Made by a program: the position numbers and the translations under genes
Origin: Deinococcus sp. LM3
Lineage (GTDB): Bacteria > Deinococcota > Deinococci > Deinococcales > Deinococcaceae
DNA: 32,000 bases
Assembly (NCBI RefSeq): GCF_002017875.1
Contig: NZ_MUFV01000005.1
Location: 75,437 to 107,436 of the forward strand
Reading direction: 5' to 3'
Shown here: one piece after another, positions 1 to 32,000 of the stretch
Numbering within the stretch: position 1 is the first letter of the stretch
Layout of the letters: the number at the start of each line of letters is the position of its first letter
Notes under the pieces: generated by a model
Told to the model about the DNA's origin: nothing
Database searches by the model: none
What the model saw: the letters and a program-made list of their open reading frames with translations, nothing else

Positions 1-1057
1 GCTTGCGAGTATTCACCATGAATTTCTCGTCGGCCGGGACGTTCATGATGCGGCGCATCTCGCCTGTTCCGGCGTAATGGGCGAGGACGTTATCGTCCAC
101 GCGCTGAAGGGCCGCGCCTATAAGGTAGAAGCGCGTCTTGATTTCCAGGCTGACGCGACCGTGGACGGGACGCATGATCGCCTCGACGTACCGGACGTTC
201 TTCAGGTCGTTCGGTGACAGGAAGTAGTGCCGGCGCAGCTGCTCGGCACTGATGACGCGGTCCACCTGGAGGTCTGTTTTGAACTGCTCGATGCGGTCGG
301 CGCGGCGCTCTCCCAGGAGGGTGAGCGTCTGCTCCGGGAACAGGCCAGGGTGCTTCCGGACGAACATGTCCCGGATGATGGGCGTGAGGGCGGGACCGGC
401 GTACTCTTCGGAACTGCCCGGGTTGAAGGTGGTGAGCTGGGCGCGCTCACCGCTGCCGCCGCCGGGCAGGTACGAGATGACGGTGAGCATGGAAGCGTGC
501 GTCTGCGCCAGACCCTGCCCGCGGGACGGAGAAGGCGTGAACAGGATCACGCGGAACCGGTGGGCGAGCGCGGAGGATTTCAGGCGTGTGACGAGACGCT
601 CGGTGGTGGTTCGGCTGAGGCCTCCGCCGGTGATGGCACCGCCGACAAGCGCGGCGCCCTGGGGGGTGATCATCGGGGACAGGTTCAGATTCCCGATGAA
701 CGGTTTCAGGACTGCTCTGGTGTCGTCGTCTACCGGGAGGTACCCGTAGTCCTCCATGCACAGGCGCAGGTACGCCCGGTCGAGGTGGCGCTGCGGCGCG
801 ACGTTCGTTCCCGCGGCGTTCCGGAAGAGCACCTGACGGCCGGTGAGGGAGAGCAGGTGCAGCGTGCCGATCACGGTTCGGACAGACACGAGAACACCCG
901 CTTTGAGGAGGTCCTGGTACCTCGGGCAACGCAGGCGGGCTTCCCGTTCCGTCCACGCACCCTCGTAGTCGTAAAGGTCTTCGAGTGCCTTGCGCTCGTC
1001 GGGCGTGAAGGCCAGCGAGACGCTGAGCCGGTTGATGGCGGCGGGGATTTTTCCCAT
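1..1057 (-). CDS. hypothetical protein, partial (C-terminus runs off window)
   Basis: Reverse-strand frame opens with ATG at 1057-1055 (MGKIPAAINRLSVSLAFTPDERKALEDLYDYEG...) after a GAGG-type ribosome site. No in-frame stop was seen down to position 1. The ORF track omits it because it leaves the window and shows only the antisense ORF 227..1117. Confidence 0.7.
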   Translation of the reverse strand, partial: MGKIPAAINRLSVSLAFTPDERKALEDLYDYEGAWTEREARLRCPRYQDLLKAGVLVSVRTVIGTLHLLSLTGRQVLFRNAAGTNVAPQRHLDRAYLRLCMEDYGYLPVDDDTRAVLKPFIGNLNLSPMITPQGAALVGGAITGGGLSRTTTERLVTRLKSSALAHRFRVILFTPSPSRGQGLAQTHASMLTVISYLPGGGSGERAQLTTFNPGSSEEYAGPALTPIIRDMFVRKHPGLFPEQTLTLLGERRADRIEQFKTDLQVDRVISAEQLRRHYFLSPNDLKNVRYVEAIMRPVHGRVSLEIKTRFYLIGAALQRVDDNVLAHYAGTGEMRRIMNVPADEKFMVNTRK

Positions 1058-1123
1058 GGGTCTGACTCCTCATGGCGCGCGGGAGGCCTCACAGGGACCT
1101 CCCGCGTACCTCGTTGACGGTGG

Positions 1124-1771
1124 TTACTTGCTGGTCGTGGGCGTATCTTTGGGGGCCTTCTCCGACCTGGCAGTTCCGGACTTCTGATCGGCTTTCGAGC
1201 TGGTGTTTGACGTGGCTTTCCGCTTGGGTTTCGGCTTGGGTTTGCGGGCGGATGCGGCGGCCGTGACGGTGCGTTCCGGCAGATTCTGCGTGGCCGCCAT
1301 GCGGCGGATCGCAGCCAGTCGCGCGAAGTCCAGTTCACCCTTCATGATCTGCTCCTCGGTGACCTGCACAGGGCCGCCGCCACGGATCAGGGCGTAGGTA
1401 CTTTCAGTGGTCTGCTGAGCCAGCCAGGCGTGAACCTGCGGCGTGTCCAGAATCAGTTCCTCATGGCCTTCGAAATCGAGTTCCTCGCCGTTCGCGTCGA
1501 CGTACGGGAGGCTGAATTCTTCGATGATCGTGGCGGCCTGAATGACGCCTTCGTGAATGGCGCGGCTGAACTCCGTGATGGGTTTCAGGCGCTGCTGGGT
1601 GGGGATGGCGCCGAGCAGCTCACTCCAGCGGACGAGCGTAGGCGTGACAGGCGGCGGAGCGTCACCGGACGCGGGGCTGGGTGGCGCGCCGAGTTGATCG
1701 AGTGCGGACGCGATCTCGCCGGGCTGGAAGTCTGGGCCGGTGGGGGGTTCCTGGAGAGGGGTATGGGACAT
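1124..1771 (-). CDS. hypothetical protein with Lys/Pro-rich C-terminal tail
   Basis: 215-aa ORF preceded by a strong Shine-Dalgarno (AAAGGAGGTCACCACT-ATG). Co-directional with the upstream hypothetical gene. Low-complexity basic tail KPKPKPKRKATSN. Confidence 0.7.
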   Translation of the reverse strand: MSHTPLQEPPTGPDFQPGEIASALDQLGAPPSPASGDAPPPVTPTLVRWSELLGAIPTQQRLKPITEFSRAIHEGVIQAATIIEEFSLPYVDANGEELDFEGHEELILDTPQVHAWLAQQTTESTYALIRGGGPVQVTEEQIMKGELDFARLAAIRRMAATQNLPERTVTAAASARKPKPKPKRKATSNTSSKADQKSGTARSEKAPKDTPTTSK

Positions 1772-1975
1772 AGTGGTGACCTCCTTTGACGTTTGGGAGC
1801 CATCTGGCGCCTTGGTCTCAGTGTGTGTGCACGTTGGGTTTATGAGTTCTAAGTTAAGATTTTTATAACACCACGCCCAATTGGGAATCCCCTATTCAGG
1901 CCACCTCATCAGACAGGCGACGTCACGTGCAGGACAACCTAAAACCCTCCGCCAGCGCCGGGCAAATGCACCTCG

Positions 1976-2112
1976 TACGGATTCCGTTTGTTTCGCCAAC
2001 AATCCGGAACTTCACCGGATTGCCGGCTTCACTTCCGGAACCCGTTTTTCTCCCACTCGCTTCGCTCGGATTGGACGGGCTTTGCAGCCCATTCAATCGG
2101 AGTCGGTATCAG
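1976..2112 (+). repeat. structured dispersed repeat, copy A (SNR/MITE-like)
   Basis: GTACGGATTCCGTTTGTTTCGCC...CAATCCGGAACTTCACCGGATTG...ACTCGCTTCGCTCGG...GGGCTTTGCAGCCCATTCAATCGGAGTCGGTATC. Near-identical inverted copy at 20079..20213. Contains several hairpins. Confidence 0.85.
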
Positions 2113-2163
2113 ACAAGCGTTGCAGCCGCTATTGGTCACAGACACACAGCGAACCGGTCAGGA

Positions 2164-3786
2164 TCAGTCGTCCGCCACCTGCTGGGGGGTGAAGGTGTAC
2201 TTGACGTGGCTGGTGCTGAACTTCGCGATTCTCATGCTCTCGCCACTGTCGAGGTAGACGGTCGGGCCGTCGATACGCTCAATGCGGACCAGGGTGCCGC
2301 TCGCCTTGTGCCGCCAGATCTTCCCGGCCGCCAGGGCGCCCTCGGCCTCGATGGCCGCGTCGACCGGCGCGTCCGCCTGGACCGGGGCGGGGCGGGCACC
2401 TTCATTCTTCACGTCGTACGCGTGACCCAGGGCCGGCTGCGGGGTCGGGGATCTCTGGCCGGAGAGGGCCTCGGCCGTGAAGGCCTTGCCGAGCAGGCGG
2501 TCCAGGGCGTAGTACCCGGCGTTCGGCATGCCGCCGGGAATGCGGGGGGCGTCGTGCGACGCGGCCTTCGCGGCGCGGTCCAGTTCGGCGTCCGTCAGGC
2601 GGGGCAGCAGATGGCGGTGCGTGCCGGGCAGGGCCAGCTGCTCACGCAGGTGCCCGAGGCGCTTGGCGCTGCTGGCCTGCATCAGGGCCCGCAGGACCTT
2701 CAGGCCCTCCGGATCCCGGGGGGGCCGCGCCTGCAGGTCCGCGAGTGGAATGGGTTCCAGAGCCAGGATCGCCCAGCCCTGGGCACCGGGGTTTTCCACA
2801 GGGGCCGCGGCGGCCGGCGGAACATCTTCAACACCTTCGGCTGTGCCTGATTCCCCGCCTTCCATGCCAGACCCGACCAGTTGATCCAGGAGCAGGTCCT
2901 CGCCCTCTTCGGCGTCCGTGTCTTCAGGCAGGCCTTCAGTGGTTCCGCCGTCAGGCGAAAAGTCATCATCCTGCGCCCTGACTGACTCAATCCAGTCAGG
3001 AATGATGGATGATTTTTTCTCTGTCTGAATCTCTGTCGGCTTCTCGGCAGGCATCTGTGCTGGAGTCTCTGTATATGTAATTGTCAAATCGGTAATTCCG
3101 TTATTACCGTCCCGGTAATCCGGTCTTTGACCGTTTGGTAATTCCGTTATTACCCTTTTGGTAGTTTGGTTATTATCAAAAGAGTAATAACCAGCTGCTC
3201 CGACTCCAGTTTCGCCGGCAGAGTTGGCCAGTTGAGCATCAACCTCATCAGAGGCTCTGGCGGCCTCATCAACCTGCGCTTTGCGACGGTTCCCAGAGGT
3301 GGGCTTGCTGCCCTTCTTGTGGATCAGTTCGCGCCTCGCTTTTGGCCTCACTCGGCCCGCTTGGCGTTCTTGCAGCGGCATCTGAAGTATCTGCTTCCAC
3401 AATTCAGCGAATCGGTCCTCATTAATGCTGAAGTGGACGGTGGGGACCCCCGCATATTTTTTGATTTTGAGCGTCACGATACCAAGGCTCTCCAAAGTCC
3501 GACGAGCACCAACCGCCTCCTTAGCTGTCAAACGGATCTCGGACCACCAAGCCTTGTCAGATTTCGCCAGCCAGAGCCGCCCCTCGTGCGATATCGTCAA
3601 TCGGGTGTCATTGTCACCCCGATTCTTCCGGGGCAGCCGCCAATACATTATCTGGCTGAGCATCAATCCGGCTTTAAGGTCGCCCGCCATGTCGACGTAA
3701 AGCCTCTTAAAATCGATAGCATCATTCGTTGTGCGCTCCCAAGCTACGTAGGCTTGGAAGTCGGCAGTTGGTTCTATCGTGCTCAC
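2164..3786 (-). CDS. putative plasmid/phage replication-associated protein (DnaD/replisome-organiser-like N-terminus), tentative
   Basis: 540-aa ORF. The N-terminal part (GDLKAGLMLSQIMYWRLPR...RLTISHEGRLWLAKSDKAWWSEIRLTAKEAVGARRTLESLGIVTLKIKKY) resembles winged-helix N-domains of plasmid/phage replication proteins. Family not confirmed. Confidence 0.55.
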   Translation of the reverse strand: MSTIEPTADFQAYVAWERTTNDAIDFKRLYVDMAGDLKAGLMLSQIMYWRLPRKNRGDNDTRLTISHEGRLWLAKSDKAWWSEIRLTAKEAVGARRTLESLGIVTLKIKKYAGVPTVHFSINEDRFAELWKQILQMPLQERQAGRVRPKARRELIHKKGSKPTSGNRRKAQVDEAARASDEVDAQLANSAGETGVGAAGYYSFDNNQTTKRVITELPNGQRPDYRDGNNGITDLTITYTETPAQMPAEKPTEIQTEKKSSIIPDWIESVRAQDDDFSPDGGTTEGLPEDTDAEEGEDLLLDQLVGSGMEGGESGTAEGVEDVPPAAAAPVENPGAQGWAILALEPIPLADLQARPPRDPEGLKVLRALMQASSAKRLGHLREQLALPGTHRHLLPRLTDAELDRAAKAASHDAPRIPGGMPNAGYYALDRLLGKAFTAEALSGQRSPTPQPALGHAYDVKNEGARPAPVQADAPVDAAIEAEGALAAGKIWRHKASGTLVRIERIDGPTVYLDSGESMRIAKFSTSHVKYTFTPQQVADD

Positions 3787-4406
3787 AGTTTGTTCCCTGG
3801 TGTGTGGCGGGTGGCAGCATCCACTGGTTCTGTGTTGAGCAGTGCCAGCAGAGTGCGTAGCCGAAGCAGCCGCCAGCTGCTATGTGAGCGGTCATGTATG
3901 TGACGAGCCCCCACCGGACGGGGTTCTACATGGTTATTCGCGGGCTCTGCTTTTTGCGTGAAGGACCACTCCATAAGTTCAGAAAGTGCCGAAAAGCAAA
4001 TCGTCAAAAATCTCGTCTGGGTGCGGAATAACGACATACGTATATGGTTGTGTGCGATTGGGTTTCAAGACAATTCTGAGTCAAGTAGGCTATAAAATTC
4101 CGTCCCTAAATATCGGACAGCTCCTGGCTCACATTGTCTTTTCCTCCGACTCTGCCTGCAAATCCAGGAGACAGGCCGCAATGCGGCTGATCTCACTGAC
4201 GCGGCTCACATGAGATCCCGTCAACCACATGGGCCAGTCTTTTCAATCAGGCCGGTCAATAAAGAATGTGCCGACTATATCCCGAAACCGTAGATACGGA
4301 TTGCCCCTCTGCAGGGGAACGCGAGTAGCACAGACCGGTTAGCCAAGAAAAACACTGACAGATTGTGAGCATAGACTCGCGGCTCAGTGTGAATCTGGGC
4401 CATGAA

Positions 4407-4431
4407 GTTGACAATCTCCAAATTTGTCAAC
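4407..4431. promoter_or_regulatory. inverted repeat GTTGACAA-N9-TTGTCAAC, possible operator or origin element
   Basis: Perfect 8-bp arms in the non-coding region upstream of the putative replication gene. Confidence 0.35.
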
Positions 4432-4688
4432 GAACTCGATGGAAGCAGCAATACTCGTCAGTACCCACGTGACGCCAAACGGACGGGTTTCCCACGCCTC
4501 ACGGGCAGCCGCCAACAAGTTGTTCAGCCGGCTGGCGTCTGATCTGCTTCTGCCGCATTCAACGGCATCTGTGTTCCCGAATATCTCTTCTTAACTTCCT
4601 CCCTTCAAGAAAAGAAAGTGCAGAGATGCCGACAGTCGAGTCAGGTAGGTTCCTGAACTCTGACATGTGGGCAGAGCAGATCAGAAAG

Positions 4689-5045
4689 GGTGCGGTTCAG
4701 GTGTGCTGATGGGTTTCCAAGTCAAGCGATTCCGGAAGAGCAGTCTCCGCGAGTCCTTCCTGCTGACTTTCGAGAAGCCGATCAGTGTCAGTCTGCGGAA
4801 CTTCTCGTAGCCACTGCATCTGTTTGCGATTGGCGTGGTCGTGGCAGCTCATCAGATACGGTCGTGACCGCGTTTGTCGGTACATGTTGCTTCACATGAG
4901 TGCCCCAAACAGCGCAATCCGAAATCGTGTTTTTTAACGAATAGGAACTTTTTTGGGCTCTTTTTCTGCAGATTCCGGTGAAAAATCGCGAAAACGCTGT
5001 TCTGGCGGGCCTTCTAGGGCCACCTGACAGGAAGGATAGGAAAGG
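4689..5045. repeat. tandem-spaced direct repeat, copy 1
   Basis: About 350 bp of high similarity to 5074..5430 at a constant 385-bp offset (for example TGCGGTTCAGGTGTGCTGATGGGTTTCCAAGTCAAGCGATTCCGGAAGAGCAGTCTCCGCG). Confidence 0.9.
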
Positions 5046-5073
5046 GGCTGCGGGATCCGTGGTGTGCAGGAGG

Positions 5074-5430
5074 GGTGCGGTTCAGGTGTGCTGATGGGTT
5101 TCCAAGTCAAGCGATTCCGGAAGAGCAGTCTCCGCGGGCCCTTCCCGCTGACTTTCGGGAAGCCGGTCAGTGTCAGTCTGCGGAACTTCTCGTAGCCACT
5201 GCATCTGTTTGCGATTCGCGCGGTCGTGGCAGCTCATCAGATACGATCGTGACCGCGTTTGTCAGTACATGATGCCTCACATGAGTGCCCCAAACAGCGC
5301 AATCCGAAGTCGTGTTTTTCGACAAAGATGCACTTTTTTGGGCTCTTTTTCTGCGAATTCCGGTGAAAAATCGCGAAAACGCTGTTCTGGCGGGTCTTCT
5401 AGGGCGGCCTTACAGGAAGGCCAGGAAGGG
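5074..5430. repeat. tandem-spaced direct repeat, copy 2
   Basis: Same sequence as copy 1 with scattered substitutions; offset 385 bp at both ends. Confidence 0.9.
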
Positions 5431-5482
5431 GGCGGCGGGAACTGTGGGGGGGTCTTGGGTGCTGCTTAAGGAAAAGATTGAG

Positions 5483-5508
5483 TTGACACTAATATTCCTT
5501 AGTGTGAA
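5483..5508. promoter_or_regulatory. operator-like inverted repeat overlapping a TTGACA -35-like hexamer
   Basis: TTGACACTAA-TATTCC-TTAGTGTGAA, 10-bp arms with one mismatch. Confidence 0.4.
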
Positions 5509-5771
5509 ATTTATCTCCTATGGACGGTCAGTTCGCTGCTGAGCCGGCACCCATCCACCGGACTGGAAACGCCTCACCTGAGATGGGCTCCCTTCCGTCC
5601 CAGTCAGGTTCGCAGTCCGCTCCACGTCCGAATTGCAGGTCCCACGGGGCCGGCTACAGCGTAAGCAGGATCTCAGCAATCCGTACCCCCATCAGGGGTT
5701 TTCCCGAACGAGTGGCATGAGCACTTCACCGGGTGCCGGTCCTCTCTCACCACATTGCCTCCAGATCTTCC

Positions 5772-5802
5772 ATTCGCTGTTCGCGATTCGCGAACAGCGA
5801 AT
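5772..5802. promoter_or_regulatory. perfect 31-bp palindromic operator immediately upstream of a TATACT -10 and the ATG
   Basis: ATTCGCTGTTCGCGA-T-TCGCGAACAGCGAAT (15-bp perfect arms). TATACT at 5802-5807, ATG at 5814, suggesting a leaderless or near-leaderless transcript. Confidence 0.75.
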
Positions 5803-5813
5803 ATACTGAGACC

Positions 5814-6323
5814 ATGCTCAAACCCCAGGATCTTCTGATTCTCCTCAAGCTCCTTCAGTCGGGGTATACCTCGCACGCGCAGCTTTCAGGAAGCCTGGGC
5901 ATGAGCTCGTCCGAAGTGCACGCCGGACTCAAACGACTCAAGCAGTCCCGACTCGTCAAGAGCGACGTCTCCCCCATCCGGTCAGCCGTCCGTGAGGTTC
6001 TCCGGTACGGTGTCCCCTATTTCCTCCCCGCCGTGCGGGGCGAACTCACCCGCGGCATGCCGACCGCCTACGCCGCGCCACCACTGAACGCCCATATCGC
6101 TCAGGGCAGCGACCCGCCCCCCATCTGGCCCGACCCTGAAGGCACCGTCCGTGGTCAAGCCCTGGCCCCCCTCTACCGCTCGGTGCCCTTCGCCGCCCGT
6201 CAGGACCCAGCACTCTACGAATGGCTCGCGCTGGTCGATGCCCTGCGGAGCGGAAGCACCCGCGAACGCCAGTTGGCCGGCAAGCTTCTGGACGAGCGCC
6301 TGCAGATCCCGGTCGTGTCATGA
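5814..6323 (+). CDS. winged-helix/MarR-like HTH protein, probable antitoxin/regulator partner of the downstream nucleotidyltransferase
   Basis: MLKPQDLLILLKLLQSGYTSHAQLSGSLGMSSSEVHAGLKRLKQSRLVKSD... HTH pattern. The start downstream of the palindrome is preferred over the ORF-track start at 5733. The stop overlaps the next ATG (ATGA). Confidence 0.7.
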   Translation: MLKPQDLLILLKLLQSGYTSHAQLSGSLGMSSSEVHAGLKRLKQSRLVKSDVSPIRSAVREVLRYGVPYFLPAVRGELTRGMPTAYAAPPLNAHIAQGSDPPPIWPDPEGTVRGQALAPLYRSVPFAARQDPALYEWLALVDALRSGSTRERQLAGKLLDERLQIPVVS

Positions 6324-7027
6324 GCAGCGCAGCGAACATTGAGCGGCTCACCGAGACTGTGCGCCGCCTCGGTCCACTCGCGCAGCAGATGGTCTTCGTC
6401 GGCGGCAGTACCACCGCCCTCTTCATCACCGACGCCGCAGCCGCTGACGTGCGCGAAACCCTGGATATCGACGCCATCGTCAAGATCACCCGGGCCGGGT
6501 ACAACCGGTTGACCGAGTCACTGAACGGGCAGGGCTTCTTCGAGGACACGACTGAAGGCGCACCGATCTGCCGGTTCCGCAACGGCGATCTGATCCTCGA
6601 TGTGATGCCAACCGACGAGCAGGTGCTGGGCTTCAGTAACCCCTGGTACCTCCCCGCGATGGAGCACGCCGAGACCCTGAACCTGGCGGACGGTCTCCAG
6701 GTGCGAACCATCACGGCCCCCTATTTCCTCGCTACCAAACTGGTGGCCTTCGAGGGCCGCGGTGAGGGTGAGTACGGCCTCAGCCATGACATCAGCGACG
6801 TCGTCTCTGTCCTTGATGGGCGGCCTGAAGTGGTCGACGAGGTCAGGCAGAGTGACCGTGAGCTCAAGGCGTTTCTGGCTCAGGCGGCCCGCGAACTGCT
6901 GGTGACCCCCGCATTTACGGACACCATCTCCTATCACCTGCTGCCCGACCCGGCGAGTCAAGCCCGGGAAGGGCTGATCTTGAAGCGTCTGGAACTTCTT
7001 GCAGCAGCCGATCAGCAGGATTCCTGA
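6320..7027 (+). CDS. nucleotidyltransferase-like protein, AbiEii/AbiGii-type toxin candidate
   Basis: VFVGGSTTALFITD...ETLDIDAIVKI nucleotidyltransferase-type GG(S)..D(I)D signature. Translationally coupled to the HTH gene. Confidence 0.65.
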   Translation: MSSAANIERLTETVRRLGPLAQQMVFVGGSTTALFITDAAAADVRETLDIDAIVKITRAGYNRLTESLNGQGFFEDTTEGAPICRFRNGDLILDVMPTDEQVLGFSNPWYLPAMEHAETLNLADGLQVRTITAPYFLATKLVAFEGRGEGEYGLSHDISDVVSVLDGRPEVVDEVRQSDRELKAFLAQAARELLVTPAFTDTISYHLLPDPASQAREGLILKRLELLAAADQQDS

Positions 7028-7298
7028 AAGCTCCTGGGACGCTTCGGGCAACCGCACACCGATGAGGTTGCTGAGCCGTAAGTGCCCTGAGCCCTGATCA
7101 TCCTGGAATGTTGGGATGAACAAGAGTTGCTCTACATTCAAGTCAGCCATGACCTGCTGGGAGTCCACGTCACATCCAAGGCCAGCCGTACCGGGATCTG
7201 GTGTCCAGAACGGCGTGGAAGGGGTTCGGATCAGCAATCCATCAGACAGGAAAGTGAACTTGATTTCGCTCATGACAGAAATCCAGAGGGAAATCATT

Positions 7299-7342
7299 CT
7301 TTCATGCCTACTTTCATGATGCATTGAAAGATAACTTTCAAG
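7299..7342. promoter_or_regulatory. 12-bp-phased motif array, candidate centromere/parA operator
   Basis: CTTTCATG at 7299, CTTTCATG at 7311, reverse-complement CTTTCAAT at 7323, CTTTCAAG at 7335: four units at exact 12-bp spacing just upstream of parA. Confidence 0.6.
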
Positions 7343-7375
7343 CCTGATTGTTGTCTTTCCGTCTGTTGAGACGGC

Positions 7376-8047
7376 ATGATGGCAGGCATGTCAGCCAGAA
7401 TGTCTCCTGTCGTGATCAGCGCCGTCATGAAGAAGGGCGGTGCCGGGAAAACCTCGACCATCGTGCCCCTGGCCAGTTTCGCTGCGCAGTCCGGGGCCCG
7501 CGTGGCCCTGATCGACATGGACAGCACGCCGAGCGCCCATCAGTGGTTCACGGCGGCTGAACTGGGCAGCGAGACGTTCGCCTGTGACCGCATCACGGCG
7601 GACGAGCTCGATCCGCTGCTGCGGGATATCCGGGAGAGCAGCGCCTTTGATTTCGTGTTCATCGACACGCCCCCCGGGGATAAGCACGGCATCGTGCAGG
7701 CCATGAGTGAGAGTGACCTGGTGCTGATGCCCCTGCACATCGGGTCAGGGGACGTACCCCAGTTGGTCGAGACGTACCACCTGATGCGCCTGCCACTGCG
7801 GGCCAATCCGAAGTTGCATCACCTGATCGTCGTGAACCACGCAGGGACGATGCCAGCGGTGACGCGCGACACGATCAGTGCCATCCAGACTGAACTGCCG
7901 GACGCACAGATCGCGGCCGCCACCATTCCGTACAGCAAGCAGTACGCCCTGGCAAAAGGCAACCGCCCGGACCGCGTGAAGTGGTGGCATTACGACAAGT
8001 TGTGGAAGGAGATTCAGACCCTGCTGCCGCAGGAGGTGCCCGCATGA
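7376..8047 (+). CDS. parA: ParA family partition ATPase
   Basis: Deviant Walker A KKGGAGKTS, FVFIDTPPGDK, LIVVNHAG. The true start may be the internal ATG at about 7400 (MSPVVISAVMKKGGAGKTS). Confidence 0.85.
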   Translation: MMAGMSARMSPVVISAVMKKGGAGKTSTIVPLASFAAQSGARVALIDMDSTPSAHQWFTAAELGSETFACDRITADELDPLLRDIRESSAFDFVFIDTPPGDKHGIVQAMSESDLVLMPLHIGSGDVPQLVETYHLMRLPLRANPKLHHLIVVNHAGTMPAVTRDTISAIQTELPDAQIAAATIPYSKQYALAKGNRPDRVKWWHYDKLWKEIQTLLPQEVPA

Positions 8048-8394
8048 GCAGCATCCGCAAGATGATGGGGCAGGCCGAACCGCAACCGGAAACCCCTCCG
8101 CTGCGCACGGCGCCCCAGACACCAGAGCTGAAAGAACAGCCCACACCACCCATCACTGAAGGGCCGCGCCGGTTGAACCTGCCGCCAGTCGCCCCGCCCG
8201 AAGAACGCAAGCCGCTGAGCACCCGCGTGAAACCCAGCTTGAAAAAGGCGCTGGAGGACTACACCAAAGAGATCCGGGACGCGGGGTTCAACGTCACGCA
8301 GGAGATGGTACTGGACGTGCTTCTACGTGAGTTGCGGGACAGTGAGGGGTTACGAGAGAAGGTGGCTGCGGTCCTCGTCGCTGAGCAGAAGTGA
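8044..8394 (+). CDS. small ribbon-helix-helix-like centromere-binding partner of ParA
   Basis: ATGA overlap with the parA stop. C-terminal KPLSTRVKPSLKKALEDYTKEIRDAGFNVTQEMVLDVLLREL fits an RHH fold. Start set at 8044, not the ORF-track 7981. Confidence 0.65.
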   Translation: MSSIRKMMGQAEPQPETPPLRTAPQTPELKEQPTPPITEGPRRLNLPPVAPPEERKPLSTRVKPSLKKALEDYTKEIRDAGFNVTQEMVLDVLLRELRDSEGLREKVAAVLVAEQK

Positions 8395-8490
8395 CCAGAG
8401 GAGAGGAGGCCCGCCCTTGTCGCCCTTCCCGGTCAATCTTGTCTTAACCAGAGTAGATTTCGTCGGGTACTGAGGAACCGGAGACTACAA

Positions 8491-8739
8491 CTACCCGTTT
8501 CCGCGTAACAGATCTTGCATGGATAGCTTAAGTGCAGTAGTCAGTCGCAGGAGAGTTGTGAACTGCGGGTCGTACTGCGCACTTTCGATTTTGCTGATGT
8601 GGCTTCGCGAGAGGTTGGCACGGGCGGCAAGTTCTTCCTGACTGTATCCAGAGTTTTGACGTGCCTGCCGGATCTGAGCCGCCATCCACTCCAACGCCTG
8701 TTGTTCATGGGCTTGGTAGGTTCGAGGTGTGCGGGCCAT
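8491..8739 (-). CDS. XRE/Cro-family HTH transcriptional regulator (C-protein-like)
   Basis: EWMAAQIRQARQNSGYSQEELAARANLSRSHISKIESAQYDPQFTTLLRLTTALKLSMQDLL is a classic XRE HTH. Confidence 0.9.
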   Translation of the reverse strand: MARTPRTYQAHEQQALEWMAAQIRQARQNSGYSQEELAARANLSRSHISKIESAQYDPQFTTLLRLTTALKLSMQDLLRGNG

Positions 8740-8771
8740 TCCACCTACAGTGCAAGAGTTGATCTGACTGT

Positions 8772-8807
8772 GCCACCTATTATAATATGCATATTATAAT
8801 AGGTGGC
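8772..8807. promoter_or_regulatory. perfect 36-bp palindrome carrying divergent TATAAT boxes
   Basis: GCCACCTATTATAATATG/CATATTATAATAGGTGGC. Plus-strand TATAAT at 8781-8786 with TTGATC at 8759-8764 (16-bp spacer). Mirror TATAAT on the minus strand at 8798-8793, between the XRE gene and the dpd-like operon. Confidence 0.85.
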
Positions 8808-8858
8808 GTGCAGGTGTGACGAATGTTTGGGTAGATCAGGACCAGTCAGGAGGGAAGA

Positions 8859-9827
8859 GTGAAGTATTTTTGCGGCTACACCCCATGGGACTTCCCAATC
8901 GCGCAACTTGACCCCTACGCTCACATGCTCGTCTCGCCGACCACCTATTCGCCAACGTACAGGTACGACTTCCACCCGCCACAGGAGGTCATGCTCGATA
9001 GTGGCGCCTTCCATCACGGTCGGCGTAACACGCATCGTCACCGCCTGCGCACCTTGCATGATCAACTCAAAATTGCCGAACAGTACCCAGGGAGCACGGT
9101 CACTCTTGCCCACAGTGATGTGCTCTTGCGGCCAGAGGTTGATCCACGCCGGAGTATTCATGAAACCCTCGTGAATGCCGAGTGGTTCATGCGGCAGGAC
9201 CTGCCGAGTGGGTACCGACGAATGACTGTCGCTCAAGCACGCACTCCTGACGAGATGTACCTCGTGGTTTCTCAACTGGCTCAATTTGAGCCTGAATTGA
9301 TCGGTATAGGTGGTCTCGCGAATCTCCACCGTACCCACCGCAAACTCCTTCCATTTATGCTCGAAGGAGCGGTGGAGGCCGCCGGCGACCTTCCCCTCCA
9401 CGCACTCGGCGTCACTGCACAGCACATTCTCCAACGGCTACGCATCAACAACATCTACAGTTGCGACTCTGCCACTGCCATCTGGTGCGCCATCTATGGC
9501 AGCGTTGTCTATGCCCGTCCATACCGCCGTTACCGTCTGATCAGCGAGAAATCCAGCAGGCCCGAATCTCCACAGGAAACAGGCTACTACAGCAGTCTGA
9601 CTCGCCCTCTCGCCTGCACATGTCCAGTGTGCCGAACAGTTCCAGAAGAGTTACTAGGCAGTGACTCGCGCGCTAAATACGCCCGTTACATTCACAACTA
9701 CTATCACATCAAGCTTGAGATCGAGGGAGAGGGAGAATGGCAGGCAGTTTACTCATCGGCCGAATACCAGTCCGTTATGACGACCTTTCTCTCCTCCAGG
9801 AGCTCATCGAACAGCACCCAGGCATAA
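8859..9827 (+). CDS. compact TGT-like (DpdA-superfamily) protein
   Basis: MLDSGAF, IGIGGLA, LPLHALGV, IYSCDSATAI, and zinc-site-like CTCPVC followed by YARYIHNYYH, matching the TGT CxCxxC...H pattern. Confidence 0.7.
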   Translation: MKYFCGYTPWDFPIAQLDPYAHMLVSPTTYSPTYRYDFHPPQEVMLDSGAFHHGRRNTHRHRLRTLHDQLKIAEQYPGSTVTLAHSDVLLRPEVDPRRSIHETLVNAEWFMRQDLPSGYRRMTVAQARTPDEMYLVVSQLAQFEPELIGIGGLANLHRTHRKLLPFMLEGAVEAAGDLPLHALGVTAQHILQRLRINNIYSCDSATAIWCAIYGSVVYARPYRRYRLISEKSSRPESPQETGYYSSLTRPLACTCPVCRTVPEELLGSDSRAKYARYIHNYYHIKLEIEGEGEWQAVYSSAEYQSVMTTFLSSRSSSNSTQA

Positions 9828-10525
9828 CGTTTAAAGCACTCAAGGAGACTTTAACGCCACACTGGACGTACTACCTGTCAAGCTCGGCCAGTCTGCTCAA
9901 AGAAACCCTGAGCTTTGGCACAACACTGGGCCTCTTCGCTTCAAGCGCTGAACGGTCATGGGATGACCGCACCTTCAGCACTCCCTATGAATCGAAGCAT
10001 CTTCGTGCCACGATTCTTCATCTCCTGTCCGCGCAATCAGACACCTCCCAGCGGGCCTTTCGTGGAGTTCATGACGAATTGATCGACCAGGGGCATGTCC
10101 ACACGGATATTTCCAGCATCCTCGAATGCATGGAGACTGGGCCCTATGGTCAGGTCTTCCGCTGGAACGATACGAAAGTCAACTTCTGGAGTCAGTTCAT
10201 GCACGACCTGGGTCTGGTCATCCGGCTTCCACCGGAACGGGTGGTCCTGAGTCCGACCAGCTCTCTCCTTCAAGAACTGCTGCCTGCACAGGGCGGCCCC
10301 GTTCGCCCGTTGTTGGAAACGTGGCACCGCGATTATTACGCCGTCTTCACGCGTCTAGGCGAGGTTCACGAAGGACTTGCACGGGCTCTCCTGCGACTGG
10401 AACAACAAGGACACATGACATTCACGTACGCGAGTGACGCCGTCGGCAGTGTGCTGTTATGCGGCCGTCGCATCAGTCACTGGACTCACGCCGCCGCCGG
10501 AGGCACCCATGTGGATTCCCTTTGA
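9737..10525 (+). CDS. hypothetical protein, DpdG-position candidate
   Basis: 262-aa ORF between a TGT-like gene and a DpdH-like ATPase. Overlaps the previous ORF by 91 nt, so the true start may be further downstream. Assignment is by context only. Confidence 0.5.
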   Translation: MAGSLLIGRIPVRYDDLSLLQELIEQHPGITFKALKETLTPHWTYYLSSSASLLKETLSFGTTLGLFASSAERSWDDRTFSTPYESKHLRATILHLLSAQSDTSQRAFRGVHDELIDQGHVHTDISSILECMETGPYGQVFRWNDTKVNFWSQFMHDLGLVIRLPPERVVLSPTSSLLQELLPAQGGPVRPLLETWHRDYYAVFTRLGEVHEGLARALLRLEQQGHMTFTYASDAVGSVLLCGRRISHWTHAAAGGTHVDSL

Positions 10526-13418
10526 TCCTGCCGACGTTGCTCAGGTCTTCACCACCGAATCCCGTCAGAAGCACGAGCGAATCTTCACGCTAACACACAC
10601 AAGCATGAACCGAATTCTCGTCTCGCACAACCGCGTCGGTCTTTCCAATGGCCAGTTTGTCGGTGAGCATGCAGTACTCGATCTGATTCAACAGTCTGCT
10701 CCGCTGGATAGCAATCGCGTCTGGTTCATCGTGGGAGAAACAGGCAGTGGCAAGTCTGAACTCTGCCAGTGGTTGGAGTACCAGTTGCGTGAACGGCACC
10801 TACCCCTGCACATCTCCAGGCGGCAAGCAAATCTCACCGGCATTCTCGATGTGCTGCACACCCATTTACCGTCCGGCCTTCAGGGGCAGACGACTGACCT
10901 GCCGCAGGACGTGTTGACGGATCACCTTCGCCTGCACCTCATGCTACGCGCCCACCGGGAAGGCCGCGGCCTGGGGTACGTCGAGCAGTTGCTGCCCTTT
11001 CTCCCTGACCTCGCCCGGCGGCTCTATCAACCGCTGGCTTCGTTTGAATTGCCACCCCACCTGCCTCCTGCACCCGCAGATGTTCCTTTCACGGCCTGGT
11101 TGTTCAGCGCCGTTCGCGAAGTCTTGGGTCTCCAGTCACTCGAACCCACCCTGCGTGCACTGGCCGAACATACCGCCCAACTCGGGAAACGTCCGGTCCT
11201 TTTGCTGGAAGACATCACCACTCTCGGCTTCTTACGTGACGATCTCCTCGACTACATTTTTGATCTCTCCGCTCCAGGGTTCGACGCGGTCATCGGGCTG
11301 ACCAGCGGTTTTGAAGATACCCACCTTCACCGCGACGGAGACCTTTCAGAGATGGCGTATGTCCGTGACCGTCTCAGTGCCCGGTTCCAGTTATCGCACA
11401 AGAGTGGAGAAACGTTTTTCCTGAACCAACCTCAAGATCTCCATGATCTGGTCCGGCGCTACCTGGGCTGTCTGCCGGCTCAGTCGGGCGGATCTTCGCC
11501 CGCGTTTTCAGGCCTGTACCCGTTTTCACCCACCATGCTCGACCGTCTATACACACATCTGGTCGAAAGTGGTAACCCGCGTCAAACGCCACGGAATCTA
11601 CTCGACGCTGTTATCAAACCTTCCCTGTGTCTGAATGAACCACCCCACGTCACTCTGTTCCGGGCACACCCTTATTTGCGCACGCCCAGCGTTACCTTTT
11701 ACCATCAAGACATTCCACCGGAACTCCAAGGACTGCTGTACTGGCATGGTGAGGTCCGGGACGGAAGTGTTCACGTTCCGGACGATGTGGCGCAGGCATT
11801 CGGTTATGATTCTGTTCCTCCGGTTCCCTGTTTTCCCAATCCCACAGGATCAACGTGGCTCTTCGGAAAGACGGCGGATGATCCAACAGATCTGTGGAAA
11901 GAAGCCATCCGTGAACTGCAAGCCTGGCAATCTGCGGGTGCTCCCTTTCCCAAACGCCAGTATCTCAAGCGCGGGATTGAACGACTTCTCCGGGCCCTGC
12001 TGGATCCGCGCCCTATCCAGCATCCCCGTCTGAATGCGCTCAGCGCAGATCCTTTAGAGTACACGCGCGGAGGCGATCACCTCCCTATTTACTTACCCGA
12101 GAGCGGTGACGTGCGTCCTGAGCATTGGCCGAGCCTGCACTTCCCCCGCACTCTTCCGCCCCAACTGCTTGAAGAATGCCTCACCTATGCGTTCTCCGCC
12201 AATCGCCATGTAGAATGCTTTGCCGATCTGGGACATACGCGACAGGTTCTCGAAGATGTTGTCTCCGATTTCCGGAGTGACGTGCGCGATCAGATCGGAC
12301 GTCTCACCGGACAATCATGGTCGAGGATGGTCTTTGGTCTCTGGTGGCTCTGTCAACATGTCTGCCAGGGCCATCCCCTGCAGATGAACGGCGGGGATGG
12401 CAAACGCGCCCTTTTGCAGTATGATCTCGCCCCAAAAGAACTGCGAACGGCCTGGTCGGATGAGCGTCGCCACCGCGTGTTACACCGCACTCACCAGGAA
12501 CTTCGGGCGAATCGTGATCACTACCGGGGCTTATTTGTGAGCCTCTTCCATCACAGAGACGACCTGATGGACCCCGTGCTCTATGAACAGGAGTGCCGAC
12601 AGTTCGATCCCAGTCTGTTCATGGATACCCTGGCCACGCTTTCACTCTCACGCCTCTCGGCGGCGCCCTACCGGCAACGGGGCAGTAAGCTCTCGTTGAC
12701 GCAACTCCTCCAACCCGCCGTGGAATACGCCGCAGCCCTCAAGGCATACGTCCTTCAAGACGAAGACCGTCTCCAGTGGACGGCCGTGGAACGCAGCCTT
12801 GAACACGCCATTCAACAGGCAGATGAATTGGACCTAGCCTGCAGACGTATTGAGCGTCTGGCTCATCAGGCCGGATGGACCATCACTGCCCCGCCGACCA
12901 GTCACACGTGGCGGTCCGGCGAGTGGGCAGGTGTCCTGCGTCAGTCCCAGCAGGCCAGTCGCGACTTCAAGAACCATCCTCCGATTGTGCAGATCACGGT
13001 GGCGCGCACGTGGCGGGAACGCCTGGAACAAATAGAACCGATCCAGTGGATGAACGCTGTTAAGGTGTTCCGAGACAGCGCTGAACGCATTCACCAGGAG
13101 AGGCACCCCGTTGAACAACTGCCCACACGACAGACGCATCATTCGAGTGACGTTCACCTGAATGATCTGGAAGATCTCGCCAGTACGCTGGCGGCGGCCG
13201 CGGACGCCGCCGACACCTTGCCACAGCATGTTGCCGAGCAGACGGCCCGTTCGATCCGTCGCCTGCAGGCGACGCAGACTCAGAGCATTGAAGCCGTCCT
13301 GGGCCGTCATGGCATTCACGCACCCGTGCAGATGGCGCGGCAGTCACGGGAGGCCAGTCTGGTTCTTCTGAGTGACCTGCTGGAATGCATGGTGGACCTC
13401 ATGGACTGCCCACCGTGA
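10509..13418 (+). CDS. large P-loop ATPase, DpdH-like
   Basis: VWFIVGETGSGKSELCQWLEYQL (Walker A), RPVLLLEDITTLGF (Walker B-like), about 969 aa from the ATG at 10509 that overlaps the upstream stop. DpdH naming is by size and context. Confidence 0.7.
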   Translation: MWIPFDPADVAQVFTTESRQKHERIFTLTHTSMNRILVSHNRVGLSNGQFVGEHAVLDLIQQSAPLDSNRVWFIVGETGSGKSELCQWLEYQLRERHLPLHISRRQANLTGILDVLHTHLPSGLQGQTTDLPQDVLTDHLRLHLMLRAHREGRGLGYVEQLLPFLPDLARRLYQPLASFELPPHLPPAPADVPFTAWLFSAVREVLGLQSLEPTLRALAEHTAQLGKRPVLLLEDITTLGFLRDDLLDYIFDLSAPGFDAVIGLTSGFEDTHLHRDGDLSEMAYVRDRLSARFQLSHKSGETFFLNQPQDLHDLVRRYLGCLPAQSGGSSPAFSGLYPFSPTMLDRLYTHLVESGNPRQTPRNLLDAVIKPSLCLNEPPHVTLFRAHPYLRTPSVTFYHQDIPPELQGLLYWHGEVRDGSVHVPDDVAQAFGYDSVPPVPCFPNPTGSTWLFGKTADDPTDLWKEAIRELQAWQSAGAPFPKRQYLKRGIERLLRALLDPRPIQHPRLNALSADPLEYTRGGDHLPIYLPESGDVRPEHWPSLHFPRTLPPQLLEECLTYAFSANRHVECFADLGHTRQVLEDVVSDFRSDVRDQIGRLTGQSWSRMVFGLWWLCQHVCQGHPLQMNGGDGKRALLQYDLAPKELRTAWSDERRHRVLHRTHQELRANRDHYRGLFVSLFHHRDDLMDPVLYEQECRQFDPSLFMDTLATLSLSRLSAAPYRQRGSKLSLTQLLQPAVEYAAALKAYVLQDEDRLQWTAVERSLEHAIQQADELDLACRRIERLAHQAGWTITAPPTSHTWRSGEWAGVLRQSQQASRDFKNHPPIVQITVARTWRERLEQIEPIQWMNAVKVFRDSAERIHQERHPVEQLPTRQTHHSSDVHLNDLEDLASTLAAAADAADTLPQHVAEQTARSIRRLQATQTQSIEAVLGRHGIHAPVQMARQSREASLVLLSDLLECMVDLMDCPP

Positions 13419-13459
13419 GCAACACCAGGGATGGCTCAGTACGTCGAAGCTAACATTGC

Positions 13460-13486
13460 GAGGTTCCGGCAAAGCGCCGGAACCTC
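13460..13486. terminator. putative bidirectional terminator hairpin
   Basis: GAGGTTCCGGC-AAAGC-GCCGGAACCTC, perfect 11-bp stem, between convergent genes. No T-tract. Confidence 0.5.
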
Positions 13487-13559
13487 TCCATTCCCGCTCC
13501 AACGTACTTTTTCTGCTGCGCGCTCCGCGCGGTTTATCTACAAGATAAACGCAGTGTAC

Positions 13560-15545
13560 TTAATTCAGGAGGCGTTCCATGGGCCGCTCCAGGTTGTCCC
13601 GTCGTTCCCGGGCAGCCTCATAGCGGTCTCGTTTAACGAGGAGGCTTTCATCGCCGGCAAGGATACGGGCCTGCACGTCCTGGAGTGCCCGGAGGTACAT
13701 GTTGATGTTATGAACGGCGCGGCCCATGTTCGCTTCGTTGCCACCGTTGTAGGGACGGCCACTCGGGTCGCGTAATGTTCCACCCTGTGCCCGGGTGTCC
13801 CACCCTTCGGCGCGCATGGCAGAGCACGCAGGACAGTGGCAGGGCGGTAACTCATCGCTTCCAGGAACGTTCTCAACAATCCGGTACTTTTTGAGGAGGT
13901 TGGGGTCTTCCGGGACGTACTGAAGGAAGGATCCGGCCGTGAAGGCAGACATATACATGCTGGAACCGTCAAAGGAGTCAACACCCAGATGTGTGAGCGT
14001 GGCAGCCCATTTGATACTGGAAACCCCCAGGACGTGAATATACAGATCCGGCACCTGGGCCCGGTACTGTAAGGCGTCTTCAACGCACCGGTAAACAAAG
14101 TACGGATCACGACTTGATTTCAGGGCGAGACTGCCCAGGGCGATGTGCCGGTACCCGAGATCCAGGTAATGCTCCATCATTTCGTGCCGTTGCTCGAAGG
14201 ACCCGTGGGTGACGGCCATGAGACGGTGCGCACCGGCGAGGGGCTTCATGGCTCTTGCGAACTGATAGGAGATTTCAATTTTTTCGCGCGCAACCTGCGG
14301 ACTGTCGAGACCGTCAAGGATCATCATATCCGGGGAGACGATAATGTCACGTCCTTCCCGGGCCCCTGCATCCTCAAACAGTTTCATGGTGCCCTCTGGC
14401 GTCAGGGGTCCGTTGCGTTTTTTCAGGATGGGGTATGGCTCTGCCTTGTAACTCCAGGCGCCGCAATCGTAGATATTGCCCTCATCAGTTTGTGGCAAGG
14501 GATCACTGTTAGGGTTGTGATACGCCAGAGAGGTCAAGTACCCCCTGGGATCCGTTTCAATAAAGTTCCAGATGCGTTCCATCTTGGGGGTTGGCAACGG
14601 CGCCCCTGCGTGATCCTGTGTCAGTTTGAGCTTGTCACGGTTGTTAATCACCACTGTGAATCGTGCCCGCGGAGGCACCGCGAGTTCATGCTGGGCTTTC
14701 GGGTAAAACGCTTCACTGCTCAAGTTCAGAGGGTTGAAGCCCAGTCCGGTGCGGTGAATGCTGGGACCTGTGGTGACCGGCATGGGAGGCACTGAAGCTT
14801 CTACCTCAGCCTCTGACATGAGCGTTGGTGCCGTGCGGGCCGCCTGCCAGGTTTCCAGATAGGTGATGGCGCTCTGAGGATCGGCGTGCCAATCGTGCAG
14901 CACTTCTGGATGTTCTGCGACGGCCCGCGCGAGTTGATGAAACAAGAAGCCTTTCAGGCCAACCATACCGTATCCGAAGCGACGTGCATCCTTATTGACC
15001 AGAGGGAGAACAGCCTGCTTGGCGGCATGCTCGGGAAGAATGGCGGCACTCCCGCCACTGGCCAGAAAAATGAAGCTTTGATCTGGACGACTCTGCAGTG
15101 GGAGAAGGGCCGACTTCAGATAATTCTCGCCGAGCAGGAAAATGACAATATCATAAGACTTTATTCTTGCATTCAGGGCCTCGTGGATGCCCAGCTGCTT
15201 ACTCCAGTCTAAGACTTCCCGGCTTTTTAATTCGTTGAAAGACGTTTCGTAGGGGGCAATAAATTTATACTGATCGATTAAGCCATAACCGGCTGAGATG
15301 ATTTCCAGCCGACTGACAACACCTTTGATCTTCGAGAGAATATCAAAAGCTCGGGAGACCTGTTGGTGCTGCGCACCCGTGTATAAGCGCTTGGCTGAAG
15401 TTCGGTACTCCGCCAACTCTTGCTCACGAGCCCGAAGGTGATCTCCTCCCTTGCGGAAATCCTCTATCACAAGTTGATTTGGCGGTTTGTATAGCTTTGC
15501 GCCCGTACAAGAACTGATGACTAACAAGCTTGGGTACTTGGGCAT
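13560..15545 (-). CDS. dpdA: DpdA-like protein: N-terminal DUF6884/YaaA-like domain fused to C-terminal TGT-like domain
   Basis: N-term SLLVISSCTGAKLY...ISAGYGLIDQYKFIAPYETSF. C-term YRHIALGSLALK, DLYIHVLGVSS, LGVDSFDGSSM, CHCPACS...RAVHNINMY. Directly follows queC. Confidence 0.75.
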   Translation of the reverse strand: MPKYPSLLVISSCTGAKLYKPPNQLVIEDFRKGGDHLRAREQELAEYRTSAKRLYTGAQHQQVSRAFDILSKIKGVVSRLEIISAGYGLIDQYKFIAPYETSFNELKSREVLDWSKQLGIHEALNARIKSYDIVIFLLGENYLKSALLPLQSRPDQSFIFLASGGSAAILPEHAAKQAVLPLVNKDARRFGYGMVGLKGFLFHQLARAVAEHPEVLHDWHADPQSAITYLETWQAARTAPTLMSEAEVEASVPPMPVTTGPSIHRTGLGFNPLNLSSEAFYPKAQHELAVPPRARFTVVINNRDKLKLTQDHAGAPLPTPKMERIWNFIETDPRGYLTSLAYHNPNSDPLPQTDEGNIYDCGAWSYKAEPYPILKKRNGPLTPEGTMKLFEDAGAREGRDIIVSPDMMILDGLDSPQVAREKIEISYQFARAMKPLAGAHRLMAVTHGSFEQRHEMMEHYLDLGYRHIALGSLALKSSRDPYFVYRCVEDALQYRAQVPDLYIHVLGVSSIKWAATLTHLGVDSFDGSSMYMSAFTAGSFLQYVPEDPNLLKKYRIVENVPGSDELPPCHCPACSAMRAEGWDTRAQGGTLRDPSGRPYNGGNEANMGRAVHNINMYLRALQDVQARILAGDESLLVKRDRYEAARERRDNLERPMERLLN

Positions 15546-15547
15546 AC

Positions 15548-16252
15548 TTACTCTTGTATACCGTCCTGCGCCTGGGCGTAGCGGGTGGCGAGGTCCGGGC
15601 GGCCCGCCTCGATCAGCGCCTTATCGCGGATGCGGCATGAATCGCACACCCCGCACGGCTCCTCGCCCCCCTGGTAGCAACTCCAGGTCACGTCGATCGG
15701 CACGCCCACCGCCAGCGCCTCGCGCACGATGTCCGCCTTCGTCATCTCCGCCAGCGGCGCTGTCAGTACCGCCCCGCGCCCCTCCAGGCCCGCCTTCGTC
15801 GCCAGGTCCGCCAGCGTCTGGTACGCCGAGAGATACTCCGGCCGGCAGTCCGGGTACCCGCTGTAATCCACCGCGTTGATCCCCAGGAACACCCGCTCCG
15901 CGTCGATCGCCTCGGCCAGACTCAGACCCACGGCAATAAAGACCGTGTTGCGCCCCGGCACGTACGTCGGCGGAATCACGCCGTCCTCCGTCCCGTCCGT
16001 CGGCACGGCCATCGACTCGTCCGTCAGGGCACTCCCCCCGAACGACCCGATATTGATGTCGATCACCCGGTGCACGGCTCCGAAGTGCGCCGCGACCGTC
16101 GCTGCCCGCTCCAGTTCCACCGTGTGCCGCTGCCCGTACCGGAACGACAACGCCGTACACGCATACCCGTCCCGCGTCGCCATGCCCAGCACCGTGCTCG
16201 AATCCAGCCCGCCCGACAGCAGCACCACTGCCCTCTTATTCTGATTTGTCAT
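15548..16252 (-). CDS. queC: 7-cyano-7-deazaguanine (preQ0) synthase QueC
   Basis: [17 protein letters not shown]-loop, [35 protein letters not shown] zinc site. Confidence 0.96.
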
Positions 16253-16377
16253 GTTGATTCTCCGAGGTTAATAGTGAATGGAAGGCTCTGAAGGCCTCTC
16301 CCTTCGGGAGAGGCCTGTTCTACACCTGAACAACTAAGTCCTGCCTGAGAGATCACTCTCACTGCACCAACAGCCTT

Positions 16378-17070
16378 TCAGTACCCAAGTTCCGCGTTCC
16401 CACCGAGGGGGATGAGGCGCTTGTCACTGTGCGCGTCGAGGTCGTCGGCGCGGTACAGCTTGTGCATCTGGTACCCGGCCCGCAGGCGCGGGTTCTCCTT
16501 CACCGCCTGCGTGATGCCGTTCAGCACAGTCAGATCCCGCTCGCGGGCCCGGCTCCACTCCGGGTGCAGCCAGATCACCGCCCCGTCCGGCAGGCCGGTC
16601 AGGGTGTCCAGGCCCGCCTGAATATCACCGGGTTCGTGGACGATGATCTTCACCTCGTCCGCGAGTACCACGACTTCCGGCAGCGGGGGCTGCCCGAACG
16701 GTTTGGGCGACAGCGTCACCCAGTCCAGTTCACCCCGCAGCGGTGCGATCCCGCTCGTCTCGATGTGCACCCGGCGGCCCAGCGCGTGCAGGGCGTCCGT
16801 CAGGGGCGCGAGGTCGAACAGGATCGGCTCGCCCCCCGTGACCACCACCACCGCGCCCTCTGGACTCTCGGCCCGCACCACATCGGCCAGTTCATCGGCA
16901 CTCATGAGGGTCACGCCGTCCGGGCGGTAGTCGCGGTGCCACGTGCCGGCACTGTCGCACCAGGGGCAGGCCTGCGGGCAGCCGTACAGGCGGATGAAGT
17001 ACGCCGCGCGGCCCAGGTGAACCCCCTCGCCCTGCCAGGTGTAGAACCGCTCGTACACCGGGTACTTCAT
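16378..17070 (-). CDS. queE: 7-carboxy-7-deazaguanine synthase QueE (radical SAM)
   Basis: YERFYTWQGEGVHLGRAAYFIRLYGCPQACPWCDSAGTWH, VVVTGGEP. Confidence 0.95.
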   Translation of the reverse strand: MKYPVYERFYTWQGEGVHLGRAAYFIRLYGCPQACPWCDSAGTWHRDYRPDGVTLMSADELADVVRAESPEGAVVVVTGGEPILFDLAPLTDALHALGRRVHIETSGIAPLRGELDWVTLSPKPFGQPPLPEVVVLADEVKIIVHEPGDIQAGLDTLTGLPDGAVIWLHPEWSRARERDLTVLNGITQAVKENPRLRAGYQMHKLYRADDLDAHSDKRLIPLGGNAELGY

Positions 17071-17081
17071 TGTTGCTCCGC

Positions 17082-17107
17082 TGGAATGGTTCGCCAGAAC
17101 CGTTCCA
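17082..17107. promoter_or_regulatory. hairpin/operator-like inverted repeat just upstream of the queE start
   Basis: TGGAATGGTTC-GCCA-GAACCGTTCCA, 11-bp arms with one mismatch, ending 11 nt before the queE ATG on the minus strand. Confidence 0.5.
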
Positions 17108-17134
17108 GTCGAGCGGATGTGAGAAGGAGCCCAG

Positions 17135-17201
17135 CGGATTCCGGGCGTGGAATTTGGACCTCGATGGGGTGCCGAGGTGCAAATGGAACAGACGGAATCC
17201 G
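17135..17201. repeat. 67-bp imperfect palindromic element between queD and queE
   Basis: CGGATTCCG...TTTGGACCTCG-N9-CGAGGTGCAAA...CGGAATCCG. The outer ends match those of the 135-bp structured repeat. Confidence 0.6.
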
Positions 17202-17211
17202 GTTCACGCCC

Positions 17212-17622
17212 TCACTCCCAGTACTCGCAGGAGCTGTCGGGTGTCTCCCAGAGCGTCACGTGCAGGCGCAGGTCTGCGCCGTCGTCCCCGTCGGGCAGGT
17301 CGGCGCGCACGCGCTTCATGGTGTGGCGGTGAATGTACGCGGCGACGACCTCGGCGGTCGTGTCGTCCCCGAGTTCCGGGATGTCGTTCAGGTATGCGTG
17401 GTCCAGGCCGCCGGCGTCCACGTCCTTCTTCGCCCATTTGAGGGTCTTGAAGTCCGCGACCATGATGGCCCGCTTGACGTGCGCACTCGGGCGGAGTTTC
17501 TCACTGGTGAGTTCCAGCCGGACGCGGTACGTGTGCCCGTGCAGTCTCCCGCACGGCCCGTCGTAGCCGGTGATCACATGTGCCGAATCGAACGTGAACT
17601 CCGAACTCAGTTTCCAAGGCAT
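17212..17622 (-). CDS. queD: 6-carboxytetrahydropterin synthase QueD
   Basis: SSEFTFDSAHVITGYDGPCGRLHGHTYRVRLEL with HGH metal motif, ADFKTLK, DHAYLND. Confidence 0.95.
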   Translation of the reverse strand: MPWKLSSEFTFDSAHVITGYDGPCGRLHGHTYRVRLELTSEKLRPSAHVKRAIMVADFKTLKWAKKDVDAGGLDHAYLNDIPELGDDTTAEVVAAYIHRHTMKRVRADLPDGDDGADLRLHVTLWETPDSSCEYWE

Positions 17623-18257
17623 CAGCGGACTCCTGCGGGTGCGGTGGTGAGGGCGGGCTCCTGCGGCTCACTGACCTGGGTTCGCACCCAGCGAACCAGG
17701 GGAATAAGCAGAAGGCTGATCAGCATCTTCAGGATGATCTGCCCGAGCATCAGGTTCAGCAGGGGCGCGCCGGTCCCGGCAAAGGCCAGCGTGATGAACA
17801 CGATGGTATCCAGGGTGGTGCTCACGGCGTTCGACGCGATGACCTGCACGGTGACCCCACGGTGACGCAGACGCTCGAAGATCAGGGCGTCGAGGGCCGT
17901 GCTGATCAGGTACGCGGCCAGGCTCGCCAGGACCACGCGGACCGTGGAACCGAAGACCACCTGATAGGCGTCGTCCTGGAAGAATCCGGGTTTCGGAAGG
18001 GCATTGACGAGTAGACCGTAGGCGGCGAGCAGCGCGTTGGCGGCGAAACCGCCCCACAGGACCGCCTTGGCGGCCGTCCAGCCCCCCGCGGTGTGGATGG
18101 CGTCCCTAAGGGTGAAGGTCAGGGAGTACAGGAAGATCGCGCCGGGAAAGACCAGGGAGCCGAGCTGCACGAGGCGACCGGCGGTGACGTTACTGACGAG
18201 TTCCGCGCCGATGTAGACGGAGATCAGGATGGTCAGCAGGGTGGTGCGTTGAGTCAT
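17622..18257 (-). CDS. yhhQ: queuosine precursor transporter (YhhQ/QueT-like, VUT family)
   Basis: Hydrophobic multi-TM protein (LISVYIGAELVSNVTAGRLV...FPGAIFLYSLTFTLRDAIHTAGG), one-base overlap with queD. Confidence 0.85.
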   Translation of the reverse strand: MTQRTTLLTILISVYIGAELVSNVTAGRLVQLGSLVFPGAIFLYSLTFTLRDAIHTAGGWTAAKAVLWGGFAANALLAAYGLLVNALPKPGFFQDDAYQVVFGSTVRVVLASLAAYLISTALDALIFERLRHRGVTVQVIASNAVSTTLDTIVFITLAFAGTGAPLLNLMLGQIILKMLISLLLIPLVRWVRTQVSEPQEPALTTAPAGVR

Positions 18258-18507
18258 GGGAAACCTTTCGGGTGAAGCGACTCCAGCGCGCGTGGGACGA
18301 TCCGGCCCGAATCGCCACGGGCCCCTCCAGCAGGAAGGGGAGTGACGAGAGGGCGGCGGATCCCAGGGGCCGGGAAGCCGGAGAGATCAGAGCAGCGTGA
18401 CGACGCGGCCGTGATGTTGATGTGCACACGTCAGTCGGGTGCCTGCCACCGTTCAACGGTGTGCAGGTCAGTCGGGGCTGACGTCGGGCGGAGCGTTCGT
18501 GGTCGCT

Positions 18508-18659
18508 CTAGCCGGTGGGTCCCTGAGGGGGGCAGCGCCCGGGCGCGAAACCGTCTCGTTTCGTGGCGGGGCGAGGTCCTGCGGGACCGTCAGGTGGGGC
18601 GCCGTGCGCCTCCCACCTGGAAGGAGGGGAGATCCAGGATACGCCGGAGTACTTGTTCA
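18508..18659 (-). CDS. possible short upstream ORF in the leader between the TGT-like gene and yhhQ
   Basis: AAGGAGCTCCC-ATG then MNKYSGVSWISPPSRWEAHGAPPDGPAGPRPATKRDGFAPGRCPPQGPTG-stop. Confidence 0.3.
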
Positions 18660-18779
18660 TGGGAGCTCCTTGGGACCTGTGCGGCATTACAGGCCCGGGG
18701 GGTGGGCGCAGTCTGCGCCTGGCAGAGTCTTGCACATCCCTTCTGCCTGCGGGTAAGAACCCCCGGCAGGGTGAGGGGC

Positions 18780-19673
18780 TCACCGCTGCAAGGTGCGGGT
18801 GGTGAGCGTGCTGAAGCGGGCAGTGGGGAGTGGGAGGGACGCGCCGATGGCCGCCGCGAGGTTGCACAGGGCCAGGTGAACGCGTTCGTGCGGGGTGAGG
18901 TGGGCGTGCCGGACCTGCGGGGCCGAGTAGAGACGGCCGTCCGCGGCGTACTTCACGTAGGAACTGGAATCCACGCTGTCCACGCCGAGCCGCGAGACCC
19001 GCCCGACGTGGTCCGGGTGGCCGATCCCGAAGGCGTGGATGGGCAGGTCACCAGCTGCGGCGCGGACAGCCCGGATCACGTCGTCCACCATGTCTGGTTG
19101 GGACATGCGTAGGACGAGCCCCCCGATGGCGACTCCTTCGAATCCAGCCTCCCGGTACTCCTGCGCGAGCTCCGCGGCGGCCTGCGCGTCCCAGCCCTGC
19201 ACGACCCCGTACAGGGGCAGGTCGGTGCGGCGGCGGTTGTGCAGGGCCCACAGCGCGTTGGCGCGCGTCAGGGCGTGATAGCGCCGGGCGTCGCGGGTGG
19301 GCAGACCGGGGGGAATGAGCAGGTCCAGGGTGAAGCCGACGTCCGCGACGCGTTCCTGCAGTTCCAGGACGCTGCTGGGTGTTATGCGCCGACCCTGGCA
19401 GTCGATCACGCCGAGTCCCGCGCGGGTGCGGGTCACGGTGGCGGCCGTGAAGACACTGGCGAACCCGCCGGAGTCCACGAGCAACGGCACGCTCAGGTCC
19501 GGCGCTTCCCGCGCGTCTTGCAGGAAGAACGCGCTGACCATGACCGCGGGTGCGAGCCGGGGCAGGTAGGGGCGGATCAGGTCGTCGAGGGGGTACTTCT
19601 CGCCGAAGGTCGTGACGGGCACGAACGCGGGGAAGTGCAGGGGGCCTTTGCGAGTGTTCAGGGTGCGGGTCAT
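18780..19673 (-). CDS. TGT-like/DpdA-superfamily protein lacking the CxCxxC zinc motif
   Basis: PLLVDSGGF, LPLYGVVQGWDAQA, GFEGVAIGGLVL, LPIHAFGIGHPDHVGRVSRLGVDSVDSSSYV. No CxCxxC cluster. Confidence 0.75.
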   Translation of the reverse strand: MTRTLNTRKGPLHFPAFVPVTTFGEKYPLDDLIRPYLPRLAPAVMVSAFFLQDAREAPDLSVPLLVDSGGFASVFTAATVTRTRAGLGVIDCQGRRITPSSVLELQERVADVGFTLDLLIPPGLPTRDARRYHALTRANALWALHNRRRTDLPLYGVVQGWDAQAAAELAQEYREAGFEGVAIGGLVLRMSQPDMVDDVIRAVRAAAGDLPIHAFGIGHPDHVGRVSRLGVDSVDSSSYVKYAADGRLYSAPQVRHAHLTPHERVHLALCNLAAAIGASLPLPTARFSTLTTRTLQR

Positions 19674-20078
19674 GCGTTCATCCAGAGGTGCTCGAAGGAC
19701 CAGTCGGGGGACGGGTCGTGGTTCAGGGCGGTGAGGTCGGCGAGCGCACGGCTACCCTGACGCGGTCATTGCTCGTTCAGGCCAAAGAACGCCTCGCTGA
19801 TCCTCATAGACTGGTCCTGTTCACGGATGGTTTTCTGTCTTCTGACATCTTTCAGTTTTAAGCCGTATGCTGGCGAGTGCCGTCCCAGACGAATAAAATC
19901 CGTTCCATTTCTCTTTCCAGCTCAAAAAGCCGCACCCAGCCGACACATTTCATCCTGACCTGACCAGCCAGTGCACCCCAGTCGGGCCAAGAGGTCTCCT
20001 CTTGGTCCGACGCTGTTTGGTCAAGGTGCTCAACATGGCAGAGGAAGAAGCAGGCCACACTCAGGCAGAGATAGCGTA

Positions 20079-20213
20079 ATACGGACTCCGATTGAATGGG
20101 CTGCAAAGCCCGTTCAATCCGAGCGAAGCGAGTGGGAGCAAAACGGGTTCCGGACGTGGAGCCGGCAATCCGGTGAAGTCCCGGATTGTCGGCGAAACAA
20201 ACGGAATCCGTAT
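20079..20213 (-). repeat. structured dispersed repeat, copy B (inverted relative to copy A)
   Basis: ATACGGACTCCGATTGAATGGGCTGCAAAGCCC...GAGCGAAGCGAG...CAATCCGGTGAAGTCCCGGATTGTCGGCGAAACAAACGGAATCCGTAT. The outermost 12 bp are inverted repeats with one mismatch. Confidence 0.85.
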
Positions 20214-20362
20214 CATTCGTCGTTGGGCTACCGAACACCGGATGAGTGGGCCAAGGAGGCCAGTGGCCGGCCTGCCGTCCCCATGTGCGGGCAGGACACC
20301 GCACATGCGGCCGTCATCCCGACCACTGGGTGAAAAAGGGAAGACGACTGTGTACGCTCGTT

Positions 20363-20410
20363 CTTGAATCGAGTCTCTACTCGAAAGTGTCCAAGCTTTG
20401 GGGTCAGGCC
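20363..20410. repeat. 48-bp direct repeat, copy 1
   Basis: CTTGAATCGAGTCTCTACTCGAAAGTGTCCAAGCTTTGGGGTCAGGCC, matches 20694..20741. Confidence 0.75.
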
Positions 20411-20693
20411 ATACCCCTGAATAGAGGTCATTCGGAAATTGAGTGACAGGGGGCCGCACAGATTGGCGGCCCCCTCTGCCGATGCGGCTGAGCGATGCCC
20501 AATGGGCCGTCCTTGCACTTCTCATTCCACCCACCACCACCCGCGGTCGGCCACGCCCGTTCTGATCGCGAGGTCCTCGAAGGTATCCTCTGGGTTCTTC
20601 GCACGGGAGCGCAATGGGCTGCCCTGCCAAACCCCACCCAAGACCACCTTCCACGACCGGTTCCAGGAGTGGGTGCTGATGATGAACCCTGCT

Positions 20694-20741
20694 CTTGAGC
20701 CGGGTCTCTACTCGAAACTGTCCAAACTTTGGGGCCAGCCC
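20694..20741. repeat. 48-bp direct repeat, copy 2
   Basis: CTTGAGCCGGGTCTCTACTCGAAACTGTCCAAACTTTGGGGCCAGCCC. Confidence 0.75.
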
Positions 20742-20743
20742 AA

Positions 20744-21334
20744 TTAGACAGGTGGATGTAAAAGTCGCCGGGCCCGATCCATGGCTTGAACCAAAGGGTC
20801 TTGGTCACCGTGGCGCCGAAGCCACGGACCGGTTGGTCCGTGCGCGCCTTTCAATGCCTGAAGCCACAGAGTGCCGAGATAGTGCACAAGGACATGATCC
20901 AGATCCTCTGAAGGCGGTGCGGCGCTTATGAGCGAAGCAGATAGGCCTGAAGACTGATCCACCGGAGGCATAAATTCTTGCTCTGCGTCGTGCAGTAGAG
21001 TAAGACCTTGGTCTACAGCAGTTCCACGTTTCTCTGGAACTTCACCATGAGGCGGCAAGTGCACTTCCTGGACCCCCTGGGCGCTACGGTCTTCATACAG
21101 TCGGCTCAGCAGTTTGAGCGCGTCACGCACATCTACAGGTTTGGTACTGCACTGCACCACGGTCCAGGGCCCCAGTTGCCGTTCCTCAACTCCCGCCGCC
21201 AAGACGAAGGTCAGGCCCAGAGTGACTTCAGGGTAGGCCACAGGCAACGTCCCCACGTCGGCGTGTGTGAAGTTGTACTCCGCTTCAGGCAGGGAGGCCA
21301 TCTGCAACCGGCCAGCAAGTTCAAGAGCGTTCAT
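20744..21334 (-). CDS. hypothetical protein, operon-terminal
   Basis: 196-aa ORF whose ATG overlaps the stop of the upstream helicase gene. Confidence 0.65.
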   Translation of the reverse strand: MNALELAGRLQMASLPEAEYNFTHADVGTLPVAYPEVTLGLTFVLAAGVEERQLGPWTVVQCSTKPVDVRDALKLLSRLYEDRSAQGVQEVHLPPHGEVPEKRGTAVDQGLTLLHDAEQEFMPPVDQSSGLSASLISAAPPSEDLDHVLVHYLGTLWLQALKGAHGPTGPWLRRHGDQDPLVQAMDRARRLLHPPV

Positions 21335-23394
21335 AGCCCTTCCCGGATATCAACGCCACTGAGTTCTCGTAGTAACGGGGTCGCCTGTCCCTCTGTAGCG
21401 AGGAGGTACAACAACTCACCGCTACGGGTCATACCAACGTAGAAACGCATCCGCTCGCGTTCCATGAGAATGTCTTGCTCCTCACGCTCAGTTTCCGACC
21501 CCAAGGCGCCAAGGTGCTCAGCGTCTAAACCAACCAGCATGACCACAGGAAATTCCAAGCCTTTAGCAGTATGAATCGTCATCACTTTGACGCTTTCGCG
21601 CAGAACGTCCAGATCCTCCAGGACTGGATCCCAGTGGTCAGTGGGGATACCTTGCTTGGACAGGGCGTACGCGTATTCTTGGGCGAGCCCTTCCGTAGTG
21701 GCGATCACAGCAATATCACGCAAGCGTAAGAGGTTTTCTTCGCGAAATCGCGTGATTTCCTCAATGACGAAGCGTTTGATCTGGTGCTCCTCAACGAAGC
21801 GCATTAATATGGGACGTGGGCCACTGCGCTTAACTGACGCCATATCTATTAACTCACCGTGTTCCTTGAGATGCACATTTCGGGAGGCCAGATCAGCGGC
21901 GGTACGCACCACTTCGCGGGTATTGCGGTAATTGATTTTCAGCGCATACGAACGCCCCCGGACATCGAGGCCTACCTGCTTCCATGAAAACCCACGCGAG
22001 TACAAGCTCTGCGCGGCGTCTCCTAACACCAGGACGGTTTTGTGCTCAGTGCCTTGGCCCCGTGTGAGACGCTGCAACACCCGCAGTTCCAAGGGCGTGA
22101 GATCTTGCGCCTCGTCAACAATGACGTCGTCTACCACTTCGAGTTCGGGATGGTCAAGCAGGAGGCGGTACAGGCGGGTGACCGCGTCCCCCCAGTCCAT
22201 CAGGCCGCGTGCCTGCAAGTGAGCGTTGTAGGCACTTAGTACTTCCCAGACCACAGCGCGGGACAGTGGACTGAGTGCCTGCTTGCGCCCGTACCGAGGC
22301 GCTTGACGGTAAGCATCCATGTCCGGAAGCCCGAAGCCTTTTATCACTCGCTGAATTTCAGCGTAGAAGAACTCTGGAGCGCGCGCGAGCACCGCGGAGT
22401 GCCGCTGAGTTCTCACCTCATTGATCGCCTGCCGAATGAACTGCAGCGCCTGGTCGCGGTCCACGAGAGGCTGCTGGACTCCTGCCGCGTCCAGCATGCG
22501 CAGAGCCCATTGCCGGTAATCCTCAATGCGGAGGGTGGCTGGCAAGGTACCAGTCACTTCTTGCACCAGACTTCGGGTGACGCGTTGCAGTACGGGATTG
22601 TAAGTAATGAACAGTACCTGCCGTCCTGCCTGTGCGAGCCGGACAGCGCGGTGAATGCCTACGGTCGTCTTTCCACTGCCGGCCACACCTTTAAGCAGTG
22701 TGGCTCCAGTATGAATTCGGTTCACATGCTGTAGTTGCTCCTCGGCGAGCTCCAATAGAAGGTCCTGGATGCTGCCACGGGTGTACGCCTCCAGTTGCTC
22801 CAAAGACGCACGTTTGAATACACGGAAGGGATCCGCTAGGGGCTCGGCCGGGTCCGTCGCGAGCGCCAGAATCCACTCTTGGGTTTGTGCGGGCAGTCCG
22901 GGAAGTTTCAGGGCATCATCCAGGGTAGGCGCATCACGTAATGCGCGGGCTAATAGCGCGGGCGCTCCCAACAGCCGCAATTGATGCACAGTAAAGGCGC
23001 GCAGGGGAAAATCCGCGTCGCTTGGAGGATGGTTCCATGTGGTGGGCACCTGGAAGTCTGCCGTTTGTGGTGTGGCTGTGGCCTGCGGTTCAAGTTCCCA
23101 ACTCAGAAGGTCCTGGGTTCCAATATCCCGGGCGGTCAGTCGGTCGAAAACACTGTGAGGCACCACCCGCAGCAGCATGGGTTCACGGTTGCGTCCCCAC
23201 TGGAAGAGCATGCGCCAGTTGTCATTCACCCGGCAATACCAGGCGTCCATCAATTCCAGGCGGCGCACCTGCAGGCCGGTGGCCTGCGGATGCGTCAGAA
23301 GGGTTTTCACCGTACTGATGATGGCCGGCTGCATCGGCAACGCCGCGTTATGTTTCAGATCATCCAGGAAACGGGGGCTCACAAGCATCGTCAT
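21331..23394 (-). CDS. SF1 (UvrD/Rep-like) helicase with RelE/ParE-like N-terminal domain
   Basis: LLKGVAGSGKTTVGIHRAV, VIVDEAQDLTPLELRVLQRL, LVLGDAAQSLYSRGFSW, INYRNTREVV, VKVMTIHTAKGLEFPVVML, RFYVGMTRS. N-term AWYCRVNDNWRMLFQWGRNREPMLLRVVPHSVFDRL. Confidence 0.85.
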   Translation of the reverse strand: MTMLVSPRFLDDLKHNAALPMQPAIISTVKTLLTHPQATGLQVRRLELMDAWYCRVNDNWRMLFQWGRNREPMLLRVVPHSVFDRLTARDIGTQDLLSWELEPQATATPQTADFQVPTTWNHPPSDADFPLRAFTVHQLRLLGAPALLARALRDAPTLDDALKLPGLPAQTQEWILALATDPAEPLADPFRVFKRASLEQLEAYTRGSIQDLLLELAEEQLQHVNRIHTGATLLKGVAGSGKTTVGIHRAVRLAQAGRQVLFITYNPVLQRVTRSLVQEVTGTLPATLRIEDYRQWALRMLDAAGVQQPLVDRDQALQFIRQAINEVRTQRHSAVLARAPEFFYAEIQRVIKGFGLPDMDAYRQAPRYGRKQALSPLSRAVVWEVLSAYNAHLQARGLMDWGDAVTRLYRLLLDHPELEVVDDVIVDEAQDLTPLELRVLQRLTRGQGTEHKTVLVLGDAAQSLYSRGFSWKQVGLDVRGRSYALKINYRNTREVVRTAADLASRNVHLKEHGELIDMASVKRSGPRPILMRFVEEHQIKRFVIEEITRFREENLLRLRDIAVIATTEGLAQEYAYALSKQGIPTDHWDPVLEDLDVLRESVKVMTIHTAKGLEFPVVMLVGLDAEHLGALGSETEREEQDILMERERMRFYVGMTRSGELLYLLATEGQATPLLRELSGVDIREGL

Positions 23395-23404
23395 GATTTG
23401 ACCT

Positions 23405-24205
23405 CTACCGGTAGAAACCTGCTAGGGCATCCAGCAGGGGTTTGAATGCCGCTTCGTTGGCAACAGTCGGGTGATTGGCCAGGGCGAAGAAGTCGGCACT
23501 AGGTAAGGTGCGTTTCTTCGGAACCATGTCGCGATCCGTGAGGTCATACTGGTTACGTCGCCAACTGTGGGCCAGGAATTCTTCGGCCGCTGCTCTAAGC
23601 CCATCAAGAGGCTCATCGCTGCGTACCTCCGCGACCAACTCTGCGTTGTAGGCGAGGCCGCCGTTCGTGAAATTGGCACTGCCGAATAAAGCCCCCGACG
23701 GCAACCAAAGCAACTTGGCGTGTAGGGCGTCCCGGTACGACACCTGCGCGCCAAGTTGCGCCAGTTCCTCTGCGAACAGCACGGTGTCCGCGTGATTCAG
23801 AAATTCGCGTTTCAGCTCTGTACTGCGTTCCCTCAGGCCGCGCAGCACTTCATCCTGCAGGTCGAAGTCCATATCCTCGTTCGCCTGCACGCGCCGCACC
23901 TGCTCCGCCGTGAGTTGGTACTCCGCCAGGGCAGGTAAGGTCACCAGTTCATGCGGAGGTTTCACAATCACATGAATCAAGTGCTTCTGACCAAGCAGGC
24001 GCAGCAGGTCTTTCAGGGTGACGCTCTCCCGGTGTGTCCCGAAGACACTCCGGTACGGGCCCAACGACCGAATGTCGAACTCGACGTTTTTCAGCCACGG
24101 CGTAATCAGCCACACGTCACTCGGCGCGCAATCAAGCGCTTCAAGCATCAGGCGCACCATCTGGTTCTTCAGGCGGTCGGTCCGATCGGTTGCGTGGAAA
24201 ATCAC
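23405..24205 (-). CDS. phospholipase D-like domain protein (DpdK/DrmC-like)
   Basis: DALHAKLLWLPSGALFGSANFTNGGLAYNAELVAEV (PLD HxK...N motif), DVWLITPWLKN. Neighbour of a giant helicase. Confidence 0.75.
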   Translation of the reverse strand: MIFHATDRTDRLKNQMVRLMLEALDCAPSDVWLITPWLKNVEFDIRSLGPYRSVFGTHRESVTLKDLLRLLGQKHLIHVIVKPPHELVTLPALAEYQLTAEQVRRVQANEDMDFDLQDEVLRGLRERSTELKREFLNHADTVLFAEELAQLGAQVSYRDALHAKLLWLPSGALFGSANFTNGGLAYNAELVAEVRSDEPLDGLRAAAEEFLAHSWRRNQYDLTDRDMVPKKRTLPSADFFALANHPTVANEAAFKPLLDALAGFYR

Positions 24206-27200
24206 AGCGCTTCCTGCCGGTACAACACAGTGCGCAAGGTTAGGTGCTCCGGATCAAACACGCGTCCCTGCTGCTGCAGCCCAGCCCTTGCAAAGGCGCG
24301 CACCAGTTGGTCACTGAGGTGGCCCTGATGCTCGTGCAGGACGAACCCTCCATGAGTGTCGGCCAGACGAACGACCTCCGCCACATCCAGATCCTCACCG
24401 CGAACGGTGATGGGCGCGGTCAGCACCTCGTGAGCGCGTTTAAGCAGCGTCCGCGACACGTTGTGGCGGGTTACGTCGATGTGGCCTTGGTCGCAGGACC
24501 CTGCCAAGCAAGCCGGGCAGGCATCCACGCAGGTAGACAGCGACCAACTTTCCACCTGGGCAAGGAAGCGGTCGTCGGCCGTCATCTCCTCCTCGCCCTC
24601 CTCTTCAACCAACACCTGTTGGAAATGCGTGCGGTACACCTGCAAGAGCCGCTTCAGGTGAGGTAGGTTCCGGTCCTCTTTCAAAAGGGTCAGGGCGTAC
24701 CCGGCGAGTTCCTGCGGCAAAGGCGTCCGGTGGAACCGGGCACTGAGCTCCGACTCCAGATCCAGCAGTTCCAGCAGCACATCGAGGTGCGCAAAGCGTT
24801 CCCCATTTACGTGCACCTCAGAGGTCAGCACGGTCGCCAGGTGCATCAGTTCAGGACTGTCGTCCCGCAACAGGCCGTCTGTCGCTTGAACCAGTGCGCG
24901 GCGCAGTCCGTCATCTTTCCGTTCGTGCGCGGGCAAGGCCAGCAACACCTGCACCTCGTGCGCAATGGGGGTGCGACGATTCGGTGCGAGCACTGCTTTA
25001 ACGAACTGCTGCTCTTCCGCCACGGGGCACTCGAGGGTATAGCGCCACCAAGCGGTGACGTGATGGCCTGTGCGCTCGCCTGCGGGATGTTCACCCATGA
25101 CCCGCGCGGCTGCGCGGGTGCTGCCCGCGCCATCCTGATTTCGCTCGTACACGTAGAACGCATGGTCCTGAGGGTCGTGTCCATGCGTGATATGCAACTG
25201 TGTGCCGGAGCCAATCTGGTGATGGTCGGCGCTGCCCTGCATCATAAACATGTTCCGTACCGCGTGCTTCAGCGAGTGAACGAGCGTGTCACGGACGTAC
25301 GCACTGACCTGCGCTTTGTTCTGAATGCGGGCGAACAACCGCCGCAGTTTCTCGTACGCCCGGTCGTCTTGCCACGTGACCCTGGCCTGCTCCAGGAAGT
25401 CCGGGTGGAGCGTGCGGTGGTCTGCCCAGTACCGCTGCGCGCCCCGCACCAGTGTCTGCCACCCGTCAGGATCCCGCAGAGCTGCTAGGAATTCCGGCCC
25501 GCTTTGCCCCTGCGCCCGTGCTTCTGCACGCATGGTGCACAACACGTCCGCCATCCGGCGTTGCGTGAAGGTGTTCAAGCCGTCTTCGACGCCTTCTGCC
25601 CACGGCTCACTTTTAAGGAGGTAGCGCAAGAACTGGTCCTGCAAATGCACTTGCGTGCGGACGTCGGCCCACTGCTGCTGCGCGATTGCCTGCACCGCCT
25701 GACTGAGTACCTGCGGATCGTACGGCACGCGAAGCCCTTCGGTGCATAAGTCGTACCCGTACAGTAGCGGCTCGCCGTCATGCTCACTCACGTACCGCAC
25801 CAGGTTGTGACCCCGGCCCGCCTGCGGGTCTTCACCTTGAGGGTGGCGTTTGTGTAACACAATCGTCGCTTCCGCCCCGTACTGCACTTCCCATGCAGCC
25901 AAACGCGAGCGCTGCCCGTCCTGCTCGCCGTAGTAATACTCCAGTGGTTGCACCAGGCTGCCGAACAAGGGCGGCACCGGGACGCGCAACCTCGCCTCAC
26001 CTAACGGGTGCACGGCCGAGAAAGACAACGGATAACTGTTGCTGTCAGGGGACACCACCCGCCATCCGTCCTCGAGCAGGGCTTGTTGAGCCTGTGCGGT
26101 AGCCTCTTCCCTCAACTGCCTCAACTCCACACTGCCGTCCGGACGTTTCCGGCCGTACGCCTGGGCCCCTTGCACTGGTGATTTGGGGTTGTTGGGGTCG
26201 AGCCGGCCAAATGACCACAACTCCAGATACCGCAGGCGGTAAAACCGCTTTGGCATCTCCCCATACAGGCGACGCACGCCAAGGGGCATGTACTGCTCGA
26301 AGGCGTCTCCCAGGCCACTGGCGGTTGGAAGGTCTTTGATCAGGGCCGGCTTGAATGGTCCATATCCTCCCCCTTCCCGTTTCTTATATCGCTCCATCGC
26401 CATGGCGTTTTGTACGATCACACCGTTGACCCGTACGGTCGGGGACCGCCAGTGCAGCAGGTGCGACGTGCCGTACCGCCTGGTGACGCGCCCAGCACCA
26501 AATTCGCTGAATGTGAGGGCAACGTCCTCCTTGACAAAGTTCCAGTCCATATCTGCCCTTGGCGGAGGCACCATCACCTGCACGACCGGCAGGTTGACAC
26601 TGCTGAACAGGTTCTCCGGGATGTCCGGGCACAGTTGCAGCAGACTTACTGGCCGGGTTCGAGTGGGCCGGTCTGCCCGGTGACGCACCTCCGGATCCAG
26701 CAGGGTCGCCTGGAACCACTCCCACAACGCTTGCCACGTACGGTACCCCTCCTGCTGCCGTAAGGTCGCTGCAATTACCCGTTCGTATCCATTCGTGATG
26801 AAGGGGTAGCGGGCGTCCAGGCGGGTCAACTCGCCAAAAATGGCGTCCAGGTGGTTCTGCAGCGGTGTGCCGACTGGCAGGGCATACCAGAGCCGGCCCG
26901 TCCGCTGGGTCAGTTCATCAAAGAGCAGGGCCACCGCATGGAAACGCTGAATAAAGTCATTCTCCGGATTCAGCGCTGGTTCGTAATCGGCCGGATCGGT
27001 GAGGGCTTCAGGATTTTGGAAGTAAAATGCGTCGCGGTAACTGCTGCGACTGAGCGTCACGGCTGTAATCGGCCGGTCGCTCAGATCCCGGCCTGCCCGG
27101 CCCTTTTTCTGAACAAACGAAGCGATGTTACTCGGGGCATGATGCTGCATGACGAACTGGATACTGGGGTCGTCATAACCTACCTCCAGACTGGTTGTGG

Positions 27201-29538
27201 CAAAGATGATGTCGCGGTTGAGCACCCGGCCGTCTTGGCCACCGCCGCTGAACACTGGATGGTCTGCCGAGGTTAGTGCCGTTGGCGCGGCGCCCACCCG
27301 AGTACGGCCTTCGTTGAACTGATGTGGATCCTGCGCTTCAAAGTACCAGTACTCCCCGTCCCGGAAAGCGGCACTGGCCTGCACGTCACCGGCAGGGGTC
27401 CTGAGACGAAGTGCTGCCAGATTCAACCGGCTCTCCGCGTCTCGGAACTCCACTGTCAGCTTCTTCAATTTCGAGATGCTGTCCTGGAAGATCAAGGTCC
27501 GGTGCTTGGCCGGCGTCTGTCCCTCGGCCGGACGGCGCACCATGTTGTGCGCGATGGTCATGATGGTCTGAATAGCCGCTGACGCGTCTCCAATCACTTT
27601 GCCGCGCGAGAACGATTCCGGACGAATAAACAGAAAGTAGTCGCGGCCCTGCGCAGGATCGTAATCCTCCGGTTGCGGTTCGATGGCGCTCACGCGGTAT
27701 TCCGGCACCCCGGTCAGCTTCGACCAGAACTGGCCAGGGCGACCAATCGTTGCACTCATACCGATCAGCAGGGGCGTCCTCCAGGTGGTAGCCTCATCCG
27801 CCGTGCCGCGGGCATAGCCGTACATGGCATTGTCAATTCGGTATTTCAGTCGGCGCAGCAAAGCCGCGATCTGCGATCCATGAATACCGCTGTACAGGTG
27901 AATTTCGTCCATTACGACTGCGCGCGGCGGGTGAAACGCCGGCCGCTCAGACCACTGGCGCGGCAATCCGAACACGCCTAACGCTTTCGGGTCCATCATC
28001 CAGCGGTGCAGCATCTCCGTCGTGATGATCAGTAGGTCAGGCGGCGCCTGCAGCACTGACTCCCGGGTGGCCTGGAACGTGTCGAGTTGCCAGCCCCCCA
28101 CGTCGAACCCTCCGTCTGAGGTCAAGGTGGCGCGGCCATCGGCCTGCACCTGCGCCAGCACTGGGGAACCGCCTGAGCCTGTGAAGTACGGCACCACATG
28201 CCGTTGCCCGTCCTCACTTCGGTCCCAGTGCCACTTGCGCTCGTTGTTCGGACCGCTGCCCTGCAGATCTCCCAGGGTCCCCGGCGTGTTGCCGAACACC
28301 ATTCCCACACTCAATGGCCGCAGGCCCAGGCCCTGGCCGGCCGGTCCGCGCATGGCACGATTGACGTGCGCCACATACTCACACAAGCGCTCCAACTGGT
28401 TCTTGGCGAGGTTCTGACGGGGGTAGACCAGCATGACTTTGACGCCCCGACGGTCATCCCGGATGATTTCCTCCAGCAGACCCGTGAGCAAGGGCAGCAG
28501 GGCCGCCTCCGTCTTGCCACTGCCGGTGTTTCCCGTGATGACGAACGCCCCACCGGTCTGCGTGAAGTAAGCGTCGGTCAGTTCCGTGAAGCTGCGCGCC
28601 TGAACGTTCGTGACGTCCACCTGGTCCAGAGGACGCCCCAGCGCACTCGAAAAGCCTTCCCCCAGCAGGCGTGTGGCTGCCCGCACCTTCCGTCCACGGT
28701 GGGTGCCCTGCACTCCGTCCAGCACCTCGCGGAAGCGCGTCTCCCGCCGGAGCCGTTCGCGGTCCTTAAACCGCACGCGCAGGCTCTGCACCAGATAAGG
28801 GGCTTGCGCTTCGTCCCCGTCCCGGAAGCGCTGCTTCACATTCTTCAGCAGGCGCACCATTTCACTGATGCGCGACCGGTATAGTCCGCTCCTGGGTTCT
28901 ACCACGTACCGTTTGGCCACTAGGGAGGCCAGCAGGCCTGGAATCGCCGAATCACCCAACTGGGCCCGCACTTCCTCACTCTGAGCTACCTCCTGAGCGG
29001 TGGTATACGTCTCATAAAGCCCAAAATTGATGCGCCGCTCCTCGATATTTTCCAGTGCGTTCAGCACCCTCACTTCATCAGCGGTCAACCCTTTCCCGGA
29101 TGCGCCCGTGGCGGGCACCTCCTCCCCTAAGGCCTGAACCTGCCGTACTCCCGGAGCCGCGGTGGAGGGAGCCGCCCCAGCGCCCAACCGCACTTCCCCT
29201 TTGGCTTCGTGGATCTGCCCTGAGGCGTGCAGAGGAAGCAGGACCGCCAGGAGAGCGTCCCGGGTATACACCCGGTCAAGGAGGCCACGGTTCACCGGAA
29301 GCAGGGTGAGGACGTTCGCTTCATTGAGTTTCAGGCGGACACTCGGAGAGAAGCCCTTCAACGTCTTCTGGTCATACCCTTCTAACAGCGGATCATCCGC
29401 CAGTTCAGTTCGCAAAGCGTGTACAGCAAGACCAGTTAATCTCGCCGCCTCAGACAGGAAAATCGAGCGGAACTTGGCGTCCCGGATGGCAGTAGCAAGC
29501 ATGTGACGAGACGCATCAGTAAGCACAAAAGACCTCAA
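24202..29538 (-). CDS. 1778-aa DEAD/DEAH-like SF2 helicase with long C-terminal extension (DpdJ / DrmA-DrmB fusion / DruE-like)
   Basis: AFVITGNTGSGKTEAALLPLL, VVMDEIHLYSG, LLIGMSATIGR, IIFATTSLEVGYDD, FVQKKGRAGRD. Cys-rich C-term CVDACPACLAGSC. Confidence 0.85.
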   Translation of the reverse strand: MRSFVLTDASRHMLATAIRDAKFRSIFLSEAARLTGLAVHALRTELADDPLLEGYDQKTLKGFSPSVRLKLNEANVLTLLPVNRGLLDRVYTRDALLAVLLPLHASGQIHEAKGEVRLGAGAAPSTAAPGVRQVQALGEEVPATGASGKGLTADEVRVLNALENIEERRINFGLYETYTTAQEVAQSEEVRAQLGDSAIPGLLASLVAKRYVVEPRSGLYRSRISEMVRLLKNVKQRFRDGDEAQAPYLVQSLRVRFKDRERLRRETRFREVLDGVQGTHRGRKVRAATRLLGEGFSSALGRPLDQVDVTNVQARSFTELTDAYFTQTGGAFVITGNTGSGKTEAALLPLLTGLLEEIIRDDRRGVKVMLVYPRQNLAKNQLERLCEYVAHVNRAMRGPAGQGLGLRPLSVGMVFGNTPGTLGDLQGSGPNNERKWHWDRSEDGQRHVVPYFTGSGGSPVLAQVQADGRATLTSDGGFDVGGWQLDTFQATRESVLQAPPDLLIITTEMLHRWMMDPKALGVFGLPRQWSERPAFHPPRAVVMDEIHLYSGIHGSQIAALLRRLKYRIDNAMYGYARGTADEATTWRTPLLIGMSATIGRPGQFWSKLTGVPEYRVSAIEPQPEDYDPAQGRDYFLFIRPESFSRGKVIGDASAAIQTIMTIAHNMVRRPAEGQTPAKHRTLIFQDSISKLKKLTVEFRDAESRLNLAALRLRTPAGDVQASAAFRDGEYWYFEAQDPHQFNEGRTRVGAAPTALTSADHPVFSGGGQDGRVLNRDIIFATTSLEVGYDDPSIQFVMQHHAPSNIASFVQKKGRAGRDLSDRPITAVTLSRSSYRDAFYFQNPEALTDPADYEPALNPENDFIQRFHAVALLFDELTQRTGRLWYALPVGTPLQNHLDAIFGELTRLDARYPFITNGYERVIAATLRQQEGYRTWQALWEWFQATLLDPEVRHRADRPTRTRPVSLLQLCPDIPENLFSSVNLPVVQVMVPPPRADMDWNFVKEDVALTFSEFGAGRVTRRYGTSHLLHWRSPTVRVNGVIVQNAMAMERYKKREGGGYGPFKPALIKDLPTASGLGDAFEQYMPLGVRRLYGEMPKRFYRLRYLELWSFGRLDPNNPKSPVQGAQAYGRKRPDGSVELRQLREEATAQAQQALLEDGWRVVSPDSNSYPLSFSAVHPLGEARLRVPVPPLFGSLVQPLEYYYGEQDGQRSRLAAWEVQYGAEATIVLHKRHPQGEDPQAGRGHNLVRYVSEHDGEPLLYGYDLCTEGLRVPYDPQVLSQAVQAIAQQQWADVRTQVHLQDQFLRYLLKSEPWAEGVEDGLNTFTQRRMADVLCTMRAEARAQGQSGPEFLAALRDPDGWQTLVRGAQRYWADHRTLHPDFLEQARVTWQDDRAYEKLRRLFARIQNKAQVSAYVRDTLVHSLKHAVRNMFMMQGSADHHQIGSGTQLHITHGHDPQDHAFYVYERNQDGAGSTRAAARVMGEHPAGERTGHHVTAWWRYTLECPVAEEQQFVKAVLAPNRRTPIAHEVQVLLALPAHERKDDGLRRALVQATDGLLRDDSPELMHLATVLTSEVHVNGERFAHLDVLLELLDLESELSARFHRTPLPQELAGYALTLLKEDRNLPHLKRLLQVYRTHFQQVLVEEEGEEEMTADDRFLAQVESWSLSTCVDACPACLAGSCDQGHIDVTRHNVSRTLLKRAHEVLTAPITVRGEDLDVAEVVRLADTHGGFVLHEHQGHLSDQLVRAFARAGLQQQGRVFDPEHLTLRTVLYRQEAL

Positions 29539-29575
29539 CAGCGAAAGAAATGAGTGAGAACGGCAGCTTCGCGGT

Positions 29576-30280
29576 TTATTGCAGGCGAACCGTGAAGGCT
29601 GGCAGGAACCCGTGCTCCTGAAGCCAAGCCCACACCTCTGGGGTGAGGGCCGCGAGGTTGGCCTGGCCTTGAACCACGGCCTGTAAAAACGTCACCACGC
29701 CGGGCGGCAGGTGGGTGCCCACCAGGTCGGCTCCCAACCGGTCATACTCTGTAGCCAAGCCTTTGGCTTTGTGCGCCTGTTCCGCTGTGACCGGGAAAGT
29801 GCGCCGGAGTTGATCGTGCAGTTGGTACACCTGCCGCAGGGCGCTCGCCGCCGGCGCCAGGCCCGCCTGGCGCTCAAATACCGCCAGGACTGGCGCCGGT
29901 ACCGGCGGTTCGATGCTGGCGAGGTAGGTCTCCCAGGCCTCGCGGGCCGCGAAGGTCAAGTCGTCACTGGCCTTCTTGACGTTCCGCAGGGCCACCGAAA
30001 AATCGTTCTTAATCAGCGTTCCTGCGTCGACCTGCGCGCCTCTATGAACGAAAGCCACATTCCGCAACGCCGCGTCAACACTGGCTGGTAACGCCTCATT
30101 CGCCACCAGGCCGGCGGCCCGGAGCGTGCTCCACGCGAGTGAAGCGCCCTGCACCTGCCCCTTGACCGCCTGGAGTTGCTCCTGACGCGTCGTGTATTGC
30201 CGGATGCTCTCCTGCACGTCCGTGAGCTTGTGCAGGTCTTCGGCACTTTCCTTGAGCGCCTGGGCACGTTCCAACATCAT
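29576..30280 (-). CDS. hypothetical, alpha-helical/coiled-coil-like protein
   Basis: 234-aa ORF in the same operon, overlapping the upstream gene stop. Confidence 0.65.
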   Translation of the reverse strand: MMLERAQALKESAEDLHKLTDVQESIRQYTTRQEQLQAVKGQVQGASLAWSTLRAAGLVANEALPASVDAALRNVAFVHRGAQVDAGTLIKNDFSVALRNVKKASDDLTFAAREAWETYLASIEPPVPAPVLAVFERQAGLAPAASALRQVYQLHDQLRRTFPVTAEQAHKAKGLATEYDRLGADLVGTHLPPGVVTFLQAVVQGQANLAALTPEVWAWLQEHGFLPAFTVRLQ

Positions 30281-32000
30281 GCGGGTTCTCCTTGGGTTTG
30301 AACGCCCGACAAGGTCTCTTCGATGGACCGCAGGTCTTTCAATAAGATCTGCGCCACTTGAACCGCGCTGGCGTCCGGGGTGGCGATGGACGCGCGCTGA
30401 CGGGCGTACCGCAGGCTGTCATCCAGGACCTGGTTCAACTGCTTGACCACCTCTTCACTGCGCGCCGCGTCAGCCCAGGCAAAACTGGCCGCCGTGGTAA
30501 GGCGCCGCTCCAGGTCGGCGGCGTCGACGAGGCGCCGCGCGGCCTTGAGCAGACTGAGCAGGGGCAGGCGGTTAAACTGGCGCAGCAGTTGTGCCACCCC
30601 TTCTGGCGCCATGCTGCGCGGCAGTTGCAGCACGCCCGCTTCGCCCGCCGCGCGGAACGCTTCGTTCAAGGCAACAGCCGTCTCACTCAGTTGGTCGGCG
30701 CTGCCCAGGATCGATAGCACCTCCTGTTGCCAGCGGTCCGCTTCTTGCTGCGCCGAGACGCTGGCCGCCCGCCAGGCTTCAAACAGAGTGTTCCGGTCCT
30801 CGGCCAGGCCCAGCCGGTCATGCTCGGGAGGCTGCGCCCGAACAGCCGCCTGTTTTGCCGTGCTTTCAATCTGTTGTAGCAGCAGGGCCGCGTTGACCAG
30901 CCGCGCGGCGCCCCCTTTGCGGACGCCAGCAAATACCAGCAGTTGCCGGGCGGCTTTCGGATGCAGTCGGCGCACCTGTTCAAGTTGACGGCGCCAATCC
31001 AATGGCGCTTCAGCCGGCACTTCCGGCACAGTCTGCAGCATCGCGCCTATGACCCTCGGGTCTCGGTCTCCCACTTTGATGCGGCCAAGCGCGACGGCGC
31101 TCCAGTACAGCGTTTCGACGGCCACTGGCAGCACCGACGGGCGCGGACCAGTGGGGGACAATTCCACCCGGACGTACTGCGTCCACAGTTCCACTGCTTC
31201 CCGGAATCGCCACGCTGCATCGGGAATCTCGCTCGGCCACCGTCCCGTCTCCTTGAAGGTGTAATACGCACCCAGCGCCACCGCCACGTCCACCGGGCTC
31301 TGGCCTGGCAGGGGCAGGTTGAGCCGAACCGCTTCACGGCCCAGATTGAAGTTGTTCGTCTGCCCTTCGAAATAGATGCTCTCGGCAGACCACACACCAT
31401 CGTCTTTCAGCGCAACCTCATGCAGGTTCTCCGCTTCGAAAACGGCAAAATCACTGATTGCCTCATGAGCGAGTCGGCGCAGCTCCCGGGTGTGGGTTTG
31501 CGTAAGCGGCCGTCCACTCGCCCAGTTCTGCAGCGCCTGCAACAACGCAGGTGTGGCCGCTTTCTTTCGCTTTTTGTCGTCCGGGTCATCGGGCGTTCCT
31601 ATAAGCGGGCCGTCAAGCAGTGGCGGCGCCTCCCCTACCTGGGGAATCTGGAATGCGGCGTGCAGGCCTTCGGGTAGATTCTGCAACCGGGGCGGCACAG
31701 GACCCCACAGCCGCATCACCGCTTCGATACGGTCGGCTTCCTCGGCGTCGATTTGCAACTCTTCCAGGCGGGCTTTGTCGCCCAGAGGCAGTGACGCTAC
31801 GGTGACAGCCTTGCCATAGGTGTCTTGCACAGCCGGTGAAGGGAAGGCCGCATCTGGCAGTCGCTCCTGGGCGTCGCGCAACACATCACGCATGCCGCGC
31901 AGGAGGCCGCGGGGATTGAAGCCTTCCGGATTTTCGTGGTCCCCCACGATGTCAATCAGCCGGTTGTTAAACGGATACAGGCCTACCGGTCCCTCAGTTC
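30277..32000 (-). CDS. partial large protein, probable ATPase C-terminal region plus helical tail
   Basis: The called GTG start at 31947 is probably internal. The frame stays open to the window edge (TEGPVGLYPFNNRLIDIVGDHENPEGFNPRGLLRGMRDVL...), resembling the GLYPFSPTMLDRL...RQTPRNLLDAV segment of the DpdH-like ATPase at 10.5 kb. Confidence 0.65.
   Translation of the reverse strand, partial: TEGPVGLYPFNNRLIDIVGDHENPEGFNPRGLLRGMRDVLRDAQERLPDAAFPSPAVQDTYGKAVTVASLPLGDKARLEELQIDAEEADRIEAVMRLWGPVPPRLQNLPEGLHAAFQIPQVGEAPPLLDGPLIGTPDDPDDKKRKKAATPALLQALQNWASGRPLTQTHTRELRRLAHEAISDFAVFEAENLHEVALKDDGVWSAESIYFEGQTNNFNLGREAVRLNLPLPGQSPVDVAVALGAYYTFKETGRWPSEIPDAAWRFREAVELWTQYVRVELSPTGPRPSVLPVAVETLYWSAVALGRIKVGDRDPRVIGAMLQTVPEVPAEAPLDWRRQLEQVRRLHPKAARQLLVFAGVRKGGAARLVNAALLLQQIESTAKQAAVRAQPPEHDRLGLAEDRNTLFEAWRAASVSAQQEADRWQQEVLSILGSADQLSETAVALNEAFRAAGEAGVLQLPRSMAPEGVAQLLRQFNRLPLLSLLKAARRLVDAADLERRLTTAASFAWADAARSEEVVKQLNQVLDDSLRYARQRASIATPDASAVQVAQILLKDLRSIEETLSGVQTQGEPA

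Follow-up and report, generated by a model that had tools for sequence, protein, structure and literature searches.

A predicted Dpd-family 7-deazaguanine DNA modification island of unusual build in Deinococcus

The 32,000-nucleotide stretch of Deinococcus DNA analyzed here (the window) contains a locus whose assignment to the Dpd family, with 7-deazaguanine placed in DNA, is supported because the profile, structure-prediction and synteny evidence all agree; a role in tRNA modification is not favored. Dpd systems mark the DNA of their own cell with 7-deazaguanine bases, and unmarked DNA is attacked. We consider it fairly likely that the window holds a restriction-modification island of this kind operating by the full five-step model proposed below, in which the modification of DNA, the base involved and restriction are predictions from homology. 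The original prediction of a variant modification/defence island is supported to that extent. The features of the locus are as follows.

8491-8739, minus strand: XRE/HTH_3 transcriptional regulator, 82 aa, divergent from the dpdA' operon (Pfam HTH_3, 2e-15)
8740-8858, no strand: putative divergent promoter region between the HTH gene and the dpdA' operon, with back-to-back sigma-70-like sites
8859-9827, plus strand: DpdA', stand-alone DpdA paralogue, 322 aa (DpdA models, 1e-5 to 2e-6)
9737-10525, plus strand: DpdG-like protein, 262 aa (NCBIfam DpdG 3e-9, 36.6 bits, cut-off 80; PADLOC DpdG 8e-4)
10434-13418, plus strand: DpdH-like P-loop ATPase, 994 aa (NCBIfam DpdH 7e-11; PADLOC DpdH 1e-10)
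13560-15545, minus strand: DpdC::DpdA fusion, 661 aa (Pfam DUF6884 1e-9, TGT 3e-8; PADLOC DpdC and DpdA)
15548-16252, minus strand: QueC, preQ0 synthase (TIGR00364, 219.8 bits, cut-off 150.3)
16378-17070, minus strand: QueE, radical-SAM CDG synthase (Pfam Radical_SAM; TIGR04322 8e-29, under the equivalog cut-off)
17212-17622, minus strand: QueD, CPH4 synthase (Pfam PTPS 7e-29; TIGR03367 4e-22, 78.4 versus 89.25)
17622-18257, minus strand: YhhQ-type preQ0/preQ1 transporter (TIGR00697, 82.8 bits, cut-off 50.95; Pfam Vut_1 2e-33)
18258-18779, no strand: G+C-rich non-coding spacer, 522 nt, upstream of yhhQ, with no credible ORF
18780-19673, minus strand: short TGT, 297 aa (Pfam TGT 9e-24; catalytic Asp pair D67/D235 present; no Zn motif)
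19673-19741, minus strand: 3' stump of a DEAD/HHH_5 helicase gene, last 23 codons, 69 nt (82% identical to the D. sonorensis helicase C-terminus)
20079-20742, no strand: IS5/DUF4096-type transposase debris and short repeats between the island halves (frameshifted DUF4096-like frames, by eye)
20744-21334, minus strand: 196-aa protein, last gene of its operon, its start overlapping the UvrD stop
21331-23394, minus strand: UvrD/GajB-like SF1 helicase, 687 aa (Pfam UvrD_C 9e-24; PADLOC NERD+UvrD 2e-44)
23405-24205, minus strand: DpdK-like PLD-family nuclease (PADLOC DpdK 4.5e-12; Pfam PLDc_2 1.6e-4; motif H162-x-K...GSxN)
24202-29538, minus strand: DpdJ, YprA-family SF2 helicase, 1778 aa (PADLOC DpdJ 6e-134; DEAD and Helicase_C; weak MZB 4e-4)
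29576-30280, minus strand: DpdI-like protein, 234 aa, in the canonical place between DpdH and DpdJ (PADLOC DpdI 7e-5, weak)
30277-32000, minus strand: second DpdH-like protein, C-terminal part, at least 573 aa (PADLOC DpdH 9e-8, model positions 484-581)

Pfam and NCBIfam profile scans recovered both blocks at the coordinates originally predicted: QueC, QueE, QueD, YhhQ and a DUF6884-TGT fusion in one minus-strand block, and a TGT-like protein, a small protein and a large ATPase in a divergent plus-strand block. The limits first given to the island, 8491-19673, held for these genes but not for its right-hand end, as the system runs past 19673 to beyond 32000. The best-scoring models for QueE are all QueE models. 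The queC stop lies 2 nt from the start of the fusion gene, the gap between yhhQ and queD is likewise at most 2 nt, and the que genes adjoining the fusion are 90-96% identical in nucleotide sequence to those of D. hopiensis. Neither QueF nor FolE was found among the scanned ORFs of the window, in line with the predictions that QueF is absent and that GTP cyclohydrolase must come from elsewhere. Some dpd islands had earlier been found to contain preQ0 pathway genes and yhhQ within the cluster (PMC5699537).

The fusion gene is the last of the minus-strand preQ0 block, and while the gene itself had been seen, its identity as DpdC::DpdA had gone unrecognized. The protein consists of an N-terminal DUF6884 domain, which is the DpdC domain (PMC11888242), a disordered linker of ~25 aa and a C-terminal DpdA-type transglycosylase. 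Residues invariant in the fusion family are C13xxxK17, S84-A-G, D360, D406, D526, C569/C571/C574 and H612; the roles of the catalytic and Zn residues, here and in DpdA', are taken from S. Montevideo DpdA (PMC10164549). The AF2 model (pLDDT 84.6) has two domains, and its best fold match is the DNA preQ0 insertase DpdA (7ui4, 2e-11). Sequences in the island are very diverged, the DpdA model giving 43.8 bits where its cut-off is 200; the fusion, DpdG-like, DpdH-like and DpdI-like scores all lie far under the NCBIfam equivalog cut-offs. The fusion and the dpdA'-dpdG'-dpdH' trio diverge jointly, with 60-77% nucleotide identity to D. hopiensis and dN/dS of 0.05-0.13.

D. aerophilus, D. taeanensis, D. 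hopiensis and D. rhizophilus all have the HTH gene at the corresponding place. The two sigma-70-like sites beside it (plus strand, 8759-8786; minus strand, 8822-8793) have 10 of 12 matches each and are consensus matches only. A Pfam scan gave no match for DpdA', the first gene product of the divergent operon; its family profile matches S. Montevideo DpdA (7ui4) at 5e-7, ahead of any tRNA TGT, and the best matches of its AF2 model (pLDDT 79, pTM 0.80) are TGT folds. With D47-S-G-A, H85-x-D87, Q126, G151-G152, D203, C253-x-C255-x2-C258 and H279/H283 invariant across its 12-member family, DpdA' has a complete TGT active site and Zn motif and is, as judged by residues, catalytically intact (dN/dS 0.07-0.09). 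The DpdG-like gene is syntenic in all Deinococcus relatives (dN/dS ~0.13). In the DpdH-like ATPase, Walker A (GETGSGKS at residue 101) and Walker B (VLLLED at 255) are intact and dN/dS is 0.06-0.10; the DpdH model matches are confined to its N-terminal 120 aa. Its start is given here as 10434, and a relative's annotation has it at 10509.

Relatives of the fusion number 228 in GTDB species representatives; viral contigs seldom carry it (4 loci). The partners of DpdC::DpdA fusions, compared across 88 sources, fall into three sets that exclude one another. That of Deinococcota/Bacillota, made up of DpdA', DpdG' and DpdH', never occurs together with DpdB, which is restricted to the cyanobacterial class; this exclusivity is as seen by single-query tblastn 10 kb to either side and a few HMM scans. 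No DpdB/DndB turned up when the window and the Paenibacillus and Calidithermus neighbors were scanned with PADLOC and Pfam, and DpdD was not found in the window. Because the window stops inside the second dpdH, dpdB, dpdD, dpdE and dpdF could sit beyond 32 kb. The module of HTH gene, dpdA'-dpdG'-dpdH' and fusion is kept in four other Deinococcus genomes, its order common to all five, and a distant version occurs at 12 Paenibacillus/Bacillus loci. At the one such locus with ORFs listed (Paenibacillus L072), the trio is flanked by the fusion on one side and queCDE on the other, all on one strand.

The genes from 20744 to beyond 32000, encoding DpdH-like, DpdI-like, DpdJ, DpdK and UvrD helicase proteins, are a restriction-type operon of the same island. 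In Calidithermus queDEC, the fusion, yhhQ, UvrD-DpdK-DpdJ and dpdA' are all adjacent, and this side-by-side arrangement ties the right-hand block of the window to the same system; the UvrD/GajB-like helicase has a 52% identical orthologue adjoining DpdK/DpdJ there. The 196-aa protein gave no match in Pfam, PADLOC or PHROGs. The second DpdH-like gene runs off the window, its frame open to the window end.

The short TGT was present in the minus-strand block as predicted, but is probably not a core part. It is separated from yhhQ by the 522-nt spacer and abuts the truncated helicase gene. It is 86% identical to a D. sonorensis copy and comes from a widespread family linked to helicases, with more than 900 members of ~300 aa, whose gene usually comes after a DEAD+HHH_5 helicase gene. 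It was not found in the D. hopiensis or D. rhizophilus modules. The spacer, in which no Rfam family was found, is 95% identical to the D. hopiensis stretch upstream of yhhQ, where the short TGT is missing. The neighboring IS debris contains 50-nt direct repeats and a 134-nt copy 95% identical to window positions 1976-2109. Together with the truncated helicase, this debris indicates that the locus was rearranged, and the short TGT, lying beside both, is therefore probably what is left of another system, one linked to a helicase.

Among known systems, the Dpd system of S. Montevideo (dpdA-K; Thiaville et al. 2016; PMC10164549) shares a TGT-paralogue DNA transglycosylase with the same catalytic Asp pair and a Zn site, DpdC (DUF6884), the YprA-type helicase DpdJ, the PLD nuclease DpdK and DpdG/H/I-like proteins. 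In contrast to it, the Deinococcus island has DpdC and DpdA as one polypeptide, adds the DpdA' operon with extra DpdG-like and DpdH-like genes and an HTH controller, and has a UvrD/GajB-type helicase after DpdK. Cyanobacterial dpd clusters such as that of Leptolyngbya sp. FACHB-261 share this fusion architecture (30% full-length identity) with queD/queE adjoining and DpdE/F/G/H nearby, but retain DpdB (DndB domain), and the partner of their fusion is a short 278-aa TGT-like protein in place of DpdA'-DpdG'-DpdH'. NCBI names the Leptolyngbya fusion DpdA. The systems of D. sonorensis and two Singulisphaera loci combine the fusion and the 297-aa TGT family with a DUF87/HerA-like ATPase, 407-aa and ~700-aa proteins, a DEAD+HHH_5 helicase, UvrD and PDDEXK. 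The window has no intact copy of any of these partners and retains only the TGT and the 23-codon helicase stump. BRIGADE, reported only in halophilic archaea, and ARMADA type II are Dpd-like hybrids in which deazaguanine genes accompany a YprA helicase and a PLD nuclease (bioRxiv 2025.09.15.676423). The GajB-like helicase of ARMADA II has a RelE-like N-terminus, which the window UvrD may share (weak RelE/HigB-like match over residues 1-110; HigB-like, 0.002). However, ARMADA has a PglX methyltransferase instead of deazaguanine, and the window's YprA helicase scores best on DpdJ models. Phage DpdA1-DpdA4 (PMC6884629, PMC10516641) are stand-alone DpdA proteins active without DpdB, alongside queCDE, but the PHROGs matches in the window are weak (1e-6 to 6e-5) and it has no phage genes.

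Other readings of the locus were weighed against this assignment. That the cluster serves tRNA modification by a queuosine- or archaeosine-type pathway is extremely improbable. The full preQ0 pathway with a YhhQ transporter would suit such a role, and the best structure matches of the short TGT are tRNA TGTs (1iq8, 2e-13; Z. mobilis TGT, 3e-11). However, no TGT-like protein attains the Tgt or TgtA equivalog cut-offs (57.8 versus 306.75 and 66.9 versus 350), and the short TGT, from a helicase-linked family, scores far under both and lacks the Zn motif and C-terminal PUA-type domains. The other two TGT-like proteins are closest to DpdA, and QueF, QueA, QueG and ArcS are absent from the cluster while DpdC, DpdJ and DpdK are present. 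It is also very unlikely that the locus is a decaying mosaic and no longer a working system. The helicase stump, the IS5-type debris and repeats between the island halves, the missing DpdB and the fragments of another system adjoining the fusion gene in D. taeanensis could be taken as decay, but none of the 15 complete system ORFs is interrupted, the catalytic residues and Walker motifs are preserved, and the low dN/dS and the module order in five Deinococcus genomes speak against it.

Two further readings accept a Dpd-family system and divide its labor differently. The trio could be the restriction or sensing half, with the fusion alone writing the mark and no ATPase involved; the base-flipping TGT pocket of DpdA' would then test incoming guanines and pass unmodified DNA to the DpdH-like ATPase and DpdJ/DpdK. 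DpdG and DpdH are restriction-side in the canonical system (PMC10164549), DpdH/I are BrxC-like (bioRxiv 2025.09.15.676423), and in Deinococcus the trio has its own HTH-controlled predicted promoter apart from the que-fusion operon. Phage DpdA enzymes expressed alone without DpdB insert preQ0 (PMC10516641), so an ATPase is not obligatory for a DpdA. This division is nevertheless unlikely: DpdA' retains all catalytic residues, nucleophile Asp and Zn site among them, which would be superfluous in a pure reader, the Paenibacillus L072 trio lies inside the modification and biosynthesis genes, and the DpdJ/K operon already has a separate DpdH/DpdI pair. Alternatively, the fusion and DpdA' may both be active transglycosylases with different motifs or substrates, such as ADG at one motif with preQ0 or CDG at a second, the marks being read by two DpdH-type modules. 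Both active sites are complete, yet the TGT domains are only ~17% identical; the window has two DpdH-like genes; every fusion class has a second stand-alone TGT paralogue (the 278-aa protein, DpdA' or the 297-aa TGT); and DpdA2 enzymes are promiscuous for preQ0, preQ1 and CDG (PMC10516641). We regard two writers as distinctly unlikely, as window scans found no second tailoring enzyme (QueF, ArcS, DpdL/M/N) and a heterodimer of both TGT folds, like eukaryotic QTRT1/QTRT2, explains the constant pairing equally well.

In the preferred model of a Dpd-family restriction-modification island, host FolE with island QueD, QueE and QueC would convert GTP to preQ0, which YhhQ would also be able to import; this step follows from gene assignments by homology and the established pathway. 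The TGT domain of the fusion would use Asp526 as nucleophile and Asp360 as acid/base to replace guanine in DNA with preQ0, whose nitrile the tethered DpdC domain would hydrate to an amide, yielding dADG, as conserved residues and S. Montevideo biochemistry suggest. Salmonella DpdA requires DpdB, a ParB-like ATPase. The dpdA'-dpdG-like-dpdH-like operon, under its HTH controller, may stand in for the absent DpdB, with the DpdH-like ATPase providing ATP-driven DNA engagement and DpdA' acting as a second catalytic or partner subunit; this replacement, suggested by mutually exclusive occurrence and gene position, is the weakest step. By homology to dpdD-K, DpdH/I/J/K and the UvrD-type helicase would restrict DNA without the mark, the nuclease being the PLD protein DpdK. 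The 297-aa TGT would not be required, being left over from a different helicase-linked system. The island, probably located on a Deinococcus plasmid or mobile island, is unusual in its build: the helper ATPase DpdB was not found, the modification enzymes are fused, and an extra enzyme copy lies in an operon with an ATPase.

The sequence supports a reading of this region as a variant modification and defence island, with the refinements that the DUF6884-TGT fusion is DpdC joined to DpdA, that the island is larger than first drawn, and that the third TGT probably survives as a relic. Every gene listed in the original prediction was recovered in its predicted place by ORF listing and profile scans. 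The proposed extent of 8491-19673 held for the named genes and failed at its right end, where Dpd genes continue past 32 kb.

Biosynthesis, fusion and trio genes of the island
8491-8739, divergent from the trio operon: XRE-type HTH gene
8859-9827, plus strand: DpdA', 322 aa, weak DpdA matches, no Pfam match
9737-10525, plus strand: DpdG-like protein, 262 aa
10434-13418, plus strand: DpdH-like protein, 994 aa, N-terminus matches DpdH, Walker A and B motifs
13560-15545, minus strand: DUF6884-TGT fusion, 661 aa, start 2 nt past the QueC stop
15548-16252, minus strand: QueC
16378-17070, minus strand: QueE
17212-17622, minus strand: QueD
17622-18257, minus strand: YhhQ
between YhhQ and the short TGT: non-coding spacer, 522 nt
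18780-19673, minus strand: short TGT, 297 aa, TGT family

The plus-strand trio operon (dpdA'-G'-H') converges with the minus-strand que-fusion operon, and the 119-nt gap between the HTH gene and the trio carries back-to-back promoter-like sites. QueC scored above its equivalog cut-off; QueD (78.4 vs 89.25) and QueE (100.7 vs 200) fell below theirs, yet their best matches were to Que models only. The presence of preQ0 genes and yhhQ within dpd islands is already known (PMC5699537). Profile scans of the window ORFs bore out the noted lack of QueF. FolE was also absent from the window, so GTP cyclohydrolase I must come from the host, as had been anticipated. Searches of the entire window for Rfam families and tRNA genes found none, and thus it has neither a preQ1 riboswitch nor a tRNA integration site. 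Phage origin was considered and rejected, as PHROGs gave weak TGT matches only.

In Pfam, DpdC is represented by DUF6884 (PMC11888242), a domain whose YaaA-like fold carries CxxxK and LSAxxG motifs (PMC11701544). In the window this domain is part of the fusion rather than a separate protein, and was identified by Pfam (39.2 bits vs a cut-off of 30) and by the PADLOC DpdC model (3e-6). Across an alignment of 43 fusion proteins, C13xxxK17 and S84-A-G86 of the DpdC domain, D360, D406 and D526 of the TGT domain, and the zinc ligands C569, C571, C574 and H612 are invariant or nearly so. The fusion therefore has the aspartate pair and zinc site of a DpdA; D360, D406 and D526 correspond to Asp95, Asp130 and Asp256 of the Salmonella Montevideo enzyme, the activity of which is abolished by D95A and by D256A (PMC10164549). 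An AlphaFold model of the fusion (pLDDT 84.6) shows two well-folded domains separated by a disordered linker at 242-267, and its best PDB match is that same DpdA (7ui4, 2e-11). The window protein scored 43.8 bits against the NF041059 (DpdA) cut-off of 200, and a Paenibacillus orthologue matched the DpdA model at 1e-125. A search of GTDB species representatives brought up 228 relatives of the fusion, spread over Cyanobacteria, Bacillota, Deinococcota, Planctomycetota, Verrucomicrobiota and other groups, and one cyanobacterial member is already named DpdA by NCBI.

The stand-alone DpdA' also has the hallmarks of a catalytically intact transglycosylase. Homologues numbered 12 by word-based search, those named being all Deinococcus, and 26 at E <= 1e-30 in an HMM search of 1.84 billion cluster representatives. 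D47-S-G-A, H85-x-D87, Q126, G151-G152, D203 and C253xC255xxC258...H279/H283 are invariant, comprising all residues expected for base exchange, and the CxCPVC and HNYYH motifs are kept in the Paenibacillus and Bacillus loci. A family profile matched 7ui4 DpdA (5e-7) ahead of every tRNA TGT, and the predicted structure (pLDDT 79, pTM 0.80) is a TGT fold. Profile-profile comparison places the three TGT-like families of the window far apart from one another, as distant paralogues. Values of dN/dS for DpdA', the DpdG-like and DpdH-like proteins and the fusion were 0.05-0.13, which, since dS is saturated for most gene pairs, shows purifying selection and nothing further; one value, for the 994-aa DpdH-like protein against its D. 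taeanensis plasmid counterpart, was discarded as an alignment artefact.

Restriction-type genes of the right-hand block
21331-23394, minus strand: UvrD/GajB-type helicase
23405-24205, minus strand: DpdK, PADLOC 4.5e-12, HxK motif present
24202-29538, minus strand: DpdJ, PADLOC 6e-134, helicase motifs present
29576-30280, minus strand: DpdI-like protein, weak match (7e-5)
30277-32000+, minus strand: C-terminal part of a DpdH-like protein, frame open to the window end
within the block, minus strand: 196-aa protein without a family match

These genes follow the canonical order dpdH-I-J-K, indicating that the restriction-type half is present and is cut by the window end. A profile search against the Dpd families, as suggested with the original prediction, matched DpdA, DpdC, the YprA-type helicase DpdJ and the PLD nuclease DpdK. 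Matches to DpdG (36.6 vs a cut-off of 80), DpdH (41.3 vs 450) and DpdI (7e-5) were partial and sub-threshold, with gene order and sizes that fit Dpd. DpdD gave no PADLOC match among the window ORFs tested to 32 kb, the 196-aa protein included, and the helicases DpdE and DpdF were not found within the window, whose right-hand operon ends inside dpdH. The two DpdH-like proteins share a short co-linear motif only (E 0.016). No relatives of the second DpdH C-terminal fragment were found in a scan of genome contigs, an exact-protein look-up returned no identical protein on record for the DpdI-like product, and a megablast comparison of 20.7-32 kb with PLSDB plasmids hit nothing beyond a 43-nt repeat. 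The DpdG-like and DpdI-like proteins were rejected as paralogues, having no BLASTP similarity, as was a DUF1998/MZB four-Cys cluster in DpdJ, which has just a weak MZB match (4e-4) and one CxxC. The UvrD/GajB-like helicase gave a weak HigB/RelE-like match over its N-terminal ~90 aa (E 0.002, below the cut-off), a feature reminiscent of the RelE-GajB helicase of ARMADA type II.

Of genomes with dpdA, 92% have DpdB, 88% DpdC and 90% DpdD (PMC5699537). DpdB, a ParB/DndB-like ATPase, is needed for DpdA activity in Salmonella. No DpdB was found by Pfam and/or PADLOC among the window ORFs, scanned to 32 kb. A cyanobacterial DpdB query had no tblastn match in the window or in the Deinococcus, Bacillota or Calidithermus loci, and PADLOC/Pfam scans found none in two further loci, L037 and the Paenibacillus locus L072.

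Four other Deinococcus genomes share the module of HTH gene, dpdA'-G'-H' and fusion: D. aerophilus, D. taeanensis (on a plasmid), D. hopiensis and D. rhizophilus. Next to it lie DpdE and DpdF in D. taeanensis, and DpdE in D. hopiensis and D. aerophilus. Calidithermus has queDEC, fusion, yhhQ, UvrD-DpdK-DpdJ and dpdA' together, a grouping that ties the right-hand block of the window to the same system. In twelve Paenibacillus and Bacillus loci the fusion is accompanied by a DpdA'-like gene. L072, the sole one with ORFs listed, has the order fusion, an intervening gene, dpdA', dpdG'-like, dpdH'-like, queCDE and then dpdE, and in others tblastn coordinates are compatible with a similar layout.

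Counted over 88 sources, the partners of the fusion fall into three classes. The first, in cyanobacteria, comprises DpdB and a 278-aa TGT-like protein; the second, in Deinococcota and Bacillota (19 sources including the window), comprises DpdA' and a DpdH-like ATPase; and the third comprises HerA/DUF87-type genes with or without a helicase and short TGT. DpdA' and DpdB were found at one locus in none of the 88 sources. Each class has its own stand-alone TGT paralogue, located beside the fusion in most, not all, classified loci. The 278-aa protein (5770-6606 in the Leptolyngbya locus L004, and in ~29 cyanobacterial loci with fusion and DpdB) has no Pfam match and keeps TGT-like DSG, GGL and DS motifs, making it a second TGT-fold partner despite the presence of DpdB. 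The third system spans phyla (L002, D. sonorensis, 4271-21696; the Singulisphaera loci L007 and L084; L049, L067, L068, L071 and L086) and combines a DUF87/HerA-like ATPase, 407-aa and ~700-aa proteins, UvrD, PDDEXK, a DEAD helicase and the helicase-short-TGT pair, with neither DpdB nor DpdA'.

Compared with the D. hopiensis locus, the trio and fusion of the window show 60-77% nucleotide identity, and the stretch that starts at queC and runs past yhhQ into the spacer shows 90-96%, with a sharp, recombination-like breakpoint at the fusion/queC junction (window 15550-15600). This jump indicates that the DNA-facing genes move and diverge as one cassette apart from the biosynthesis genes. Such divergence would be in keeping with a specificity module, and it argues for a functional link of the fusion with the trio. 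On the D. taeanensis plasmid, two fragments of HerA-type genes (6663-6943 and 18137-18259) lie by the fusion near IS elements. They encode the C-terminus of the ~700-aa protein and the N-terminus of DUF87, and their position is suggestive of exchange of partner modules at the fusion.

The 297-aa short TGT is probably a relic of a helicase-linked system. It keeps D67, D117, Q159 and D235, lacks the CxCxxC...H zinc motif and ends at 297 aa, short of the C-terminal PUA-type domains that mark TgtA. The original prediction named placement of all three TGT-like proteins in the tRNA-modifying clade as the contrary outcome; the short TGT scored far below both tRNA equivalogs (57.8 vs 306.75 for Tgt, 66.9 vs 350 for TgtA), and the other two were closest to DpdA. 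The family of the short TGT includes >900 proteins of ~300 aa that have no zinc motif and are >50% identical across phyla (Cyanobacteria, Chloroflexota, Planctomycetota, Acidobacteriota and Gammaproteobacteria). In D. sonorensis and Singulisphaera the gene follows a DEAD+HHH_5 helicase at a locus also carrying the fusion, a DUF87/HerA-like ATPase, UvrD and PDDEXK. Of such a helicase the window retains no more than the final 23 codons (19673-19741, 82% identity), followed by IS5/DUF4096-type debris and repeats. The short TGT gene is missing from the otherwise shared core modules of D. hopiensis and D. rhizophilus, and the D. hopiensis spacer matches to within 15 nt of the would-be stop codon. 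Matches to the short TGT at 25-30% in many loci were discounted, as they overlap the fusion or the 278-aa protein gene.

The short-TGT gene is usually 3' of the helicase (L002, L007, L011, L012, L016, L035 and L008), several members carry the JGI label "helicase", and no description of the pair was found. In Nostoc sp. MS1 (L008, 8506-12798) a member lies between a DnaB helicase and a 274-aa PF23859 (DpdA) protein, in a region with MT-A70, a 2OG-Fe oxygenase and a cytosine methylase; this two-TGT arrangement is possibly on a plasmid or prophage. Within the window, a 134-nt element occurs twice in opposite orientation at 95% identity (20079-20212 and 1976-2109), and 50-nt direct repeats (20362-20411 and 20693-20742) flank frameshifted DUF4096/IS5-like frames; both are probably small mobile-element debris. 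Left of the island, 5733-7027 and 7376-8394 include a wHTH protein and an AbiEii-like nucleotidyltransferase (PADLOC candidate PDC-M21B, 9e-64), as well as a ParA/VirC1-type ATPase and a small downstream ORF, suggesting a plasmid or mobile-island setting with a toxin-antitoxin or defence pair alongside. Farther left, a 540-aa ORF (2164-3786) has no Pfam or PADLOC family match, G+C falls to 51-53% at 3000-5000 from ~60-65% elsewhere, and ~3.9-5.7 kb has no ORF >=110 aa.

In the scheme best supported by these gene sets, preQ0 would be made by host FolE with QueD, QueE and QueC and salvaged by YhhQ, the fusion would put it into DNA and convert it to ADG in cis, and unmarked DNA would be restricted by DpdH, DpdI, DpdJ and DpdK with UvrD. 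We favor a role for the DpdA'-G'-H' operon in supplying ATP-dependent DNA engagement in place of DpdB, because the trio is mutually exclusive with DpdB and is co-inherited with the fusion. It also sits amid the modification genes of Paenibacillus, and its ATPase and transglycosylase motifs are intact. A restriction-side reader role is a less likely alternative, and a two-writer arrangement an improbable one. It is a tentative and rather doubtful proposal that fusions never act by themselves and always pair with a second, catalytically intact TGT that stands alone, and that DpdA', the DpdG-like protein and the BrxC/DpdH-like ATPase form a DpdB-independent machine in Deinococcota and Bacillota, either a heteromeric ATP-driven transglycosylase or a base-flipping mark reader. 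If true, this would be a second, previously unrecognised way for a TGT enzyme to reach duplex DNA, and in its reader version would couple writing to restriction.

No larger restriction-modification system than Dpd is known. The need of DpdA for the ATPase DpdB and the roles of DpdG, DpdH and DpdI are open questions (PMC10164549), on which this architecture bears directly. Variety among Dpd-like systems built around YprA helicases has been described before (bioRxiv 2025.09.15.676423), and BRC is a proposed TGT system without DpdB or DpdC; no description was found in the literature searched of the DpdC::DpdA fusion, the three partner classes or the DpdA'-G'-H' module. Mining anchored on dpdA and dpdB (GATOR-GC, PMC11888242) would miss the fusion/DpdA' class. 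As the preQ0/ADG self mark is already established, the value here is in mechanism and diversity and not in a new principle. With DpdB missing, DpdC tethered to DpdA and an active-looking second transglycosylase wired to DpdG and DpdH paralogues, this island, like related ones from Deinococcota and Bacillota, is a natural experiment on the need for DpdB and the roles of DpdG, DpdH and DpdI, in a system small enough for reconstitution in E. coli. For comparing how 7-deazaguanine writers couple to ATPases, the fusion's three mutually exclusive partner sets offer a clear framework.

Follow-up and report, generated by a model that had tools for sequence, protein, structure and literature searches.

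Gene content of the island

The window, by which we mean the whole 32,000-nucleotide stretch of Deinococcus sp. LM3 contig NZ_MUFV01000005.1 that was analyzed, carries three genes of the TGT superfamily that adjoin queC, queE, queD and yhhQ. Three such TGT matches inside 11 kb cannot be a product of chance. The features of the window are listed below with coordinates, strand and supporting evidence.

7376-8047: ParA gene
8491-8739, minus: XRE-type HTH regulator, divergent from the TGT322 operon (Pfam HTH_3 2e-15)
8859-9827, plus: TGT322, a small zinc-containing TGT/DpdA-like transglycosylase, "type-1" second TGT (AF2 and Foldseek)
9737-10525, plus: DpdG-like protein (DpdG'), overlapping the end of TGT322 (NCBIfam DpdG 3.2e-9)
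10509-13418, plus: DpdH-like P-loop NTPase (DpdH') (NCBIfam DpdH 6.9e-11, AAA_22)
13560-15545, minus: DpdC-DpdA fusion, DUF6884 N-terminal domain and zinc-containing TGT domain (Pfam DUF6884 9.5e-10, TGT 2.9e-8)
15548-16252, minus: QueC (Pfam QueC 1e-70)
16378-17070, minus: QueE, radical SAM (Pfam Radical_SAM 2.6e-9; place in the queD-queE-queC block)
17212-17622, minus: QueD (Pfam PTPS 6.6e-29)
17622-18257, minus: YhhQ-type queuosine-precursor transporter (Pfam Vut_1 1.6e-33)
18508-18660, minus: conserved 50-aa small ORF upstream of yhhQ (AAGGAG ribosome-binding site)
18780-19673, minus: TGT297, zinc-less, "type-2" helicase-associated second TGT (Pfam TGT 9.4e-24)
19673-19741, minus: DEAD/HhH helicase remnant, last 23 codons (tblastn, D. 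sonorensis helicase aa 747-769, 83% identity)
19742-20743: IS debris in place of the helicase gene (transposase-like ORF fragments)
20744-21334, minus: 196-aa protein, conserved after the UvrD-like gene
21331-23394, minus: UvrD/GajB-like SF1 helicase (Pfam UvrD_C 8.7e-24; PADLOC NERD+UvrD 2.3e-44)
23405-24205, minus: DpdK-like PLD nuclease (NCBIfam DpdK 1.3e-12)
24202-29538, minus: DpdJ-like YprA-family helicase, 1778 aa (NCBIfam DpdJ 4.8e-111; PADLOC DpdJ 6.3e-134)
29576-30280, minus: DpdI-like protein (NCBIfam DpdI 3e-14)
30277-32000, minus: DpdH, C-terminal part (NCBIfam DpdH 2.4e-46, model positions 458-1011); the frame is open to the right edge of the window and the gene continues beyond

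The TGT genes, the homologues of DpdH, DpdI, DpdJ and DpdK, queC/D/E and yhhQ make up a Dpd-type gene set, Dpd systems being those that combine 7-deazaguanine modification of DNA with restriction. On a syntenic D. taeanensis plasmid, PGAP names dpdE, dpdF and dpdH, and the YhhQ homologue is annotated there as a queuosine precursor transporter. Every Dpd match in the window lies below the NCBIfam equivalog cut-off (for DpdJ, a score of 372 against 800), which marks the system as divergent. The three TGTs score 24.1, 43.8 and 57.9 bits with the NCBIfam DpdA model NF041059 and, since its cut-off is 200 bits, none of them is a bDpdA equivalog. No DpdB was detected among the 20 window ORFs scanned with profiles or by jackhmmer from the PCC 7113 DpdB, nor is one annotated by PGAP on the complete D. 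taeanensis plasmid.

The composition of the island is uneven. TGT322, DpdG', DpdH' and the fusion have a GC3 of 0.62, TGT297, yhhQ and the que genes reach 0.85-0.89, and values in the restriction block are 0.56-0.77; nucleotide identity to the sister strain 6YEL10, which is 97-100% identical and has the same arrangement including the three TGTs, likewise differs between blocks. Both observations indicate that the island is a mosaic. Judged by its genes, it is a predicted divergent, mosaic, DpdB-less Dpd (7-deazaguanine-in-DNA) restriction-modification system of a Deinococcus, and the ParA gene suggests that it may reside on a plasmid. A literature search returned no experimental reports on dPreQ0/dADG or restriction for any Deinococcus.

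Three transglycosylase-family proteins and their partners

The sequence-only reading had described three distinct TGT-like proteins beside one preQ0 pathway: a 322-aa form with CTCPVC...H, a 661-aa DUF6884-TGT fusion with CHCPAC...H, and a 297-aa form with DSGGF and VVQG and no CxCxxC. ORFs, translations, profile matches and folds confirm the proteins with their positions, lengths and motifs, and the Pfam matches listed above bear out both the fusion and the single queC/queE/queD/yhhQ pathway. For the first and third proteins, where the TGT barrel had been left to structure prediction, AF2 and Foldseek returned a TGT fold in both cases. The catalytic set of aspartates (general acid, base-binding residue and nucleophile) is complete in all three proteins, and hhalign aligns the families. 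The counterparts of Sm DpdA D95/D130/D256 are D47/D87/D203 in TGT322, D360/D406/D526 in the fusion and D67/D117/D235 in TGT297, each invariant within its own family.

TGT322 heads a conserved operon of three overlapping genes, TGT322-DpdG'-DpdH'. Its DpdA matches are weak yet specific (NCBIfam 1.5e-5, PADLOC 1.9e-6), and in profile-profile comparison its family aligns with the other two at probabilities of 98.9% and 99.4%, the catalytic Asp residues falling in register. For the AF2 model (pLDDT 79, pTM 0.80), the top PDB matches in Foldseek are solely TGT, ArcTGT and QTRT1 (probability 1.0, TM about 0.63). The zinc motif reads C253-T-C255-P-V-C258 followed by H279/H283, and D47, D87, D203 and C253/C255/C258/H279 are invariant in 24 relatives down to 24% identity. 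The lineage is rare, with 26 cluster representatives at E<=1e-30 among 1.84 billion. The DpdH' ORF opens at 10434; the start is likely 10509, where the call in the sister strain places it, giving a 969-aa homologue in 6YEL10. In 19 DpdH' homologues from Deinococcus and Bacillota both NTPase motifs are kept, Walker A as G-x-TGSGKSE, Walker B as hhhh[ED]D. In Deinococcus this type-1 operon goes together with the fusion, and it occurs on the D. taeanensis plasmid and at the loci L009, L010, L015 and L016; D. taeanensis, L009 and L010 have the same small HTH gene upstream of their TGT322 homologue. DpdG' is kept after TGT322 in Deinococcus. A diverged form of the operon is found in Bacillota, where the order in Paenibacillus/Bacillus is fusion, 262-aa protein, small DpdA-like TGT, 258-aa protein (the Paenibacillus homologue of DpdG'), DpdH-like protein and QueC/D/E.

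With 39.2 bits over residues 46-153, the DUF6884 match of the fusion passes the Pfam gathering threshold (30 bits), and the protein also matches PADLOC DpdC (3.4e-6) and PADLOC DpdA; DUF6884 is the DpdC family. Invariant in 30 fusion sequences are S12-C-T-G-x-K17, D360, D406, D526 and the zinc ligands C569/C571/C574/H612, the motif being C569-H-C571-P-A-C574...H612. Cyanobacterial orthologues are named "DpdA" by PGAP.

TGT297 belongs to a family of >1000 members. Its motifs are D67-SGGF and VVQ159G, and D67, D117, Q159 and D235 are invariant in the family. Neither TGT297 nor any of the 29 aligned members has the CxCxxC...H zinc site, and the family is therefore a zinc-less branch. The AF2 model (pLDDT 89.5, pTM 0.88) matches TGT folds at TM 0.70-0.78, with only TGT, ArcTGT and QTRT1 in the top PDB list (probability 1.0). 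In nine fetched loci the gene of a TGT297 relative directly adjoins the 3' end of an intact DEAD/HhH helicase gene or overlaps it; the D. sonorensis orthologue, 86% identical, follows a helicase gene. The type-2 module is found on the D. sonorensis chromosome, in Singulisphaera, on a JGI contig and on Nostoc and Picosynechococcus plasmids, and represents another fusion-containing system with HerA/DUF87, NurA-like, UvrD and PD-(D/E)XK genes.

No intact DEAD/HhH helicase lies directly upstream of TGT297 in the window, just the 23-codon remnant, whose stop overlaps the TGT297 start (ATGA) and which is present in 6YEL10 as well. The IS debris beyond it contains two 50-nt direct repeats (20362-20411 and 20693-20742). 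On the D. taeanensis plasmid the TGT297 gene is a frameshifted stub, and L009 and L015 lack it, though the L015 YhhQ is 97% identical. At a position where Pro is nearly invariant in the family, TGT297 has L188, and its dN/dS is 0.31 (from only 22 substitutions) versus 0-0.10 for yhhQ, queC and queE. Its GC3 of 0.89 resembles that of the que genes and not that of the fusion. Since the ORF is intact in two strains, dN/dS is below 1 and codon composition is que-like, TGT297 may still be used.

DpdB, second TGTs and related systems

We surveyed 78 loci with a DpdC-DpdA fusion, of which 45 could be classified by partner. DpdB alone occurs at 18 loci, a second TGT at 27, and both at none (Fisher p = 1.2e-7, in a test that ignores shared ancestry), and at least seven partner switches are placed on the fusion-protein tree, a crude NJ tree. 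DpdB and a second TGT are thus mutually exclusive in the sampled fusion loci, with DpdB detected by jackhmmer from one seed, which a highly divergent DpdB could escape. The two-TGT layout accordingly recurs in DpdB-less fusion-type Dpd systems (27/45 classified loci). At ten fusion loci whose 10-kb flanks are complete, neither partner is present; some of these are helicase-type loci in which, as in Singulisphaera, the TGT lies at a distance of over 10 kb, and others are not so accounted for. Both kinds of second TGT occur at a single classified locus (1/45), the present island, with the sister strain alike. The combination had been called unusual on sequence grounds, and it is indeed the sole case among the 78 fusion loci. 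The identity of DUF6884 with DpdC, the Dpd system without DpdB and the recurrent two-TGT layout are points that go beyond the sequence-only reading.

The Dpd system of Salmonella Montevideo consists of DpdA/DpdB/DpdC for modification and DpdD-K for restriction (Thiaville 2016; Gedara 2023, PMC10164549), and in Salmonella, the one reconstituted case, DpdA activity requires the DpdB ATPase (PMC10164549). The window shares with it a TGT-family enzyme, a DpdC-family domain, preQ0 supply and DpdH/I/J/K homologues, with DpdE/DpdF in the D. taeanensis relative. Unlike that system, it has no DpdB, has DpdC and DpdA fused, and adds TGT paralogues with their own NTPase partners, a UvrD-like helicase and the 196-aa protein. 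In the dpd cluster of Microcoleus/Allocoleopsis PCC 7113 (Hutinet et al. 2017, PMC5699537), DpdC and DpdA are fused in the same way, and QueD, a PLD nuclease and a DpdJ-like helicase are likewise present; that cluster, however, has a DndB-like DpdB and one TGT with no second, whereas the window has three TGTs and no DpdB. The helicase-type fusion system (D. sonorensis, Singulisphaera, Nostoc NIES-3756, Picosynechococcus PCC 73109) has a fusion 67% identical to that of the window and the 86% identical TGT297 orthologue, with an intact DEAD/HhH helicase before TGT297 and often a second helicase after it; of its helicases, HerA/DUF87, NurA-like protein and UvrD with PD-(D/E)XK, the window has only the 23-codon stub.

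Phage DpdA1-DpdA4 are small DNA-guanine transglycosylases described without a DpdB partner (PMC6884629, PMC10516641). The window TGTs, in contrast, are separate lineages in cellular defence islands: their PHROG matches are weak, and tblastn with TGT322 and TGT297 gave no match in 50,697 phage records. BRC (BREX-related capture) and haloarchaeal BRIGADE share with the window a TGT and BrxC-like/DpdH-like ATPases with no DpdB, and the BRC authors likewise propose another NTPase in the place of DpdB (PMC12839542; bioRxiv 10.1101/2025.09.15.676423). The component sets differ from that of the window (PglZ, GNAT and HerA in BRC, two YprA helicases in BRIGADE), and in the text covered here neither source describes a DpdC-DpdA fusion or paired TGT paralogues.

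Roles of the second TGTs

We consider that the island is probably a two-TGT, DpdB-less Dpd variant together with an orphan from a second module, and no designed three-enzyme system. The 661-aa fusion is presumably the core writer, being both preQ0 inserter and dADG former: the DpdA domain would insert preQ0 into DNA, and the DpdC domain would then hydrate it to dADG. In DpdB-less systems, a second TGT with its NTPase would supply the ATP-dependent step that is the part of DpdB in Salmonella; TGT322, DpdG' and DpdH' would fill that step in this island, and the helicase with TGT297 elsewhere. The second TGT may insert preQ0 itself on DNA opened by the NTPase, or may dock the NTPase onto the fusion. 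It counts against this explanation that the fusion keeps its full catalytic set whichever of the three partner classes it occurs with, so that either TGT could be the one that inserts the base, and that an NTPase helper has no evident need of a catalytic TGT. TGT297 would here be an orphan, left as a helicase-type module was displaced and carried with the host-adapted que/yhhQ block, as argued by the helicase remnant, the IS debris, the stub or absence in the nearest islands, L188 and the dN/dS of 0.31. Intact and possibly active still, it would stand outside the conserved design. The three-paralogue look of the window is largely a result of island mosaicism.

A designed division of labour, in which three active DNA transglycosylases draw on one pathway and differ in motif, strand or 7-deazaguanine base, had been put forward from the sequence. 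The catalytic residues kept in all three, the full-length TGT297 of two strains with its dN/dS and its que-like codon composition agree with it, and from DpdH through the fusion all genes lie on one strand, so that read-through transcription is possible. We nevertheless hold it to be rather unlikely, because TGT297 derives from a helicase module whose obligate-looking helicase is deleted, because the nearest islands keep the rest of the system with TGT297 a stub or absent, and because the two kinds of second TGT meet at just the one classified locus. That one of the TGTs, most plausibly TGT297, is a tRNA-guanine transglycosylase for queuosine/archaeosine-type tRNA modification, with the other two acting on DNA, was a further proposal, and it appears highly improbable. 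Among family models TGT297 matches the general tgt superfamily model best (79 bits), by sequence an archaeosine TGT is its top PDB match (2e-13), and its gene adjoins yhhQ and the que genes. However, it scores far under the cut-offs for Tgt (TIGR00430, 57.8 bits against 306.75) and ArcTGT (TIGR00432, 66.9 bits against 350), models that TGT322 and the fusion do not match, it has neither zinc subdomain nor C-terminal tRNA-binding domains, and in nine of the fetched loci its relatives lie next to helicases within defence islands, plasmid-borne as well as chromosomal.

Two other readings concern the second TGTs in general. They could be new restriction-side components, not writers, acting as NTPase-driven sensors or effectors that flip out the target G and tell G from preQ0/dADG, unmodified foreign DNA leading to triggered damage or to G excision with a covalent adduct or abasic site for associated nucleases. 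The second TGTs are translationally coupled to motors (DEAD/HhH helicase or BrxC-like DpdH'), DpdG and DpdH are restriction operon members in canonical Dpd systems, the type-2 systems are nuclease-rich (including NurA/HerA and PD-(D/E)XK), and the fusion could write alone, as in the PCC 7113 cluster. We find this reading doubtful all the same: a catalytically intact TGT in a preQ0-making cell is expected to modify its target and not to damage it, exclusivity with the modification factor DpdB points to the modification arm, and in Paenibacillus queC/D/E lie immediately beside the type-1 module. Slightly more doubtful still is a QTRT2-like role, with the second TGT a non-catalytic heterodimer partner of the fusion's TGT domain that merely recruits the NTPase. 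In eukaryotes, two paralogues pair to form the TGT heterodimer (cited in PMC10164549), and the second TGT accompanies the fusion in DpdB-less loci, apart from the ten full-flank loci with neither; invariance of the catalytic triad and of the TGT322 zinc ligands down to 24% identity would be unexpected for a pure scaffold.

The preferred reading, of a two-TGT Dpd variant with an orphan, suggests that many fusion-based Dpd systems dispense with DpdB, and that they carry instead another catalytic TGT firmly tied to a motor of a different kind, which is either a DpdH-like P-loop NTPase or a DEAD/HhH helicase. If true, there would be two DNA-associated TGT lineages without description in the literature searched, the zinc-less one with >1000 members, and these systems would offer natural experiments on the role of the ATP-dependent step. 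The rules for finding 7-deazaguanine DNA systems would also have to be wider, as searches for dpdA plus dpdB (the GATOR-GC survey) would miss these loci.

Two further products of the island are conserved. The 196-aa protein, which has no family match in profile searches, has a 46% identical homologue at the equivalent place in D. taeanensis. The small ORF upstream of yhhQ lies in a region without an Rfam match, and its start, ribosome-binding site and first ~25 codons are kept in five Deinococcus islands.

Gene content and composition of the island

Dpd systems combine 7-deazaguanine modification of DNA with restriction. DUF6884 is the DpdC family, in agreement with the PADLOC DpdC matches, and from this identity and the gene map below we therefore describe the window as a divergent Dpd island. 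We assign the gene identities with high confidence.

Features of the island (window coordinates; FS, identified by family scan)
8491-8739, minus: XRE HTH gene, divergent from the TGT322 operon (FS)
8859-9827, plus: TGT322, the 322-aa zinc-containing TGT/DpdA-like protein (FS)
9737-10525, plus: DpdG-like protein, DpdG' (FS)
10434/10509-13418, plus: DpdH-like protein, DpdH' (FS)
13560-15545, minus: 661-aa DUF6884-TGT (DpdC-DpdA) fusion (FS)
Between fusion and TGT297, minus: in leftward order a small ORF, YhhQ, QueD, QueE and QueC
18780-19673, minus: TGT297, the 297-aa zinc-less TGT (FS)
19742-20743: IS debris, about 1 kb, between a 196-aa protein gene and TGT297
From the right edge leftward, minus: DpdH, DpdI, DpdJ (1778 aa), DpdK, a UvrD-like helicase and the 196-aa protein

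The DpdH gene is incomplete, as the window end cuts through it. DpdB, the usual ATPase helper of DpdA, was found neither by family scan of 20 window ORFs nor by jackhmmer. DpdJ is a single 1778-aa ORF (24202-29538, minus); the annotation of its counterpart on a D. taeanensis plasmid (L003 4932-10249) divides it between a DEAD/DEAH helicase gene and one for a hypothetical protein.

With a ParA gene at 7376-8047, this DNA (GC 61%) may lie on a plasmid or megaplasmid. TGT322 is 100% identical to an “unclassified Deinococcus” entry, and the DNA matches are to Deinococcus plasmids only. An archaeal origin, prompted by weak HVO_A0114 and wHTH matches, was ruled out by these plasmid matches and by protein identities of 100% and 97% to Deinococcus entries, and a phage origin by a tblastn search of 50,697 phage records with TGT322 and TGT297 as queries, which gave zero matches.

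Three compositional blocks lie across positions 8400-32000, with GC3 values of 0.62 (HTH, TGT322, DpdG', DpdH' and fusion), 0.85-0.89 (queC/E/D, yhhQ and TGT297) and 0.56-0.77 (restriction block); the island is thus a compositional mosaic. Identity to the near-identical island of a sister strain, Deinococcus 6YEL10, is 99.7-100% for TGT322, DpdG', DpdH' and the fusion, and 95-99% for the que/yhhQ/TGT297 block. The GC3 blocks and this uneven identity indicate recent recombination between islands, and the presence of three paralogues appears to be mostly a product of mosaic evolution.

Upstream of the island, a gene for a 196-aa winged-helix protein (5733-6323, plus) matches the PADLOC phage-defence candidate PDC-M21A (2.5e-42), suggesting another defence-related gene. 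A stretch of about 1.1 kb at 4037-5170 holds zero ORFs of at least 80 aa, has the lowest GC in the window (0.51) and yielded neither a tRNA nor an Rfam family. RNA elements gave zero matches in an Rfam search of the whole window, a relaxed-threshold search of the 520-bp TGT297-yhhQ spacer and a tRNA scan; a preQ1 riboswitch was absent from both Rfam searches. That spacer contains a 50-aa ORF (18508-18660, minus) with a strong AAGGAG ribosome-binding site and no Rfam match in its region. Five Deinococcus islands share its start and opening ~25 codons (MN[K/E]Y[S/Y]G..W[I/M].PP......APPD) but not the remaining spacer; the ORF may encode a leader peptide or small protein.

Fold and catalytic residues of the three TGTs

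The motifs that the sequence-only reading had named for the three TGT-like proteins were all found in the translations. Of the three, TGT322 has the weakest sequence evidence (DpdA, 1.5e-5; neither a Pfam match nor a PDB match by sequence); the fusion reached only 0.46 to DpdA 7UI4 in the PDB by sequence. TGT322 was aligned with its 11 database relatives. Its predicted structure has a pLDDT of 79 and a pTM of 0.80, and every one of the best 50 structures matched in the PDB is a TGT, an archaeosine TGT or QTRT1 (probability 1.0). TGT297 (pLDDT 89.5, pTM 0.88) gives matches of the same kind, with TM 0.70-0.78. Structure prediction thus places a TGT fold in both, and the absence of a TIM barrel from the first or third protein, set beforehand as evidence against three TGTs, was not borne out.

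In profile-profile comparison the three families align to one another with 98.9-99.4% probability. The residues in register (TGT322/TGT297/fusion) are D47/D67/D360, D87/D117/D406, Q126/Q159/H447 and D203/D235/D526, and they match the general acid, base-binding Asp, Gln/His and nucleophile of Salmonella DpdA, respectively D95, D130, H181 and D256 (PMC10164549). This set is invariant inside each of the three families, and in TGT322 it is still invariant in relatives at 24% identity.

The TGT297 family comprises >1000 proteins of ~300 aa from cyanobacteria, Chloroflexota, Planctomycetota, Acidobacteriota and Deinococcus, and the zinc motif is missing from all 29 of its aligned members, each of which retains the catalytic set. 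A truncated TGT297 gene that had lost the motif by frameshift was ruled out: the three downstream frames contain no CxCxxC remnant, and 29/29 aligned relatives end alike without CxCxxC.

Partners of the fusion and the helicase module

Fusion homologues number 45 in a database search and 224 when one genome was scanned for each species, mainly from cyanobacteria, Bacillota and Deinococcota. PGAP labels the cyanobacterial orthologues “DpdA”, and the PCC 7113 fusion belongs to a cluster drawn by Hutinet et al. 2017 (PMC5699537). We classified 78 distinct loci with a full-length fusion using HMMs of both second-TGT families and, for DpdB, a profile seeded from PCC 7113.

Partners at 78 fusion loci
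DpdB only: 18 loci
TGT322-type second TGT: 18 loci
TGT297-type second TGT: 8 loci
Both second-TGT types: 1 locus (the window)
Neither DpdB nor second TGT, full 10-kb flanks: 10 loci
Neither DpdB nor second TGT, short flanks: 23 loci

DpdB and a second TGT never occur together (0/45 loci; Fisher p = 1.2e-7, uncorrected for phylogeny). The three partner types are intermixed in a neighbour-joining tree of the fusion proteins, which requires at least seven switches: the D. sonorensis helicase type falls within the Deinococcus TGT322 type, and in cyanobacteria the DpdB type is interspersed with the helicase type. Several loci with neither partner contain genes of the helicase-type system, and by analogy with Singulisphaera their TGT probably lies >10 kb away.

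The TGT322 lineage is rare, with 12 members in a word-indexed search of 5.8 billion proteins and 26 at E<=1e-30 when 1.84 billion cluster representatives were scanned in full with an HMM. At every Deinococcus TGT322 locus, overlapping DpdG-like and DpdH-like genes come next and the fusion adjoins. Paenibacillus, Bacillus and relatives carry a diverged module after the fusion, in the order fusion, 262-aa protein, small DpdA-like TGT, 258-aa protein, 1063-aa DpdH-like protein and QueC/D/E. Walker A and Walker B are kept in 19 of the 19 DpdH-like homologues. By BLASTP against the canonical D. taeanensis proteins, DpdH' matches DpdH in the Walker A region only and DpdG' gives nothing significant against DpdG, which rules out recent duplication and leaves them as distant paralogues.

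TGT297 has a different setting. At nine loci the 3' end of a DEAD/Helicase_C/HhH helicase gene (~770-815 aa) adjoins the TGT297 gene or overlaps it, and the pair lies within a second kind of fusion-containing island that also holds a second helicase, a ~700-aa protein, DUF87/HerA, a NurA-like protein and UvrD with PD-(D/E)XK. In the window, IS debris with transposase-like ORF fragments fills the place expected for the helicase. By tblastn, D. sonorensis queries recover the fusion (67% identity) and TGT297 (86%), and of the 769-aa helicase only residues 747-769 (19741-19673, 83% identity), a remnant ending in an ATGA stop/start overlap with TGT297. Transposase fragments lie upstream of it, together with two 50-nt direct repeats (20362-20411 and 20693-20742) that are 86% identical. 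Strain 6YEL10 shares this arrangement, with 99.4% identity over the 543 nt that precede TGT297.

The syntenic plasmid of D. taeanensis keeps only a frameshifted C-terminal remnant of TGT297, in three pieces and adjoining yhhQ; the gene is absent from a related Deinococcus island (L009) and from a D. hopiensis MAG with a 97% identical YhhQ. The GC3 blocks indicate that TGT297 travels with the host-adapted que block. The window protein has Leu where Pro is nearly invariant in the family, and its comparison with 6YEL10 yields a dN/dS of 0.31 (10 non-synonymous, 12 synonymous changes), against 0-0.10 for yhhQ, queC and queE, all from small counts. We conclude with high confidence that TGT297 is an orphan here, the remainder of a helicase-type module and no conserved member of the window's Dpd system; it may retain activity, though the motor is missing.

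Several observations concern related loci. The D. taeanensis plasmid NZ_CP083460.1 carries the TGT297 remnant and a queE disrupted over two frames, both unannotated (L002 5532-5811 and 7649-8337); its preQ0 block is decaying, with the Dpd genes seemingly intact. The helicase-type system on the D. sonorensis chromosome encodes a 250-aa protein (L011 15892-16644) with a weak ADP-ribosyltransferase exoenzyme match (1.8e-4), next to a 704-aa protein of strikingly low GC (0.42). On a Nostoc sp. MS1 plasmid (L005 8506-12798) a DnaB helicase, not a DEAD/HhH helicase, precedes a TGT297-family protein that lies 1 kb from a 274-aa PF23859 “DpdA” protein and among DNA methylases, a phage-like context with another pairing of TGT paralogues.

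Proposed roles of the paralogues

The two-TGT, DpdB-less design behind the trio is the part that deserves follow-up. DpdA swaps G for preQ0 in DNA only while DpdB hydrolyses ATP, and DpdC then turns dPreQ0 into dADG (PMC10164549). We propose that the fusion would combine insertion and conversion, with the ATP-dependent step supplied by TGT322, DpdG' and the putative NTPase DpdH' in place of DpdB, a replacement that we hold with moderate confidence. TGT322 itself probably exchanges bases, on DNA that DpdH' would prepare, because all its catalytic and zinc residues are kept; it may serve other sites. Alternatively, TGT322 could be the primary inserter and the fusion mainly the enzyme finishing to dADG.

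The same residues bear on a role for the second TGT as a non-catalytic, QTRT2-like scaffold, which is at odds with their invariance; that the second TGTs act as a sensor or effector on the restriction side we consider improbable. The designed three-way division of labour envisaged in the sequence-only reading is weakened, as the helicase partner of TGT297 has been deleted and TGT297 itself lost in sister islands. Another of its suggestions, one tRNA enzyme beside two DNA enzymes, fails for TGT297, which scores under the curated Tgt and ArcTGT thresholds and whose genomic context does not fit a tRNA role. The known DpdA classes comprise bDpdA and the phage/viral subfamilies DpdA1-4 (PMC10516641). 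In the literature covered, which is incomplete and so weak evidence of novelty, we found no description of a helicase-coupled zinc-less TGT, a TGT/DpdG'/DpdH' operon, paired or triple TGT paralogues in dpd islands or a Deinococcus dpd. The closest ideas concern the BREX-related “BRC” systems, for which another NTPase is proposed in DpdB's place, and the Dpd-like BRIGADE systems (PMC12839542; bioRxiv 10.1101/2025.09.15.676423).
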